A stretch of 64,000 bases of DNA from Acidimicrobiales bacterium. Its GTDB lineage: Bacteria > Actinomycetota > Acidimicrobiia > Acidimicrobiales > SZUA-35. Positions 1-64,000 of this stretch are shown in pieces. How positions within the stretch are numbered: the stretch's first letter is position 1; each line of letters begins with the position of its first letter. Under the pieces are notes generated by a model. The model had not been told where the DNA came from and ran no database searches. It saw nothing but the letters and a program-made list of their open reading frames with translations. The translations under genes were made by a program, and so were the position numbers. The stretch covers positions 3,977,423 to 4,041,422 of the forward strand of contig OZ244195.1 of assembly GCA_965216685.1 (NCBI GenBank). The letters are read 5' to 3'.

Positions 1-233
1 GCGGCCGGGCCGATCGGTGAAGCGGCCCGGCGGCCGACGAACTCGAAGCCCAGGTCGATGTCGGGGTCTGGTCGCCAGAAACGGCCGGTAGGGAGGTCGA
101 AGATACGGTTGCGGGTCTCGAATTCATGGGCCACTCGCCCCAGCAACCGGTCGAGTCCCATCGGAGTGAGTGGTGCGGTGTCACCGACGTGGTCATACCC
201 GGGATGATTCGTCTGCAGGACGCGCTGGGTCAC
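1..233 (-). CDS. N-terminal part of a YgfK-like (putative selenate reductase / glutamate synthase-like) oxidoreductase, runs off the window edge
   Basis: Manual translation: ...PLTPMGLDRLLGRVAHEFETRNRIFDLPTGRFWRP...FVGRRAASPIGPA, resembling the YgfK N-terminus (RSIFGIP...TPVGPAAGPH). GTG start at 233 is tentative. Confidence 0.6.
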   Translation of the reverse strand, partial: MTQRVLQTNHPGYDHVGDTAPLTPMGLDRLLGRVAHEFETRNRIFDLPTGRFWRPDPDIDLGFEFVGRRAASPIGPA

Positions 234-298
234 GATGGCCAACGTAGTCTCTGTTTAACATTTTGTAAAGCGGTCGTCGGTCGGCTTCGGCCCCTCTG

Positions 299-1090
299 AT
301 GCCCGGGGTTGTGACCTACACTGGCGCCGTGTCAACCTCGGGATCCCGCGGCGGTCGACGCCGGAGCGATACGTCGACTGAGAAGAAGCCGGTGGCCAAG
401 AAGGCGTCGGCCAAGAAGCCGGTGGCCAAGAAGAAGGCGTCGGCCAAGAAGAAGGCGTCGGTGGCGAAGAAGAAGCCGGTGGCCAAGAAGGCGTCGGCGA
501 AGAAGCCGGTGGCGAAGAAGGCGTCGGCGAAGAAGCCGGTGGCGAAGAAGGCGCCGTCGGCCCGGAAGTCAGCCAAGAAGAAGTCGATCGACAAGCGGGT
601 TAGCCGCCGTCGCCCGAGTCGTCCCAGCCGGGGTCGGGCCGCCAAGCCGCTCATCGGATGGCGGGAGTGGGTGGTGCTACCTGAGTTCTCGGCCACGCCC
701 ATCAAGGCCAAGGTCGACAGCGGTGCCGTCACCTCGGCCATCCACGCCTTCGACCTCGAACTGATCACCAGCGGCGACACCACGATCGCCCGTTTCGGCA
801 TCGCCCCGAAGCAACGGTCGCAGGCGGCCCGGACCACGGTCGAGATGCCGGTCCAGCAATTCAAATCGGTGAGATCATCCAACGGTCAAGCCGAGCTTCG
901 TCCGGTCGTACGCACCACGGCCGTGATCGGTGACAAATCTTTCGAGATTGACATCACGCTGGCCTCAAGAGATGCCATGGGATTCCGTATGCTGTTGGGA
1001 AGAAGAGCGGTGCGAAATCGATTCCTGATCGATCCTGGGCGCTCATTCCTGCAGCCGGCCACCCCGGGCGAGCCGGACACCGACCAGTAG
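299..1090 (+). CDS. RimB-like retropepsin-fold protease ('ATP-dependent Zn protease' family) with Lys/Ala-rich N-terminal extension
   Basis: IGWREWV, AKVDSGA (D-S/T-G), [27 protein letters not shown]; directly upstream of rimK. Start may be GTG 329. Confidence 0.85.
382..560 (+). repeat. Imperfect ~30-bp tandem coding repeat (AAGAAGCCGGTGGCSAAGAAGGCGTCGGCS) encoding [10 protein letters not shown]
   Basis: Five KKPVAKK units plus degenerate units read directly. Confidence 0.9.
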
Positions 1091-1111
1091 AAGGGGGGTG
1101 ATCACCTCACC

Positions 1112-2338
1112 ATGAAACTTGCCGTGCTTTCCCGCCAACCACGGTCATACAGCACGCGGCGCCTTGTCACCGCAGCTCACGAGCGTGGTCACGAGGTGGA
1201 GATCCTCGACACTCTACGGCTGGCCCTCGATCTGTCCGGCGACCACCACGATCTTCTGTACCGAGGTCAGCAGGTGGCCGACTACGACGCCATTGTCCCC
1301 CGGATCGGGGCGTCGATCACCTTCTACGGCATGGCCGTGGTTCGTCAGTTCGAGCAGATGGATGTCTACACGCCGACCACAGCCGATGCCATCGCCAATT
1401 CCCGAGACAAACTGCGATCGATCCAGTTGCTGGCCCGTAACTCCATTCCCATTCCCGACACCACCTTCGTCCGCGATCGAGGCGACGTTCGCCCCGCCAT
1501 CGAACGGGTCGGTGGGGCGCCGGTTGTCATCAAACTCCTGGAGGGCACACAAGGCATCGGCGTGATTCTCGCCCCCGAGGCCAATGTGGCCGAAACCGTG
1601 ATCGAAACCCTGCAGTGGACCAAACAGAATGTGTTGATCCAGCGCTTCGTATCGGAATCCCGGGGCCGTGACATCAGGGCTCTGGTGGTGGGCGATCAGG
1701 TGATTGCCGCCATGCGCCGCATTGGCAAGGGCGATGAGTTCCGGTCCAACGTGCACCGGGGCGGGAGGACCGAACCGGTCGAGCTCGATGACCGATCCCG
1801 CAGGATTGCGGTGCGGGCCGCCCACACCATGGGCCTGCGGATAGCCGGTGTCGACATGTTGGAGGGGGCAACCGGGCCGCTGGTGATGGAAGTCAACTCA
1901 TCGCCCGGGCTACAGGGAATCGAGGGGGCCACCGGGCTCGATGTGGCCGGCGCCATCATCGACTATGTGGCCAGTCAGGTCACGTTTCCCGATCTCGACA
2001 TCCGGCAACGCCTGGCCAACACCCCCGGTTATGGGGTGGCCGAACTCTATATCGGACCGGGGGCGGAACTCATCGATCACACCATCAGGGCCGGACTGCG
2101 TGATCGCGACATCTCGGTGCTGACGCTGGTGCGAGGCGACAATGTCATCCCCAACCCTCGGGAGGACAGGATTCTCGAGGTCGAGGACCGTTTGCTTTGC
2201 TTCGGGAAGCTGTCGGAGATGCGAATGCTGATCCCGGCCCGACGCCGGCGACGGGCCCGACCCAAACCGCAGCCGCTGCCATCCGACCCGTTTGCCGAAC
2301 TCGTGGCCGAGGTGCCGAAAATGGTGGTTGGTGGTTAG
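1112..2338 (+). CDS. rimK: RimK family alpha-L-glutamate ligase (ATP-grasp) with C-terminal TrkA-C/RCK_C domain
   Basis: YSTRRL, PRIGASITFYG, SRDKLRS, KLLEGTQGIGV, FRSNVHRGG, EVNSSPGL; extra ~100 aa with RCK_C pattern (ISVLTLVRG..IPNP...LEVEDRLLCFG). Confidence 0.92.
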   Translation: MKLAVLSRQPRSYSTRRLVTAAHERGHEVEILDTLRLALDLSGDHHDLLYRGQQVADYDAIVPRIGASITFYGMAVVRQFEQMDVYTPTTADAIANSRDKLRSIQLLARNSIPIPDTTFVRDRGDVRPAIERVGGAPVVIKLLEGTQGIGVILAPEANVAETVIETLQWTKQNVLIQRFVSESRGRDIRALVVGDQVIAAMRRIGKGDEFRSNVHRGGRTEPVELDDRSRRIAVRAAHTMGLRIAGVDMLEGATGPLVMEVNSSPGLQGIEGATGLDVAGAIIDYVASQVTFPDLDIRQRLANTPGYGVAELYIGPGAELIDHTIRAGLRDRDISVLTLVRGDNVIPNPREDRILEVEDRLLCFGKLSEMRMLIPARRRRRARPKPQPLPSDPFAELVAEVPKMVVGG

Positions 2339-2370
2339 AACTCCTGCCACCGAGCGCCTGCTCATGGCCT

Positions 2371-3339
2371 ATGGCTAGGAGGAAACGTCCGCCGTTCACC
2401 ATCGCCGGTCGGGAGATCCCGGCCGGGAAGCGGGTCTTCCTCGAGCTGCCGACCGCCCGCCTGGTCTCTGGATCATCGGTGGCGGCACCGCTGGTGGTAC
2501 TGCACGGTCGCACCGACGGCCCGACCGTCTGGATCAGTTCGACCATCCACGGAGACGAGATCAACGGCATCGAAATCATCCGGGAGGTGCTCGGTCATCT
2601 CGACATCCGACAGATCGCCGGCACCCTTGTCGCCGCCCCGATCGTGAACGTGCACGGTTTCATCGCCGGCGATCGCAATCTTCCCGACGGACGAGACCTG
2701 AACCGGTCGTTCCCCGGCACGGCTCGAGGTTCGATGGCGTCACGAATCGCCGACATCTTTATGAAGGAGGTCGTCGGTCGCTGTGACTGCGGATTCGATC
2801 TTCATACCGGGTCGGGTAACCGGGTCAACTGGCCCCAGATCCGGGCCGGACTGGACGATGAGCCGACGATGGAACTGGCCCGGGTCTTCGGTGCCCCGAT
2901 CGCCATCAACGCCAAGACCCGCGACGGGTCGATCCGCCAGGTGGCGTCCGACAACGGAGCGTTGGCCCTGCTGTTCGAGGGAGGGGAGGCCAACCGCTTC
3001 GATCGTCATTCCATCGCCGTCGGTGTCGACGGAATCCGCCGCTGTCTGGCCCACATCGGTATGACACCGCCGGTCGATCTGCCGGCCCCTGCCCCCCTAA
3101 TATCGCACGCCACGAAGTGGACTCGCTCCTCCCGCAGCGGCATCCTCCATCTCGACGTGGAACTGGGCGACCGGGTGAATCGGGGCGAACCCATCGCCGC
3201 CCTCCACGACCCGTTCGGCAAACGGCTGAGCCGAATAAAGGCCCGCTCCAGCGGTGTCGTCATCGGACGCACCCACTCGGCCCTCATCAACCAGGGTGAG
3301 GCCATTGCCCACATCGCCGAGATCGACGAGGCGGAGTAG
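2371..3339 (+). CDS. Succinylglutamate desuccinylase/aspartoacylase family (M14) Zn hydrolase
   Basis: HGDEING, RDLNRSFPG, FDLHTG, EGGE motifs; C-terminal barrel-sandwich domain. Confidence 0.9.
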   Translation: MARRKRPPFTIAGREIPAGKRVFLELPTARLVSGSSVAAPLVVLHGRTDGPTVWISSTIHGDEINGIEIIREVLGHLDIRQIAGTLVAAPIVNVHGFIAGDRNLPDGRDLNRSFPGTARGSMASRIADIFMKEVVGRCDCGFDLHTGSGNRVNWPQIRAGLDDEPTMELARVFGAPIAINAKTRDGSIRQVASDNGALALLFEGGEANRFDRHSIAVGVDGIRRCLAHIGMTPPVDLPAPAPLISHATKWTRSSRSGILHLDVELGDRVNRGEPIAALHDPFGKRLSRIKARSSGVVIGRTHSALINQGEAIAHIAEIDEAE

Positions 3340-3363
3340 ACCCCCGCCCTGCCGCCTCCGGTC

Positions 3364-3474
3364 TGTGCGCTCCACCGTTCACCGGTGAACGCTGGGACGC
3401 ACACAACCAAGGACGGCGGTGGATGGGGGTGTTGTGTGCGCTCCACGCCCCGGAACCGGGGCGTGGAGCGCACA
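3364..3474. repeat. Inverted doublet of 40-bp REP-like palindromes (TGTGCGCTCCA...TGG(A/G)(G/A)CGCACA)
   Basis: Copy 3364-3403 is imperfect; copy 3435-3474 is a perfect 19-bp stem with AA loop; lies between convergent genes. Confidence 0.85.
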
Positions 3475-3502
3475 GAAAGAAAGAAGGGCGGGGCTAGAAC
3501 AG

Positions 3503-4246
3503 CTAGTTGGCGGCGGGGGTGTTGTCGAGGAGGAAGTCCTCGACTTTGGCCATGGCCACCTTGCGGGCCGGTTCTTCCTTCCAGGTGTCGATGACGGCGG
3601 AGTTGGTGGCGGCGTCGGCCAACGCTCGGGAGGCGGAGGTCGGATGGTAGATGTCATCGCCCATGAGTACCAGGAACGGTGTGTCAACGGCGGCGAAGGC
3701 TTCGGGCCCGACGGCGAAGAACTGCTTGTCGCCGCCGTACATGTTTTGGCCGAATACCTTCCAGGCTTCGTCGTGCACGTCGGGTCGCTTCGGTTTCAAA
3801 TCGTCGACCCAGCCGTCGTACATGTCGAGGAAAGCATCGCGATTGTCGTCGAGCCCTATGGTCTGAAAGACCACAGCCGACGCCAGCCGCTCGGGGGCGG
3901 CGGTGGCCAGTGCCCCGATGAAGGCACCGCCGATGCACATTCCGACCACGTGAAAGCGGCCGATGCCCAAATGGTTCATCAAGGCCAGCTGGTCGTCGGT
4001 GTAGGTGTGCCAGCCATCGTCGCTGGTGATGGGACCGGTTGAGCGGCCGGCATTGCGCTGGTCCATGGCGATCACCTGGTGGTTGGCCGACAGTTGCCGG
4101 ATCGGGTTCCAGGGGGCATTCTGCCAGGCCGACAGCGTGGATCGCATGCCACCGGGGGCCAGGAGCAGGACAGGGAATCCCTCGCCTTCCACCTCGTAGT
4201 AGAGGCTGACGATTCCCGTCTCCGTGGCACGCGCAAAACTGGGCAT
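3503..4246 (-). CDS. Alpha/beta hydrolase (Cys at nucleophile elbow)
   Basis: LLLAPGG, MDQRNAGRS, GMCIGG elbow, GDDIYHP. Confidence 0.8.
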   Translation of the reverse strand: MPSFARATETGIVSLYYEVEGEGFPVLLLAPGGMRSTLSAWQNAPWNPIRQLSANHQVIAMDQRNAGRSTGPITSDDGWHTYTDDQLALMNHLGIGRFHVVGMCIGGAFIGALATAAPERLASAVVFQTIGLDDNRDAFLDMYDGWVDDLKPKRPDVHDEAWKVFGQNMYGGDKQFFAVGPEAFAAVDTPFLVLMGDDIYHPTSASRALADAATNSAVIDTWKEEPARKVAMAKVEDFLLDNTPAAN

Positions 4247-4329
4247 GTCCCAGATTGTAGTAACAGGTTCGGGCCCACCGGTGACCACCAAGAATGTACG
4301 GTCCGGCGGCGGTCAACTAAGCTCCGGCC

Positions 4330-4953
4330 ATGGCTGGGATGACGTTGGCCGACAAGGCCGGACAGGCAACGCTGGAACGTGTGGGCAAGACGCTCTGGGG
4401 ATTCAGACCCAATCTGATGCATGACATCGTCGACCGGCACGGGCCGATGAAGTCAGTTGGCTGGTTCGCCAGGAACATGCCCTACTACGAGCGAATCCTG
4501 CGGGACTGGGGCCCGATCCGAACCCATCTGGTGGCCACCATTGCCTCGACCCTGAACGGCTGTCGATACTGCACCTACGGCCACGCCTATGCCCTCGAGC
4601 TGCACTATTTCGCCACCCACGATCGCCTGATGGCGGCCGACGAGCGGGAGATCGAGAGCTGGTGCTCGCTCGACGACCACGAGGTGGAGGTACGGTTCCG
4701 GCGGCTGCTGTTCGATTCATCGCTGGAGGAGGAGCTGCCCGTTCTGAACCGGTTGCTCGAACTGCGGTCCGGCGCCGAGCCCGCCTCGTCGACCGACGAT
4801 CGCTATACCGCCCACCTGCTTTCCATGTTCGACTTCCTCAACAGCTGCGGTATCGGCGCCGCTACCGCCACCGACGAAGCTCATGATCCGATCAACAAAG
4901 ACGTTGATCTTCGCCGCCGTTATGACGAGCGGCGGAGCCGGCAGAAGGAGTAG
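4330..4953 (+). CDS. AhpD/carboxymuconolactone decarboxylase-like protein
   Basis: ASTLNGCRYCTYGH (CxxC...H) motif. Confidence 0.6.
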   Translation: MAGMTLADKAGQATLERVGKTLWGFRPNLMHDIVDRHGPMKSVGWFARNMPYYERILRDWGPIRTHLVATIASTLNGCRYCTYGHAYALELHYFATHDRLMAADEREIESWCSLDDHEVEVRFRRLLFDSSLEEELPVLNRLLELRSGAEPASSTDDRYTAHLLSMFDFLNSCGIGAATATDEAHDPINKDVDLRRRYDERRSRQKE

Positions 4954-4984
4954 TCGGCCGGGCCCGTTGTCATCAGGTGAAAGT

Positions 4985-5008
4985 AGTCGAAAAAATCTGA
5001 TTTCGACT
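4985..5008. promoter_or_regulatory. Candidate operator: perfect 8-bp inverted repeat AGTCGAAA-N8-TTTCGACT upstream of the mttB-like/gcvT operon
   Basis: Palindrome in an AT-rich intergenic patch ~80 bp before the start codon. Confidence 0.4.
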
Positions 5009-5085
5009 CTGGTCAACGAGGGTCCCAACCGGTAGTCTCTGGCGAACTGCCCGTCCGGGTGGGGAGTCCATTCTTCTTTCGGTAG

Positions 5086-6645
5086 GTGACAGTGGCCGAC
5101 GGAGCCCAAACCCGCAGGCGACGCCGAGGTCGGCGCCGGGATGGCGGCACAGCCTCGGCCAACGGAAAGGTGGAACAGCCTCCGCCGTCCCAGCCCAAAC
5201 GGCTGATGGCTCCGGCCGAGCTGCTTTCCGGCGACGAGATCGAGGCCATTCACCAGGCCTCTGTCCGGGTGTTGCGGGATACGGGAATGGACGTGCTGAA
5301 CGCCCAAGCCCGCCGAATGCTGGCCGATGCCGGCGCCGACGTCAACGATGAGAGGGTGCGATTCGATCCCGAGATGATCGACGACTACATCTCGTCGACT
5401 CCGGCCGAGTTCGACTTCCACTCCCGCAATCCGGATCGTACCCTCCGCATCGGTGGCCCGTGGGTGGCGTTTTCCTGCGTGGCCAGTGCCCCCAATGTGT
5501 CCGACCAACGTGGCGGTCGGCGCACCGGCAACCGGGTGGATCACGCCAACCTGGTCCGCCTGGCCCAGGTGCTCAACACCGTGCACCTGCTCGGCGGTTA
5601 CCCGGTCGAACCGACCGACGTCCATCCGTCCGTTCGTCACCTCCACGCCACCCAGGATCAATTGGTGCTGAGCGACAAGCCGATCCACGCCTACAGCCTG
5701 GGGGCGCAACGCAACCGGGACTGCCTGGAGATGGTGCGGATCGCCCGGGGGGCCAGCCCCGAGCAGCTGGAGGCCGAGCCGTCAATCGTCTCCATCATCA
5801 ACACCTCGTCGCCGCTGCGGCTCGACGACCCGATGGCCCAGGGCATCATCGAGTTCTCGGCCCGCAACCAACTCATCGTGATCACCCCGTTCACTCTGGC
5901 CGGAGCCATGGCCCCGGTGACTCTGGCCGGGGCTCTGGTTCAGCAGAACGCCGAGGCCTTGGCCGGCATCGTGTTCACCCAGGTGGTCCGGCGGGGCGCC
6001 CCGGTCATGTATGGCGGCTTCACCTCCAACGTCGACATGAAATCGGGGTCACCGGCGTTCGGGACGCCCGAGTATCTGAAGGCCGCCATCATCGGCGGGC
6101 AGCTGGCCCGCCGCTACGGGATTCCCTACCGTTCGTCCAACGTCAGTGCCGGCAATGCCCTCGACGCCCAAGCCGCCTACGAGTCGATGTTCTCGCTGTG
6201 GGGGGCCATCACCGGCGGAGCCAATCTGGTCAAGCACGCCGCCGGCTGGATGGAGGGCGGACTGGTGGCGTCGTTCGAAAAGATGGTGCTCGACGCCGAC
6301 CTGCTGGGCATGGTCACCGAGTTCCTCCGCCCCCTCGATCTTGACCCCGAGGCTCTGGCGGTGGCCGCCATCGACGAGGTCGGGCCCGGTGGTCACTTCT
6401 TCGGCATCGATCACACCCAGCACCGGTACCGCACCGCCTTCTTCCATCCGATGTTGTCGGACTGGCGAAACTACGAGTCGTGGGTGGAGGCGGGATCGCC
6501 GACCACCGACCAGAAGATGGCCGAAATGGTCGAGAAACTCTTGGCTGAACACGTCGACCCTCCTATGGACCCCGATCGCCGGGCCGAACTGGATGAGTTC
6601 GTGGCTCGACGGGTGGCCGAAGGAGGGGTGGCCACCGACTTCTGA
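5086..6645 (+). CDS. Trimethylamine methyltransferase (MttB) family, non-pyrrolysine, MtgB-like; paralog 1
   Basis: EPTDV, INTSSPLRLD, TPFTLAGAMAPVTLAG, DMKSGSPAFGTPE, DAQAAYES, HAAGWMEGGL, GPGGHFFG; no in-frame TAG. Confidence 0.92.
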   Translation: MTVADGAQTRRRRRGRRRDGGTASANGKVEQPPPSQPKRLMAPAELLSGDEIEAIHQASVRVLRDTGMDVLNAQARRMLADAGADVNDERVRFDPEMIDDYISSTPAEFDFHSRNPDRTLRIGGPWVAFSCVASAPNVSDQRGGRRTGNRVDHANLVRLAQVLNTVHLLGGYPVEPTDVHPSVRHLHATQDQLVLSDKPIHAYSLGAQRNRDCLEMVRIARGASPEQLEAEPSIVSIINTSSPLRLDDPMAQGIIEFSARNQLIVITPFTLAGAMAPVTLAGALVQQNAEALAGIVFTQVVRRGAPVMYGGFTSNVDMKSGSPAFGTPEYLKAAIIGGQLARRYGIPYRSSNVSAGNALDAQAAYESMFSLWGAITGGANLVKHAAGWMEGGLVASFEKMVLDADLLGMVTEFLRPLDLDPEALAVAAIDEVGPGGHFFGIDHTQHRYRTAFFHPMLSDWRNYESWVEAGSPTTDQKMAEMVEKLLAEHVDPPMDPDRRAELDEFVARRVAEGGVATDF

Positions 6646-6680
6646 GCAGCACGACAACCTCACAGAAAGCGACGGCAGGA

Positions 6681-9236
6681 ATGAAGACAACGGCCCAGGT
6701 GGTGGTCATCGGTGGCGGGGTGGTAGGTGCCAGTGTGCTCTATCACCTCACCAAGAACGGCTGGACCGACGTGGTGCTTCTGGAGCGGGATGAGCTGACG
6801 GCCGGCTCGACCTGGCATTCGGCCGGTGGTATGCACACCCTCAATGGCGACCCCAATGTGGCCAAACTTCAGCAGTACACCATCGAGCTCTACCGTGAGA
6901 TCGAGGCCCTGTCGGGCCGCGACTGCGGCATCCACATCACCGGCGGGGTGTTGCTGGCCGACACGCCGGAACGCCTCGACTGGCTGAAGATGGCCCACGC
7001 CCGGGGCCGCTATCTGGGCATGGAAACCGAGCTCATCTCGCTCGACGACGCGGCCCGGCGCATGCCGTTCATGGACACCAGCTACTTCGTCGGCGCCATG
7101 TTCGACGCTCACGAAGGCCACGTCGATCCGACCGGGGTGACCAACGCCTACGCCACCGTGGCCCGCAACAACGGGGCCGAGGTGTATCGCAAGGCCTGGG
7201 CCCGGGCCATCACCCCGGTCACCGACGGCACAGCCGGCGTTGACGGCCGCTGGGATGTTCACGTTCACGATCCGGCCAGTGGTGAGGCCAAAGGCACGAT
7301 CCGCTGTGAGCACGTGGTCAACGCCGGCGGCCTGTGGGCCCGGGAGGTGGGTCGCATGGTCGGCCTGGAGCTACCGCTGCTGGCCATGGAACACATGTAT
7401 CTGATCACCGAGCCGATTCCGGAACTGGCCGAGTTCAATGCCACCGTCGGCGAGATGACCCACGCCATTGATTTCGCCGGCGAGATCTACATGCGTCAGG
7501 AGGGGGCCGGTCTCCTGCTGGGCACCTACGAGCGCAATTGTGTGCCCTGGTCGCCGGGCGAGACCCCGTGGGATTTCGGTATGCGGCTGTTGACCCCCGA
7601 CCTGGAACGCATCGCCGAGTCTCTCGACACCGGGTTCAAGCACTTTCCGATATTCGCCGAGGTCGGCATCAAGCAGGTCATCAACGGTCCGTTCACCTTC
7701 GCCCCCGACGGCAACCCCCTGCTGGGCCCGGTGCGGGGCCTACCCGGCTACTGGTCGGCCTGCGCGGTGATGGCCGGACTGTCCCAGGGCGGTGGGGTCG
7801 GTCTGGCCCTGGCCAACTGGGTGACCGAGGGTGACCCGGGGTTCGACGTGTGGGGCATGGACATCGCCCGATTCGGCGACTTCGCCACCAAGAGCTACAC
7901 CAACACCAAGGTGCGGGAGAACTACTCGCGCCGCTTCCGCATCCAGTTCCCCAACGAATTCCTGCCCGAGGGCCGGCCGTTGCAGACCTCGCCCATCTTC
8001 GACCGATTGTCGGCGGCCAATGCCGTCTGGGGTTCGGCCTTCGGTTTGGAGTCGGCCCTGTGGTTCCAGGCTGAAGGCAAGGAGCCGATCGAAGACGTCA
8101 CGTTCGGCCGGTCCAACGCCTGGGACAAGGTACGGGCCGAAACGCTGGCGGTCCGCAACGGGGTGGGTTTGATGGAAACCACCGGATTCTCCAAGTTCGA
8201 GTTCACCGGGCCGGGAGCCCGGGACTTTCTCGATCACTTGATCACCAACACCGTGCCCCGACCGGGACGTATGGCCTTGGCCCCCATGGTCAACCACAAT
8301 GGCAAGCTGGTGGGTGACCTGACGATCGCCTGTCTGCCCGGGGCGGCGGGGGAGGCTCTCGGACCGGCCTCGACCGTGACCGCCGGGGCCACCGCCAACA
8401 CCGGTCGGCAGGAACGATTTGTGGTGTTCGGCTCCGGTGTCGCCGAGCGGTACTACGAGCGATGGTTCGATCAGGTGCTGGCCGCTCTGGCCCCCGATCA
8501 CGCTCCTCTGTCTTATCGCACGCTGGGTTATGAGTTGTGCGGACTGTCGATCGCCGGGCCGGCGGCCCGGGAGGTGCTGGCTGTCGTCACCGATGACGAC
8601 GTCTCCAACCAGGCGTTCCGGTTCATGGCCTTCCGGTCGATCAACGTCGGATGGGCTCCCGTCTGGTGCGGACGGGTCAGTTTCACCGGCGACCTCGGGT
8701 ATGAGCTGTGGATGCCGGCCAGCTATCAGCGCTACGTGTACGACCTTCTCTTGGCGGCCGGGCGGGAGCACGATCTGCGGCTGTTCGGGCTCCACGCCCT
8801 CAATTCGCTTCGGCTCGACAAGAGCTTCGGAGGCTGGGCCCGGGAGTACCGCCCGATCTATGACCCCTACGAGGCGGGCCTGGGCCGCTTCGTCAAAATG
8901 GAGAAGCCCTTCCTCGGCCGGGATGCCCTGGCCGCAGTGGCCGAAGCCGGGCCGCAGCGCCGCTTGCTGACCTGGACGGTCGACACCGAACCGGGTCTGG
9001 CCGGGGCCGACGTCATCGGCGACGAACCGGTGTGGTACGAGGGCGAGGTGGTCGGTTGGGTCACCTCCGGCGGATACTCCCACCATCTCGACACCTCGGT
9101 CGCGCTCGGCTATGTGCCGGCCGAGGTGGAAGGGGCGGCTGGACGGTTCGAGATCGAGGTCGTGGGTGAACGTCGCCCGGCCCATCAGGTCGAGGGTTGC
9201 CTGTGGGATGTCGAAGCCACCCGTATGCGGGCGTGA
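6681..9236 (+). CDS. GcvT-family dimethylglycine/sarcosine dehydrogenase-like flavoprotein
   Basis: GGGVVG FAD motif, GSTWHSAG (covalent FAD His), INGPFTFAPDGNPLLG, RVSFTGDLGYE, GWVTSGGY. Confidence 0.9.
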   Translation: MKTTAQVVVIGGGVVGASVLYHLTKNGWTDVVLLERDELTAGSTWHSAGGMHTLNGDPNVAKLQQYTIELYREIEALSGRDCGIHITGGVLLADTPERLDWLKMAHARGRYLGMETELISLDDAARRMPFMDTSYFVGAMFDAHEGHVDPTGVTNAYATVARNNGAEVYRKAWARAITPVTDGTAGVDGRWDVHVHDPASGEAKGTIRCEHVVNAGGLWAREVGRMVGLELPLLAMEHMYLITEPIPELAEFNATVGEMTHAIDFAGEIYMRQEGAGLLLGTYERNCVPWSPGETPWDFGMRLLTPDLERIAESLDTGFKHFPIFAEVGIKQVINGPFTFAPDGNPLLGPVRGLPGYWSACAVMAGLSQGGGVGLALANWVTEGDPGFDVWGMDIARFGDFATKSYTNTKVRENYSRRFRIQFPNEFLPEGRPLQTSPIFDRLSAANAVWGSAFGLESALWFQAEGKEPIEDVTFGRSNAWDKVRAETLAVRNGVGLMETTGFSKFEFTGPGARDFLDHLITNTVPRPGRMALAPMVNHNGKLVGDLTIACLPGAAGEALGPASTVTAGATANTGRQERFVVFGSGVAERYYERWFDQVLAALAPDHAPLSYRTLGYELCGLSIAGPAAREVLAVVTDDDVSNQAFRFMAFRSINVGWAPVWCGRVSFTGDLGYELWMPASYQRYVYDLLLAAGREHDLRLFGLHALNSLRLDKSFGGWAREYRPIYDPYEAGLGRFVKMEKPFLGRDALAAVAEAGPQRRLLTWTVDTEPGLAGADVIGDEPVWYEGEVVGWVTSGGYSHHLDTSVALGYVPAEVEGAAGRFEIEVVGERRPAHQVEGCLWDVEATRMRA

Positions 9237-10225
9237 GCCGCCACCTGATGATGGGTCCGGCCGCCGCGCTGGTGGCTGCGACCTTTGTGGTGGCCGGCTG
9301 CGGTTGGGAGCAGGAACTCGGGCCCCGATCCGACACCTACGGCGGTGATTCGACTGACGACGGTGATCGGGCTGATGGCGGTGATCCGGCCGATGATGGA
9401 GCCGATGACGACCCGGCGCCGGCAGAGCCGACCACCGTTTCCGGGCAGGCGGCGACGGTGGAACGGGTGGTCGACGGCGACTCGATCGAGGTCACCGTCG
9501 ATGGCGATTCGATCGAGCTGCGACTGGAGGGTTACAACGCCCCCGAGCTCTACACCGACAATCCTGACGGCACCGACAGCCAGACCTGCAACGGACTGGC
9601 CGCCCGCAGCGCCATCGAAGACCTGGTCGCCCGGGCCGACCAGGTCGAGCTGGTGGACGGCGAAACCGACCGCTTCGGCCGCACCCTGGGCGACCTGCTC
9701 GTCGACGGGGAATCGTTGGTCGATCAGCTGGTGGCCGACGGTCACGGCCTGGCCACCGGTGATCGGGCCGACCGGCGCTCACTCATGATTGAGGCCGCAT
9801 CCGATCAGCGCGGAGTGTGGGGCACGGGCTGCGGCGAGCCGTTGACCGCTCAGCTCACCATCGGCGACATCCAGGTCGACCCCCCGGGCAACGACCGGAA
9901 CAATCTGGCCGAGGAGTTCGTACAGCTCGTGAACGTCAGCTCCCGATCGCTCGATCTCAGCGGATGGATTCTGCGGGACGACACCACCGGGCACCACTTT
10001 CCCCTATCCGGACAGCTGGAGGCCGACGCCGACCTGACGGTGATCACCGGCGGACAGCCGTCTGACTCCAACGTTTCCGGGGCCGGCGTCCTGTACCTCG
10101 GGGAGTCGTTCCCGGTGTGGTCCAACCGGTGGGAGACCGTCATCCTCGTCGACCCCGGCGGCCTGTTCGCCGACTGGCGTTTCGTGGCCGACGGCTCGGT
10201 CCTCGACTCGAAGCCGGCATCATGA
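9233..10225 (+). CDS. Lipoprotein with thermonuclease (SNase) and lamin-tail domains
   Basis: Lipobox VAGC; RVVDGDSI, RLEGYNAPE, DRFGRTLG; LTD motif EEFVQLVN...DLSGWIL.D; GTGA overlap with upstream stop. Confidence 0.8.
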   Translation: MSRHLMMGPAAALVAATFVVAGCGWEQELGPRSDTYGGDSTDDGDRADGGDPADDGADDDPAPAEPTTVSGQAATVERVVDGDSIEVTVDGDSIELRLEGYNAPELYTDNPDGTDSQTCNGLAARSAIEDLVARADQVELVDGETDRFGRTLGDLLVDGESLVDQLVADGHGLATGDRADRRSLMIEAASDQRGVWGTGCGEPLTAQLTIGDIQVDPPGNDRNNLAEEFVQLVNVSSRSLDLSGWILRDDTTGHHFPLSGQLEADADLTVITGGQPSDSNVSGAGVLYLGESFPVWSNRWETVILVDPGGLFADWRFVADGSVLDSKPAS

Positions 10226-11028
10226 ACGACCGATCCGACACCTACACCCACGGCCATCACGCCAGCGTGCTGCGATCACACACCTGGCGAACGGTGGAGA
10301 ACTCGGCCGCCTACCTGATTCCCCACTTGCAGCCCGGCTTGTCGCTACTCGACGTGGGTTGTGGCCCGGGAACCATCACCGTCGACCTGGCTCGCCGGCT
10401 CAGTCCCGGCCATGTTGTCGGCATCGACACCGTCCCCGCCATCATCGACCAGGCCCGAGCCCAGGCCACGGGCGCGGCCGACAACATCAGTTACCAGGTC
10501 GATGACTGCTACCGGCTCTCGTTGGCCGACGATCGGTTCGACATCGTGCACGCCCACCAGGTGCTGCAGCACCTGAGCGATCCGGTGGGCGCCCTGATCG
10601 AGATGAGGCGGGTGGCCCGGCCGGGCGGCTTGGTGGCAGCCCGCGACGCCGACTACCACGGCATGTTGTGGTATCCCCAGCTCGGTGGGCTGGATCGCTG
10701 GATGGAGATCTACCAGGCGGTGGCTCGCCGGAACGGGGCCGAGCCCGACGCCGGCCGCCACCTGGTGGCTTGGGCTCGGGCCGCCGGGTTTGACGACATC
10801 ACCCCGTCCGCTTCCACCTGGTGCTTCGCCACCGCGGCCGACCGTCACTGGTGGGGGAGCCTGTGGAGCGAACGGATCCAGGCCTCGGCCCTGGCCACCC
10901 AGGCGCTGTCCTACGACGTGACCGATGAAGCCGAGCTGGCTCGATTGAGCCGGGTCTGGCTCGACTGGTCGGCCCATCCCGACGCCTGGTTCGCCGTCGT
11001 CCATGGCGAAGTGGTTCTCCGGGTGTAG
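10222..11028 (+). CDS. Class I SAM-dependent methyltransferase (UbiE-like)
   Basis: LLDVGCGPG, FDIVHAHQVLQHL, RVARPGG. Confidence 0.9.
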   Translation: MNDRSDTYTHGHHASVLRSHTWRTVENSAAYLIPHLQPGLSLLDVGCGPGTITVDLARRLSPGHVVGIDTVPAIIDQARAQATGAADNISYQVDDCYRLSLADDRFDIVHAHQVLQHLSDPVGALIEMRRVARPGGLVAARDADYHGMLWYPQLGGLDRWMEIYQAVARRNGAEPDAGRHLVAWARAAGFDDITPSASTWCFATAADRHWWGSLWSERIQASALATQALSYDVTDEAELARLSRVWLDWSAHPDAWFAVVHGEVVLRV

Positions 11029-11094
11029 CACGGTGACAACTTTCGTGATTGTCGATGGGCGTCGCTCGGTTGACAATGTTAGGTTGGGTGACCG

Positions 11095-11898
11095 ATGAGA
11101 ATCTGTGTATTCGGTCTGGGCGAAGCCGGCTCGCTGTTTGCTTCTGACCTCGTTGCCGCCGGGGCCGAGGTCGTCGGATTCGATCCGGCCGATATCGCCA
11201 CCCCCGACGGCGTCAACCGGGCTGTGCATCCGGCGTTGGCCGTGCGCAATGCCGAGGTGATTCTCGGCCTGACCAGCGAAGCCGACTCGAAGCTGGCGCT
11301 GTTGCAGGCCATTGAGGCCATCAGCACCGAAGCCCTCTATGCCGATCTGGCCACCAGCTCGCCGACGGTGAAACTCGAGTTGGAGGCGATGGCGAACCGT
11401 AAGGGTTTCGACTTCGCCGACGTGGCCCTGCTGGCCATGGTTCCCGGTCACGGATTGGCCACCCCGAGCCTGGCGTCGGGCCCCGGCGCCCACCGCTACG
11501 CCGATGTCATCAACGGGTTCGGCGGCTACGTTGAACCGCTGGCCGCAGCCACCGGAGTGGCGGCCGGCCGGAAGTTGTTGCGCAGCGTGATGATGAAGGG
11601 TTTCGGTGCCGTCATCCTGGAGGCCATCGAGGCCGGGGTGGCCGCCGATGACCTGAGCTGGCTCTGGCGCAACATGAGTTCGGAGATCGAGAAGGCCGAC
11701 GATGATTGGTTGCGCCGTATGGTGTTGGGCTCGAAGCTCCACGCCCGGCGACGCCATGGTGAGATGCTGAGCGCAGCGGCCATGCTCCGGGGCCTCGGTG
11801 TCGATCCGATCATGACGTCGGCCACCGCCGCCAGCCTGGCTGAGCTGGTCGGCCAGGACGCCGATCTGCCGGAGCTTCCCGACAACCAGCCGACCTGA
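11095..11898 (+). CDS. NAD(P)-dependent oxidoreductase, 6PGD/3-hydroxyisobutyrate dehydrogenase-like with DUF1932
   Basis: GLGEAG Rossmann motif, KLLRSVMMKG, HARRRHGEM. Confidence 0.8.
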   Translation: MRICVFGLGEAGSLFASDLVAAGAEVVGFDPADIATPDGVNRAVHPALAVRNAEVILGLTSEADSKLALLQAIEAISTEALYADLATSSPTVKLELEAMANRKGFDFADVALLAMVPGHGLATPSLASGPGAHRYADVINGFGGYVEPLAAATGVAAGRKLLRSVMMKGFGAVILEAIEAGVAADDLSWLWRNMSSEIEKADDDWLRRMVLGSKLHARRRHGEMLSAAAMLRGLGVDPIMTSATAASLAELVGQDADLPELPDNQPT

Positions 11899-11912
11899 CC
11901 ACCAAGCCATTG

Positions 11913-11952
11913 TGTGCGCTCCAGCGCCCACATATGAACGCTGGGGCGCACA
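11913..11952. repeat. 40-bp REP-like palindrome, same family as 3364-3474
   Basis: TGTGCGCTCCAGCG...CGCTGGGGCGCACA between convergent genes. Confidence 0.8.
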
Positions 11953-11981
11953 GAGGGCGAGTGACAGACGCCGAGTAACTG

Positions 11982-12677
11982 TCAGTCGCCCGGCTGCAGC
12001 GCCCAGCGAATGTGGAGGTCCACCTGTTCGATCAGGCTTCCCCCCTCGATCGGCACCGAGGCCTCGGGTGCCATACGGGCCATGGCCATCGGTCTCGGTG
12101 ACCGGCCACCGCCGTCGCCTTCCCGAATCGAGCGAACCGGCCCCAGGGTTGCTCCGGCCAGCTCGGCCAGCTGCGCCGCCTTGGCTTCGGCGTCGGCGAA
12201 GGCCAGCCCTCGCGCTTCGACCTGGGCGCCGGAGCGGTCGCCGCAGTCGAAGTTGAGCCCGTGCAGTTCCAGGCCTTCGCCGACAACGTCGAACAGTCCG
12301 TCGACCGCCACCTGAGCCTGGGTTATGTCACGACGGAACACGGCGTTCAGGGTGGTGGCGACCACGAACTCAACCGAAGACGGGCCATCGATCGAGGCCG
12401 CCGGGCCCCGGCCGCCCGGCCTCTCGGGCCGGTGCCGGATGGTATGGACCGTCAGCTGTGACGTCTGCAGATCAGCCGGGGCCACGCCTGAGGCCAGCAG
12501 ATGGTCCCGGGCCGCCGTGGCCTTGTCGGCCACGGTCCGGCGGGCCGCCTCCAGGGTGTCGTCCTGCCAGCGAACCGCCACCGACAGCGATGCAATGTCG
12601 GGCTCCACGATTACCGATCCTGATCCGGTCACGGCGATGCCGCCGCCCCGTCTTGGTCTGTCAGGTTGAGTGTCCAT
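11982..12677 (-). CDS. SIMPL (DUF541) domain protein
   Basis: IAVTGSGSV.VEPDIA, DLQTS, EAR..AFADA..KA..LA.LAG.TLG.V.SI.E. Confidence 0.85.
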   Translation of the reverse strand: MDTQPDRPRRGGGIAVTGSGSVIVEPDIASLSVAVRWQDDTLEAARRTVADKATAARDHLLASGVAPADLQTSQLTVHTIRHRPERPGGRGPAASIDGPSSVEFVVATTLNAVFRRDITQAQVAVDGLFDVVGEGLELHGLNFDCGDRSGAQVEARGLAFADAEAKAAQLAELAGATLGPVRSIREGDGGGRSPRPMAMARMAPEASVPIEGGSLIEQVDLHIRWALQPGD

Positions 12678-12743
12678 GCTCCTCTTTACCACACTGCCGC
12701 TCGGCCTCGGAGGCAACACCGCGGGCTTCGCTACCCTGAAGCG

Positions 12744-14252
12744 GTGTCATCCCTAATCGCCCGGGCGCTGGTGTTCGTATCGTCGGCCGCCGTGTTGATG
12801 CTCGAGATTCTGGCCGGGCGACTGATGGCCCCCTACGTCGGGGTCAGTCTGGAGACCTTCACCGGCATCATCGGCACCATGCTGGCCGCCATCGCCCTGG
12901 GGGCCTGGGTTGGCGGTTTGCTGGCCGACCGTCGGGACCCGGCCATGATGCTGGGACCGACCTTCATGTTCGGTGGGGTCTTGGCCCTGCTGGCGCCCAC
13001 CCTGACCGAGGCCTTCGGCTCCGCTCTGCGAGGACAGGGAGCGGTGGCCGTCGTCATCCTCACGTTGTTCGGCTTCTTCGCTCCGGCCGCGGTACTGTCG
13101 GCTGTCACCCCCCTGGTGGTCAAGATGCGCCTGCAGTCGTTGGAGCAAACGGGAGAGGTGGTGGGCTCGTTCTCCGCGGTGGGAACGGTCGGCGCCCTGT
13201 TCGGTACGTTCGTCACCGGCTTCGTGCTGCTGGCCACCCTCCCCACCCGGCCGATCGTCCTGGTGGTCGGAGTGCTTCTCGTCGGCCTCGGTATCGGTCT
13301 GACCCTGTGGGCTCGCCGGAACGGCGGATCCGGAGACGACAGCGTCGGCGACGCCGGCCGCGACATCGGTCCGGCGGCGGCCGGGGCCGGGCTGGCCGCC
13401 CTCCTTCTGGTGGTGGCCACCGGACCGTGTCGATGGGAGACGACCTACTCCTGCGCCAACGTGGTGACCGATGCCGACAATCCAACCGGTCGAACGCTGC
13501 GGCTCGATCTGTTGTCCCACAGTTACGTCGACCTCGACGATCCTCTCAACCTCCGTTTCCGCTACATCCGCGACTTCGTGTCGGCCATCGACGCCACCGT
13601 GGCCCCCGGCCCCGTCCACGCTCTGGGCATCGGTGGTGGCGGCTTCACCATGCCCCGCTACCTGGCGGCATCCCGGCCCGGTTCCAGCAATGTGGTGTTC
13701 GAGATCGACGATGCCCTGGTCGACATCGGCCGGAGCGAACTGGGGCTCGATCCGGAGGCCGCCAACCTGACGGTCGTGGCCGACGACGCCCGGGTCGCTT
13801 TGCCTCGCTACCTCGAAACCGACCCACCGAAGTTCAACGTCGTCGTCGGCGACGCCTTCGGTGGCATGTCAGTCCCGTGGCATCTGACCACCGAGGAGTT
13901 CCTGACGTTGTTGAAGTCGTCGATGACGGCCGACGGCGTCTACGTGATGAATGTCATCGATTTCGGGCCGCATGACTTCGCCCGAGCCGAGATCAAGACC
14001 CTGCAGCGGGTCTTCGACCAGGTCGTTGTGGTCACCCCCGAGCCCTACGTGACCGGTCCGGCCGGCGGCAACTACGTGATTGTGGCCACCGACACATTGA
14101 TCGACGTGTCGGCCATTGAGGCCAACCTGGCCGACTGGGAATCGGAATCGGAGGTTCACGCCGGTGATGATCTCGAACGTTTTGTCGGCGACGCCGTGGT
14201 GTTGACCGATGATTTCGCCCCGGTCGACGTGTTGATCACACAGCGTCGCTGA
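12744..14252 (+). CDS. Fused membrane (MFS-like) / spermidine synthase-like protein
   Basis: LEILAGRLMAPYVGVS TM domain; GIGGGGFTMPRY, FEID, DAR, GDAFGG..VPWHLTT.EF, LTDDFAPVD. Confidence 0.85.
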   Translation: MSSLIARALVFVSSAAVLMLEILAGRLMAPYVGVSLETFTGIIGTMLAAIALGAWVGGLLADRRDPAMMLGPTFMFGGVLALLAPTLTEAFGSALRGQGAVAVVILTLFGFFAPAAVLSAVTPLVVKMRLQSLEQTGEVVGSFSAVGTVGALFGTFVTGFVLLATLPTRPIVLVVGVLLVGLGIGLTLWARRNGGSGDDSVGDAGRDIGPAAAGAGLAALLLVVATGPCRWETTYSCANVVTDADNPTGRTLRLDLLSHSYVDLDDPLNLRFRYIRDFVSAIDATVAPGPVHALGIGGGGFTMPRYLAASRPGSSNVVFEIDDALVDIGRSELGLDPEAANLTVVADDARVALPRYLETDPPKFNVVVGDAFGGMSVPWHLTTEEFLTLLKSSMTADGVYVMNVIDFGPHDFARAEIKTLQRVFDQVVVVTPEPYVTGPAGGNYVIVATDTLIDVSAIEANLADWESESEVHAGDDLERFVGDAVVLTDDFAPVDVLITQRR

Positions 14253-14303
14253 TCGGCCGGCCGAGACGGGCAGCCCGTCGGTACCCGAGGCTAAGGTTCC
14301 GGC

Positions 14304-15155
14304 ATGGGACGACACGCCATCAAGACCCCACCCCACCACGCCACCTGGCCCGAGTTCCTTGATCTGTGGCGGGCGGCCGACGACATCGAGATCTACGAAT
14401 CGGCCTGGAACTGGGACCACTTCTACCCGCTGGCCCCGCCCTATGACGGACCGAATCTGGAGGGATGGACCATGCTGGCCGCTCTGGCTCAGGCCACTCG
14501 CCGGATCCGTATCGGCACCATGGTCAACGGCATGCATCACCGTCACCCGGCGGTGACGGCAAATATGATCGCCACCCTCGATCACATCTCCGAAGGCCGA
14601 TTCGAGTTCGGTATCGGGGCCGGTTGGAACGAAATGGAAAGCGGGGCCTACGGACTCGAACTGGGATCGCCGGGTCAGCGATCGGATCGTCTTGAAGAGG
14701 GGCTGGAGGTGATCGTCTCGTTGCTGGTCAACGACGTGACGAACCATTCAGGCCGCTACTTCCAGCTGACCGAGGCCTACTGCGAACCCAAATGCCTGCA
14801 GCAACCCCGTCCTCCCATCGTGGTCGGTGGCAAAGGTCGGAAGCGAACGTTGCGGACGGCGGCCCGGTTGGCCGACCAGTGGGACATGACGTTCCCCGAA
14901 TCTCCGGCCGCATGGTCGGAGCTCAACGACGTACTGCTCGCTCATTGCTCTGATGTCGGTCGTGATCCCGGTGAGGTCACCCGCAGCATCCACCTGTTCC
15001 TCGACCCCGACAGCGATCCGCTCCAGTTGGCCGACCGAGCCCGGGACTTCTTCGCCGTCGGTGTTGATCTCGTGGTGTGGTCGATGAGGGGGCCGATCGA
15101 GGCCGGCCGGATCGAACTGTTGGCCGACGCCCTCAGCCGGTCCGAGTCGGCCTGA
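14304..15155 (+). CDS. LLM class (probably F420-dependent) oxidoreductase
   Basis: WNWDHF, LEGWTMLAALA, LDHISEGRFEFGIGAGW, PPIVVGG. Confidence 0.88.
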   Translation: MGRHAIKTPPHHATWPEFLDLWRAADDIEIYESAWNWDHFYPLAPPYDGPNLEGWTMLAALAQATRRIRIGTMVNGMHHRHPAVTANMIATLDHISEGRFEFGIGAGWNEMESGAYGLELGSPGQRSDRLEEGLEVIVSLLVNDVTNHSGRYFQLTEAYCEPKCLQQPRPPIVVGGKGRKRTLRTAARLADQWDMTFPESPAAWSELNDVLLAHCSDVGRDPGEVTRSIHLFLDPDSDPLQLADRARDFFAVGVDLVVWSMRGPIEAGRIELLADALSRSESA

Positions 15156-15579
15156 CGAAGAAGCGGACCCGCCAGTCGGGCCGGGTTTCGTCGTTGATGT
15201 TGAGCGAGAAGGCGTAACTCCGACCGCCGACCATGGGAAACGGCGACAGGTTGATGGCCAGCGACACTCCGAGAGGCGAGCCCGGTTGAAGTCCGGCCGG
15301 ACGGCCGGCCTCGAACCGCCCTCGCATCACCACCGGCTTCTCATTGACCACGACCGCTTGACCGTCCTCGTCGACCAGCTCGATCTGCCACTGGTGGGCG
15401 ACGTTGGCCCGGTCCCAGGGCACGGTGATCTGCAGGGCTATGGCCAGAGGCTGGGGTTTCGGCCCGATGGAGGCCAGCCCACCGCCGAGCACGAAGAGCT
15501 TGCCTCCGGCGACCTGAGCGGCGTCGCACAGCAGCATGTCGACCGTCAGTCCACCCGGTGACAGGAATTCGTTGTCCAT
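15133..15579 (-). CDS. Conserved hypothetical protein (DUF6941-like)
   Basis: MLLCDAAQV.GGKLFVLGGG, VPWDRAN..H...ELVDEDG pattern. Confidence 0.6.
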   Translation of the reverse strand: MDNEFLSPGGLTVDMLLCDAAQVAGGKLFVLGGGLASIGPKPQPLAIALQITVPWDRANVAHQWQIELVDEDGQAVVVNEKPVVMRGRFEAGRPAGLQPGSPLGVSLAINLSPFPMVGGRSYAFSLNINDETRPDWRVRFFVRPTRTG

Positions 15580-15699
15580 GACCCTCCCGTCTTCGATGGT
15601 GTCCGGTTGCCAACGTAGCGCCATCTTCGCCCGGCCCAATCATCGCCTGACTGATGGTGACACTCCGGATGGGTTGCCGGCCGCTAGGGTCCGACGTGC

Positions 15700-18360
15700 A
15701 TGCTTCGTCGACTGGTCGCCTTCTTCGCCTCGGTCACTCCACTGACCGCCATACTGTGGCTGGCCTTTGTCGGGTTCGGTTCACTGGCCTTCGTCTCGCT
15801 GTTACCCCGCGAGGGTTTCCCGGCGGTGTCGGTTCCCATCACGGTGGCTCGGGGAACCTATTTCGTCGACGACGCCGAGCGAGTCGACCGGGAAGTGGCC
15901 CAACCGCTCATCGCCGCCCTGATCGACCGGCCCGAGATCGAGAGCGTCGACAGCACGGCGGGAGCGAATTTCGTCTCCATCTTCGCCACCCTGGACGAGG
16001 ACCAGACCTCCGAGCAGGGGGCGTCCATCATTGATGCCGAGATCGCAGCCCTTGAACTGCCGGCCGGAACCGAGGTGTCGGCCCAGGCACTGGATGTGGC
16101 CAAGTTCTTTGATCGGTTCGATCTCCTGGTCGGGGTCCACGGTCCGGCCGGCGCCGATGCCGCTGCGCTGGAGGAGGCGGCGGCTTCGTTGTTGGACCCG
16201 CTCGAGGGGCAACCGGAGGTGGCCGAGGCCGAGGTGCTGGATCTCCTCCAGTCGGGTGTCAATCCGGTCACCGGGCAGGAGGTGACCAACCAGACCCGAT
16301 TCAACCAGATAACCATCGGCGACCGGATCAACGGTCGAACCGAAGCCCCCACCGAGTTCCGTTCGTCAATCGCCGTCGGTGTGGTTTCGGCCGAGGGCAC
16401 CGACGCTCTGGCCATCCGCGACGGCGTCGACAACGCCCTGGCTGAGGTCGTCGACCAGGAGATACTTCCCCCCGGTTACACCGCCGTGGTGGCCATTGAC
16501 TTCGCCACCGCCATCCGCCAGCAGATCAGTTCGCTACAAGGCAATGTGCTTACCGGGCTGATCGCCGTGACCATCATCGCCCTGCTCATGATCTCGTGGC
16601 GTTCCTCCATCATCACCGCCGTCTTCATCGGAACGGTCCTGGCCACGGCGTTCGGCGTGCTCCACCTGTTCGGCGTGTCGCTGAACACCATCTCGCTGTT
16701 CGGACTGATCCTGGCCCTCGGCCTGTTCGTCGACGACGCCATCGTCATCACCGAGGCCATCGAGTCGTTCCGGGAGGATCGCAGCGATGCCATCGATGTG
16801 ATCCGCCATGCCATCGCCCGGGTCGGCGCGGCCAGCATTTCCGGGACTGCGACCACAGTGCTGGTCTTCGCCCCCATGCTCGCCATCTCCGGCATTCTCG
16901 GTGAGTTCATCCGGATCCTACCCATCTCGGTCATCATCGCTCTCGTCACCTCATTGACGCTGTCGCTGCTCTTCATCCCCATCGCCTCCCGGTTCCTGGT
17001 GCTGTCGGCCCCGCCCGCCTCGGCCGTGCTCGGTCCGGTCGGGGAGTGGCTGGCCGACAGGATCGCCTCGCTGGCCAAGGTGCGGGGCCGGTCGGGAGTG
17101 GCCATCGGTGCGGTGGCGGTGGGACTGAGTGTGGCGGCCGTGGCCATCGCCGTTTTCGGATTCCGGCCCCGGGTCGGATTCGACATCTTTCCCGCGGTCG
17201 AAGACTCGATCGAGATTTCCGCCGAGTACAGGTTCCCATCGGGTACCACCATCGACGAGGCGCAGTCGATCACCTCCGCGGTCAACTCCGAGGTGCTCAA
17301 CGCGTTGGACGACAGCCTGGTCTCGGGCAACACCTACATCGGTACCACCGGCCGGGCTCGATCGCAGTTCAACCTGACCGAGATCGGCTCTCGACCAACG
17401 GCTCCGCAGCTGATACTTGATCGGCTCGAACCGCTTGCTGCCGATTTCGCCCCGGTTCGAGTGGTGTTCAACCAGGTGTCGGCCGGTCCACCCAAGGCGC
17501 TGTTTCCCTTTCGGGTCCAGCTGAACGGTGAGGATGCCGAGGCGTTGAACACGGCGGCCCGGTCGATCGCCCGGGATCTCGACGGTTCGATCATCGAACG
17601 CGATACCGGTACCTCCTTCACCGTGCTGGAGACCAACGTGGTCCTGACCGACGTGGTGGCTCGCCGGGACGGCCGGCGATACGTTGAAGTGCAGGCTCGT
17701 TTCGACGGTGACGACATCACCACCACCACGGCCGAGACCCGCAGCCTGCTCGAAGACCGCTACGGTCCCGAGGAGTTGACGGCCCTGGGGTTGGGCCCGG
17801 ACGCCCTCCAGTTCGACTTTGGGGTGGAGACCCAGAACCAGGAATCGTTCGCTTCCATGGTCCCGGCGTTCGTCATCGCCCTGGTGGCCATGATGATTCT
17901 GCTGATCGTCCAGTTCCGATCGTCGGTCCAGTGGCTCCTGGTCTTCCTGGCCATCCCCTTCAGCTTGTTCGGCGTGTTCGGCGGTCTTCTATTGACCGAC
18001 AACGATCTCAGCTTCTTCGTGATGCTCGGCCTGCTGGGATTGATCGGCATCGCCGTCAACAACACGATCCTGCTCACCGATTTCGCCAACCAGGAGCGAC
18101 GGGCCGGTGCCGACCGGCGCACCGCCATCTCCACCGCCATCCGGCGGCGGTTCCGGCCCCTGGTGGCCACGACCCTGACCACGGTGGCCGGAGTGTTACC
18201 GCTAACGCTGTCCGATCCGTTCTGGGAACCGTTGGGCTCCACCATCATTTTCGGCCTGGTGTCGAGCACCGTGTTGGTGTTGGTGGCCTTTCCCTACTTC
18301 TACCTGGCCCTGGAGTGGCTGCGGGATCGGTTCGTCACCCCGTGGCGACGAACGGCCTAG
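15700..18360 (+). CDS. RND efflux transporter permease (AcrB/AcrD/AcrF family)
   Basis: LPREGFP, GLFVDDAIV, GIAVNNTILL, RFRPLVATT; duplicated TM architecture. Confidence 0.88.
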   Translation: MLRRLVAFFASVTPLTAILWLAFVGFGSLAFVSLLPREGFPAVSVPITVARGTYFVDDAERVDREVAQPLIAALIDRPEIESVDSTAGANFVSIFATLDEDQTSEQGASIIDAEIAALELPAGTEVSAQALDVAKFFDRFDLLVGVHGPAGADAAALEEAAASLLDPLEGQPEVAEAEVLDLLQSGVNPVTGQEVTNQTRFNQITIGDRINGRTEAPTEFRSSIAVGVVSAEGTDALAIRDGVDNALAEVVDQEILPPGYTAVVAIDFATAIRQQISSLQGNVLTGLIAVTIIALLMISWRSSIITAVFIGTVLATAFGVLHLFGVSLNTISLFGLILALGLFVDDAIVITEAIESFREDRSDAIDVIRHAIARVGAASISGTATTVLVFAPMLAISGILGEFIRILPISVIIALVTSLTLSLLFIPIASRFLVLSAPPASAVLGPVGEWLADRIASLAKVRGRSGVAIGAVAVGLSVAAVAIAVFGFRPRVGFDIFPAVEDSIEISAEYRFPSGTTIDEAQSITSAVNSEVLNALDDSLVSGNTYIGTTGRARSQFNLTEIGSRPTAPQLILDRLEPLAADFAPVRVVFNQVSAGPPKALFPFRVQLNGEDAEALNTAARSIARDLDGSIIERDTGTSFTVLETNVVLTDVVARRDGRRYVEVQARFDGDDITTTTAETRSLLEDRYGPEELTALGLGPDALQFDFGVETQNQESFASMVPAFVIALVAMMILLIVQFRSSVQWLLVFLAIPFSLFGVFGGLLLTDNDLSFFVMLGLLGLIGIAVNNTILLTDFANQERRAGADRRTAISTAIRRRFRPLVATTLTTVAGVLPLTLSDPFWEPLGSTIIFGLVSSTVLVLVAFPYFYLALEWLRDRFVTPWRRTA

Positions 18361-18389
18361 CGGGTGATTCCAGGCGCGAGGATCTACAG

Positions 18390-18668
18390 CTAGCGGCCGA
18401 TGAGGGCACCCAGGTTCAGCAGGATGGTGAGCGCGATGGAGCCGATCAGCATGGCCTTCCACGGAAAGTAGACCTGAACCCGGGGGCGATCGCCGGTGGC
18501 GGCATCGGGTGGCGGTTCAAAGGGTGAGGACTCCGGGAACGGCGACGGTGCCGACGCGCCATCGACGTCCGACCTCGAAGCTTGGCGGCTCCGCCAGGCC
18601 AGAAAGAGGTTGAGGGCCACGGTCAGAACCACCGACAAGATCAGCGAGCGGATCAGGAAGTCGGACAT
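18390..18668 (-). CDS. Small two-TM hypothetical protein
   Basis: Two hydrophobic segments (SVVLTVALN, SIALTILLN), FPWK motif. Confidence 0.65.
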   Translation of the reverse strand: MSDFLIRSLILSVVLTVALNLFLAWRSRQASRSDVDGASAPSPFPESSPFEPPPDAATGDRPRVQVYFPWKAMLIGSIALTILLNLGALIGR

Positions 18669-18772
18669 GACGTCATCCTAGGGCGAACGTCGTAAGCGGG
18701 CATGGCGGACAATGAGACGGATTTGTAATGATATTTTGTGAACGAAAATCGGAACTCGGTCGTCTATCCAGT

Positions 18773-19057
18773 ATGAGACCAACGGCCCCCGATGAGCGTC
18801 GCCGGGTTCGGGTGCAATACGTTCCCCGAGGTTTCGGACTGGCGCTGACCATCAAAGAAGACACCACTGCTCCCGACACCGATGTCGATGCCGGCAGCAA
18901 CGAGTTCGACGGTGACGGGTTCGACAGCGACGACGGCTACCTGACCGTCGTCGCCTCCGGCGTGACCACCCTGGAACTACGCCGCCCTGACGGCGAATCG
19001 TCCATGCTCATCTGGGACGAGACTGAAGTGGCCTGGGATTCCCTCCTGGCCAGCTGA
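18773..19057 (+). CDS. Small acidic hypothetical protein
   Basis: GC3-biased ORF after an AT-rich promoter patch; no motif recognised. Confidence 0.5.
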   Translation: MRPTAPDERRRVRVQYVPRGFGLALTIKEDTTAPDTDVDAGSNEFDGDGFDSDDGYLTVVASGVTTLELRRPDGESSMLIWDETEVAWDSLLAS

Positions 19058-19089
19058 TCGAACGACGGGATCGCCGCTTGCCGTAGTCT

Positions 19090-19911
19090 GTGGCCATGAC
19101 AACCGATCCGCTGCGTTTGGGCGGTGTGCCCGAACACTTCAATCTGCCCTGGCATCTGGCCATCGAGTCCGGGGCACTCGATGACGTCGAGGTCATCTGG
19201 ACCGACCAGCCGGGAGGAACCGGCCAGATGTTGACCCGGCTGGCGGCGGCCGAACTCGACATGGTCAGCATCCTCACCGAGGGAACGGTGCGGGAGGTGG
19301 CCAAAGGTCTCCCGGTCACCATCATTCAGGTCTACGTAGAGTCGCCGTTGCAGTGGGGGGTGTTCGTGCCCGGTCCATCCGGCTTCACCGACGAGTCGGA
19401 GCTGGCCGGGGCCCGGATCGCCATCTCCCGCTACGGTTCCGGATCCCATCTCATGGCCTACATTCACGCCGAGGCCATGGGCTGGTCGATCACCGAAGAG
19501 CAGTTCGTCGTCGTCAAGGACCTCGACGGCGCCATCGCCGCCTTCGCCAGGGGCGAGGCCGACCTGTTCCTCTGGGATCGCTACATGACCAGCCCACTGG
19601 TGGCCGACGGCCGGTTCCGGCAACTGGCCATCCGGGAGACGCCCTGGCCGTCGTTCGTCATCGCCGCCCGGACCGAGATTCTCACCGGGCGAACGACCGA
19701 GGTCGGGCGGATCGTGGATGAGGTGGTGGCTCACGCCCAGGGTCTGATGGCTCGGGACGACGGGGCCGATCTGGTGGCCCGCCGCTACGGCATCGCAGTG
19801 GATCAGGCCAAGGGCTGGTTCGCCACCACTCGATTTGGTGCCCGACGGCCCATGGAGGCCGCCATCGCCCACCATGTGCTGACTACCCTGGAACGGGCCG
19901 GTCTCAGCTGA
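19090..19911 (+). CDS. PBP2-fold substrate-binding protein (NMT1/Ca3427-like), no signal peptide seen
   Basis: GGVPEHFNLPW, GGTGQM, SPLQWG, ISRYGSGSHLM, TPWPSFVIA. Confidence 0.75.
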   Translation: MAMTTDPLRLGGVPEHFNLPWHLAIESGALDDVEVIWTDQPGGTGQMLTRLAAAELDMVSILTEGTVREVAKGLPVTIIQVYVESPLQWGVFVPGPSGFTDESELAGARIAISRYGSGSHLMAYIHAEAMGWSITEEQFVVVKDLDGAIAAFARGEADLFLWDRYMTSPLVADGRFRQLAIRETPWPSFVIAARTEILTGRTTEVGRIVDEVVAHAQGLMARDDGADLVARRYGIAVDQAKGWFATTRFGARRPMEAAIAHHVLTTLERAGLS

Positions 19912-19918
19912 CCGGGCT

Positions 19919-20479
19919 GTGAAACGAAACGAGAGCATCGTGACCTACACACCCCCGTTCAACTTTCAGCAGTGGATTGAGGATCATGCCGACGAGTTGC
20001 AACCTCCGGTGTCCAACAAGCAGGTCTGGCCCGGCACCGACATGATCGTGATGGTGGTCGGTGGCGGCAACGTTCGCACCGACTACCACGACGACCCCCG
20101 GGAGGAGTTCTTCTACCAACTCAGGGGCGACATGATCCTGAAGGTGCGTGAACCGGGCGAGCCGCCCACCGACCTCCACATCCGCCAGGGCGAGGTGTTT
20201 CTACTTCCCGCCCATCTGCGGCACTCACCCCAGCGGCCCGATCGGGAGTCGATCGGGTTGGTGGTCGAATACGCCCGGGCCGAGGGCGAGCTCGACGGGT
20301 TCGAGTGGTACTGCCCGAACTGCAACGAGATCCTTCATCGGGTCGAAGTGCAGATGAAGGAGATCGACAAGGACCTGCCCCCGCTGTTCGAGGCGTTCTA
20401 CGGCGACGTCGACGCCAGGACCTGTGACAACTGCGGCACTGTGCACCCGGCCCCTGATGGCGGTGGAGCAACCGAGTAG
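19919..20479 (+). CDS. nbaC: 3-hydroxyanthranilate 3,4-dioxygenase
   Basis: LQPPVSNK, RTDYHDDPREEFFYQL.G, HSPQRP, rubredoxin-like CPNC...CDNC. Confidence 0.95.
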   Translation: MKRNESIVTYTPPFNFQQWIEDHADELQPPVSNKQVWPGTDMIVMVVGGGNVRTDYHDDPREEFFYQLRGDMILKVREPGEPPTDLHIRQGEVFLLPAHLRHSPQRPDRESIGLVVEYARAEGELDGFEWYCPNCNEILHRVEVQMKEIDKDLPPLFEAFYGDVDARTCDNCGTVHPAPDGGGATE

Positions 20480-20489
20480 GCTCACGGCT

Positions 20490-21785
20490 GTGAGCAACCG
20501 ATTCGATCCCACTTCCTATCTCTCGGCCGAAGGAGCCGACGCGCTCGACGCCGGTGACCCGTTGGCCCCCTGGCGTTCCCGCTACGCCATACCCCGCAAC
20601 ACCGACGGCTCCGAGAAGATCTACCTGGTCGGTAACTCTCTTGGCCTGCAGGGTGATCTGAGCCGGCGGTATGTGGAGACCGAGCTGCAACGGTGGGCCG
20701 AACTCGGGGCCGACGGTCATCTGGACGGCGAGCTGGCCTGGATGCCCTACCACGAGTTGCTGACCGATCCGATGTCGTTGGTGGTTGGCGGCCGGCCCGA
20801 GGAGGTGGTGGTGATGAACACCCTCACCGTCAACCTCCACCTGCAGATGATCAGCTTCTACACCCCGACCGCCGACCGGCACAAGATCCTCATCGAGGAC
20901 CACGCCTTCCCGTCCGATCACTTCGCCGTGGAGTCACAGATCCGGCAGCGGGGGTTCGATCCGGACCAGTCGCTGATAACGGTGGCGCCCCGCTCCGGCT
21001 CCGATCTGCTCGATCCGGCCGACATTCTGGCCGCCATCGAAGCTCACGGTGATGAGCTGGCTCTGGTGCTGTTGCCGGGGGTCCAGTACTACACCGGCCA
21101 GGTGCTGCCCATGGCCGACATCACCCGGGCCGGCCACGCCGTTGGTGCCCACGTCGGTCTCGACCTGGCCCATGCCGTCGGGAACGTCGGGTTGGAGCTG
21201 CATGACTGGGGCGTCGACTTCGCCTCTTGGTGCACCTACAAGTACCTGAACAGTGGCCCGGGGGGCATCGCCGGGTTCTACGTGCACAACCGTCACACCG
21301 CCGACCAGTCACTACCAAAGTTCCTGGGGTGGTGGGGCACCAACAAGTCGACCCGGTTCCAGATGGAAACCGACTTCGACCCTATTCCCACCGTTGAGTC
21401 GTGGCAGATCTCCAATCCCTCGGTCCTGGCCATGGCCTCCCTCCGAGGATCGCTCGACATGATCGATGAAGCCGGCGGCATGACCGCTCTGCGGGCCAAG
21501 TCGGAACAACAGGTTCTCTACATGGACGCCGTGCTGGCCACGGTGCTGGGAGAGCGGGTGCGTTCGATCACCCCGACGGCACTGGCCGAGCGGGGTTGCC
21601 AGTTCGCCCTTCGGATCACCTCGGCCCACCATCCGGGCCGCCAGGTGCAACAACAGCTCGAGGCGTCCGGGGTGGCCTGTGACTGGCGCCACCCGGACGT
21701 GATCCGGGTCGCCCCCGTCCCGCTCTACAACAGCTTCGCCGACATCTGGCGCTTCGCTCAAATACTCGACGGAATCCTGCAGTGA
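20490..21785 (+). CDS. kynU: Kynureninase
   Basis: YLVGNSLG, AFPSDHF, DLAHAVGN, WCTYKYLNSGPG (PLP Lys), IRVAPVPLYN. Confidence 0.95.
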   Translation: MSNRFDPTSYLSAEGADALDAGDPLAPWRSRYAIPRNTDGSEKIYLVGNSLGLQGDLSRRYVETELQRWAELGADGHLDGELAWMPYHELLTDPMSLVVGGRPEEVVVMNTLTVNLHLQMISFYTPTADRHKILIEDHAFPSDHFAVESQIRQRGFDPDQSLITVAPRSGSDLLDPADILAAIEAHGDELALVLLPGVQYYTGQVLPMADITRAGHAVGAHVGLDLAHAVGNVGLELHDWGVDFASWCTYKYLNSGPGGIAGFYVHNRHTADQSLPKFLGWWGTNKSTRFQMETDFDPIPTVESWQISNPSVLAMASLRGSLDMIDEAGGMTALRAKSEQQVLYMDAVLATVLGERVRSITPTALAERGCQFALRITSAHHPGRQVQQQLEASGVACDWRHPDVIRVAPVPLYNSFADIWRFAQILDGILQ

Positions 21786-23206
21786 CCGCTCGCCGGGGGC
21801 TGGAGGGTGTGGTCCCCCCGTTGGGAGACGACGGCGCAGTGGTGATCGTTGGCGGCGGTCCGGCCGGTGCCACCCTGGCCCTCTACCTGGCCCGCCAGGG
21901 TCACCGGGTACAGATCCTGGAAAGTCGCCAGGATCTACGGTGCCACGATGTCGACGCCGGGCGCTCGATCAACCTGGCTCTGGCCACTCGGGGCATCGTG
22001 CCGCTGACCGAGCTGGGTGTCATCGATCGGGTGGAGCCGATCGCCATCCCAATGACGGGTCGTATCGTGCACGACGTCGACGGCTCGACCAACTTCCAGC
22101 CCTACGGCCTGACTGACGACGACGCCATCCACTCGGTGTCCCGGCCCGGCCTGAACGCCATCCTGCTCGACGCCGCCGAGGAGACCGGAATGGTCACCGT
22201 CGACTTCGGAAAGCGGTGCCGGGGAATCGACTGGGACGACAAGCTGATCGTGGTCACTGACTACAGCAACAACGATCAGATGACCCAGGTTCCCTTCGGC
22301 ACGGTGCTCGGTTGTGATGGAGCCAATTCCGAGGTCCGGGCCGCCATCCAGCGGGTCAACGGCGGGTCGACCACGGTCGAACCGCTGAACCACGGCTACA
22401 AGGAGCTGGAGATCCCGGCCGGGGTCGACGGCTCGTTCCAGCTCGACCCGGGAGGGCTCCACATCTGGCCCCGGGGCCAGTTGATGCTGATCGCTCTGGC
22501 CAATCCGGCCGGCGACTTCACCGTCACGCTGTTCATGCCCTACGTCACCCCCGACGGCAAGGACCAGCCGACCGGTTTCGACGATCTCATCGACCTGGCC
22601 TCGGCCCAGGACTTCTTCGCCCGGGAGTTTCCCGACTTCATGGAGCTGGTTCCCGACGCTGCTGAACAGTTCATGGCCAACCCCACCGGCGATCTGGCCA
22701 CGGTCCGGTGTTCGGGTTGGAGCCACGGCGGCGACGGCGTGGTGGTGGGCGACGCCGCCCACGCCATCGTGCCCTTCCATGGTCAGGGCATGAACGCGGC
22801 CATGGAGTCGGCTCGGCTGCTCAGCCATTGCCTGGCCAAGCTGGGAGACAACCCCGATCAAGCGTTCGCCTTGTTCGAGATGGATCGCAAACCCGACGTC
22901 GACGCCATTGCCGACATGGCCCTCGACAACTACATCGAGATGCGCTCAGATGTGGCCGACCCCGACTACCTGCTCAAACGGGAACTGGCTCTCGAACTGG
23001 AACGACGGTTCCCCGATCTGATGGCCGCACGCTACGGCATGGTGATGTTCACCACCATGCCCTACCACCAGGTGAAACAGCGAGCGGAGGATCAGCAACG
23101 GATTCTCTCGCAATTGGTTGCCGACACCGACTCGGCGGCCGATATCGATTTCGACCGGGCCCATGCTCTCCTGGAAGCGCTGGGCCCCCTGCCTAGCGAG
23201 GTCTGA
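21782..23206 (+). CDS. kmo: Kynurenine 3-monooxygenase
   Basis: GGGPAG, GRSINLAL, HGYKEL.IP, LHIWPRG, GDAAHAIVPFHGQGMN, MALDNYIEM. Confidence 0.93.
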   Translation: MTARRGLEGVVPPLGDDGAVVIVGGGPAGATLALYLARQGHRVQILESRQDLRCHDVDAGRSINLALATRGIVPLTELGVIDRVEPIAIPMTGRIVHDVDGSTNFQPYGLTDDDAIHSVSRPGLNAILLDAAEETGMVTVDFGKRCRGIDWDDKLIVVTDYSNNDQMTQVPFGTVLGCDGANSEVRAAIQRVNGGSTTVEPLNHGYKELEIPAGVDGSFQLDPGGLHIWPRGQLMLIALANPAGDFTVTLFMPYVTPDGKDQPTGFDDLIDLASAQDFFAREFPDFMELVPDAAEQFMANPTGDLATVRCSGWSHGGDGVVVGDAAHAIVPFHGQGMNAAMESARLLSHCLAKLGDNPDQAFALFEMDRKPDVDAIADMALDNYIEMRSDVADPDYLLKRELALELERRFPDLMAARYGMVMFTTMPYHQVKQRAEDQQRILSQLVADTDSAADIDFDRAHALLEALGPLPSEV

Positions 23207-23208
23207 CC

Positions 23209-24048
23209 ATGGCAAACCCCTCCGACAAGTCCACCGACCATCCCCAATCGTCCGGCAGTCGGGATCCGGTGATGACCTACGGCAGCTATCTCAAGATCGA
23301 TGAGCTTCTCAGTCTCCAGCAGCCGGTGTCTCGACCGGTCGAGCACGACGAGATGCTGTTCATCATCATCCATCAGGTCTATGAGCTGTGGTTCAAGGAG
23401 GTCCTGCACGAGCTCGACGAACTGGTGGAGTTCCTCGACGCTGATCGCCCGGCCCTCAGCAGTCACCAGTTGGTGCGGGTACTCAAGATCTTCAAGACGT
23501 TGGTGGCTCAGATCGATGTGCTGGAGACCATGACCCCGTTGGAGTTCGATTCGTTCCGGGAGTTCCTGGCCAACGCCAGCGGCTTCCAGTCGGCCCAGTT
23601 CCGGGAAGTGGAGTTTCTGTTGGGGCTCAAGGACCGACGTCACCTCGACCGGTTCGCCGCCAATGCCCGGGAGCACGCCAACCTCGAGCGTCGGTACCAT
23701 GCTCCGTCATTGTGGGACGCCTTCATCCGCTACGTGGGCCGCCTGGGCTACGACATCCCGGAGGACTTCCTGGAACGCGACGTCACCCAGGCCAACGGCT
23801 ACTCGGCCGGCATCCAGTCGACCCTGATAGACGTGTACCGCAATGATCCCCCGGTGACCCGGCTGTGCGAATACCTGACCGATCTCGACGAGGGTTTGCA
23901 GGAGTGGCGCTTCCGCCACGTGATGATGGTCCAGCGCACCATCGGAACCAAGATGGGCACCGGCGGATCCAACGGCGCCGAGTACCTGCGAACCACCCTG
24001 TTCCGACCCGCCTTCCCCGACCTGTGGGCCATCCGTAGCGCCTTCTGA
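23209..24048 (+). CDS. kynA: Tryptophan 2,3-dioxygenase
   Basis: YGSYL, HDEMLFIIIHQVYELWFK, ASGFQSAQFR, WRFRH..MVQRTIG.K.GTGGS. Confidence 0.95.
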   Translation: MANPSDKSTDHPQSSGSRDPVMTYGSYLKIDELLSLQQPVSRPVEHDEMLFIIIHQVYELWFKEVLHELDELVEFLDADRPALSSHQLVRVLKIFKTLVAQIDVLETMTPLEFDSFREFLANASGFQSAQFREVEFLLGLKDRRHLDRFAANAREHANLERRYHAPSLWDAFIRYVGRLGYDIPEDFLERDVTQANGYSAGIQSTLIDVYRNDPPVTRLCEYLTDLDEGLQEWRFRHVMMVQRTIGTKMGTGGSNGAEYLRTTLFRPAFPDLWAIRSAF

Positions 24049-24085
24049 TCACACTGCGGTATCATCTTCCGCCTCCTGCCGTGGA

Positions 24086-24130
24086 GGTTTGTGCGTTGGA
24101 GTGTCACAATGACACCGCAGCGCACAAACC
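24086..24130. repeat. REP-like palindrome / bidirectional terminator at the convergent kynA junction
   Basis: GGTTTGTGCG...GTGTCA-CAA-TGACAC...CGCACAAACC; shares TGTGCG/CGCACA ends with the other copies. Confidence 0.7.
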
Positions 24131-24131
24131 T

Positions 24132-24869
24132 TCATCGCAGGCGGTTGGATCCGGCGGGCCGCAAGTTGACCAGATCGGCCAAATGGCGGGCCATCTCCAG
24201 CTCGGTCGCCGTGGTGACGTGAATATTGACCGGGTCTCCCTCCACCAGCACGACCCGACCGCCTTGGCGCTCGATCATCTCCAGTTCTTCCGGTGGCAGC
24301 GGCGGCTGATCAGGGCCGCCGAAGGCGGAGTAGGCGTCGACGAGGGCTCGGCGGGCGAAGGCGCAGGGAGCCTGGGCCGTGACCAGCGATGTCTTGTCGA
24401 CGGACCCGATGACGGTTCCATGGTCGTGCTCCTTGATCGCATCGCAGATCGGGCCGGCGGGAGCAGCCGCTGTTGCCCCGGCGGCCACGGCCTCGACGGT
24501 GCGCCGGTACAGGTCGGCCGAAGCCAACGGGTGGGAGGCCGAGGCCAAGACCACGACCTCCACGTGGTCCGGCACCAGAGCCAGCCCGATTCGGGCCGAC
24601 TGGCCGTGGGTCTCACCGCCATGAACAACGGCATGAACAGGCCGGCCGTCCCACCGCAGGGCACCGTCGTCGTCGATCTCATGGTCTACCGGCAACACCA
24701 CGATCACCAGATCACAGACCGCGGAGGCCGTGGCCACCACCCGGTCGACCAACGTCTCACCGTCGATTTCCTCGAACTGCTTGAACCGACCGAAGCGCCG
24801 ACCTCGCCCGGCGGCCAGAATCACCGCCGCCGTCGACGGTCGAGAACCCGAAGTCGAATCCGAAACCAT
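24132..24869 (-). CDS. IspD/TarI-like nucleotidyltransferase, divergent active site
   Basis: ILAAGRGRRFG..KQF, GGET...S...GL, AQAP.AF, NIHVTT..EL. Confidence 0.75.
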   Translation of the reverse strand: MVSDSTSGSRPSTAAVILAAGRGRRFGRFKQFEEIDGETLVDRVVATASAVCDLVIVVLPVDHEIDDDGALRWDGRPVHAVVHGGETHGQSARIGLALVPDHVEVVVLASASHPLASADLYRRTVEAVAAGATAAAPAGPICDAIKEHDHGTVIGSVDKTSLVTAQAPCAFARRALVDAYSAFGGPDQPPLPPEELEMIERQGGRVVLVEGDPVNIHVTTATELEMARHLADLVNLRPAGSNRLR

Positions 24870-24931
24870 GGCTCCCCACCTTATGTCGGGCCACTCTACA
24901 ATCTGCTCAACGACGGTCTCGGAGGAGCACG

Positions 24932-26110
24932 ATGAGTTCGACCAGAGCCGCTGCCGGCACCCCGGCCGGATATTCACCGGCCCTCGATGACTTCAGATCA
25001 GTGGTTGAGACCACCACTGACGCCACCGGCTCCGAGTTCGCCGACGGCGTTGAACAGAAGGTGGTGATCTACCAGGCCGACAGGCTGAGGGCGGCGATGG
25101 CCACCGATCCGGCATTGGCCGTGTCCATCCGCATTGAGTTGGCCGAGATGCTCGACCGTGGTCCGGGGATTCTGGTGATCAAAGCGGCCTTCGCCCCCTC
25201 CATCGTCGACCGGGCCACCGCGGCCTTCGAACAGATCATCGCCGCCGAACGTCAGGCCGGGTTGGGGGCAGGCGATCATTACGCCAAGCCGGGGGCCAAC
25301 GACCGGGTGTGGAACGCCCTGGAGAAGTTGGCGGTGACCGAACCCGACGTGTTCGTCCACTACTACGCCAACGACATGTTGGCTCTGGCCTCCCTGGCCT
25401 GGCTGGGGCCTAACTATCAGGTCACCTCCCAGGTCAACGTGGTCAATCCCGGCGGTGAGGCCCAACAACCTCATCGCGACTACCACCTGGGTTTCATGAC
25501 CGACGCCATGGCCGAGCAGTATCCGGCCCACTGCCACCGGTTGTCACCGGTATTGACCCTGCAGGCGGCGGTGGCCCACTGTGACATGCCGATCGAGACC
25601 GGTCCCACCATGTACCTGCCCCACTCCCAGAAGTACGGGCCCGGCTACCTGGCCTGGCGGCGGCCCGAGTTCATCGAGTACTTCACCGCCCACCGCATCC
25701 AGCTCCCCCTGGCCAAGGGCGATTTCGTCTGCTTCAATCCGGCGTTGTTCCACGCCGCCGGCACCAACCAGACGGCCGATGTTCGCCGTATGGCCAACCT
25801 GTTGCAGGTTTCCTCGGCCTTCGGTCGGACGATGGAGACCATTGACACGGTTCGTATGTTGAAGGCCGTCTACCCGGCACTGGTCCTTGGCGACCGGGCC
25901 GGGATGTCGCAGGGCGAACTCGACAACGCCTTGGCCGCGGCGGCCGAAGGTTACGCCTTCCCCACCAACCTCGACAAGGACCCGCCGCTGGGCGGCCTCA
26001 CCCCACCGTCGCAGTACGACATCGTGCGGGAGGCATTGGCCGAGGAGTGCAGCGTCGGTGAGCTGATCGGTCGACTGGAGTCGCACCGGCGGCGTCAACA
26101 GTCGATCTGA
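24932..26110 (+). CDS. Phytanoyl-CoA dioxygenase (PhyH) family Fe(II)/2OG enzyme
   Basis: QQPHRDYH (HxD), GPTMYLPHSQ, GDFVCFNPALFHAAG.N...VRR. Confidence 0.88.
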   Translation: MSSTRAAAGTPAGYSPALDDFRSVVETTTDATGSEFADGVEQKVVIYQADRLRAAMATDPALAVSIRIELAEMLDRGPGILVIKAAFAPSIVDRATAAFEQIIAAERQAGLGAGDHYAKPGANDRVWNALEKLAVTEPDVFVHYYANDMLALASLAWLGPNYQVTSQVNVVNPGGEAQQPHRDYHLGFMTDAMAEQYPAHCHRLSPVLTLQAAVAHCDMPIETGPTMYLPHSQKYGPGYLAWRRPEFIEYFTAHRIQLPLAKGDFVCFNPALFHAAGTNQTADVRRMANLLQVSSAFGRTMETIDTVRMLKAVYPALVLGDRAGMSQGELDNALAAAAEGYAFPTNLDKDPPLGGLTPPSQYDIVREALAEECSVGELIGRLESHRRRQQSI

Positions 26111-26197
26111 TCGGCCAACCCCGGTCCGGCTGGCGGCCATGACGCGGGCCTGTGCGATACTGAAAGAGCAACCAGCCGAGCCGAAGGATCACTGATC

Positions 26198-27853
26198 ATG
26201 TCTGCCGATTCGCACCTGCCGGATGAGCAATCCGAGGCCTACCAGCGGTACCGGGAGGCCTACGACGCCTCGAAGCTCCGCGACGTGCCGTTCGAGACCA
26301 TGTCGGGTGTACCCGTTGACTCGGTCTACGGCCACGAGCCCTATCCCGGGCAGTACCCCTACACCCGGGGTGTTTACCCGTCGATGTACCGGTCCCGGTT
26401 GTGGACGATGCGGATGTTCGCCGGATTCGGCACCGCCGAGGACACCAACGCCCGGTTCAAAGCCATCCTCCGCAACGGGGGAACCGGACTGTCGACGGCG
26501 TTCGACATGCCCACACTCATGGGGCGCGACTCAAACAGTCCCTGGTCGCAGGGCGAGGTGGGCCGGGCCGGGGTGGCTGTCGACACCCTGGCCGACATGG
26601 AGGACCTGTTCTCCGGCATCGACCTTTCGGCCGTGTCGACCTCGATGACCATCAACGGTCCGGCCGCCATCGTGTTGGCCATGTACGTTGCCGTGGCCGA
26701 GAAGAACGGGGTGGCCCGAGCCGATCTGGCCGGAACCATCCAGAACGACATATTCAAGGAGTACCAGGCCCAGAAGGAATACATCTATCCGCCCCGACCC
26801 TCGGTACGCATCGTCACCGACATGATCCGATTCACGGCAGCCGAGATGCCCCGCTGGCACCCGGTGTCGATCTCCGGCTACCACATCCGAGAAGCCGGAT
26901 CGACGGCGGCTCAGGAGCTGGCCTTCACCCTGGCCAACGGCTTCGCCTACGTTGAGGCGGCCGTGGCCGCCGGGGTCGATGTCGACACCTTCGCCGGCCG
27001 GCTCAGCTTCTTCTTCAACAGTCACTCCGACTTCTTCGAGGAGATCGGCAAGTTCCGGGCGGCCCGGCGGATCTGGGCCCGCTGGATGAAGGAGCGCTAC
27101 GGGGCCAAGAAGGAACGGTCCCTGCTGTGCCGGTTCCACACCCAGACCGCCGGGGTGTCATTGACCGCCCAGCAGCCGGAGAACAACATCGCCCGGGTGG
27201 CCATCCAGGCCTTGGCCGCCGCTCTGGGCGGCACCCAGAGCCTGCACACCGACTCGTTCGACGAGGCGCTGGCCCTGCCCACCGAGAAAGCGGCCCGTAT
27301 CGCCCTGCGGACCCAGCAGATCGTGGCCCACGAGACCGGTGTGGTGAACGTGGCTGACCCACTGGGTGGGGCGCCGTTCGTGGAGTGGATGACCGACGAA
27401 ATGGAGCGGCAGGCCGAAGCGGTCTTCGCCCATCTCGACGAACTGGGCAACGGTTCGATCCTGGAGGGGGTCTATGCCGGTATCGAGAACGGCTATTTCG
27501 TGGGTGAGATAGCCGATGCCGCCTACCGGTTCGAGCGGGAGGTCAACGAGGGTCGGCGGATCATCGTCGGCGTCAATGCCTTCACCGACGGAAACGAAGG
27601 CGAAGGCGATCTGCTCCGCATCAGTGCCGAGACCGAGGAGTTGCAGCTGAAACGGTTGGGCGAGGTCAAACAGCGTCGCGACGGCGACGCCGTGGCCCGA
27701 GCGTTGGCCGACGTGACGGCGGCGGCAGCCGAGCCGTCCGCCAACTTGATGGACCCCATCCTGGCCGCGGTGCACACCTACGCCACACTGGAGGAGATCG
27801 TAATGGCCATGGAGGCCGAATTCGGGACCTACGTGGAAAGGGCGATAATTTAG
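26198..27853 (+). CDS. icmA: Acyl-CoA mutase large subunit, isobutyryl-CoA mutase-type signature
   Basis: PYTRG, WTMRMFAGFG, QNDIFKEYQAQKE, SISGYHIREAG, RFHTQTAG.SLTAQQP; no B12 domain. Confidence 0.8.
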   Translation: MSADSHLPDEQSEAYQRYREAYDASKLRDVPFETMSGVPVDSVYGHEPYPGQYPYTRGVYPSMYRSRLWTMRMFAGFGTAEDTNARFKAILRNGGTGLSTAFDMPTLMGRDSNSPWSQGEVGRAGVAVDTLADMEDLFSGIDLSAVSTSMTINGPAAIVLAMYVAVAEKNGVARADLAGTIQNDIFKEYQAQKEYIYPPRPSVRIVTDMIRFTAAEMPRWHPVSISGYHIREAGSTAAQELAFTLANGFAYVEAAVAAGVDVDTFAGRLSFFFNSHSDFFEEIGKFRAARRIWARWMKERYGAKKERSLLCRFHTQTAGVSLTAQQPENNIARVAIQALAAALGGTQSLHTDSFDEALALPTEKAARIALRTQQIVAHETGVVNVADPLGGAPFVEWMTDEMERQAEAVFAHLDELGNGSILEGVYAGIENGYFVGEIADAAYRFEREVNEGRRIIVGVNAFTDGNEGEGDLLRISAETEELQLKRLGEVKQRRDGDAVARALADVTAAAAEPSANLMDPILAAVHTYATLEEIVMAMEAEFGTYVERAII

Positions 27854-27876
27854 ACGTCGTGGGAGAGAGCGAGAAC

Positions 27877-28341
27877 ATGTCCGAATCCGGTGATGAGCCG
27901 CTGACCCCGTCTCAGGACGTTCGACTTCGGGTGGTGCTGGCCAAACTCGGCCTCGACGGCCACGACCGGGGACTGAAGGTGGTGGCCCGCATCCTGCGCG
28001 ACGCCGGGATGGAGGTCATCTACCTCGGGCTGCGGCAAACCACCGCCAGCATCGTTGAGGCGGCCGAGCAGGAGGACGCCGACGCCATCGGGCTGTCGAT
28101 GCACAACGCCGGCCATCTGACCCTGGCCCCGGCCATGGTCAACGCGCTGGCCGAGGCGGGAATGTCCACCCCGGTGGTGGTGGGCGGCATCATTCCCACC
28201 GAGGACGTGCAGACCCTGCTCGATGCCGGCGTGGCCACCGTGCTCGGCCCCGGGGCTTCGGCCGCCGAGGTGGCCCAAGCGGTACGGGACGCTGTCGACG
28301 GCCGTGGTGGCGGCCACCCCGATTCCGATCCGGCATCCTGA
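27877..28341 (+). CDS. icmB: Acyl-CoA mutase small (cobalamin-binding) subunit
   Basis: KLGLDGHDRG (DxHxxG), DAGMEVIYLG, GGIIP. Confidence 0.8.
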   Translation: MSESGDEPLTPSQDVRLRVVLAKLGLDGHDRGLKVVARILRDAGMEVIYLGLRQTTASIVEAAEQEDADAIGLSMHNAGHLTLAPAMVNALAEAGMSTPVVVGGIIPTEDVQTLLDAGVATVLGPGASAAEVAQAVRDAVDGRGGGHPDSDPAS

Positions 28342-28361
28342 GCCGGCCGCTGGCGACGAAC

Positions 28362-29393
28362 ATGACCTCGTCAACCCGCACCTCCCCGTCGATCGCCGAG
28401 CTGTACCACGACGCCCAAGCCGGTAGTCGTCTGGCCCTCGGCCGACTCCTGACCAGGGTCGAGCGGGGCGGCGCTGACGCCGACGCCATCAGCGAACTGG
28501 CTCACGCCGACGCCGGAGCGGCCCACATCGTGGGCATTACCGGGGCGCCCGGCGCCGGGAAATCGACATTGGTGGGCGAGCTGGTGGCCCACCTCGTGGC
28601 CGACGGTCGTCGGCCCGCCGTATTGGCCGTCGATCCGTCATCGCCCCTGACCGGTGGCGCCATTCTCGGCGACCGTATCCGGATGGAAGGGGCCCAGGAC
28701 GTACCGGCCAAGCCCGACGGCGGAACCAGTGGGAGTGAGCACAAGCCGTTCATCCGGTCCATGGCCACCCGGGGTCACTCCGGTGGATTGGCCCTGGCGG
28801 TGCCGCTGGCCGTGCGGCTCTTCGATGCCCTGGGCTTTGACCCGGTCATCATCGAGACGGTGGGGGTAGGTCAGGTCGAAGTCGACGTGGTCGGAGCGGC
28901 CGACACCGCGGTGGTGGTGACCACGCCCGGCATGGGTGACGCCGTCCAGGCCAACAAGGCCGGGCTGTTGGAGGTGGCCGATGTCTTCGTCGTCAACAAG
29001 GCTGATCGCCCGGGGGCCAACGACGTGCGCCGCGACCTGGACCTCATGCTTGACCTCAGCAAGGTGACCGGGCAGGAGGCCGAGATCGGCTACCGGCCAC
29101 CGATCGTCATGGCCTCGGCTCTGGAGGGCACCGGGTCGACCGACGTTCTGGCCGCAGTGGCCGACCACCTCGAGTTCCTGGAGTCGAGCGGTCGCCGGGA
29201 AGAACGACGGCGCCACCGGGTGCGAACCGAGATCGAGGCCCGGCTGGAACAGGCGCTGCATCGCCGGATGACCGACCTGCTCGCTTCACCCATCGGGGCC
29301 GAGATGCTTTCCATGGTCCAGGCCGGTGACCAGTCTCCCACCTCGGTCACCCGCAAGCTGTTGGCCGAGCTGCTGGCCGCCGGTCCCGATTGA
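28362..29393 (+). CDS. meaB: MeaB/ArgK mutase-associated GTPase
   Basis: GITGAPGAGKST, AVDPSSP.TGGAILGDRIRM, IRSMATRG, ETVGVGQ.E, NKAD. Confidence 0.93.
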   Translation: MTSSTRTSPSIAELYHDAQAGSRLALGRLLTRVERGGADADAISELAHADAGAAHIVGITGAPGAGKSTLVGELVAHLVADGRRPAVLAVDPSSPLTGGAILGDRIRMEGAQDVPAKPDGGTSGSEHKPFIRSMATRGHSGGLALAVPLAVRLFDALGFDPVIIETVGVGQVEVDVVGAADTAVVVTTPGMGDAVQANKAGLLEVADVFVVNKADRPGANDVRRDLDLMLDLSKVTGQEAEIGYRPPIVMASALEGTGSTDVLAAVADHLEFLESSGRREERRRHRVRTEIEARLEQALHRRMTDLLASPIGAEMLSMVQAGDQSPTSVTRKLLAELLAAGPD

Positions 29394-29424
29394 ACCGGGC
29401 CCTCGGTTGGCCTTGAAACAAGGG

Positions 29425-31392
29425 TTAAACCAGGAGGGGGTCGGTGATGACCTCGACCAGGGCCGGCCCGTCGTGGGCCAGGGCCCGAACCAGGGCGTCG
29501 CTCAGCTCGGCGGCGTCGGTCACCCGGTAGCCCCGACCGCCGCACAGTTCGGCGAACTGGGAGAAATCGGGGTTGTGGAGCGAGGTCTGCCAGACGTCCC
29601 ATTCGCCGGCCCGCTGTTCCTTGGAGATCTTGCCCAGCTCGCTGTTGTTGAGCAGAACGTGGGTGATGTTCATGCCGTATTTGACGGCGGTGGTGAACTC
29701 CATGGCGTACTGGCCAAAGCCCCCGTCGCCGCTGATGCTCACCACCTGGCGGGCGGCTCCCACCGCGGCCCACGCTCCCATGGCGGCCGGGAAGGAGAAG
29801 CCGATTGAGCCCAGATAGCCCGACATCAACAGGTCCTGGTGGCCTGAGGCTTCGAAGTAGCGGCCGAACGAGTATGTGTTGTTGCCCACGTCGACACAGA
29901 TGACGGCGTCGTCGGCCACCGCCCCGCTCAAGGCGGCCATGACCACTGCGGCGTTGAGACCGTTGCCGTCGTCGTCGGCCTGACGACTGGATTTCTCCTC
30001 GGTCCAGATGGCCCAGCGCTCGGCCAGATCCGCTCGAAGATCCGATGCCGGCCGCCCGGCGGCGAGGCATTGACCGGCCAGGATTTCGGCCGAGACCCCG
30101 ATGTCGCCCAGAACGGGCACGTCGACGGGGTGGAAGCGGCCGATGGCCATCGGATCGTTGTCGACCTGGATCAATGGCTTGTAGGTGGCGATCCCGGTGT
30201 GGTTGGCGAAGCTGGCCCCCAACACGATGATCAGATCACTCTCGTTCATCATCCAGGAGGCAACCGGGGTGCCCGACCGGCCCAGCACTCCGCAGGCCAG
30301 TTCGTGATCGTCGGCCAGAAGTCCCTTGGCCTTGAACGTCGTCGCCACCGGGGCTCCCAGGGCTTGGGCCAGGGTGAGTACTTCGTTCTTGTGGTGGCGG
30401 GCGCCGTTGCCGACGATGATGAGTGGCCGCTCCGATTGGGCCAGCAGGTCGGCGGCGGCGTCGATCTGGGAGTCGGCGGGCCGGTGGGCGTGGCCGCCGG
30501 TGCGTCCGGTGGGTGATCCGGCCGGGGTGTCGTCGGGCACCGGCCGATGCTGTAGCTCGTCGGGGAAGATCAGATGGGCCACGTTGCGCTCGACGATGGC
30601 GGTCTTCATGGCCAGATTGGCCAGCTCGGCGAAATCGGAGTCGGCGTGGAACGTCTCGCTGAAGGCCGAGACATCGGCGAACGCTCCCTCCAGGTTGGTG
30701 TCCTGGAAGGCCCCCCGGCCCTTGACCGCGGAGGGAACCTGACCCGACAGGGCCAGCACCGGGGCCCGGTCCTCCTTGGCGTCGTACAGCCCGGTCAACA
30801 GGTTGGTGGAGCCGGGACCGGCGATCCCGAAACAGGCCGCCGGGCGACCGGTGAGCTTACCGAAGGCCGAGGCGGCGAACGCCGCCGCCCCCTCGTGGCG
30901 GATCCCGATGTAGGTCAGATCGCCCCGTTCGGTGGCCTTGCGCATGGCGTCGGCCAGACCCAGATTGGAGTGCCCGACCATGCCGAACACATGACTGAGA
31001 CCCCAGGCCGTCAGCGTTTCCACCACCACGTCGGAGATCGTTCGATCTTCGACCGGAGCAGGACGAGGGAGACCGACCCAGACGCCGTCATCCCTGACGT
31101 CGGTGGGAAAGCAGTCGACCGAGTCCGAGAAGCCTCCCGGCGGTTGGCCGTCGATGGGGGAGTAGTCGTAGCCGTGCCACGGACAGCGCAGCCAACCGTT
31201 TTCGATCGAACCCTCGCCCAACGGTCCACCCTGATGGGGACAGGCGTTGCCCAGACATCCGAATTGGCCGTCGACATGGCTGACGGCGAAGGAGCGACGG
31301 CCGACCGTCACGGTCTTGACCCGGCCGTCCTCCAACTCATCGAGATCCAAGATCTTGTGCCATTCGAGATCGGAGGCTGCAGGATCAGTCAA
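29425..31392 (-). CDS. Rieske [2Fe-2S]-fused thiamine-diphosphate enzyme (pyruvate oxidase-like)
   Basis: CPHQGG...CPWHG Rieske; IRHEG, GPGSTN, GDGGFGQ...NN ThDP motif; TTG start at 31392 is tentative. Confidence 0.88.
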   Translation of the reverse strand: MTDPAASDLEWHKILDLDELEDGRVKTVTVGRRSFAVSHVDGQFGCLGNACPHQGGPLGEGSIENGWLRCPWHGYDYSPIDGQPPGGFSDSVDCFPTDVRDDGVWVGLPRPAPVEDRTISDVVVETLTAWGLSHVFGMVGHSNLGLADAMRKATERGDLTYIGIRHEGAAAFAASAFGKLTGRPAACFGIAGPGSTNLLTGLYDAKEDRAPVLALSGQVPSAVKGRGAFQDTNLEGAFADVSAFSETFHADSDFAELANLAMKTAIVERNVAHLIFPDELQHRPVPDDTPAGSPTGRTGGHAHRPADSQIDAAADLLAQSERPLIIVGNGARHHKNEVLTLAQALGAPVATTFKAKGLLADDHELACGVLGRSGTPVASWMMNESDLIIVLGASFANHTGIATYKPLIQVDNDPMAIGRFHPVDVPVLGDIGVSAEILAGQCLAAGRPASDLRADLAERWAIWTEEKSSRQADDDGNGLNAAVVMAALSGAVADDAVICVDVGNNTYSFGRYFEASGHQDLLMSGYLGSIGFSFPAAMGAWAAVGAARQVVSISGDGGFGQYAMEFTTAVKYGMNITHVLLNNSELGKISKEQRAGEWDVWQTSLHNPDFSQFAELCGGRGYRVTDAAELSDALVRALAHDGPALVEVITDPLLV

Positions 31393-31505
31393 GGCGGGAC
31401 GACCTTTCGGTGGGGCGATCCGTTCAGTATCGCATTGATTTGCCGTTCTCGTGCTGTGCACCTGTGCCGTGAACCGTTTGTCGGGTCCGGATCGACAGAG
31501 TTGCC

Positions 31506-33759
31506 ATGCTGGCCATGACAGTCCGTTCGATTCGGTTGCCATCGGTAGTCGTTGCTCTCCTGCTGGTTCTCACCGCCTGTGAGCCGCTCCCCCCGCCGAC
31601 ACCGCGGCCGATGCCGCTGACGACGCCGTCGGGTCCGCCCACAATCGTGTCTCAGACCGTGCCCGATTCCGGGTCGCGGACCTACTCCTTGGGCATCACC
31701 CCGTTCCCTCACGACGTGACCGTCGAGGCGGTCGACGCAGCCTATGCCGTGATGGCCGAACACGCCGATCTACTGGCCTTCCACAGCACCGAAGGAGTGC
31801 CCTGGACGGAGGCGGCGGCCGCTACCGGTTTCCCCGGTTACGGCCCCAACCTGCAGGACAAGTGGCGACGACACCGAGCAGCGATCACCGCCAACCCCGG
31901 ACACGAGGTCTATCTCGGCCTGACACCGCTGAACGACGCCCGCTCCGGTCTGGCCGACTACTGGGCCGAGGCCGAGCACCTGCCCCCACCCGACGGCTTC
32001 GCCGCCGAACGGCTGGACTCGGCCCCGGTGGTTGATGCCTACATCAACTATGTGCTGTCGGCAGTGGAGTGGTACGAGCCCGACTATCTGGCCATCGGGC
32101 TCGAGGTCAACCTTCTGGCCAAGAACGATCCGGCTCGTTGGCCGCAGCTGGTTGAACTGCTGAACGCCACGTACCGGGCGGTGAAGGACCGTCATCCCCA
32201 TCTACCCGTCTTCTCGACGGTTGCCGCCGTCGATCTGCTCGAAGGTTGGACCGACGGCGATCATCTCGCCCAGCGGGCGGCACTGGAGGAGGTTCTCGCC
32301 GCCAGCGACTATCTGGCTCTCTCGTTCCATCCTTTCGCCAGCAACCATCTGACCGGTCCGCTGCCCGATGACGCATTCGACACACTGGCCCAGTTGGCCG
32401 GCGGGCGTCCAATGGCGGTGGCCGAGACCGGATACCCGGCCCAGACGACGAGCTTTCGGAGTTTCGATTTCACGTTGGAAGGAACGCCGGGCAAGCAACG
32501 GGAATGGATCGACACCGTCCTGAACGCGGCGGAGCAGCACCGGATGAGATTCGTGGTCAACTTCATCGGCCGTGACTACGACGCTCTCTGGAGGGCCATC
32601 GGTTCGACCGACGAGGCGGCCCCGTGGCGGGACACCGGCCTGCTGGACGAACAGGGCCGAGCCCGTCCCGCTCTCGACCGGTGGCACCAGGCCCTCTCCA
32701 TTCCCCGCCAGCGGCCCCGGACCGACCACCGCGCCGTCGAGATCGTGCCGGGCGGGCCGGGGACTGCGCAGCTGGTCACCCGACGGCAGCCGCTATCTGG
32801 TCAATGGCAAAGACGACCATGGCGTCTACCAGCTCTATCTCAGCCCGGCCCACGGCGCTTCGGAGACCTGCATCACCTGTGGCCACGGTGCGGGCGCACC
32901 GGCCGCCGATCGTCACAAGCTGCAACCACGGTGGCACCCGTCGGGACAGTGGATCGCCCTCGCCGTCGAACGCCCAGAGTACGAACCGCCGCCCTTCTCG
33001 ACCCCTGAGATCATCGAAGGACTGGTCAACTCGGGTCTGTGGGTGGACATCTACCTGACAACGCCCGACGGCAGCCGGTGGTACCAGCTCACCGACTTCG
33101 CCAACGACCAGTCCGACGGCTTCACCGGCGTGGCCTTCAGTCCCGACGGGACCAGGGCGGCGTGGGCCGAGATCATCGACGGCAACATCTTCGAGAACGT
33201 GTTCGGCCGGTGGAAGCTGCTGCTGGCCGATGTCGAGGTGGCCGAAGACGGAACACCGTCGTTCACCAACCGGACCGACATCACTCCCGAGGGGGCACGC
33301 TGGGTCGAACCGGGCAACTTCGCCCCCGACGGGCGTTCGCTGCTGATTTCATCCGACATCGGTCTGGACGACGCCCAGGGCATGGATCAATACGTGCTCG
33401 ACACAGCCACCGGCTCGGTGAGGAACCTGACCAACAGCCCCGGAATCTGGGATGAGCACGGCGTCTTCTCACCGGACGGAACCAAGATCTTCTTCATGAG
33501 TTCCTATCCCTTTCGGGACGATCCGTGGGTGCACAACACGCTGTTTCTCAAGACCGAGTTCATGTTGATGAACGCCGACGGCAGCGGCCTGGAACAGCTG
33601 ACCTACTTCAACACGCCGGGCCACGAGGAATCGAACACCGGCGGTCGGCTGAGCGTGGCCGCCAACGGCGAGTGGCATCCCGACGGGACGTCGATCTCGG
33701 CGCTGAACCTGTTCTTCCCGACCTACGAAACCTGGACGATCCGCTTCAAGCAGACCTAG
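31506..33759 (+). pseudogene. Lipoprotein with clan GH-A-like domain plus TolB/PD40 beta-propeller, split by an apparent +1 frameshift near 32750-32763
   Basis: Lipobox LTAC; IGLEVN and VAETGYP in ORF 31506; WSPDG, WHPSG, FSPDG repeats in ORF 32572, which has no plausible start of its own. Confidence 0.65.
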
Positions 33760-33771
33760 GTCCTGTACCCG

Positions 33772-35184
33772 CTACTCCATGGCGGCCAGGATGGCGTCGA
33801 TCTCGGCGCTGGTGGTGCGGGGATTGATGAAGCAGAAGCGGAAGACCGGTTTGCCGTCATGGCGGCTGGGCACGACGAAGCCGGTGCCGTCGGCCAGCAT
33901 CTTCTCGGTGCACGCCTGGTATTGGGCGGCGGTCCAGCCGATGCGCTCGAAGACGATGATCGACAGGCCGGGCTCCCACACCAGCCGTAGGTGATCGGCC
34001 ACTTCCACCTTTGCTGCCGCCTCGGCCGCCAGGTCGAGGGTGCGTTGCACCGCCTCGCCGTAGTTGCGGGTGCCGTAGCTGGCCAACGAGAACCAGAAGG
34101 GTAGACCTCGGGATCGACGGGTCAACTGGATGGCGAAGTCGCTGGGGTTCCAGTCGCCGTATACGTCGAGAAACTCCAGGTATTCGGCATGCTGGGAGTG
34201 AACGGCCCGAGCCTGGTCGGGATCCCGCCACAACAGGGCGCAGCAGTCGAAGGGGGCGAAGAGCCACTTGTGAGGGTCGATGATGATCGAGTCGGCCTGC
34301 TCGATGCCGTCGAACAGGTGGCGGGCCTTGGGGGCGGCCAAGGCGCCTCCGCCGTAGGCGGCGTCGACATGGAAGAAGACCTGGCGGTCGTTGCAGACCC
34401 GGCCGACCGATGCCAGGTCATCGATCACTCCCAGATTGGTGGAGCCGGCGGTGGCCACCACACCGGCGATCCGATCGCCGTGTTCATCGAGGGCGGCGGC
34501 CACCAGGTCGCCGGTCAGCCGTCGGTCGGCCCCGGTTGGTACGGCGATGGCGTCGGCATCCATCACCATGGCGGCCGAAGGAACCGACGAGTGAGCCGTG
34601 TCGGAGACCAGGAAGGCCCAACGATCAGGCCGCTCCACTCCCCGCTGCTCGAGCCGGGCCTGGGCTGAACCCCTGGCCCCGACCAGGGCGGAGAGATTGC
34701 CGATGGTGCCCCCCTGCACGAACACGCCGCCTGATTCGCCGCTCAATCCGGCCAGATCGCATAGCCAACGCAGGGCTTCGTTTTCGGCGTAGGTGGCTCC
34801 GGCCCCCTCCAGCCATGACCCGCCGTAGATCGATTCGGCTCCCACCACCAGGTCGAACAGCACCGCCGCCTCGGTCGGGGCGGCGGGAACGAATGACAGG
34901 TAGCGGGTGTTGTCGACCGACAGGCAGGCCGGAGCCAGAACCTCGGCGAAGGCTTTGAGGGCCCGACCGCTGCCGATGCCTTCGGTGGTGATGGTGGGGC
35001 CACCGAGGGCTTCCAGCAGCTCCTGGGCCGAAGCCGAACGGCCCATGGGGGTGGGGTCGAGCGAGACCCGGTCCTTGGCGTAGGCCAGGATGTCATCGGC
35101 CAGAGCATCGATATCGGGTGTGTAGTCGTGCATGGGAGCGGGGTGTTTGAACGACGGATCACCACCGGCCAGGTGATCGGTCAC
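33772..35184 (-). CDS. Group II PLP-dependent amino acid decarboxylase
   Basis: GVFVQGGTIGNL, AHSS, TAGSTNLG.ID, HVDAAYGG, DPHKWL; GTGA-coupled to the upstream SBP gene. Confidence 0.9.
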   Translation of the reverse strand: MTDHLAGGDPSFKHPAPMHDYTPDIDALADDILAYAKDRVSLDPTPMGRSASAQELLEALGGPTITTEGIGSGRALKAFAEVLAPACLSVDNTRYLSFVPAAPTEAAVLFDLVVGAESIYGGSWLEGAGATYAENEALRWLCDLAGLSGESGGVFVQGGTIGNLSALVGARGSAQARLEQRGVERPDRWAFLVSDTAHSSVPSAAMVMDADAIAVPTGADRRLTGDLVAAALDEHGDRIAGVVATAGSTNLGVIDDLASVGRVCNDRQVFFHVDAAYGGGALAAPKARHLFDGIEQADSIIIDPHKWLFAPFDCCALLWRDPDQARAVHSQHAEYLEFLDVYGDWNPSDFAIQLTRRSRGLPFWFSLASYGTRNYGEAVQRTLDLAAEAAAKVEVADHLRLVWEPGLSIIVFERIGWTAAQYQACTEKMLADGTGFVVPSRHDGKPVFRFCFINPRTTSAEIDAILAAME

Positions 35185-36356
35185 GAGCTCTCCACCAGTT
35201 GGCCGTAGCGGTCGTCCAATACTTGTTCATCGGCCGGATCAAGGCCGCCCCAAGTGAACAGTCGACTTCTGGTGGCATCGTCGGGGAAGAGGATCGGACT
35301 GTTGGCCAGTTCGGCCGATGCTCCTCCCCGGGCCAACAGCTGCTCCTGGACACCGAGCACCGGCGAGATGTAGGACACCCATTCGGTGATACGGGCGGCG
35401 TTGGCTGGATCGTACACGAAGTTCATGAATCGACCGGCGGCGGCCAAGGCCGGTGAACCTCGGGGGATCACCATCGTGTCGAACCACTGCACCGCCCCTT
35501 CTTCGGGGATGACGAACTCGATGTCGGGCCGATCGTTCTGCAACAGGGCCATGTCGCCCGACCAGGCCATGGCCGCCACCAGCTGACCGCCGGCCAGGAG
35601 GTCGGCGAACTCCTCGAAGGTGAAGGCCCCGACCTGGCCCGAGGCGGCGGCGTCGGTGATGACATCGAGGGCGGCCTCGGCCGCGGCCAAGGTCGGCCGC
35701 GACGGATCGTCGCCGTTGGCCAGCATCATGAGGCCGACGGCCTCCCGCATCTCGCCGATGAATCCGACCCGCCCGGCGAACGCCGGATCGAGCAGGTCGG
35801 AGATGGACGTGATCGGGCGGCCGGTCAATTCCGGGTCGTAGGCAATACCGGTGATGCCGGCCTGCCAGGGCATCTGGTGGCGACAACCCCGGTCCCAGGA
35901 GTTGGTGAGGAAGGCCGGATCGATGTTGACGTGATTGGGGATGACCTCAATGGGTAGGGCTTCGGCCCATCCGTTGGCGATCATCTCGGCCGCCCGCCAG
36001 TTGGTGGGGACCACGATGTCCCACTGGGGAACGTCGACGTTCACCGCCTCGTCCAACACCTTCTGGAAGCCGTCGATGTTGTCGAGGTAGCCGTCGTCGT
36101 AGACCACCGACAGACCCTCGTCGGCCATGGCCGTCAGCGTTCCCCCGGCGTAGTACGGAACGCCCTCGTCGTCGACATCGATGTAGTCCTGCCAGTTCAA
36201 CACCCGGACCATGGCATCGGTGCCCAGGTCGACGTCACGTCCACCGCCGGCGGACGTGCATGCCCCGAGGCCGAACGCCCCGACACCGGTCGCTCCCAAA
36301 CCGGCCAGGAAACGGCGACGGCTGAGTGGACGCATAGCCTGCGATCGCCGGTTCAT
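35181..36356 (-). CDS. PotD/PotF-class (spermidine/putrescine-type) substrate-binding Tat lipoprotein
   Basis: SRRRFL Tat motif plus LGAC lipobox; LNWQDYID, DIVVPT, PWQAGITGIAY, WSGD, PEEG..WFD. Confidence 0.88.
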   Translation of the reverse strand: MNRRSQAMRPLSRRRFLAGLGATGVGAFGLGACTSAGGGRDVDLGTDAMVRVLNWQDYIDVDDEGVPYYAGGTLTAMADEGLSVVYDDGYLDNIDGFQKVLDEAVNVDVPQWDIVVPTNWRAAEMIANGWAEALPIEVIPNHVNIDPAFLTNSWDRGCRHQMPWQAGITGIAYDPELTGRPITSISDLLDPAFAGRVGFIGEMREAVGLMMLANGDDPSRPTLAAAEAALDVITDAAASGQVGAFTFEEFADLLAGGQLVAAMAWSGDMALLQNDRPDIEFVIPEEGAVQWFDTMVIPRGSPALAAAGRFMNFVYDPANAARITEWVSYISPVLGVQEQLLARGGASAELANSPILFPDDATRSRLFTWGGLDPADEQVLDDRYGQLVESS

Positions 36357-37690
36357 CGGTAGTCTCCCAGGCGGCGCTGCAAGCCGATGATGGTCAAGAT
36401 CCCGGCCAGAACCGACAGCAGGAGGCAGATCCAGGGCAACCGTTCCACCGCCGAGCGGGCCAGGGCGACGCCGTCGGTGAATTGGGTTCGATTGTCGGAC
36501 AGCACCGATTCGATGGCCGTGTTCACCCCGTTGAATGTGGACAGGCCCTGGCCCTGGAAGATGGCCAGCGCCGCGTCCTGGTCACCGGCTTCGGCCAGGG
36601 TGGTGACATCAACCGCGACGTCCCGGTAACGACCCCAACGGACGGCCAATGCCTCGGCCGCCGCTTGTTCCCGGTCGGAGTCGGCGGCCTCGACCGTGGC
36701 CACGACGGCGGTTTCGCCGTCGCTGATGAGCTCGCTGACGGTCACATTCCGCGAACCCTGACCGGGGGAATCGAGAAGTAGGAGCCCGAGCTGTGACTGC
36801 AGGCCGAACGTGGCCTCCTGCATCTGGGCGCTGGCCACAACGGCGTCGTATCCGCCGGCGCTGGCATCGTTGAGAGCCTGCTGGCGAACGGCGTAGCCGT
36901 TTATCAGTACGGCCAGGAAGCCGATGAAAGCCAGGGTGGCCAGGAGCAGAAGCGGATTGATGATCCGCCGCACCCGTTTGGCCAGACCGTATTGGACCCA
37001 GGCCAACACGATGAGCGTCAACAGTCCCAGCCCGACGGCCAGCGCCACCAGGAGGTCGCCTCGGGCCGCCTCGTCGTCGTAGCGATTGTTGGCCAGTGTG
37101 GTGATGGTTCCCACGGTCGGTCCGATCTCGGCGTCGACCAGGGCCAGGGCCGTTCGCAGCCGATCGTCGGCGTCGGCCACGCCGTTAAGATTGGCCACTC
37201 GGGCACCCTCGACTGCGCTGCCGTACTCGGTCAAGGAGGCGGAGATGGTCTGCAAGGCGGCGGCCGACTCGGCGCCATCGCCCCCGGATCCGTCGACGCC
37301 GGTCCGTCCCAGATCGGCCGAGACCACGGTCAGTTGCTCGGTGGCCCGTCGGCGGGCGTCGAGATAGAGATTCCGGCTGGCCCGATCCTCGACCCCAACG
37401 GCGTCGACTGACAAGTGGGCGGCCGTGGCCGCGGCGTTGGCCTCGGCCACCGAGGCGAACAGATCCTGCACCTCGATCAACGACGGAGCGGTCGATTCAC
37501 TGGTGGTGCGGGCGGCGTCCTGGAGGAGAAACCCGCCGACGACCCCGAGCACGCCGCTGGCCGCCATCAGGATGGGCACGATGACCATCCAGCGCTGCAG
37601 GAACCGCACTGTTCGTCCGCCACCGGGGCCGACGGCCACAGCCGACGACGTTGGAGCCGGGGGGCTGGCGGTCGCGGGAGTGGTGGTCAT
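36353..37690 (-). CDS. glnX: GlnX-like membrane sensor (about 4 TM, two extracytoplasmic helical bundles)
   Basis: LFASVAEANAAATAA, LTEYGSAVEGARVAN..G, RRIINP.L, C-terminal GLQRRLGDYR, resembling actinobacterial GlnX; divergent from pknG. Confidence 0.75.
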   Translation of the reverse strand: MTTTPATASPPAPTSSAVAVGPGGGRTVRFLQRWMVIVPILMAASGVLGVVGGFLLQDAARTTSESTAPSLIEVQDLFASVAEANAAATAAHLSVDAVGVEDRASRNLYLDARRRATEQLTVVSADLGRTGVDGSGGDGAESAAALQTISASLTEYGSAVEGARVANLNGVADADDRLRTALALVDAEIGPTVGTITTLANNRYDDEAARGDLLVALAVGLGLLTLIVLAWVQYGLAKRVRRIINPLLLLATLAFIGFLAVLINGYAVRQQALNDASAGGYDAVVASAQMQEATFGLQSQLGLLLLDSPGQGSRNVTVSELISDGETAVVATVEAADSDREQAAAEALAVRWGRYRDVAVDVTTLAEAGDQDAALAIFQGQGLSTFNGVNTAIESVLSDNRTQFTDGVALARSAVERLPWICLLLSVLAGILTIIGLQRRLGDYR

Positions 37691-37807
37691 GACGTCCAAC
37701 AGCTTAGTGTCCTGTCAGGTTGGTCCGTTGTCTGTGCGACGGGCGCGCCCGTCGCGGTCCGCCGACAGCGGCCGAAGACGGCGTGGGCAAACTATGCTCA
37801 AGTCACT

Positions 37808-39028
37808 GTGGCGTCGGACCATTCCCACCAATCCGGATCACCATCCGCCCCTGGTCGATCCCTTTCATTGGACGGTGTCGGCGGGCTGGAACGGTTGACG
37901 GCGGCGGTGAACGGCCTGCGGGCCGGAATTGTCGAGCTGGAGCAGTTGCCCTCCTATCTGATGCTGGCCGACGCCGAGCCCGGGACCAAGACAGCGGCCG
38001 CCTACGCCACCGCGGTCGGCCAGGCCGCCGACTTCTGGCCCCTGCTCGACGGGTTGACCGACCGGATCGAACAGGGTCGACGGTTTGTCGAGGAACACCG
38101 GCTGGACACCGGTTCCACCGGCCGACGGGTCGACGAGCTGTCACGACTGACAACCCAACCGATGACCGTTGCCCTGACCGACGGGCACCGAACCCTGGCC
38201 GTGACCGCCGCCATCGACCTGCTCCGCCAACGCTACGACGCCGTCCATCACGGCGTCAGCCGCATCGACCGGGCCTGGCTCGACGTCCTCCCCCGGGTCG
38301 AAGCGGCCCGGGAGACGGTGGAGCGATTGAAGGCCGAGGCCGAGACCCTGGGAGTGGTCGAGCCCCTTATCGGGAGAGCCGAGCGGCGGGCCGAGGATCT
38401 GGCCGAACGGCTACTGGTCGACCCGATCAGCGTCGCCGACTCGGAGGGAATCGAGCTCGACCGTCTGGTGGCCGATGCCGCCCGCCACATGTCCGGCCTG
38501 CGGTCGGGCCACGACAACCTGGGCGATGATCTGGCCGAGACCGGCAACATCTTGGCCTCGCTTCGTGTCCTGCGGACCAGGGCGGCGGCGGCCGCCACCG
38601 AGGCTCGGCAGAAGGTGGTGAACCCCCGGGATCTCGTCACGGCGCCGGCCCGGACGATCATCGACGGCCCGGGCGGCCTGGCCCAACGACTGGATGAGCT
38701 GTTGGCCCTGGCCGATGGTGCCGAGGGCGCAGCCCTCTGGACCCGGCAGCGAACGCTGCTCGATCAGTGGCTGGCCATGGCGGCCAAGCTGGAACGACAG
38801 CTGACCGAAGCCGGGCATCGCAACCGGCGCGACCTCGATCGACGAGACGAACTCCGGGGCCGTCTGCAGGCCTTTCAGGCCAAGATGGCGGCCACCGGTC
38901 ATGCCGAATCGGCCGCCGCCATGGAACTGGCCGACTCGGCCTGGACAGAGCTCTACACTGCTCCCAGTGATCTGGATGCCGCCGAAGAGGCCATCGCCCA
39001 GCTGGCCGTCGAACTGCGAAAGCGCTGA
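37808..39028 (+). CDS. All-helical/coiled-coil protein upstream of the PknG-like kinase
   Basis: Heptad-rich; C-terminal RRDELRGRLQAFQAK...LYTAPSDL; GTG start 37808 chosen because the longer ORF overlaps glnX. Confidence 0.75.
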   Translation: MASDHSHQSGSPSAPGRSLSLDGVGGLERLTAAVNGLRAGIVELEQLPSYLMLADAEPGTKTAAAYATAVGQAADFWPLLDGLTDRIEQGRRFVEEHRLDTGSTGRRVDELSRLTTQPMTVALTDGHRTLAVTAAIDLLRQRYDAVHHGVSRIDRAWLDVLPRVEAARETVERLKAEAETLGVVEPLIGRAERRAEDLAERLLVDPISVADSEGIELDRLVADAARHMSGLRSGHDNLGDDLAETGNILASLRVLRTRAAAAATEARQKVVNPRDLVTAPARTIIDGPGGLAQRLDELLALADGAEGAALWTRQRTLLDQWLAMAAKLERQLTEAGHRNRRDLDRRDELRGRLQAFQAKMAATGHAESAAAMELADSAWTELYTAPSDLDAAEEAIAQLAVELRKR

Positions 39029-39034
39029 TCTGCG

Positions 39035-41614
39035 ATGACGAACCTGTCGCCCAACACCGTCGCTGCCTGCCCGGAGCCTGATTGCGGTGGCGCCATAGCC
39101 GCCGACGGCTACTGCGACACCTGCGGTGTCAAGTATCAGGGCGGCCCGGCCCCGGCGGCCGCCCCCCGGGTGTCAGCCCCGGCCTCGCCCCCTCCACCCC
39201 CGGGATCATCGGCGGCCGCCATTCCTGCCGGGTCGGTGTGTGGCCGCGACGGCTGTGTCGGCACCATCGCCGCCGACGGCTACTGCGACACCTGCGGCTT
39301 GGCCGCCGACGCCGGAGTAGGGGCCGCGGCCGCCGTCGTGGCGGCCGGTGGTGAGCCGGCGGCTTCGTCCGAGTCGGCCGAAGCAATCGTCGGCGCCGTC
39401 GTGCCTTCGATCGCGGTCCCCCGTCCACCCGACGTCTCCACCTCGGTGACGTCGGCTGAAAGCGGTTCGGCTCGCACCCGCCGGACCTCGGCTTCGCGCC
39501 GCACCGCCTCCCGCCGCACCGGTATCGGTGCCGGGCTGGTGACCGTCACGCCGACCGACGTCGGCGATCCGGCCAAGGCCGTGATGTCCGAGGCCGAGGT
39601 GGCGTCGGTTCTGGGTGAGGTACCGGAGGACGAACGGTTCTGCTCCAGCTGCGGCAAGGCGGTGGGCCGGTCGACCGGGGACCAGGCCGGTCGGGTCAAG
39701 GGATTCTGTGGCCACTGCCGCACCCCGTTCGACTTCATCACCAACGCCCCCGGATTGGCCGCCGGTGAAGTGATCGCCGGCCAGTATGAGATTCTGGGGC
39801 CACTGGCCCACGGTGGGATGGGCTGGATCTATCTCGGACGGGACCGGGCGGTGTCGAACCGCTGGGTCGTGTTGAAAGGGCTCCTCAACGAAGACGATCC
39901 CGACGCCATCGCCGCCGCGGTGGCCGAGCGCCGGTTCCTGGCCCAGATCGAGCACGCCAACATCGTCAACATCTACAACTTCGTCACTCACCGGGGTGCC
40001 GGCTACATCGTCATGGAGATGGTCGGAGGCGAATCGCTCAACGCCAAGCTCAAAGCCCGCCGGGCAGCCAACGGGGGAGTGGCCGACCCTCTGCCGGTCA
40101 CCGACGCCATTGCCTACATCCTCGGCATCCTGCCCGCCCTGGCCTACCTCCATGGGCTGGGGCTCGTCTACAACGATCTGAAGCCGGCCAACATCATGGC
40201 CGTGGGCGACGACGTCAAGCTGATCGATGTCGGAGCGGTCATGCGGATGGACGACCGGCAGGCCGCCATCTTCGGAACCGAGGGATTTCAGGCTCCTGAG
40301 ATGGCCGAAACCGGACCATCGGTGGCCTCCGACCTCTACACCGTCGGCCGGACCCTGGCCGTGCTCGTCATCCGTTTCGTGTTCCACACCGGGCGTTATC
40401 AGTACAGCCTGCCCACCCAGGCCACCGAACCGCTGTTCACCCAGTGGGAGTCGCTCTACCGCTTTCTTCTCAAGGCCACCGCCGCCCACCCCGACGACCG
40501 ATTCCAGTCGGCGGTCGAGATGCAGGAGCAGCTGACCGGCGTGCTGCGGGAGATCGTGGCCGTCACCTCCCGCACCCCGAGGGCGGCGCTGTCGACCGAG
40601 TTCGAACCCGACCGGCTGTCCCACCTCCTGCTCAGCACCGCCGAGAACTTCGACGCCACTCGGGTCGACTGGCGGGTACTGCCCCCGGCCCGGATCGACG
40701 AATCTGATCCCGCCGCCCCCTTCCTGCTCGATCTGCTGGAGGACAATCCGGCCGGTAACCTGGCCACGATCCTGGCCGCGGCCGGGTCCCAACAGATTGA
40801 GCTCAGCCGCGGTTTGTTGCTCCGCTACGCCTGGGAGCTGATCCAGGTTGGTGGCCGGGACGGCGCGGTGACGGCTACCCAGGCCGAGCAGATGCGTCAA
40901 CTCGGCGCTTCACCGGACAAGGTGCTCTATCGGTTGGAGATGGAGGATCCTTGGGACTGGCGAGTGTGGTGGTACCGGGCGGTTCATCAGCTGCAGGCTC
41001 AGGGGGCGGCGTTGGCGGCCGAAGGCTTCAGCCGAGTCTGGACCGAGCTCCCGGGTGAGACGGCGCCAAAACTGGGGGTGGCGCTTGCCGCCGAACAAGC
41101 CGGCCAGCTCGACCGGGCCCGGCAGGTGTTTGATCTGGTGTCCCGTTCCGATTCGAGTTACGTGTCGGCCGCCTTCGGCCTGGCCCGGTGCAACATCGCC
41201 CAGGCCAGCGTGCCGGAGGCGGTGGAGGCGTTCGACCGGGTGCCGTCTTCGTCGGCCGCCCACTACGACGCCCAGGTGGCGGCGGCCCGCACGCTGGCCT
41301 CGGGATCGGATCAGCAGCTGCCGTCGGTCTCCGATCTGTCCGAGGCGTCGTCGATCATCGACCGTCTGGAACTCGATGCCAACGAACGGGCGTCGATCTC
41401 GGCCGACATCTTCGAGAAGGCCCTTGACGGTCTGCTCAGTGGGCGGATCCAGCCTTCCGACGCCAAACTTCTGGGCCGAGACCTCAGCGAGCGCGATCTG
41501 CGCACGGGCCTGGAGGAGACCTACCGGTTCATGGCCAGGATGGCTCCTGACGCCGGTTCACGGGCCGCGCTCATCGATCGGGCCAACAACGTACGGCCCT
41601 GGAGCCTGATCTGA
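39035..41614 (+). CDS. pknG: PknG-like soluble Ser/Thr kinase (Zn-ribbons, rubredoxin, kinase, TPR)
   Basis: RFCSSCG...FCGHC rubredoxin; AGQYE..G.LAHGGMGWIYL, WVVLKGL, YNDLKPANIM, IDVG, GTEGFQAPE; TPR DWRVWWY; end DRANNVRPWSLI. Confidence 0.88.
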   Translation: MTNLSPNTVAACPEPDCGGAIAADGYCDTCGVKYQGGPAPAAAPRVSAPASPPPPPGSSAAAIPAGSVCGRDGCVGTIAADGYCDTCGLAADAGVGAAAAVVAAGGEPAASSESAEAIVGAVVPSIAVPRPPDVSTSVTSAESGSARTRRTSASRRTASRRTGIGAGLVTVTPTDVGDPAKAVMSEAEVASVLGEVPEDERFCSSCGKAVGRSTGDQAGRVKGFCGHCRTPFDFITNAPGLAAGEVIAGQYEILGPLAHGGMGWIYLGRDRAVSNRWVVLKGLLNEDDPDAIAAAVAERRFLAQIEHANIVNIYNFVTHRGAGYIVMEMVGGESLNAKLKARRAANGGVADPLPVTDAIAYILGILPALAYLHGLGLVYNDLKPANIMAVGDDVKLIDVGAVMRMDDRQAAIFGTEGFQAPEMAETGPSVASDLYTVGRTLAVLVIRFVFHTGRYQYSLPTQATEPLFTQWESLYRFLLKATAAHPDDRFQSAVEMQEQLTGVLREIVAVTSRTPRAALSTEFEPDRLSHLLLSTAENFDATRVDWRVLPPARIDESDPAAPFLLDLLEDNPAGNLATILAAAGSQQIELSRGLLLRYAWELIQVGGRDGAVTATQAEQMRQLGASPDKVLYRLEMEDPWDWRVWWYRAVHQLQAQGAALAAEGFSRVWTELPGETAPKLGVALAAEQAGQLDRARQVFDLVSRSDSSYVSAAFGLARCNIAQASVPEAVEAFDRVPSSSAAHYDAQVAAARTLASGSDQQLPSVSDLSEASSIIDRLELDANERASISADIFEKALDGLLSGRIQPSDAKLLGRDLSERDLRTGLEETYRFMARMAPDAGSRAALIDRANNVRPWSLI
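39098..39297 (+). repeat. Exact 29-bp direct repeat (39098-39126, 39269-39297) encoding duplicated AADGYCDTCG Zn-ribbon
   Basis: GCCGCCGACGGCTACTGCGACACCTGCGG read twice. Confidence 0.9.
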
Positions 41615-41616
41615 CT

Positions 41617-42729
41617 GTGATCGCCGACGAAGCACAAACCTGCCCGAGCTGTGGTCAGCAGAGTCCGGCGGTGGCCAAGTGGTGTGAGGAATGCGGCCAT
41701 GATCTGGCCGCCGAACCCAAACCGGAGTGCGTTACCTGCGGCGAAGCGGCGGTGGAGGACGACGGCTACTGCCACTCGTGCGGCCACCGCCAACCGGGTC
41801 CCCGCGATCATGTCGAGGTCGTCGATGGATCAGTGGCTGCGGTGTCGGATCGGGGTCAGCGCCATCACCACAACGAGGACGCGGTGGCTGTCGCCGTGGC
41901 CGGTGACGGCGCTGTCGTCCTGGTCGTCTGCGACGGGGTGTCATCTACTCCGGGTTCGGCCGAGATCTCGCAGGTGGCGGCCTCGGTCACCGCCGACACC
42001 CTGCTGGAGTGGCTGGACAAGCCCGAACGTCCGCCGTCCGGTGTCGCCGCCGACGACGAAGCGCTCCTGGCCGCCCTCGACACCGCCCGGTCCGAGGTCG
42101 ACAGAGCCAGCCAACAGACCCAAGTCGACGACCTGAATCCACCGTCTTCGACCCTGGTGACTGCGGTGGCCCGAATGATCGCCGGCGACGGTGACAGCGA
42201 CAACGGGGAGCGGTCGGTGGCGGTTTCGGTCATGTGGCTGGGCGACAGCCGGGTGTACTGGCTGGACGGCGACCGGGCCCGCCTGTTGACGGTTGATCAC
42301 GAGATCGACGGGGCGTTGACCCGCTGGCTCGGTGCTGACGCCGCCGACCATCGCCCCGAGATCATTCATGAGACATTCACCGCCGATGACGATGCCGACC
42401 TCATCGTCTGCAGTGATGGTATGTGGCGCTACTTCCACCCTGAGCTCGGCCAACCGGCCCCCGACCTCGTGCGGCGGTTGAAGGCCGACGGCCTGGCCGG
42501 CCTGGCCCTCGTCCGGGCCATGGTTGACTTCGCCAACGAGTGTGGCGGCCACGACAACATTTCCGTGGCCCACTGGGCACCGGGGTCACCGGATTCGACC
42601 GATGGCAGTACCGTTGATGCCGAGAAGCCGGATCCGCCCGACGAGGGCGCTGACCAAGTGGCGGACCAGACCACCGATCCAGCAAGCGAACAGGCGGAGG
42701 ATGATCCGCCGGAGGAACCGACGATATGA
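41617..42729 (+). CDS. PP2C/PPM Ser/Thr phosphatase with N-terminal double Zn-ribbon
   Basis: Four CxxC; SDRG..HHHNEDA, VCDGV, GDSR, CSDG, GGHDNIS. Confidence 0.9.
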   Translation: MIADEAQTCPSCGQQSPAVAKWCEECGHDLAAEPKPECVTCGEAAVEDDGYCHSCGHRQPGPRDHVEVVDGSVAAVSDRGQRHHHNEDAVAVAVAGDGAVVLVVCDGVSSTPGSAEISQVAASVTADTLLEWLDKPERPPSGVAADDEALLAALDTARSEVDRASQQTQVDDLNPPSSTLVTAVARMIAGDGDSDNGERSVAVSVMWLGDSRVYWLDGDRARLLTVDHEIDGALTRWLGADAADHRPEIIHETFTADDDADLIVCSDGMWRYFHPELGQPAPDLVRRLKADGLAGLALVRAMVDFANECGGHDNISVAHWAPGSPDSTDGSTVDAEKPDPPDEGADQVADQTTDPASEQAEDDPPEEPTI

Positions 42730-44009
42730 CCGATTTTTCCGCTCAGGTGTTCCAGAACGAATTCCTGCCCGCCGGGGCCGACACCGTTGACGCCGTTGTC
42801 ACCGTCACCGCCTCCGCCGGGGCCTCGGTCGGCACGACCCGAGGCGATGCGGTCGAGATCATCGTGATCGACACCTCGGGATCGATGCAGGAGGAGGGCG
42901 GGCGCAAGATCCGGGCCGCCGTCGAGGCCACCCAGGCGGCCATCGACACCATCGACGACGGCTGCCACTTCGCCATCGTGGGCGGTACCGCCGGAGCCTA
43001 CATGATCTATCCCAACGACGGGCTGGCGGTGGCCGACGACGCCAGCCGTCAACAAGCCAAAGACTCGGTGGCCAAGGTCAGGGCCCGGGGTGGCACCGCC
43101 ATTGGCAGCTGGCTGCGGGCCGCCGCCTACCTGGCGGCCCAACGACCGGGGGCCATCGCCCACGCTCTGCTGCTCACCGACGGCAAGAACCAGAACGAGA
43201 AACCGGCCGAACTCGATGCCCGCATCAGCGAGTGCATCGGTCGTTTCCAATGTGACGCCCGGGGTCTCGGCGTTGACTGGGACATCAGCGAACTACGGAA
43301 GGTGGCCTCCGCCCTTCTGGGCACGGTGGACATCATTCCCCGTCCCGAGGACATGCACGACGAGTTCACCAGGTTGACCGAGGCCGCTATGGGCAAGCAG
43401 GTCGGCAGTGTGGCCCTGCGGCTGTGGAACCCCAAGGGCTCGGTCTGCGAGTTCGTCAAACAGGTGGCCCCGACCCTCGAAGACCTGACTCCGCTGGGTC
43501 AGGCCGTCAACCCCCTGACCACCGACTACCCGCTGGGAGCCTGGGCCGGCGATGAGGATCGCGACTACCACATCCGGGTGCGGATTCCGGTCGGAGGCGT
43601 CGGCGACGAGCGGCTGGCCGCCCGCATCATGCTGGTGATTGACGACAGCGAGCAGCCGGCAGCCCTCGTCAGGGCCATCTGGACCGACGACGAACGGCTG
43701 TCGACCCGCATCAACCGGGAGGTGGCCCACTACACGGGTCAGGCCGAGCTGGCCGACGCCATCGCCGAAGGCCTGGCCGCCCGGGAATCGGGCGATGGTC
43801 AGACGGCCACAGTGAAGTTGGGGCGAGCCGTTCAACTGGCCCACGAGAGTGGTAACGACGCCACGGTCCGGCTGCTGCAGAAGGTCGTCGAGGTCGACGA
43901 CGCGGCCAGCGGCACCGTCCGGCTTCGCCGTGACGTTGAAAAGAGCGACGAGATGGCGCTCGACGTACGATCAACCCGTACCGTTCGCGTCAACCGGAAG
44001 GCGGACTAG
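42726..44009 (+). CDS. von Willebrand factor A domain protein
   Basis: MIDAS DTSGS, GGTAIG, LLTDG; C-terminal STRTVRV. Confidence 0.92.
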   Translation: MTDFSAQVFQNEFLPAGADTVDAVVTVTASAGASVGTTRGDAVEIIVIDTSGSMQEEGGRKIRAAVEATQAAIDTIDDGCHFAIVGGTAGAYMIYPNDGLAVADDASRQQAKDSVAKVRARGGTAIGSWLRAAAYLAAQRPGAIAHALLLTDGKNQNEKPAELDARISECIGRFQCDARGLGVDWDISELRKVASALLGTVDIIPRPEDMHDEFTRLTEAAMGKQVGSVALRLWNPKGSVCEFVKQVAPTLEDLTPLGQAVNPLTTDYPLGAWAGDEDRDYHIRVRIPVGGVGDERLAARIMLVIDDSEQPAALVRAIWTDDERLSTRINREVAHYTGQAELADAIAEGLAARESGDGQTATVKLGRAVQLAHESGNDATVRLLQKVVEVDDAASGTVRLRRDVEKSDEMALDVRSTRTVRVNRKAD

Positions 44010-44015
44010 ACAGCA

Positions 44016-44654
44016 ATGGCCACGACATGTGACAACTGCGGCGAAACTCATGGACCCGACGACCTGTTCTGTGAGAGCTGCGGCTACGACTTCGTGACCG
44101 GATCGGTCCCCGAATCGTCTGATCTGCCGCCGCTCGTCGTCCCTGACCCTGAGCCCGCCGACCAGCCCGACAACGCCGACCAGTCCGACAGCGATGCCGA
44201 CTCGGTGCCCGAACCATCACCGGTACCGTCGCTGGTCGACGGCGGAGCCGATGGCATACCCCTGGTGTTGGTGGCCGTCTCGACCGACGCCGACTATTTC
44301 GCCGCCATGGTGACCGAAGGCGAGGTTCCCCTGCCCGATCCGCTGCCTCCGGATCAGGAACTCGAACTGTTCGGCACCGAGCTCCACATCGGACGCACCA
44401 GCGACAGCCGGGCCGTTCATCCCAACATCGACATCGAGGCCCTGACCGGTGACCCGGCGGTGTCGACCAGGCATGCCGTCCTCCGGGTTTCCGACAACGG
44501 CACCATGACCATCACCGATGTGGGCTCGACCAACGGTACCTTCATCGACAGCTTCGACACCGACCCGATCACCCAGGGGATCCCGGTCGAGCTGAGCGAC
44601 GACAGCGTTGTATATCTCGGCGCCTGGACCAAGTTGGCCGTCAAGCCCGGATAG
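44016..44654 (+). CDS. FHA domain protein with N-terminal Zn-ribbon
   Basis: CDNC...CESCG; FHA motifs IGR, VSTRHA, DVGSTNGT. Confidence 0.9.
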   Translation: MATTCDNCGETHGPDDLFCESCGYDFVTGSVPESSDLPPLVVPDPEPADQPDNADQSDSDADSVPEPSPVPSLVDGGADGIPLVLVAVSTDADYFAAMVTEGEVPLPDPLPPDQELELFGTELHIGRTSDSRAVHPNIDIEALTGDPAVSTRHAVLRVSDNGTMTITDVGSTNGTFIDSFDTDPITQGIPVELSDDSVVYLGAWTKLAVKPG

Positions 44655-45640
44655 TGATGTTTCTTCCCTTTGCTGACACCGAATCGGGGAACTTCGTCGC
44701 CCTGGGCGACATCGGGACCACGCCCTGGATCCTGCTGGGGGTGTTGGTCCTGGTGCTGCTGGCCATCGACCTGTATCGCCATCGCCACGCCCACGAGCCG
44801 ACGTTCCGCGAGGCTCTGTTCGAATCTCTCTTCTGGGTGGCCTGCGGTCTGGGGTTCTCCCTCTATGTTCTCCTCAGCTTCGGCAACCTGGCCTTCGGCG
44901 AATACCTGAGTGGCTACCTGATCGAGAAGGCGCTCAGCGTCGACAACGTGTTCGTCTGGTCGATGCTGTTCACCTCGATGGCCATCCCGCTGAAGTACCA
45001 GCACCGGGTTCTGTTCTACGGGATCTTCGGGGCGCTGGTCATGCGGGCCATCTTCATCTTTCTCGGGGCCGAATTGCTAGAACGGTTCGAGATTCTGTTG
45101 CTGGTTTTCGGGGTGTTCCTGATCTACACCGGTCTGGGTGTCATCAGGCACCGCGACGACGAGGGCGACACCAGTTCCCGCCGGGGCATGTCGATACTGG
45201 AACGTTTCATTCCGGTCAGTGATGAGTTCGACGGCCAGAAGTTCTTCACCATCAAGAACGGGCATCGGGTGGCCACGCCCCTGCTGGCGGCGTTGGTGGT
45301 GGTCGAGGTAACCGACGTGATCTTCGCCGTCGACTCGGTCCCGGCCATCCTGGCCGTCTCCCAGGATCGATTCCTGGTGTTCTCCTCCAATGCCTTCGCC
45401 ATCCTCGGGCTCAGGGCCATGTACTTCCTGCTGGCCGGAGCCAAAGAGCGGTTCCACTACCTCAACCACGGTCTGGGAGCGATTCTGGTGTTCGTCGGCG
45501 GCAAGATGATCGGGGCCTGGCGGGGCTTCCACCTCGACGTCTGGATTTCGCTCGGTATCATCGCGTTGCTGCTGATCGCCGCCATCTTGTTCTCCGAACG
45601 TAAGAACCGTCAGATCGAGCGGGAACGTCTCTCGGTCTAG
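44654..45640 (+). CDS. TerC/Alx family metal homeostasis membrane protein
   Basis: GYLIEKALSVDNVFV, QHRVLFYGIFGALVMR, EVTDVIFAVDSVPA, SNAFAILGLR. Confidence 0.93.
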   Translation: MMFLPFADTESGNFVALGDIGTTPWILLGVLVLVLLAIDLYRHRHAHEPTFREALFESLFWVACGLGFSLYVLLSFGNLAFGEYLSGYLIEKALSVDNVFVWSMLFTSMAIPLKYQHRVLFYGIFGALVMRAIFIFLGAELLERFEILLLVFGVFLIYTGLGVIRHRDDEGDTSSRRGMSILERFIPVSDEFDGQKFFTIKNGHRVATPLLAALVVVEVTDVIFAVDSVPAILAVSQDRFLVFSSNAFAILGLRAMYFLLAGAKERFHYLNHGLGAILVFVGGKMIGAWRGFHLDVWISLGIIALLLIAAILFSERKNRQIERERLSV

Positions 45641-45784
45641 AAGAACCCGGAAGGTGAGGCGATCAGCGGGGTTCGGCGAGGGTCGTCGGACCGCTGCCAC
45701 CCGATAGCTATGCCGGGGAGGGTCTCGGCCGATGGATCAATCGTGGATGTCACCGACCGGTTGCCGGAGTCGAAATCGAGTGCC

Positions 45785-47239
45785 ATGACCGAGGTCGCGG
45801 CGGCCACAGCCGGTGTTGGGCCCGAACATCGTTGGCTCACCGTGGCCTGGCCTCTGGCCGTGGTCTTCCACCTATTGGCCAACAGTGCCTACCTGGTCGC
45901 CCTGTTCACCGGGGTGCCCACGGTGGTTGGTGTGCTGCAACTGATGATGGCGGCCCTGGCTGTGCTGGTACTGATGCAGCCTCGCTCGGCTTATGTGGCC
46001 GCTCTTGGCCTGCTGTTCGTCGTCGTGGCCGTGCTCAAGGCTCCGTTCATCGGCAACCACGAGGTGATTCTGGCCCTCTGCGCCCTAACCGTGCTATTGG
46101 CCGTGCTCGGTTCCGGTGGGCGCTGGCCCGGCACTGCACTGCCGGTGTTGCGGTGGGTGCTCATCATCGCCTACGCCAGCATTGCCCTGTCGAAACTGAA
46201 CGCCAGCTTCTTCGATCCTGCGGTCAGCTGTGCCGTGGTCTTCGGCGACGAATTCAGCCGCTGGCTGGGCTTTCGAGTATCGGACGTCCGTTCCCTCTCG
46301 GTGGCCGCCATCTGGACCACGGCGGTAGTCGAGTTGGCCATTCCGGTTCTGCTGGTTGTTCGCCGTTGGCGGGTCGCCGGGTTGGTGCTGGCCATGATGT
46401 TCCACTACGTGTTGGCTCTGGAGCCGGTCGGGCACGTCTTCGATTTCACGGCCACCCTGTTCCCGCTCTTCCTGGCCTTCGCCCCCGCCGAGGTGCAAAC
46501 CCTGGTGTCGGATCGGATCGATGGACTCGCCGGGGGACGGGGTCGGGCGGGGTTGGCCCTGGGGGTCGGAGCAGTGTTGCTGGCCCATGGCGTCGTCATG
46601 GTCGCCGGCTGGCCGATCTGGGTGGTGGCCTATCCCGCCTGGCTGCTGGTGGGGACGTCGGTGCTGTGGTGGGTGCTTACCGCTGTTGTCGGTCGAGGCC
46701 GGAACGGGGCCGGATGGCGGGGTGAAGGGGTCCAAGCCCGCGGTCCGATACCGATGCTGGTTCCGATCGTGGCCATCCTGGTGGCCAACGCCGTGGCCCC
46801 CTATCTTCAGATCCGTACTGCCGCCGCCTTCAACATGTACTCCAACCTGGAGACGGTCTATGTTGACGGCGATCACTACCTGTTCTCCGCTGTGGGCGGG
46901 GTTCGATCGAGCGAGATGTTGTTGATCGTCGATACTCCTGACGACCATCCGCTGGCCTACTACCGTGATGGCGGTCGAGCGGTTGCCGCTGACAATCTTC
47001 GTCGCTATCAGCGCAACCGCCTGGTCGATTCCTCCGACCCGGAGGCGTTGGCGGCCGATGATGAGGTCAGGTTGCGTTGGTTGGTCAGCGACGCCGTTGA
47101 TCCCCCCGATCGGCTTTCCGACCTCGACCCCGGCCCCGGGGGATGGGGTGAGTTGCTGGCCCACAAGTTCGGGTTCGTCCGGGCCGTTGATGTCTCCCAA
47201 CCGGCCCGGTGCCTGCGATCCTGGGGACCCGTCGGTTGA
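45785..47239 (+). CDS. Multi-TM protein, HTTM / vitamin K-dependent carboxylase-like
   Basis: FIGNH, Y....SKLNASFFDPAVSC, E..IP..L, FH, FNMYSNL; start may be 45710. Confidence 0.6.
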   Translation: MTEVAAATAGVGPEHRWLTVAWPLAVVFHLLANSAYLVALFTGVPTVVGVLQLMMAALAVLVLMQPRSAYVAALGLLFVVVAVLKAPFIGNHEVILALCALTVLLAVLGSGGRWPGTALPVLRWVLIIAYASIALSKLNASFFDPAVSCAVVFGDEFSRWLGFRVSDVRSLSVAAIWTTAVVELAIPVLLVVRRWRVAGLVLAMMFHYVLALEPVGHVFDFTATLFPLFLAFAPAEVQTLVSDRIDGLAGGRGRAGLALGVGAVLLAHGVVMVAGWPIWVVAYPAWLLVGTSVLWWVLTAVVGRGRNGAGWRGEGVQARGPIPMLVPIVAILVANAVAPYLQIRTAAAFNMYSNLETVYVDGDHYLFSAVGGVRSSEMLLIVDTPDDHPLAYYRDGGRAVAADNLRRYQRNRLVDSSDPEALAADDEVRLRWLVSDAVDPPDRLSDLDPGPGGWGELLAHKFGFVRAVDVSQPARCLRSWGPVG

Positions 47240-47363
47240 TGAGGCGATCCGACGATGGCCCGCTGGGGCCAATGGCCCATCTGCGGCTTTCATGATGAGC
47301 ATTGTCCCTACCCCTCTGGGGAGAAGCTCCTATGCAGCCGGTGACCAAATGCGACGATTGAAT

Positions 47364-47390
47364 TAAGGTCAGCCCATTTGGGACCGATTA
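47364..47390 (+). promoter_or_regulatory. Sigma28 (FliA/WhiG)-like promoter for the Flp pilin
   Basis: TAAG-N15-ACCGATTA versus consensus TAAA-N15-GCCGATAA; followed by GGAGAA RBS and ATG 47418. Confidence 0.55.
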
Positions 47391-47417
47391 CAAAGATGAG
47401 AATTGGAGAACCTTCCT

Positions 47418-47600
47418 ATGCTTGTCCATCAGTACCTGGCGGCGTTGTCGTCGCCCTCCGCGGAGTCAGACCGCGGCGCGTCGGTCGTGGAGTATTCGCT
47501 GCTCCTGGCCTTGATCGCCGTGGTCTGTATCAGCGCGGTGACCTTCCTGGGTGGGGAGACGGCCGACAGCTACAGTCAGCTCGGCAATTCGCTCAACTAG
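47418..47600 (+). CDS. flp: Flp family type IVb pilin
   Basis: DRG|ASVVEY (G-1, E+5, Y+6) followed by a hydrophobic helix; 60 aa. Confidence 0.9.
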   Translation: MLVHQYLAALSSPSAESDRGASVVEYSLLLALIAVVCISAVTFLGGETADSYSQLGNSLN

Positions 47601-47642
47601 GAATACCGAATCCACGGTTGGTCCACCGGGCCGATCGGTACC

Positions 47643-47671
47643 GAAAGCAGGGGCACCCCGCTCCTGCTTTC
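47643..47671. terminator. Hairpin terminator after flp, probably bidirectional
   Basis: GAAAGCAGG...CCTGCTTTC stem followed by GTCTTGTT, at a convergent junction. Confidence 0.75.
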
Positions 47672-47682
47672 GTCTTGTTGGG

Positions 47683-48132
47683 CTACCGGTCGACGTCGTC
47701 CAGCGCCCCCTCCGCTCGGGCCTGAGTGCTCCACGCCGAGCCGGGGTCGACCAGGTGGGCGAAGGAGCGGACCAGTTCTCCGTCGGTCTCCAACCAGTCG
47801 ACCAGTTCGCCTCCCAACTCACCGATGGTGGCCCGGGCGAATCGAAAGTCGTTCAGGTCGCGTTCGTACACCGACCAGCCATCGACGCTGCGAACCGAGA
47901 TCAGGAGCACCGGAACCGGGGCATACCCTCGCACCAACCTCGACGACAGCCATCCGAGCATGACCCCGAGATTGTCGACGATGCCGGTGAACAGCTGTAG
48001 CTCGACACAGCGTCGATCCGGAGCGAGGATCACCACGGCGTGGGCGTAAGCGAACTCGTCGCTGAGTTCCAGGGCCAGGCCGAGGGCGTCGCGGAAGGAG
48101 GTGATGGATTGAGGTACGGGAACGATGGACAT
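47683..48132 (-). CDS. Hypothetical protein, possibly a degenerate RadC/JAB fold
   Basis: ERDLNDF....IGELGGELVDWLETDG..VRSF resembles the RadC C-terminus; no HxH motif. Confidence 0.45.
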   Translation of the reverse strand: MSIVPVPQSITSFRDALGLALELSDEFAYAHAVVILAPDRRCVELQLFTGIVDNLGVMLGWLSSRLVRGYAPVPVLLISVRSVDGWSVYERDLNDFRFARATIGELGGELVDWLETDGELVRSFAHLVDPGSAWSTQARAEGALDDVDR

Positions 48133-48308
48133 CGCTGAACTCCGGGCAGATTGGGGTTTGACGATGACCACGGCCATGAGGGCGGCCGAGCCAGGTCAGC
48201 CTCGGCGGAGCCTTACCAACAACCTACTCACAAGGTGTGACACGCAGGATCTGCTGTCGAACTTTCGCCAGTCCTCGGCGGCCGGCCCGGGCGTCGGCCG
48301 GATGTCGG

Positions 48309-48806
48309 CTACAGGTCGAAGCCGGTGCGCTGGCACACCGCTCGAAGGGCGAAACTGGATCTGATCCGGTTGACGCCCGGCAGCTGGGCCAGGTAGGTGC
48401 GGTGGACCCGCTCGAAGTCTTCGACGTCGTCGCACGCCACCTGGACCAGGTAGTCGGCGTTACCCGCCATCAAATGACAGCTCATGACCTCGGGGCATTC
48501 AACAATGGCGGCCTCGAAGGCATCGAGAACCTGCTCCGACTGGCCGGCCAGGGAGATCTCCACGAACACCGTGGTGGCCTTGCCCACCGCCCGCCGACTG
48601 ATCAGGGTGACATAGCCCTCGATCACCCCCTGCTCCTCCAGCGCCCGCACCCGGCGCAGTGTGGCCGACGGTGAGAGCCCGACGGCGTCGGCCATGTCGG
48701 CGTTGGTCTGGCGTCCGTTGCGTTGGAGCTGGTTCAGGATGAGACGATCGATGGCATCAAGATTGCTTGTTCCGGCCAAGGATTTGCCACTAACTGATTT
48801 CATCAT
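48309..48806 (-). CDS. Lrp/AsnC transcriptional regulator (AldR-like)
   Basis: LDAIDRLIL..LQ.NGR, VGLSPSATLRRVRALE..GVI.GY, CHLMAG.ADY; divergent from ald. Confidence 0.92.
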   Translation of the reverse strand: MMKSVSGKSLAGTSNLDAIDRLILNQLQRNGRQTNADMADAVGLSPSATLRRVRALEEQGVIEGYVTLISRRAVGKATTVFVEISLAGQSEQVLDAFEAAIVECPEVMSCHLMAGNADYLVQVACDDVEDFERVHRTYLAQLPGVNRIRSSFALRAVCQRTGFDL

Positions 48807-48977
48807 CCACCACAGGTACGACAGACTCTTGCGTGAAATTGAGAATAGACGGAAGCAACGGCTACATGTCCATCCCACAGTCATTGATTTTGCAATCGAC
48901 AGTCGAGCCGGCTCGATTACAGTCGAGTCCACCGAGGTTGCGCCGGTTGGCGCCGACAATGAGGAAGGGGAGCAACG

Positions 48978-50099
48978 ATGCTCGTAGGGGTTCCAAAAGA
49001 GGTGAAAGACGCCGAACAACGAGTCGGCCTGACACCGGTCAGCGTGGCCGAATTGACCAGCCGAGGTCACGACGTGGTGGTGGAAACCAACGGCGGGATC
49101 GGCATCGGCGCCACCGACGACGACTACACCGCGGCCGGGGCCCGAATTGCGTCCACCGCGGCCGAGGTCTTCGCCCAGGCCGACATGATCGTCAAGGTCA
49201 AGGAACCCCAGGCTCCCGAACGGGCCATGCTGCGACCCGATCAGATCCTGTTCACCTATCTCCATCTCGCCCCGGACCCCGAACAGACCAAGGATCTGCT
49301 GGCCAGCGGAGCCACCTGCATCGCCTACGAGACCGTGACCGACCGCGACGGCGACCTGCCGTTGCTGGCGCCGATGTCGAAGGTGGCGGGCCGAATGTCG
49401 ATCCAGGCCGGAGCCCACAGCCTCGAAGGGCCCCAGGGTGGCGCCGGACTGCTGCTGGGCGGCGTGCCCGGCGTGCCGCCGGCCAAGGTCGTGGTGATCG
49501 GCGGAGGCGTCGTCGGTTCCAACGCCATCGAGATGGCGGTGGGAATGGGGGCCGATATCACCGTGCTGGACCGCCAGGTCGATGTGCTCGACGAACTGGC
49601 CGCCCGCTTCGGGCCGGCCCTTCGCACCGTCTACTCGACCGGCTCGGCGCTGGGCGAACTCGTGCTCGACGCCGATCTGGTCATCGGCGCCGTATTGGTC
49701 AAGGGGGCTCGGGCCCCCCGCCTGGTGACAGCCGAGATGGTCAAGGCCATGCGGCCGGGGTCGGTGCTGGTCGACGTGGCCATCGATCAGGGCGGGTGCA
49801 TGGAAACGTCCCGTCCCACCACCCACAGCGAGCCCACCTATGTCGTCGACGATGTCGTGCATTACTGCGTGGCCAACATGCCCGGTGCCGTGCCCAAGAC
49901 GTCGACCTACGCCCTCAACAACTCCACTCTGCCCTTCACCCTGGCCCTGGCCGACAAGGGAGCCAAGCAGGCCCTGGCCGATGATGTCCACCTCCGCAAC
50001 GGGCTGAACGTGGCCAAGGGGCAGATCACGGAACTGGCGGTGGCCGAGTCGCTCGGTCTCGACTATGTCGACGCCGGCGTGCTGCTGGAGAGCTTCTAG
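48978..50099 (+). CDS. ald: Alanine dehydrogenase
   Basis: GVPKEVK..E.RV, VKVKEP, FTYLHLA, IAYETV, PMSKVAGRMS, GGGVVG, DVAIDQGG, HYCVANMPGAVP. Confidence 0.97.
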   Translation: MLVGVPKEVKDAEQRVGLTPVSVAELTSRGHDVVVETNGGIGIGATDDDYTAAGARIASTAAEVFAQADMIVKVKEPQAPERAMLRPDQILFTYLHLAPDPEQTKDLLASGATCIAYETVTDRDGDLPLLAPMSKVAGRMSIQAGAHSLEGPQGGAGLLLGGVPGVPPAKVVVIGGGVVGSNAIEMAVGMGADITVLDRQVDVLDELAARFGPALRTVYSTGSALGELVLDADLVIGAVLVKGARAPRLVTAEMVKAMRPGSVLVDVAIDQGGCMETSRPTTHSEPTYVVDDVVHYCVANMPGAVPKTSTYALNNSTLPFTLALADKGAKQALADDVHLRNGLNVAKGQITELAVAESLGLDYVDAGVLLESF

Positions 50100-50237
50100 C
50101 CACTCGGCGCTCTCAGCCGGCAACTCTGATAGGAGATACTGCCCAGTTCCTGGGCGAATCTTGTCGTTGGTCGTGGCTGGTCCCGGTGGTCAGCGGCTAC
50201 TCTCCTAGCAGCAGCGACCTGCTGCTACCAACCTCAG

Positions 50238-51926
50238 ATGTCACGCAGGGATCAAAAGCGAGCCGACGGCGGTCTGGTCCAGGGGGAGCTTGAAACCAAG
50301 CTGGTCTCCGGCCCGGTGGAATATGCCCTTCTGTCCCCCGGTGGAGTTCATGGTGGCGATCGACCGCTGCTGATCTGGCTCCACGGCGGGGGCGGGTCCT
50401 GGCGCTTCCTCGAAAGCTGTCGTTCCCAGTTCATGTCATGCTGGGCCGATCAGTCGTTGCCGTCCATGGTGGTGGCCACGCCCAGCGCCGGGTGGTCGTT
50501 CTACCTCGACCGTCACGACGGCTCGGAACTGTGGGAGAGCTTCCTGCTCGACGAGTTCATCCCCCACATCCGGGCCGAAACCGGCTGTGAGGAGGGCCCC
50601 GTGCTCATCGGCGGCATTTCGGTGGGGGCCCTGGGGGCGCTGCGCATGGCCTTCAAACATCCCGACCAATTCGAGGCCGTGGTGGCCGTCGAGCCAACAG
50701 TTGAGGCCGCTCTCAGCTGGGACCGGGTTCCCAGCCGCGACCGGGTCTACATGCCGGTCCGGCTCCGAGACCGGTTGTTCGGCAGCCCGCTCGACCACCA
50801 GTTCTGGAAGGCCAATCACCCAACGGCTCTGGCGGTGGCCAACAGCGCGGCCATCGCCGCCAGCGGATTGTCGATCTACATCGAGGCCGGTGACGAGGAT
50901 CGCATGCACGTCCACTACGGTTGCGAACTTCTGCATCGCTGCCTGTTCGACGTCGGGCTGCAGCACGAGTATCGCCTCACCCGGGAGGGCAACCACGTCG
51001 GCCCGTCGGTCGGTCCCCGGGTGACCGAGGCGCTGCGATTCATCGGCCGTCGGCTGTGGAAGACCTACGACCAGGACAACACGATCGATTCGCTCATCGA
51101 GATGGAGACATTCGACGCCCAGGTGGCCCAGCTGGAGCAGGCCTCGGGCTACCGGCGGACCGAAACCATCAGCGGGCCATCGTGCGAGCTCACGGTCGAG
51201 GTGCAGGGCGATGGACCTCCGGTGGTTGTGCTGCCCTCATTGGGGCGGACCGCCGGTGACTTCGCCCACCTGTCGGATCGTCTGGCCGCCGCCGGCTATC
51301 GAGTCCTTGGGCTGCAACCCCGAGGACTACGGGGGTCGTCATCCTCGGTGGCCAACATCACCCTGGTCGATCTGGCCCACGACGTGGCCACGATCATCAA
51401 GGCCAATGGCGGCGGTCCGGCCGCCATCATCGGACACGACTTCGGAGGCCAGGTGGCCCGGGCCACTGCCACCAAATTTCCCCGTTGGGTCCGTCATCTG
51501 GTGCTCCTGGCCACTCCCGGACCCGAACTGCCGCGGCCGGAGCCGGCCACCGCTCACCGTCGGGTGTTCATCACATCTCTGACGCTGGAGGAGCACCTGG
51601 AATCGGTGGCTGTGGCCTTCTTCGCCGACGGCAACGACCCGGTGGCCTGGGTCGACGGCTGGTATCCGCTGGTGGCCAACGCCCAGCTGGAGGCCCTGCA
51701 GCGGACCCCGACCAACGAGTGGTCAACCGGTGGGACGGCTGATGCCCTGATCATCCGACCCGAGCACGACCGCATGGTGTCGGCCGAGAGTACCCGTCTC
51801 CTGGCCAACGAGCTTGGGGGCAAGGTGTCGTTGCTCGAGATACCGGGTGCCGGCCACGCCCTGTTGCCGGAGCAGCCCGAGGCGGTGTCCGTTGCCGTCC
51901 TGACCTGGCTCCGTCGCCACGGCTGA
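50238..51926 (+). CDS. Tandem alpha/beta hydrolase (esterase domain plus Asp-nucleophile domain)
   Basis: WLHGGGG, GISVG, GDED, GNH; then GHDFGG, EHD, GAGH. Confidence 0.8.
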   Translation: MSRRDQKRADGGLVQGELETKLVSGPVEYALLSPGGVHGGDRPLLIWLHGGGGSWRFLESCRSQFMSCWADQSLPSMVVATPSAGWSFYLDRHDGSELWESFLLDEFIPHIRAETGCEEGPVLIGGISVGALGALRMAFKHPDQFEAVVAVEPTVEAALSWDRVPSRDRVYMPVRLRDRLFGSPLDHQFWKANHPTALAVANSAAIAASGLSIYIEAGDEDRMHVHYGCELLHRCLFDVGLQHEYRLTREGNHVGPSVGPRVTEALRFIGRRLWKTYDQDNTIDSLIEMETFDAQVAQLEQASGYRRTETISGPSCELTVEVQGDGPPVVVLPSLGRTAGDFAHLSDRLAAAGYRVLGLQPRGLRGSSSSVANITLVDLAHDVATIIKANGGGPAAIIGHDFGGQVARATATKFPRWVRHLVLLATPGPELPRPEPATAHRRVFITSLTLEEHLESVAVAFFADGNDPVAWVDGWYPLVANAQLEALQRTPTNEWSTGGTADALIIRPEHDRMVSAESTRLLANELGGKVSLLEIPGAGHALLPEQPEAVSVAVLTWLRRHG

Positions 51927-52128
51927 TTCCTGGCCCAACCTCGGCCGTTGGTGGGGAGACCGGGATGCCCAGAGCATCATGAGCCACATTGATCATCACG
52001 GGACCCGATGGTTTTGGTCCGAGGGTAAACCAGGCACAATGGGCTCGCGTCCAGGGCGGCCTCGACGGAGTTCATGAGGGACTGGTGGGGAAAGTCGAGA
52101 GGAACATGGTGTATTCGGGGCAGAGCCG

Positions 52129-52638
52129 ATGCTGAACAAGGTCATACCGCTTGTCCTGCTGGTGGTGTTGACGGTGGTGGCCGCCACCCAGATCCTGCAA
52201 CCGGGAGGGTCGGTCCGGGCCGAGGAGTTCCCCTCGTCCACGGTGGCCGATGAGATCGTCACCATTCCACCCACCAGCGGCGTCGAGCTGCCCGACGTGA
52301 CTCAGATCGACTTCGGTACCCCCAGCACCGCCGCCCGCACCACGTCAATACCGTCGGAGTCTTCCACCTCGCAATCGGCGACCAGCTCGACATCGTCCAG
52401 TTCGACCTCGTCGAGTTCGACCTCCAGCTCGGTGGTGGTGACCGAGCCGACCGTCATCACCCTTCCGACCATCCCGCTACCCACGATCACCATCATCACC
52501 CGCCCCACCCTGGAGACGACCGAAACCACCGAGACGCCGACCACCCCGTCGACCGGCACCACCCAACGCTCCACCACCGAGCCCGAGAATCCACCGCCGC
52601 CCGACGACGATGATGACGTCGCGGGCAACGGCGACTGA
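52129..52638 (+). CDS. Secreted/anchored Ser/Thr/Pro-rich low-complexity protein
   Basis: Hydrophobic N-terminus, poly-S/T tracts, acidic C-terminus. Confidence 0.6.
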   Translation: MLNKVIPLVLLVVLTVVAATQILQPGGSVRAEEFPSSTVADEIVTIPPTSGVELPDVTQIDFGTPSTAARTTSIPSESSTSQSATSSTSSSSTSSSSTSSSVVVTEPTVITLPTIPLPTITIITRPTLETTETTETPTTPSTGTTQRSTTEPENPPPPDDDDDVAGNGD

Positions 52639-52717
52639 GCGCAACTCCAACATCGGTTGGCCTTCTGCAGTGCGGCGACGCCGCTGAGCGACGTCGGGAC
52701 GCCGCACAATGGTGGAC

Positions 52718-54256
52718 CTACCCTCCGGCGGCTGTGATCTCTTCTTTCCGCCGGGCCATGAAGTCTTTGAGTTCGGCGTCGATGGCGTCGTCGATGGCCG
52801 GGGCCTCGTAGTCGTTCAACATCTGTTTCCAGATGGTGTTGGCCCGCTGAGCGGCATCCAGCGACCCTTCCTCCGACCACTGCTCGAAACTCGAGTTGTC
52901 GGCCGTGGTCGACCGGTAGAAGGCGGTCTCAAAGTTGGCCAGGGTGTGAGCCGTACCGAGAAAATGCTGGCCGGGAGCGTTGCCCAGGATGGCATCGACG
53001 GCCTGGCCGTTCTCGCTCAGGTCGACCCCCCGGGAGAACACCTCCATCATGCCCAACTGATCGGCGTCGAGAATGAACTTCTCGTAGCCCACGGTCAACC
53101 CGCCCTCCAGCCAGCCGGCCGAATGCAGGGCGAAGTTGACCCCTCCCATGATCGTCGGAATGATGGTGGCCTGACTCTCGTAGGCGGCCTGAGCGTCGGG
53201 GAGTTTGGAGGCACAAAGGGCCCCGCCGGACCGGAAGGGCACGCCCAGGCGGCGGGCCAGCGCGGCCACCACATAGAGAACCAGCGCCGGCTCAGGGGTG
53301 CCAAATGTTGGCGCTCCGGTCTGCATCGACATCGAACTGGCGAACGACCCCATGACCACCGGCGCCCCCGGCCGGACCAGCTGCACGAAGGTCATACCGG
53401 CCAGCGCCTCGGCCAGGGTCTGGGCCGCCACGCCGGCCGCGGTCACGGGCGACATGGCGCCGGCCAGGATGAAGGGAGTGATGATGCAGGCCTGATTGGC
53501 TCTGGCGTAGGCCTCGGCCGCCGCCAGCATGGTGGCGTCCCACACGAGGGGGGATGAGGCGTTGATCAGACTGGTCATCACCGTCCGATCGGCCAGATCC
53601 CCGCCGAAGGCGATCCGGGCCAGGTCCACCGAATCGTCGGCTCGCTCCCCGGCCGTCACCGAGCCCATGAACGGCTTGTCGCTGTAGCGGATGTGGGCGT
53701 AGACCATGTCGAGGTGGCGAACCGGGACCGGAGTGTCGACCGGCTCGCACACCGTGCCTCCGGAGTGGTGGAGGGCCGGGGTCAGGTAGGCCAGCTTGAC
53801 CAGGTTCTCGAAGTCATCGAGTGTGGCGTATCGTCGACCGTTGTCGAGATCAAAGGCGAATGGTGACCCGTAGTTGGGAGCGAACACGGTGGCGTCGCCG
53901 CCGATCTGCACCGACCGCTCCGGGTTGCGAGCGTGCTGAATGTAGCTCAACGGTGCGTTCTCCGACACGATCTTTCGGCACATTCCTCGGGGGAACCGAA
54001 CCCGGTGGCCGTCGACCTCGGCTCCGGCGTCGGCCAGCAGGGTCAGGGCGTTCGGATAGTCGACGAAGTCGATGCCCACCTGCTCGAGGATGGTGTCGGC
54101 GTTGTGCTCGATGATGGTCAGGCCCTCTTCACTCACCACCTCGAAAGGCTTCAGTGTTCGGGTGATGTAGGGCTGATGAGTCGGCGCATTGGCCTGGCGG
54201 GCCGCTTGGCGGCCGGCTCGGCCGCCGCTGCGTCGGCCTCTTGGTTGATCACTCAT
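52718..54256 (-). CDS. Trimethylamine methyltransferase (MttB) family, non-pyrrolysine; paralog 2
   Basis: HSGGTVCEPVD, DKPFMGS, INASSPL, TPFILAGAMSPVT, GAPTFGTPE, SKLPDAQAAYE, HSAGWLEGGL. Confidence 0.92.
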   Translation of the reverse strand: MSDQPRGRRSGGRAGRQAARQANAPTHQPYITRTLKPFEVVSEEGLTIIEHNADTILEQVGIDFVDYPNALTLLADAGAEVDGHRVRFPRGMCRKIVSENAPLSYIQHARNPERSVQIGGDATVFAPNYGSPFAFDLDNGRRYATLDDFENLVKLAYLTPALHHSGGTVCEPVDTPVPVRHLDMVYAHIRYSDKPFMGSVTAGERADDSVDLARIAFGGDLADRTVMTSLINASSPLVWDATMLAAAEAYARANQACIITPFILAGAMSPVTAAGVAAQTLAEALAGMTFVQLVRPGAPVVMGSFASSMSMQTGAPTFGTPEPALVLYVVAALARRLGVPFRSGGALCASKLPDAQAAYESQATIIPTIMGGVNFALHSAGWLEGGLTVGYEKFILDADQLGMMEVFSRGVDLSENGQAVDAILGNAPGQHFLGTAHTLANFETAFYRSTTADNSSFEQWSEEGSLDAAQRANTIWKQMLNDYEAPAIDDAIDAELKDFMARRKEEITAAGG

Positions 54257-54286
54257 CACACTCGCTCCTTTGAGATGTTGGATGCA

Positions 54287-56368
54287 TCATGCCCTCGTTT
54301 CCCGGCGGCGTCGCCGCCGTCGGCCCGATTCCCCCGGCGTGGTGGTCGAGTTGGGTAGGTCGACCACCGAGGCCAGGTGGGGGGTGGCGGCATTGAGGTG
54401 GGGGAAGGCCAGGGCGGCCACGAACAGCTCCTGGAATCGCGGCTCGGTGGCTGTCTCGATCTTGGTGACCGCGGCCACCACCTGCTCCATGTCGGCCCGC
54501 TCCGAGGCCGAGAGCAGCGCTCGGATTGCGCCCGAGCCGGCGGCGTTGCCAACGGCCCGCACCGCCTCGGGGCGACAGTCGGGAATCAGGCCGAGGACCA
54601 TGGCGCAGATCGGGTCGATGTGAGCGCCGAAGGCGCCGGCCAGACGGATCTCGTCAACCGAGTCGAGCCCGGCGTGCTCCATCAGCAAGTCGATCCCGGC
54701 CCTCAGGGCCGCCTTGGCCAGCTGAATGGCCCGCACATCGTTCTGGGTCACGAAGATGGCGTCGTGCAACCGATACTTGAACGTCCTGCCGTCGGCCACG
54801 ATCCGGACGTCGCCGTCGCCATCGCCACCGGCGGGGCGGATGACGCCTTGGGAGTCGATCACCCCCGACAGGAACATTTCGCTGATCACTTCGATGATGC
54901 CCGAACCACAGATGCCGGTGACCGGCAGGCCGGCCTCAGCGAACTCCTCGGTGTCGGACCAGTGGTCGCTGCCGATGACCCGGAATCGGGGTTGCAGGGT
55001 GGCCCGGTCGATACGGACCCGTTCGATGGCTCCGGCGGTGGCCCGCTGGCCCGACGAGATCTGGGCACCCTCGAAAGCGGGCCCGGTGGGGCTGGAGGCG
55101 GCCAGTAGTCCGGTCCGGTTGCCGAGCACGATCTCGGCGTTGGTGCCCACATCGACCAGCAGTTGCACGGCGTCGGACTGGTGGGGCTTCTCCGAGGCAA
55201 TGGCGGCCGCCGTGTCGGCCCCGACGTGGCCGGCGATGCAGGGCCCGAAGTAGACGGTCGCCCCGGGTGGCAGGTCGAGCGCTGCGGCGTCGACGGTGAC
55301 TGCTTGATTGGTGGCCAGGGGAAAGGGGGCCTGGCCCAGGGGAGTGGGGTCGATCCCCAGCGCCAGGTGTTGCATGATCGGGTTGCCCACCAGGACGACG
55401 TCTGTCAGGCGCGACCAGTCGAGTTCGGCCTCGTCCAGCAGCTGGGTCAACAGTTCGGACAGCGCACTGTGGATCGAGTCGCTGAGTTCGGTGGCTCCCC
55501 CCGGGTTCATCATCACGTAGGAGACTCGGCTCATCAAATCCTCGCCGAAGCGGATCTGGGGGTTCATGCGGCCCGCACTGGCCAGGAACTCGCCGGTGGT
55601 GAGGTCACACAGGTGTCCGGCCACGGTGGTCGATCCGATGTCGACCGCCGCGCCCACAACCCGATCGACGAAACCGGGCCACACCCTGATCACCATCGAC
55701 GATGTCTCGGCCCCACCGTCGCCGCTCGAGCCGAGGCGGCGAACAGCGACCGTCAGGCCGCGGTCGGGGTCGGCGGTGGCGTCGTGCAGATCGGCCAACA
55801 CGTCGAAGGCAAAGCCGGCCTTGTCGACGTTCCATTCGGCCTTGAGGCGGTCGGCCACCAACTCGGTCAGGCTGCGGCCCTCGGGGTTGTCGTCGACCTT
55901 GATGAAGTGCAGGCTCACCGTCGGGTCGACCACCAGACCATCGACGTCGGCCGCCTTGCGCACCACCTGCTTGTGGATCTGGCTCCGGGCCGGGACGTCG
56001 ATTACCAGATCACCCTGGATCCGGGTTCCGCAGCCCAGCCGGAAGCCGTCGATGAGGGGCCGGGCGCCCCGGTAGTCGAGCTCCAACGACTCGGGAGCCG
56101 ACACGTGATCGGATCCAACCGACAAGGCCCACTTGGGAAACTCACCGACCGAGATCGAGACCTGGCAACGTCCACAGATGCCGCGGCCTCCGCACACCGA
56201 GTCGAGGTCGACCCCCAGCTGACGGGCGGCGTCGAGCACGGTCTGGCCCTGCGGCACCGTGCCGTTCAAGCCGGACGGGGTGAACACGATGCGCCGTTCG
56301 GTGGTCACGGCCTCTTTCGGCAAAGCTGGGTCGCCCGGTTCCGGGGAGTGTTCGGCCCGGCCGGCCAT
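54287..56368 (-). CDS. ASKHA ATP-dependent corrinoid reductive activator (RACo/RamA, DUF4445) with 2Fe-2S domain
   Basis: CGGRGICGRC, DIGSTT, NPQIRFGEDLMSR, GHVGAD, DVGTNAE, GPAFEG, GICGSG, Q.DVRAIQLAKAA, AGAFG. Confidence 0.93.
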   Translation of the reverse strand: MAGRAEHSPEPGDPALPKEAVTTERRIVFTPSGLNGTVPQGQTVLDAARQLGVDLDSVCGGRGICGRCQVSISVGEFPKWALSVGSDHVSAPESLELDYRGARPLIDGFRLGCGTRIQGDLVIDVPARSQIHKQVVRKAADVDGLVVDPTVSLHFIKVDDNPEGRSLTELVADRLKAEWNVDKAGFAFDVLADLHDATADPDRGLTVAVRRLGSSGDGGAETSSMVIRVWPGFVDRVVGAAVDIGSTTVAGHLCDLTTGEFLASAGRMNPQIRFGEDLMSRVSYVMMNPGGATELSDSIHSALSELLTQLLDEAELDWSRLTDVVLVGNPIMQHLALGIDPTPLGQAPFPLATNQAVTVDAAALDLPPGATVYFGPCIAGHVGADTAAAIASEKPHQSDAVQLLVDVGTNAEIVLGNRTGLLAASSPTGPAFEGAQISSGQRATAGAIERVRIDRATLQPRFRVIGSDHWSDTEEFAEAGLPVTGICGSGIIEVISEMFLSGVIDSQGVIRPAGGDGDGDVRIVADGRTFKYRLHDAIFVTQNDVRAIQLAKAALRAGIDLLMEHAGLDSVDEIRLAGAFGAHIDPICAMVLGLIPDCRPEAVRAVGNAAGSGAIRALLSASERADMEQVVAAVTKIETATEPRFQELFVAALAFPHLNAATPHLASVVDLPNSTTTPGESGRRRRRRRETRA

Positions 56369-56370
56369 GG

Positions 56371-57282
56371 CTACTGTGCCGGGCGCCGCCGCCGACCGTT
56401 GCGCCGCCGGCCCGCTCCCCGCTCGGCCTGTCCCTCTACCGGCTCACGGTAGTTGGCGATCCAGGTGGCGCAGTTGGCGTCCTGGTTGTTGAGCACGTCG
56501 GCCGCCAGCACACCGGCTTTGACTTCTGTGTGCATTGGGTTCATGATGGCCGACGTCATCCCGTGGGAGATGGCCATCGAGAGGAAGCTACCGGTCACGG
56601 CGTGACGGTTGGGCAGGCCGAAACTCACGTTGCTGGCCCCACAGGTGGTGTTCACTCCCAGTTCGGTTCGCAGCCGGTGGACGAGAGCGAACACCTGACG
56701 GCCCGCGGTTCCCATCGCTCCGATGGGCATGACCAGTGGGTCGACGACCACGTCGGCCGGCGGGATGCCATGGTCTGAGGCCCGGTTGACGATCTTGCGG
56801 GCCACTTCGAAGCGCACGTCGGGGTCCTCGGAGATTCCGGTGTCGTCATTGGAGATGGCGACGACCGCGGCCCCGTACTTGGCCACGAACGGTAGGACCC
56901 GCTCCAGGCTCTCGTCTTCTCCGGTGACCGAATTGATCAACGGCTTGCCCTGGTACACGGCGATGGCGGCCTCCAGGGCATCGATGATCGACGAGTCGAT
57001 GGAGATGGGCACATCGGTGACCGACTGTACCAGTTCCACCGCCTTGGCCAGCAGAGCCGGCTCGTCGGCCAGAGGGATGCCGGCGTTGACGTCGAGCATG
57101 TGGGCTCCGGCCGCCACCTGGTCGAGAGCATCCTTTTCCACCCGGCTGAAGTCTCCGTTGCGCATTTCCTCGGCCAGGATCTTACGACCGGTTGGATTGA
57201 TCTTTTCGCCGATCATCACAAACGGTCGACCGAAGCCGATCACGACCTCTTTGGTGGCTGAGCTGAGAATGGTGTCGGTCAT
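56371..57282 (-). CDS. Pterin-binding methyl-THF:corrinoid methyltransferase (stand-alone MetH folate domain)
   Basis: IGEKINPTG, LDVNAG, ISIDSS, INSVTGE, VDPLVMP, GASNVSFGLP.R. Confidence 0.92.
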   Translation of the reverse strand: MTDTILSSATKEVVIGFGRPFVMIGEKINPTGRKILAEEMRNGDFSRVEKDALDQVAAGAHMLDVNAGIPLADEPALLAKAVELVQSVTDVPISIDSSIIDALEAAIAVYQGKPLINSVTGEDESLERVLPFVAKYGAAVVAISNDDTGISEDPDVRFEVARKIVNRASDHGIPPADVVVDPLVMPIGAMGTAGRQVFALVHRLRTELGVNTTCGASNVSFGLPNRHAVTGSFLSMAISHGMTSAIMNPMHTEVKAGVLAADVLNNQDANCATWIANYREPVEGQAERGAGRRRNGRRRRPAQ

Positions 57283-57286
57283 GTAT

Positions 57287-57637
57287 TCACCCTGACTGGA
57301 GATTACTTTCGGTTTGGCTGTCGAGCCCACCGGCGGCCACCAGGGCCTCCAGGCGCTCGCGGTTGTAGTCGGCGTTGATCTCGGCCGCGGTGTCGGCGGC
57401 GATGCGGCCGCCGTCGGCTGTGGCGTCGAGCGGTTGGGATTGGCGGCGCCACTGGGCGACGTAGGCCGCCGTCTCGGTCAGGTCGGCCACTGTGGCCGCC
57501 CGATCAATGGCCACTTGGAACCTGGGCTCCAGCAGTTGCTTGTGACTCCTGCCGCCAGTGGTGGCGGTGACCTGGGCCGGAATGTCCCGCCAGTAGATCA
57601 CCGTCAACTCGTTGGCCTTGGCCCGTCGTCGGCTCAT
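57287..57637 (-). CDS. 'Virulence factor' (PF13769-like) small protein of corrinoid methyltransferase clusters
   Basis: IYWRDIPAQV, RFQ.AIDRAA, Y...WR. Confidence 0.8.
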   Translation of the reverse strand: MSRRRAKANELTVIYWRDIPAQVTATTGGRSHKQLLEPRFQVAIDRAATVADLTETAAYVAQWRRQSQPLDATADGGRIAADTAAEINADYNRERLEALVAAGGLDSQTESNLQSG

Positions 57638-58296
57638 GGCACCTCCAGCGCCGGGGGACGAGTGGAGCCGAGGGCGACCTCGACCACCGATGTCTCCATG
57701 TCGCCATAGCCGCTGATCACCATCTCGAACTCGAGGTTGAGGAATCGGGCGGCGTTTCTGGCTTTGGCCTCGACTTCAGGGTCGGGTACCTGGCAGAGGT
57801 AGACGAGACGGCTGTAGTTGCCGAAGTAGAGATCGGCCAGTTCGGGATGAGTGTCGATGCCCAGCGCCTGGACAACGAACCGATCGAAATGTTTGGCCAG
57901 GTAGTCGGTCAGGTAGAAGGAACCGGGTTCGGCGTCGTGCATCTGGAGAAAACGCTCCTGGCCGGCGAAGAACTGGTAGCAATGGTCGCCGGGCAGGCGC
58001 TCCAGACCATGAGTGGCGCAGAAGCGATCCAGGGCACCGCCGGTGCCGCAGTCTCCGTAGCCGATGAGTATCCGGTCATAGGTGGCGGCCTCGGGCCGGC
58101 CGAATTCGTCGGCTCGGTCGAGATGTTGGGCCAGACGGGCCTCGAGGGCGGGCACGATCTTCTCCGGTCGCATGTGGTATTCGCCGGGGAGGCATTCGAT
58201 GGTGACGTTGTCGAGGCCGGCTTTGCCGGTGATGGCCCGAAGCTCGCGGGCCAATGCCCCACAGGCCAAGATGAGGACCGACGGTTTGGCCGACAT
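57634..58296 (-). CDS. DUF1638 domain protein
   Basis: ACGALARE, H..PEKI, YGDCGTGG.LD, HCY, FYLTDYL, YFGNY. Confidence 0.88.
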   Translation of the reverse strand: MSAKPSVLILACGALARELRAITGKAGLDNVTIECLPGEYHMRPEKIVPALEARLAQHLDRADEFGRPEAATYDRILIGYGDCGTGGALDRFCATHGLERLPGDHCYQFFAGQERFLQMHDAEPGSFYLTDYLAKHFDRFVVQALGIDTHPELADLYFGNYSRLVYLCQVPDPEVEAKARNAARFLNLEFEMVISGYGDMETSVVEVALGSTRPPALEVP

Positions 58297-58302
58297 GATC
58301 GC

Positions 58303-59040
58303 TCAGGCCGCGGCGCGGCGCTCGCTGACAAGCTTGGTGGCCGTCTCGGAGGCAACGGCGGCATCGCGGCAGTAGGCGTTGGCCCCGATTGCCTCACCGA
58401 ACTCCTCGTTGAGAGGAGCGCCCCCAACCAGCACGATGAAGTCGTCGCGGACGCCCTTTTCCACCATGGTGTCGATCACGACCTTCATGTAGGGCATGGT
58501 CGTCGTCAGCAGGGCGGACATGCCGAGGATGTCGGGCTTGTGTTCGGTCAAGGCGTCGAGGAAGCCGTCGACGTCGGTGTTGATGCCCAGGTCAATGACC
58601 TCGAACCCGGCGCCTTCCATCATCATGGCCACCAGGTTCTTGCCGATGTCGTGGATGTCGCCTTTGACCGTACCGATGACCATCTTGCCGATTGGTTCTG
58701 CTCCGGTTTCGGCCAGGAGGGGGCGGAGGATGGCCATTCCCGCCTTCATGGCGTTGGCCGCCAGCAGCACCTCGGGGACGAACAGGATGCCGTCGCGAAA
58801 GTCGATACCGACGATGCGCATACCCTCGACCAGGGCGTCGTTGAGAACCTTGTCGGCCGACCAGCCCCGCGACAGGAAGATGTTGGTTCCTTCGGCTATC
58901 TCGTCGGCCAGTCCGTCGTAGAGGTCGTCGTGCATCTGGGCGCACAGATCCTCATCACTCAGCGAGTTGAGATCGATGTCGTCTTCGTCGCCAATCGGTC
59001 CGCCGGCGACGCCGTTGTCGCCGGCCTGATTTTCAGACAT
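58303..59040 (-). CDS. Corrinoid (B12-binding) methyl-carrier protein
   Basis: Cap domain GMRIVG..F....FVPEVL; GTVKGDIHDIGKNLV (DxHxxG), MSALLTTT, VGGAP. Confidence 0.95.
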   Translation of the reverse strand: MSENQAGDNGVAGGPIGDEDDIDLNSLSDEDLCAQMHDDLYDGLADEIAEGTNIFLSRGWSADKVLNDALVEGMRIVGIDFRDGILFVPEVLLAANAMKAGMAILRPLLAETGAEPIGKMVIGTVKGDIHDIGKNLVAMMMEGAGFEVIDLGINTDVDGFLDALTEHKPDILGMSALLTTTMPYMKVVIDTMVEKGVRDDFIVLVGGAPLNEEFGEAIGANAYCRDAAVASETATKLVSERRAAA

Positions 59041-59263
59041 TGATGTTCTCCCCTACAACAAACCGAAACGAGTTCACCGGTTCCTTCAATTCTGGTCAAT
59101 CGTAGTCGTTTGACCGTGGATCTTCTTGTACTCGATCTCGGCGGCCGCCGCCTCCGAGCCCGGGTCGTGCCCGTCGAGTTGTCGCCCCGACTATGTACCA
59201 CGATGTGGAACTGTACCGTATCATGAAATAGTCCCGGAAGCCAGAGTGAATTCCCCTCATAGA

Positions 59264-59294
59264 CCGCTGGAACGGGGGGTTCCTCCGCCGTTCC
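59264..59294 (-). terminator. Hairpin downstream of the minus-strand MFS gene
   Basis: GCTGGAACGG...CCGTTCCAGC 10-bp inverted repeat; no strong U-tract. Confidence 0.45.
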
Positions 59295-59305
59295 AGCCGC
59301 CTCGG

Positions 59306-60676
59306 TCAGCCCCCTCGACGTCGCGGTAGAAGGTACACGGCCATCGCCGTCGCCCGGGCAGCATAAGGCCGGAAATGGCGGGGTTTGGGAATGGTCGCCC
59401 CCGGCTTGATCAGGACCCGGTAGACCACGTAGGCGCCGACCGCGGCGTGGGTGACGATCAGCGACACGAAGTATTGAGCCGGCCCGAAGCTGTTCATCAG
59501 CGCGGTGGCCAGGAAGGGGCCCATGGTCGCCCCCACGGCGTTGGTCGTCACCAACGCCGCGCTGGCGCCCAGGATCTGTTCGGTCCGGATCCAGTCATTG
59601 GTGTAGGCGATGGCCAGAGAGTAGAGCGGGAAGGTGCAGGCTCCGATGGTGAACATCAACAAGTAGCCCGGTATCGAACCGGATTCCACCAGCAGGAGGG
59701 CGGCCGCCGCGGCCGCGGCCAGTAGACCCAGGGCGATCATGATGGCCCGCCGGGGCACACGGTCGGCCAGATAGCCGACGGGAACCTGGCCGATCACGCC
59801 TCCGACCATTGGGGCGCCCATGAACAACGAGACCTGACCGGCGCTCAGCCCGGCCTGGGTGGCGTAAACCGCCCCCATGCCCAGCAGGGCGCCGTTGGCC
59901 ATGCCGACCAGCACCGAGACGACGATGCCGGTGGGCACGATTCCGGCCAGTTCACGGACCGACATGGCATCGGGAGCCAGAGCCGGCGGTGAACTGGAAG
60001 CCGACAGGGACGTCGGTACCAGGGCCAGCGATATCAACACCGACGAGATGAGGAAGAGCTGGATCCCGCTGGGGTCAGGAAGGGTGAGCAGGAGTTGGCC
60101 GACGGCGAAGCCGCCCATCGACACGACCATGTAGAAGGCCATCATCCGGCCCCGGTTGGCATTGGTGGCGAGGTCGTTGATCCACGACTCGGCCACCACG
60201 TAGAGTCCGGCCATGCAGAACCCGGTGGCAAATCGCATGAGGCCCCAGGCCAGTGGGCTGATGGTCAGCAGGTAGACCAGCGTGGCTGTCGAGGCCATGG
60301 AGGCAAGGGCGGCGAAGACCCTGATATGGCCAACCGATCGAAGGGCCTTGGTGGCGGCCCGGCTCCCGACCAGGATGCCGATGAAGTACCCGCTCATGAC
60401 GAGACCGATGGTGTTGGTGCCGAAGTCGGCCTGTTCGGCCCGGATACCCACCAGCGAGCTCTGAAGACCGTTGCCGATCATCATCAGGCCGATACCGGTG
60501 AACAGAGCCCAGGCCGCGGCCGCCGGATTGGAGGAGGGGATGAGGGGCCCAAGTGCGGCGGTGCCATCGTCGCCTGGATCGGTCTCATACAGCTTGTCGA
60601 GCGGGTCGCGTTCGATCGGGAGGTGGTCGATCAGATCGGGTTCGCTGATCGGATCCGGGGTTGAGTCGGATTCCAC
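59306..60676 (-). CDS. MFS transporter (YcaD-like)
   Basis: GNGLQ, VGHIRVFA, R...GF, ESWIN, RGR, LADR..RR, PLYS; start uncertain (60676 or 60769). Confidence 0.88.
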   Translation of the reverse strand: MESDSTPDPISEPDLIDHLPIERDPLDKLYETDPGDDGTAALGPLIPSSNPAAAAWALFTGIGLMMIGNGLQSSLVGIRAEQADFGTNTIGLVMSGYFIGILVGSRAATKALRSVGHIRVFAALASMASTATLVYLLTISPLAWGLMRFATGFCMAGLYVVAESWINDLATNANRGRMMAFYMVVSMGGFAVGQLLLTLPDPSGIQLFLISSVLISLALVPTSLSASSSPPALAPDAMSVRELAGIVPTGIVVSVLVGMANGALLGMGAVYATQAGLSAGQVSLFMGAPMVGGVIGQVPVGYLADRVPRRAIMIALGLLAAAAAAALLLVESGSIPGYLLMFTIGACTFPLYSLAIAYTNDWIRTEQILGASAALVTTNAVGATMGPFLATALMNSFGPAQYFVSLIVTHAAVGAYVVYRVLIKPGATIPKPRHFRPYAARATAMAVYLLPRRRGG

Positions 60677-60830
60677 GGACTGCCTTCTTTGCGCCAGCGC
60701 CGGAAGGGCGCATCGGGGATCAAGGACTTCGGAGCCAACGTCCGATCCTGGAAAACGTATCGCTGCCAACCAGGGTCACAACACCCGAGCGACGGAATAT
60801 TTGTGCCGAGTTCGAAGCCGGACCCAGTTG

Positions 60831-60860
60831 TGCACAGAACCTATGCACAACTATTGTGTA
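60831..60860. promoter_or_regulatory. Tandem imperfect palindromes TGCACA-N5-T(A/G)TG(C/T)A, likely autoregulatory operator
   Basis: 60831-60847 and 60844-60860, ending 3 nt before the regulator ATG. Confidence 0.55.
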
Positions 60861-60863
60861 GCC

Positions 60864-61463
60864 ATGGAACCACGGCGAGAACTGCGACAAGTACGGCTGA
60901 GCAGCCCCCAGCTCCGGTGCCTGGCCAACACCACCCGATCGCGGCTGCTGTCGGCCCTACGCCTCGATGGCCCGGCCACATCGGCTGCGCTGGCCCAGCG
61001 GCTCAACACCAACACCGGAGTCAGCAGCTATCACCTTCGGCGGCTGGCCGATGTCGGTCTCATCGTCGAGGATCCCGAGCGGGGACGGGGCCGGGAACGG
61101 GTCTGGCAGGCGGCCCACGACGTCACCCACTGGATCGAGACCGACTTCGACGACGACCCCGACGACCGAGCCGCCCGGGACTGGCTCGTCGGCCATCACC
61201 ACCGACTGGTGACCCGCTGGCGGGACGAATGGCTGGCCACCCGCCATGAATGGCCCCGGAAATGGAGGGAGGCGGCCAGCAGCGGCGACATGTGGCTGCG
61301 AACATCACCGGAACGGGCAGCGGCCATGGTGGCCGAACTGGAGGCCGTCATCGAGCGATATGTGGAGGAGGCCCGGAGGGAGGCCGACGCTCAGACGGCC
61401 GAGGAAACCGCCGATGTCATGGTGTTGCTCGACGTCTTCCCGTCGAGACGGCCGACCATATGA
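60864..61463 (+). CDS. ArsR-like winged-helix transcriptional regulator
   Basis: LANTTRSRLL..L...GPAT...LA.......SYHLRRLA..GLI, RERVW. Confidence 0.88.
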   Translation: MEPRRELRQVRLSSPQLRCLANTTRSRLLSALRLDGPATSAALAQRLNTNTGVSSYHLRRLADVGLIVEDPERGRGRERVWQAAHDVTHWIETDFDDDPDDRAARDWLVGHHHRLVTRWRDEWLATRHEWPRKWREAASSGDMWLRTSPERAAAMVAELEAVIERYVEEARREADAQTAEETADVMVLLDVFPSRRPTI

Positions 61464-62695
61464 CGATCGCCCGGTTACGCCGCCGCTATCTCGCGCTGCT
61501 GGCCATGCGCTGGCTCCCCACCGGCCTGCTGATCCCGGTTCTCGTTCTCCTGCTCCTCGACCGCGGAATCTCCATCGCCGAGATCGGGCTGGCATCAGCC
61601 GCCCAGGGGGTGATGGTCATGGTGCTCGAGTTGCCCACCGGGGCGTTGGCCGACACCTACGGACGGCGGGTCGTGCTGGCATGGGCATCGCTGTTCGAAC
61701 TGATGTCGATCGGGCTGCTCCTGGTGGCCGACTCCCTGGCCCTTCTGGCCGCCGTGTTCGCCCTCCAGGGCATCTTCCGAGCGCTGGAAAGCGGGCCGCT
61801 CGATGCCTGGTTCGTCGACTCCGCCCAGTCGGTGGACCCGACGACCGACATCGAGGCGGTCCTGGCCGCCGCCGGGGCCGTGCTCGGACTGTCGATTGCG
61901 GCGGCCACCGTGGCCGCCGGTCTGCTGGTTGCGGCTGATCCGATCACCGCCGTCGATCCACTGGTGGTCCCGCTTCTGGCCTCGCTAGCCCTACGGGGCC
62001 TACATCTGGTCGCCATCGCCGCCTTGATGGACGATGTCGCCGTGCGTCGGCCCCCGGCCCATCCGGTTCCCGGCGGTGCGCTACACAAGCCTCAATCCGT
62101 GGGCACGGTGATGGTCGGCGCGTTGGGTCTGATCCGGTCCAACCCCATGTTGCGGGCGCTGATGGTGGTGGAGCTGTTGTGGGGTGCAGGCATGATCGCC
62201 TTCGAGACCCTGACTCCGGCCCGGCTGGAGGAGGTGGCCGGGCAGGCTGAACGGGCGGCCACCGTATTCGGGCCGGCCACCGCCGCGGCCTGGGTGGCGT
62301 CGGCGGCGGCCGCCGCCGCCGTGCCCCGACTGGCCGGTTTGATCGGCCCGGCCCGAACCGGAGCGTTGCTACGAGTGGCGCAGGGGGTCACGGTGGCGGG
62401 GATCGGTCTGGCGTCCGGTGTGGTGGGAGTTGTCATCGCCTTTCTGGTGACGATGGCAGTGCACGGAGCGGCCAATCCCGTCCACCAGGGCCTGCTCCAC
62501 CGCTCCGTCGAAGGATCGGCCAACCGCTCGACCATCGTCTCGGCCAACAGCCTCAGCGCTCAGATGGGTGGGGCCATCGGGATGGTGACCTTGACCGCGC
62601 TGGCCGACGCCACCACCCGATCAACGGCCATCATCGCCGGTGCCCTCGTGCTGGCCCTGGCCGCCCCCCTCTACCTACTTGGTTCAGGGACGTAG
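61460..62695 (+). CDS. MFS transporter
   Basis: ELPTGALADTYGRR, RALESG..DAW; ATGA overlap with the regulator. Confidence 0.88.
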   Translation: MTIARLRRRYLALLAMRWLPTGLLIPVLVLLLLDRGISIAEIGLASAAQGVMVMVLELPTGALADTYGRRVVLAWASLFELMSIGLLLVADSLALLAAVFALQGIFRALESGPLDAWFVDSAQSVDPTTDIEAVLAAAGAVLGLSIAAATVAAGLLVAADPITAVDPLVVPLLASLALRGLHLVAIAALMDDVAVRRPPAHPVPGGALHKPQSVGTVMVGALGLIRSNPMLRALMVVELLWGAGMIAFETLTPARLEEVAGQAERAATVFGPATAAAWVASAAAAAAVPRLAGLIGPARTGALLRVAQGVTVAGIGLASGVVGVVIAFLVTMAVHGAANPVHQGLLHRSVEGSANRSTIVSANSLSAQMGGAIGMVTLTALADATTRSTAIIAGALVLALAAPLYLLGSGT

Positions 62696-62708
62696 TGGCC
62701 GCCTCACG

Positions 62709-63581
62709 CTACGTCAGGTTGCCCTGGCGCCACTGTTCGGTGGCCTCAACCTGGTTGAAGGTGAAGCAGTGCAGATCCTCGACGTTCAGCTGTCGCAGCG
62801 ACGGTGACAGGGGCTCCAGAAGATCGTTGGGGTCGTAGTGGGTCATGGTCACCAGCTTGGTGATGGCCCGGCGGTTCTTCTTCAGGTAGCCCAGGGAGGC
62901 TCCGATACCCAGGCGGGCGCCCATGGTCATCAGCTTGGCCCGGTCGATCACACCGGCGATGCCCAGGTGGATCGGCAGATCCAGACCGGCCGCCCGCTCC
63001 TGCTCCAGCCACGACACGATCCGGTCGGGATCGAAACACATCTGGGTGCTGGCATAACCCCGCACCCCGGCCTCGGCCAGCACGGCTTGCTTGGCCAGGA
63101 GGGCCTGGTGGAGGGCCTCGTCGTTGATGTCGGCGTGACCGTCGGGATAGGACGTGACCCCAACGGTGTGCAGTTGCGGGCCGGCGTCGAGCAGATCGGC
63201 CAGGAAATCGACCGCCGCGCCGTAGGGCCCAGCCGGTGGGTTGGCGTCGCCGCCGACCAGGAACATGCGGCCGATCTCCTCGGTGCGAAGCCAGCGGGCG
63301 ATCTCGGCCGTATGTTGTCTGCTCTCCACCATGCGGGCGGCGATATGGGGAATGGCGGTGTGGCCCAGATCCCGGATCTGCTCGGTCAACTCCATGGTGG
63401 TGGCGATGCCCTTGACCGGGGAACAGGTGACCGACACCTTCGAGGCCGGCGGTAGTGCTTCGATGGCGGCGTCCAGACTCTTGAGGGGAACGACCTCAAA
63501 GGTCAGGTTGGCGATGAGATCCAGGCGATGTCGACTGTCCTCGGCCGACTCCGAAGCTGCGCCCTTCGAGCGGTTCAACAT
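62709..63581 (-). CDS. metF: Methylenetetrahydrofolate reductase family protein
   Basis: TFEVVP, PHIAAR, LVGGD, YPDGH, TQMCFD, LHCFTFNQ; TGATG-coupled to fhs. Confidence 0.82.
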   Translation of the reverse strand: MLNRSKGAASESAEDSRHRLDLIANLTFEVVPLKSLDAAIEALPPASKVSVTCSPVKGIATTMELTEQIRDLGHTAIPHIAARMVESRQHTAEIARWLRTEEIGRMFLVGGDANPPAGPYGAAVDFLADLLDAGPQLHTVGVTSYPDGHADINDEALHQALLAKQAVLAEAGVRGYASTQMCFDPDRIVSWLEQERAAGLDLPIHLGIAGVIDRAKLMTMGARLGIGASLGYLKKNRRAITKLVTMTHYDPNDLLEPLSPSLRQLNVEDLHCFTFNQVEATEQWRQGNLT

Positions 63582-64000
63582 CAGCTGAGGCCGACGATCT
63601 CGCCGTTGTCGTCGATATCGATCGACTTGGCCGCCGGGTTCTTGCCCAGACCCGGCATGGTGCGCATGTCGCCACAGATCGGGTAGACGAATCCGGCACC
63701 GACCGAGGCCCGGACCTCACGGACCGGAAGCGTCCATCCGGTGGGCGCGCCCTTCAACGCCGGATTGGAGGAAATCGACAGATGGGTCTTGGCGATGCAC
63801 ACCGGAAGATGGCCGAAACCGGCCGCCTCGTAGGTGTCGAGCTGCTTGGAGGCGGCAGGGGAGAATTCCACCCCGTCGGCGCCGTAGACCTTCTCGGCCA
63901 CGGTGCGGATCTTGTCCCGTAGCGGCAAGTCGTCGGGGTAGAGGACCTCGAAGCTCGACTCCTCCTCAGCCGCCTCCTTGACCGCAGTGGCCAGTTCGGC
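63581..64000 (-). CDS. fhs: Formate--tetrahydrofolate ligase, C-terminal part (begins outside the window)
   Basis: KI..VA..VYGADGV, LPVCIAKTHLSIS, GAGFVYPICGDMRTMPGL, IVGLS. Confidence 0.95.
   Translation of the reverse strand, partial: AELATAVKEAAEEESSFEVLYPDDLPLRDKIRTVAEKVYGADGVEFSPAASKQLDTYEAAGFGHLPVCIAKTHLSISSNPALKGAPTGWTLPVREVRASVGAGFVYPICGDMRTMPGLGKNPAAKSIDIDDNGEIVGLS

What the first reader, a model, noticed from the sequence alone, without database searches (positions are those of the whole stretch)
33772..45640. Candidate new signalling system: PknG/GlnX pathway rewired to an amine/polyamine-binding protein, with its own decarboxylase
Seen: two divergent operons share a ~117-bp spacer. 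Left: glnX-like, PotD-class Tat lipoprotein, group II PLP decarboxylase, joined by ATGA and GTGA overlaps. Right: coiled-coil, PknG, PP2C, vWA, FHA, TerC. No ABC permease or ATPase is nearby. Established: in mycobacteria and corynebacteria, glnX-glnH-pknG senses Asp/Glu through GlnH, an amino-acid-binding lipoprotein that is not a transport subunit. Inference: the GlnH slot is filled by an unrelated amine-binding fold, so the kinase would respond to a polyamine or biogenic amine. The co-transcribed decarboxylase could make that ligand, giving an autocrine or host-amine-sensing circuit. I know of no description of this arrangement, but cannot exclude one.
Basis: partly seen in the sequence, partly recalled or inferred. 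Interest (0 to 1): 0.9.

Follow-up and report, generated by a model that had tools for sequence, protein, structure and literature searches.

The report
PknG kinase pathway with polyamine-type sensor
In this uncultured actinobacterium and at least 77 related genomes, the membrane relay that normally couples an amino-acid-binding protein to the kinase PknG is instead paired with a polyamine-type binding protein and a decarboxylase, which suggests an undescribed amine input to a well-studied metabolic kinase.

Summary
There are no ABC transporter parts within about 10 kb. A separate potABCD operon lies 3 Mb away.

The arrangement is conserved. Of 80 genome loci encoding relatives of the binding protein (SBP), 77 have GlnX-SBP-decarboxylase. 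The other 3, the most distant, are PotA-SBP-PotB-PotC. GlnX-linked SBPs form one clade (SH-aLRT 99).

Other Acidimicrobiia, Streptomyces-like and Mycobacterium-like genomes carry a GlnH-type (SBP_bac_3) protein after glnX. GlnX splits cleanly by partner type.

The SBP keeps the PotD polyamine-contact residues, which are near-invariant in 78 sequences. A complex prediction places it on GlnX's outer domains: ipSAE 0.80, best control 0.00. The predicted contact residues are specific to this clade on both proteins, while GlnX's cytoplasmic residues are shared with GlnH-type GlnX.

Most likely this is a sensor-swapped GlnX-PknG pathway that responds to a di- or polyamine. The decarboxylase's substrate and role are unresolved. 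My literature searches found no description. I rate it a new variant of a known kind.

The parts
33772..35184 (-). Group II PLP-dependent amino-acid decarboxylase (DC), cytoplasmic, substrate unknown
   Evidence: PF00282 at 198 bits. The best NCBIfam match is L-2,4-diaminobutyrate decarboxylase, 177 bits against a cut-off of 900. The best PDB sequence matches are 4obu, 4rit, DOPA decarboxylases, 5o5c and 2qma. The DPHKW lysine motif is visible; its meaning is recalled. It follows the SBP in 69 of the 69 non-Pot loci that have room.
35181..36356 (-). PotD/PotF-family solute-binding lipoprotein (Tat signal, Cys33 lipobox). Proposed extracytoplasmic amine sensor.
   Evidence: SBP_bac_8. All 22 PDB matches to its profile at E<=1e-10 are polyamine-binding-type SBPs or close homologues such as Lmo0810. 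The PotD contact residues are retained. R13, R14 and C33 are at least 90% conserved. It is predicted to dock on GlnX.
36353..37690 (-). GlnX-family four-pass membrane transducer with two extracytoplasmic helical domains
   Evidence: NF058618 E 7.7e-51. A partial 4HB_MCP_1 match in the second domain. Hydropathy profile. Core residues shared with GlnH-type GlnX.
37691..37807 (.). 117-bp divergent intergenic spacer. Presumed shared promoter region.
   Evidence: Sequence. The sigma-70 consensus scan found nothing, which is uninformative for this phylum.
37808..39028 (+). All-helical 'CC' protein of unknown family, always immediately upstream of pknG
   Evidence: No Pfam match. AlphaFold model with pLDDT 93.9, all helical. 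Only weak EzrA-like resemblance. A homologue sits between glnH and pknG in GlnH-type loci and in a Streptomyces-like locus, hhalign probability 98.6%.
39035..41614 (+). PknG-type Ser/Thr kinase (rubredoxin + kinase + TPR)
   Evidence: PF16919, PF00069 and PF16918. It is the only PknG_TPR match in the genome.
41617..42729 (+). PP2C phosphatase with N-terminal double zinc ribbon
   Evidence: PF13672 and PF12773.
42726..44009 (+). vWA-domain protein (VWA_3 + VWA_3_C)
   Evidence: PF13768 and PF18571.
44016..44654 (+). FHA-domain protein with N-terminal zinc ribbon
   Evidence: PF00498 and PF13248. Sequence.
44654..45640 (+). TerC/Alx-family membrane protein. Linked only in the nearer relatives.
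   Evidence: TIGR03718 at 363 bits. It lies next to or near the FHA gene in 9 of the same-genus loci.

Best explanation
This is a sensor-swapped version of the GlnH-GlnX-PknG pathway.

Proposed mechanism:
1. A Tat-exported lipoprotein of the PotD family binds a di- or polyamine-like cation outside the membrane. It descends from a polyamine-transporter binding protein but has no transporter beside it.
2. It docks on the two extracytoplasmic helical domains of GlnX, mainly the second.
3. GlnX passes the signal through its four membrane helices to its very short cytoplasmic loop and tail. These are conserved with GlnH-type GlnX.
4. The loop and tail control PknG.
5. PknG then phosphorylates FHA proteins: the operon's own zinc-ribbon FHA protein and a GarA/OdhI-like protein next to gcvH.
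6. The PP2C reverses this, and the vWA and helical CC proteins act as scaffold.

The strictly co-inherited cytoplasmic decarboxylase most likely makes, or sets the level of, the amine that is sensed. That would make the trio (enzyme, binding protein, transducer) a self-signalling or homeostatic loop.

Shown by computation here: gene identities, conservation of the arrangement, single origin of the SBP clade, retention of the ligand pocket, and clade-specific contact residues.

Inferred: SBP-GlnX binding, ligand class, coupling to PknG, targets, and the decarboxylase's role.
For: Gene identities.

Single copy: this is the only GlnX and the only PknG in the genome.

Conservation of the trio:
- The GlnX-SBP-DC trio is present in 77 of 80 SBP-relative loci.
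- GlnX is present in 72 of the 75 loci with at least 1200 nt upstream. My script counted 71; L111's partial GlnX match was added by eye.
- DC is present in 69 of the 72 loci with at least 1300 nt downstream.
- The 3 misses in each count are the Pot-linked loci.

PknG module beside the trio:
- Divergent orientation in 39 loci, plus 7 cut by a contig end.
- Colinear orientation in 12 loci, plus 7 cut by a contig end.

GlnH-type arrangement elsewhere: glnX-SBP_bac_3-CC-pknG-PP2C-vWA-FHA in five other Acidimicrobiia loci, and glnX-glnH-...-pknG in 10 loci of other Actinomycetota.

Trees:
- GlnX-linked SBPs are one clade, SH-aLRT 99.
- 69 PotD-type and 11 GlnH-type GlnX proteins are separated by one branch, SH-aLRT 100.

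Ligand pocket: the equivalents of PotD W34, Y37, S83, Y85, D168, E171, W229, W255, D257 and Y293 are kept in 75-78 of 78 sequences. The E36 equivalent is acidic in 64 of 78. Glu36, Glu171 and Asp257 bind spermidine's three nitrogens (passage of PMC4096761).

Complex prediction:
- ipSAE 0.80 (runs 0.81, 0.78, 0.80), best of 3 controls 0.00.
- The mark was reached by 58 of 80 solved complexes and 2 of 110 mismatched pairs. These counts hold only roughly because my own alignments were used.
- The runs share at least 72% of contacts, and the partner's pLDDT is at least 89.

Contact residues:
- The clade-invariant SBP residues E137, R156, R159 and R220 lie in the predicted interface and differ in Pot-linked relatives.
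- Positions at least 90% conserved in the clade are retained in Pot-linked relatives at 44% in the interface (n=9) and 87% elsewhere (n=87).
- GlnX interface residues R340, E341, R351, N387, N390, E394 and Q403 are conserved only in PotD-type GlnX.
- R242, N245, R440 and Y444 (cytoplasmic) are conserved in both types.

Other context:
- The genome's real potABCD is elsewhere, with its own SBP 30% identical to this one.
- A GarA-like FHA protein lies next to gcvH.
- Precedents: NspS-MbaA, a PotD-like SBP that signals without transport (PMC8050422 passages; listing). ScrABC, a PLP enzyme that makes the signal read by its operon's SBP and transducer (PMC4488946 passage).
Against: - No experiment exists for any member. 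All relatives are metagenome-assembled genomes.
- GlnX scores below both NCBIfam cut-offs (173.5 against 250; 26 against 780).
- The D57 position is not acidic in 13 of 78 SBPs, so the ligand may vary.
- The decarboxylase's substrate could not be assigned. Its best solved relatives by sequence are aromatic-amino-acid decarboxylases, whose products would fit a three-acid PotD pocket less obviously than a diamine would.
- No exporter for an amine was found in the cluster.
- The complex predictor used alignments from the same loci, so the mapping of clade-specific residues to the interface is not fully independent of it.
- Only 3 Pot-linked relatives, two of them nearly identical, served as the contrast.
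- In 3 loci with full upstream flanks (L066, L071, L074) the trio is not beside pknG. In the one genome checked, pknG is on another contig.
- The 80 loci were chosen by SBP similarity, and 26 weaker relatives were not examined.
Confidence: 0.6

Rival explanations
1. The SBP is an extra, unlinked substrate-binding protein that still feeds the distant PotABC importer. With the decarboxylase it forms a polyamine uptake and synthesis pair. GlnX is merely co-regulated and does not receive the SBP.
For: - The SBP family comes from transporter SBPs. The nearest outgroup loci are PotA-SBP-PotB-PotC at 46-47% identity.
- The ligand pocket is intact.
- The genome has one potABC set.
- Orphan SBPs sharing a transporter are known (recalled).
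Against: - GlnX is adjacent in 72 of the 72 non-Pot loci with room, here with an ATGA overlap.
- No permease or ATPase lies near any of the 77 trios, apart from two weak PotA-like ABC matches of 30% identity, several kb away, in L063 and L104.
- Clade-specific invariant surface residues differ from those of Pot-linked relatives.
- There are matching clade-specific changes on GlnX's outer domain.
- The docking prediction scored 0.80 against 0.00 for controls.
Confidence: 0.1
2. The pathway is wired as proposed, but the ligand is not a polyamine. The SBP senses the decarboxylase's amino-acid substrate or another cationic metabolite, such as diaminobutyrate, ornithine, lysine, agmatine, GABA or an aromatic amine. 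The decarboxylase is a co-expressed catabolic or detoxifying enzyme rather than the signal maker.
For: - PotD/PotF-family SBPs bind varied amines (recalled).
- The E36-equivalent position varies: D 42, E 22, L 7, Q 5, G 1.
- The decarboxylase's closest solved relatives by sequence act on aromatic amino acids.
- No amine exporter is encoded in the cluster.
Against: - Ten of eleven mapped PotD contact positions are kept in 75-78 of 78 sequences, including both remaining acidic nitrogen-binding residues.
- The best NCBIfam match for the decarboxylase is diaminobutyrate decarboxylase, which forms a diamine, though far below the cut-off.
Confidence: 0.25
3. The cluster is primarily a TerY-P-like stress or conflict module (vWA, PP2C, kinase, FHA, TerC). 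The GlnX-SBP-DC trio is an unrelated neighbour kept by chance of lineage.
For: - vWA + PP2C + Ser/Thr kinase triads are a described module (passage of PMC10542128).
- A vWA-kinase-FHA-PP2C operon is described in Deinococcus (abstract in the listing).
- TerC is adjacent here.
Against: - The kinase is a full PknG with rubredoxin and PknG_TPR domains.
- The same CC-PknG-PP2C-vWA-FHA block sits beside glnX-glnH in other lineages.
- The trio stays with the block in two different orientations across at least 51 loci with pknG in view. Repeated retention through a rearrangement argues for function.
Confidence: 0.07

Closest known systems
GlnH-GlnX-PknG-GarA/OdhI pathway of Mycobacterium and Corynebacterium (PMC6069109, abstract from the listing; PMC9769921, passages; review PMC8050422, passages)
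   Same: - A GlnX-family four-pass transducer with two outer helical domains.
- A lipoprotein SBP encoded right after glnX, with no transporter.
- A PknG with rubredoxin and TPR domains.
- A GarA-like FHA protein elsewhere in the genome.
- GlnX cytoplasmic residues are conserved.
   Different: - The SBP is SBP_bac_8 (PotD family), not SBP_bac_3.
- The predicted ligand is an amine rather than Asp/Glu.
- A decarboxylase is part of the sensor operon.
- glnX is divergent from, or downstream of, pknG rather than upstream.
- The kinase operon also carries CC, PP2C, vWA and FHA genes.
- GlnX's outer contact residues differ.
NspS-MbaA polyamine signalling of Vibrio cholerae (PMC8050422, passages; PMC8079147 and PMC8967002, abstracts from the listing)
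   Same: A PotD-family (SBP_bac_8) protein, encoded next to a membrane transducer and not a transporter, senses polyamines. One of these, norspermidine, is made by the cell itself.
   Different: The transducer there is a GGDEF-EAL enzyme with c-di-GMP output. Here it is GlnX with a Ser/Thr kinase. No biosynthetic enzyme sits in the nspS-mbaA operon (recalled).
ScrABC of Vibrio parahaemolyticus (passage of PMC4488946)
   Same: The operon logic is the same: a PLP-dependent enzyme, an SBP and a membrane transducer. The enzyme makes the extracellular signal that the SBP reads.
   Different: ScrA is aminotransferase-like, ScrB is SBP_bac_3 and ScrC is GGDEF-EAL. None is homologous to the parts here beyond the PLP and SBP superfamilies.
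PotABCD / PotFGHI polyamine ABC importers
   Same: The SBP fold and ligand-contact residues are shared. The nearest outgroup loci are PotA-SBP-PotB-PotC.
   Different: There is no permease or ATPase beside the SBP. Clade-specific surface residues differ. NCBIfam equivalog cut-offs are missed by far (73 against 582 bits).
TerY-P triad (vWA + PP2C + Ser/Thr kinase; Anantharaman et al. 2012, as cited in PMC10542128)
   Same: vWA, PP2C and a Ser/Thr kinase are adjacent, and a TerC gene follows.
   Different: The kinase is PknG-type with a TPR domain and no C-terminal zinc ribbon. The zinc ribbons sit on the PP2C and FHA proteins.

Membership tests
GlnX (NCBIfam NF058618 subfamily / NF041460 equivalog) | HMM score above the curated cut-off | tested here: not met
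   NF058618 gives 173.5 bits against 250, although E is 7.7e-51 over positions 9-413 of 413. NF041460 gives 26.1 bits against 780.
GlnX | Four transmembrane helices enclosing two extracytoplasmic domains | tested here: met
   Kyte-Doolittle segments at about 33-58, 212-236, 245-268 and 417-438.
GlnX | The outer domains are four-helix bundles (4HB_MCP type) | tested here: inconclusive
   PF12729 matches residues 341-400 only, at 26.3 bits against a cut-off of 27. I did not inspect a model of GlnX alone.
GlnX | Core residues shared with GlnX proteins encoded beside glnH and pknG | tested here: met
   R106, Y109, Y156, E161, R164, L178, R242, N245, F386, R440 and Y444 are conserved in the 69 PotD-type sequences and, with at most one exception per position, in the 11 GlnH-type sequences.
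GlnX | Encoded with an SBP and with pknG | tested here: met
GlnH-GlnX-PknG pathway in the strict sense | The sensor is a GlnH-type SBP_bac_3 protein binding Asp/Glu | tested here: not met
   The SBP is SBP_bac_8. GlnH-type proteins occupy the slot in other lineages.
PknG | Rubredoxin + kinase + PknG_TPR domains | tested here: met
   PF16919 at 66.5 bits, PF00069 at 97.8 bits, PF16918 at 200.6 bits.
PotD/PotF polyamine-binding proteins | Family HMM and ligand-contact residues | tested here: met
   SBP_bac_8 at 91.7 bits. The profile matches only polyamine-type SBPs in the PDB. Contact residues are kept. The PotD and PotF equivalog cut-offs are not reached, at 73 against 582 and 61 against 636 bits.
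PotD/PotF polyamine-binding proteins | Encoded with ABC permeases and an ATPase | tested here: not met
   None in the window's flanks or beside 77 of 80 relatives.
PotD/PotF polyamine-binding proteins | Binds putrescine or spermidine | not testable with these tools
   This needs binding assays.
Group II PLP decarboxylases | PF00282 domain with the PLP-binding lysine | tested here: met
   198 bits against a cut-off of 27. The DPHKW motif is visible; its role is recalled.
L-2,4-diaminobutyrate decarboxylase (NF052646) | Equivalog score | tested here: not met
   177 bits against 900.
TerY-P triad | vWA + PP2C + Ser/Thr kinase adjacent | tested here: met
TerY-P triad | Kinase fused to a C-terminal zinc ribbon | tested here: not met
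   The kinase ends in PknG_TPR. The zinc ribbons are on the PP2C and FHA proteins.

The most novel reading that the evidence does not exclude
The trio is a self-signalling circuit, like a quorum or autocrine loop, wired to a Ser/Thr kinase. The decarboxylase makes a diamine or polyamine that leaves the cell. The lipoprotein SBP reads its outside concentration. GlnX relays this to PknG, which resets central nitrogen and carbon metabolism through FHA proteins. This would be the first amine-autoinducer input to a bacterial Hanks-type kinase, and it would be widespread in environmental Acidimicrobiales.
Probability: 0.25. Interest if true: 0.9.

Novelty: new variant of a known kind. Interest (0 to 1): 0.75.

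Why it matters
GlnH-GlnX-PknG is described in a 2021 review as the only characterised case of a binding-protein-stimulated Ser/Thr kinase (PMC8050422, passage). How GlnX reads its partner is still open: the 2026 bioRxiv abstract 10.64898/2026.07.02.735984 calls GlnX 'uncharacterised'.

A natural variant helps in three ways.
- The outer sensor was exchanged for a different fold while the cytoplasmic face stayed. This gives a ready-made comparison for mapping which GlnX surfaces read the sensor and which talk to the kinase.
- It gives PknG a second input class, amines.
- It shows that the CC-PknG-PP2C-vWA-FHA block is the widespread 'long form' of the operon. That points to partners of PknG that the mycobacterial model lacks.

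The lineage is a common uncultured environmental group, so the system may matter for how these bacteria sense polyamines in sediments and soils.

Tried and rejected
- CC protein. There was no Pfam match. Foldseek against the PDB gave nothing at E<=0.001; the best was EzrA 4uy3 at E 0.06. VIA-align gave only generic helical matches; the best were TBK1 and EzrA, both at Z 10.8, under the tool's own caution line of about 13 for helical proteins. The ESM Atlas gave unnamed Actinomycetota clusters. I assign it no function.
- Decarboxylase substrate. NCBIfam, PDB sequence search and source names (generic names, with two JGI 'L-2,4-diaminobutyrate decarboxylase' labels) do not settle it. I did not attempt active-site typing, because I could not verify the specificity-determining residues from any call.
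- Polyamine genes in the genome. There is one PF02784 match, no spermidine synthase above the cut-off and five PF00282 matches. This suggests the classical ornithine/arginine route is not evident, but it does not identify the product.
- Promoter and terminator scan of 33500-39100. It found 0 and 0, which is uninformative for this phylum.
- An N-terminal acidic insertion after the WxDY motif looked like a clade signature, but it also occurs in Pot-linked relatives. Rejected.
- The class-level GlnX survey found strong matches (best E <= 5e-51) in only 5 of 151 sampled Acidimicrobiia genomes, and the phylum survey in 21 of 401. In the latter only 4 candidates per genome were scored, so absences are weak.
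- Literature. Four searches found no paper describing this arrangement: GlnX+PknG+GlnH, GlnX+polyamine, PknG+polyamine+solute-binding protein and PknG+von Willebrand+PP2C+FHA. Find-mode searches for 'polyamine' and 'PotD' in PMC9769921 (polyamine only) and in the 2026 preprint returned 0. Subscription journals are not covered.

Full report
WHAT IS THERE

The window lies at 3,977,423-4,041,422 of a single-contig 5.39-Mb genome. Its protein relatives are labelled Acidimicrobiia or Acidimicrobiales MAGs.

On the minus strand:
- A GlnX-family membrane protein at 36353-37690. NF058618 gives E 7.7e-51 over model positions 9-413 of 413, at 173.5 bits, under the 250-bit cut-off.
- An SBP_bac_8 protein at 35181-36356, with weak PotD and PotF matches.
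- A group II PLP decarboxylase at 33772-35184.

These three are joined by ATGA and GTGA overlaps that I read directly.

On the plus strand, after a 117-bp spacer:
- A helical protein with no family ('CC').
- A full PknG with rubredoxin, kinase and PknG_TPR domains.
- A zinc-ribbon PP2C.
- A vWA protein.
- A zinc-ribbon FHA protein.
- A TerC/Alx protein.

The SBP starts with a twin-arginine motif and an LGAC lipobox. R13, R14 and C33 are at least 90% conserved in 69 orthologues.

GlnX has four hydrophobic segments around two extracytoplasmic stretches of about 150 residues, a cytoplasmic loop of about 8 residues and a tail of about 7 residues.

NO TRANSPORTER NEARBY, BUT ONE ELSEWHERE

The ten flanking ORFs scanned carry no ABC parts. 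They comprise:
- a Rieske-TPP enzyme;
- a PD40 protein;
- an ORF with a weak glycosyl-hydrolase match that overlaps the PD40 ORF;
- two proteins with no Pfam match;
- alanine dehydrogenase;
- a hydrolase;
- MeaB;
- methylmalonyl-CoA mutase;
- a PhyH dioxygenase.

The genome's only other relative of the SBP is 30% identical. It ends a potA-potB-potC-potD operon at 997,017-1,001,185. So the cell has an ordinary polyamine importer with its own binding protein, and the GlnX-linked SBP is separate from it.

This is the only GlnX and the only PknG_TPR protein in the genome.

THE ARRANGEMENT IS CONSERVED AND THE SWAP IS REAL

All 24 other genomes of the same GTDB genus have a GlnX orthologue at 41-68% identity. 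Wherever contigs allow, the same order recurs: DC-SBP-GlnX, divergent from CC-PknG-PP2C-vWA-FHA.

A profile of the SBP found 106 relatives in the species-representative genome collection, and the best 80 were kept.

By tblastn with the window's proteins:
- 77 of the 80 have GlnX-SBP-DC.
- The remaining 3 (46-47% identity) are PotA-SBP-PotB-PotC.
- Among loci with enough flank, GlnX precedes the SBP in 72 of 75. The script counted 71; L111 has a partial GlnX match that failed my adjacency filter.
- DC follows the SBP in 69 of 72. All the misses are the three Pot loci.
- In two loci (L073, L104) about 2.8-2.95 kb is inserted between the SBP and DC. In L104, which is the same contig as L043, the insert holds a DUF222/HNH gene.

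The PknG block is beside the trio in two layouts:
- Divergent, as here: 39 loci, plus 7 cut by contig ends.
- Colinear, CC-PknG-PP2C-vWA-FHA-GlnX-SBP-DC: 12 loci, plus 7 cut.

Three loci with full flanks (L066, L071, L074) lack the block. In the one genome I could check, pknG is on another contig.

Record titles are mostly Acidimicrobiales, with two Nitriliruptoria or Nitriliruptorales, a few other Actinomycetota labels, and one 'Verrucomicrobiales' that I take to be a binning error.

By contrast, five other Acidimicrobiia loci have AAA-glnX-SBP_bac_3-CC-pknG-PP2C-vWA-FHA in one direction. I checked the AAA gene in three of them and the SBP_bac_3 gene in four.

Three Streptomyces-like loci have glnX-glnH-(CC homologue)-pknG-PP2C-vWA. 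Seven Mycobacterium-like loci have the short glnX-glnH-pknG.

So the slot after glnX normally holds a GlnH-type protein.

Two trees agree with a single exchange.
- The 78 GlnX-linked SBPs are one clade, apart from the Pot-linked ones and the genome's own PotD. The method was quick IQ-TREE with LG+G4, and SH-aLRT was 99.
- The 69 PotD-type and 11 GlnH-type GlnX proteins fall on either side of one branch, SH-aLRT 100.

Both are quick trees without bootstraps, and neither is securely rooted.

WHAT THE SBP IS LIKELY TO BIND

Every PDB sequence matched by the SBP profile at E<=1e-10 (22 distinct sequences) is a polyamine-type binding protein or a close homologue.

I read the HMMER alignment to full-length E. 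coli PotD (8y5h_E). The PotD ligand-contact residues map to window positions as follows:

| PotD residue | Window residue |
|---|---|
| W34 | W55 |
| E36 | D57 |
| Y37 | Y58 |
| S83 | T118 |
| Y85 | W120 |
| D168 | E202 |
| E171 | E205 |
| W229 | W265 |
| W255 | W291 |
| D257 | D293 |
| Y293 | Y329 |

That Glu36, Glu171 and Asp257 hold spermidine's three nitrogens comes from a passage of PMC4096761. The rest of the contact list is recalled from the original PotD structure papers, which I did not see.

In 78 GlnX-linked SBPs these positions are kept in 75-78 sequences. The exception is D57, which is D in 42, E in 22, L in 7, Q in 5 and G in 1.

The pocket is therefore under selection and looks polyamine-like. 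Which amine it binds cannot be read from sequence.

DOES THE SBP DOCK ON GLNX?

One complex job was run with locus-matched 69-row alignments (GlnX 30-445, SBP 34-391). It gave ipSAE 0.80 (0.81, 0.78, 0.80) against 0.00 for the best of three controls.

That mark was reached by 58 of 80 solved complexes and 2 of 110 mismatched pairs in the tool's calibration. Those counts hold only roughly with my own alignments. The runs agree in at least 72% of contacts, and the partner's pLDDT is at least 89.

The model supports binding; it does not show it. No GlnX complex has been solved as far as my searches show, so memory of a solved structure is unlikely to explain the score.

The interface uses GlnX 98-111, 337-351 and 379-403, all extracytoplasmic, and SBP 39-42, 135-159, 219-220 and 360-370.

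Two follow-up counts fit it.
- SBP side. The clade-invariant residues E137, R156, R159 and R220 lie in the interface and are D, P, T/K/A and D/V/T in Pot-linked proteins. Positions at least 90% conserved in the clade are retained in the three Pot-linked relatives at 44% inside the interface (n=9) and 87% outside it (n=87).
- GlnX side. R340, E341, R351, N387, N390, E394 and Q403 are 94-99% conserved in PotD-type GlnX and different in GlnH-type GlnX. R242 and N245 (cytoplasmic loop) and R440 and Y444 (tail) are conserved in both.

The outer face has changed with the partner while the inner face has not. That is what a sensor swap on a fixed kinase-coupling device predicts.

Caveats:
- The predictor saw the same alignments.
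- The Pot-linked contrast set is tiny.

DOWNSTREAM

A GarA/OdhI-like FHA protein (143 bits against a cut-off of 200) lies right after gcvH. As I recall, garA has the same neighbour in mycobacteria. This protein has an N-terminal zinc ribbon, like the operon's own FHA protein.

The vWA-PP2C-kinase grouping resembles the TerY-P triad (passage of PMC10542128). It also resembles a Deinococcus vWA-kinase-FHA-PP2C operon (abstract). Here, though, the kinase is PknG-type.

The CC protein folds confidently into long helices (pLDDT 93.9) with no convincing structural relative. Its homologue sits between glnH and pknG in the GlnH-type loci too. It therefore belongs to the kinase block, not to the swap.

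THE DECARBOXYLASE

It is the best-conserved member of the trio, at 57-89% identity, and it has no signal peptide.

- Its best family match is diaminobutyrate decarboxylase, far below the cut-off.
- Its best solved relatives by sequence are a tryptophan decarboxylase, a Sphaerobacter decarboxylase, DOPA decarboxylases, a desferrioxamine-pathway decarboxylase and a Vibrio diaminobutyrate enzyme.
- Source names are generic.

I cannot assign the substrate.

Two precedents make 'the enzyme makes the signal' a fair hypothesis.
- ScrABC, where a PLP enzyme makes the signal read by the operon's SBP and transducer.
- NspS-MbaA, where a PotD-like SBP senses a self-made polyamine without transport.

No exporter was found, so I give this step about one chance in three.

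NOVELTY

A 2021 review calls GlnH/GlnX/PknG the only characterised SBP-stimulated Ser/Thr kinase. My four literature searches, and term searches in the two main GlnX papers, found no mention of a PotD-type partner, a decarboxylase, or the long CC-PP2C-vWA-FHA form. Supplements and subscription journals were out of reach.

I rate it a new variant of a known kind. The transducer and kinase are the known ones. The sensor fold, the likely ligand class and the linked enzyme are new.

VERDICT

- The ligand, the binding and the enzyme's role remain to be measured.
- Confidence in the overall mechanism is 0.6.
- Interest is 0.75.

Noticed in passing
window 29425-31542 (-): A 705-aa protein fuses an N-terminal Rieske [2Fe-2S] domain to a full three-domain thiamine-pyrophosphate enzyme. 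This is an unusual-looking fusion. The region is conserved next to the decarboxylase in the nearest relatives (seen as hits of the opposite-strand ORF).
   Followed up: no
window 45710-47239 (+): A 509-aa protein with no Pfam match follows TerC here and in several same-genus loci at 42-64% identity.
   Followed up: no
G000:C1:997017-1001185 (L032 2018-6186): A canonical potA-potB-potC-potD operon. Its SBP is only 30% identical to the GlnX-linked one.
   Followed up: yes
L033 1258-1845 (G000:C1, about 4634012-4634599): A GarA/OdhI-like FHA protein directly after gcvH carries an N-terminal zinc ribbon in place of the mycobacterial N-terminal tail. The operon's FHA protein has the same kind of ribbon.
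   Followed up: partly
L037 10134-14177: In a Streptomyces-like genome, one 1347-codon open frame spans a CC homologue (hhalign probability 98.6%) and PknG. The two may be fused there, or the long frame may be a high-GC artefact.
   Followed up: partly
L003 8224-9678; L004 10565-12004; L005 10455-11855: An AAA+ ATPase with an AAA_lid_6 domain overlaps the start of glnX in GlnH-type Acidimicrobiia loci. The L005 ORF was not scanned. The ATPase is absent from the PotD-type loci examined.
   Followed up: no
L043/L104 3389-6259; L073 between 9122 and 11901: Insertions of about 2.8-2.95 kb split the SBP from the decarboxylase in two loci. In L043 the insert holds a DUF222/HNH endonuclease gene and an unknown 468-aa ORF.
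   Followed up: partly
window 13602-14030 (G000:C1:3991024-3991452): The only spermine/spermidine-synthase-like match in the genome is weak: 20.9 bits, below the cut-off. The genome also has a single Orn/Arg/DAP-decarboxylase-family match and five group II decarboxylases.
   Followed up: no
L089: A contig titled Verrucomicrobiales carries the full actinobacterial eight-gene module and nests among Acidimicrobiales SBPs. This is probably a binning error.
   Followed up: no
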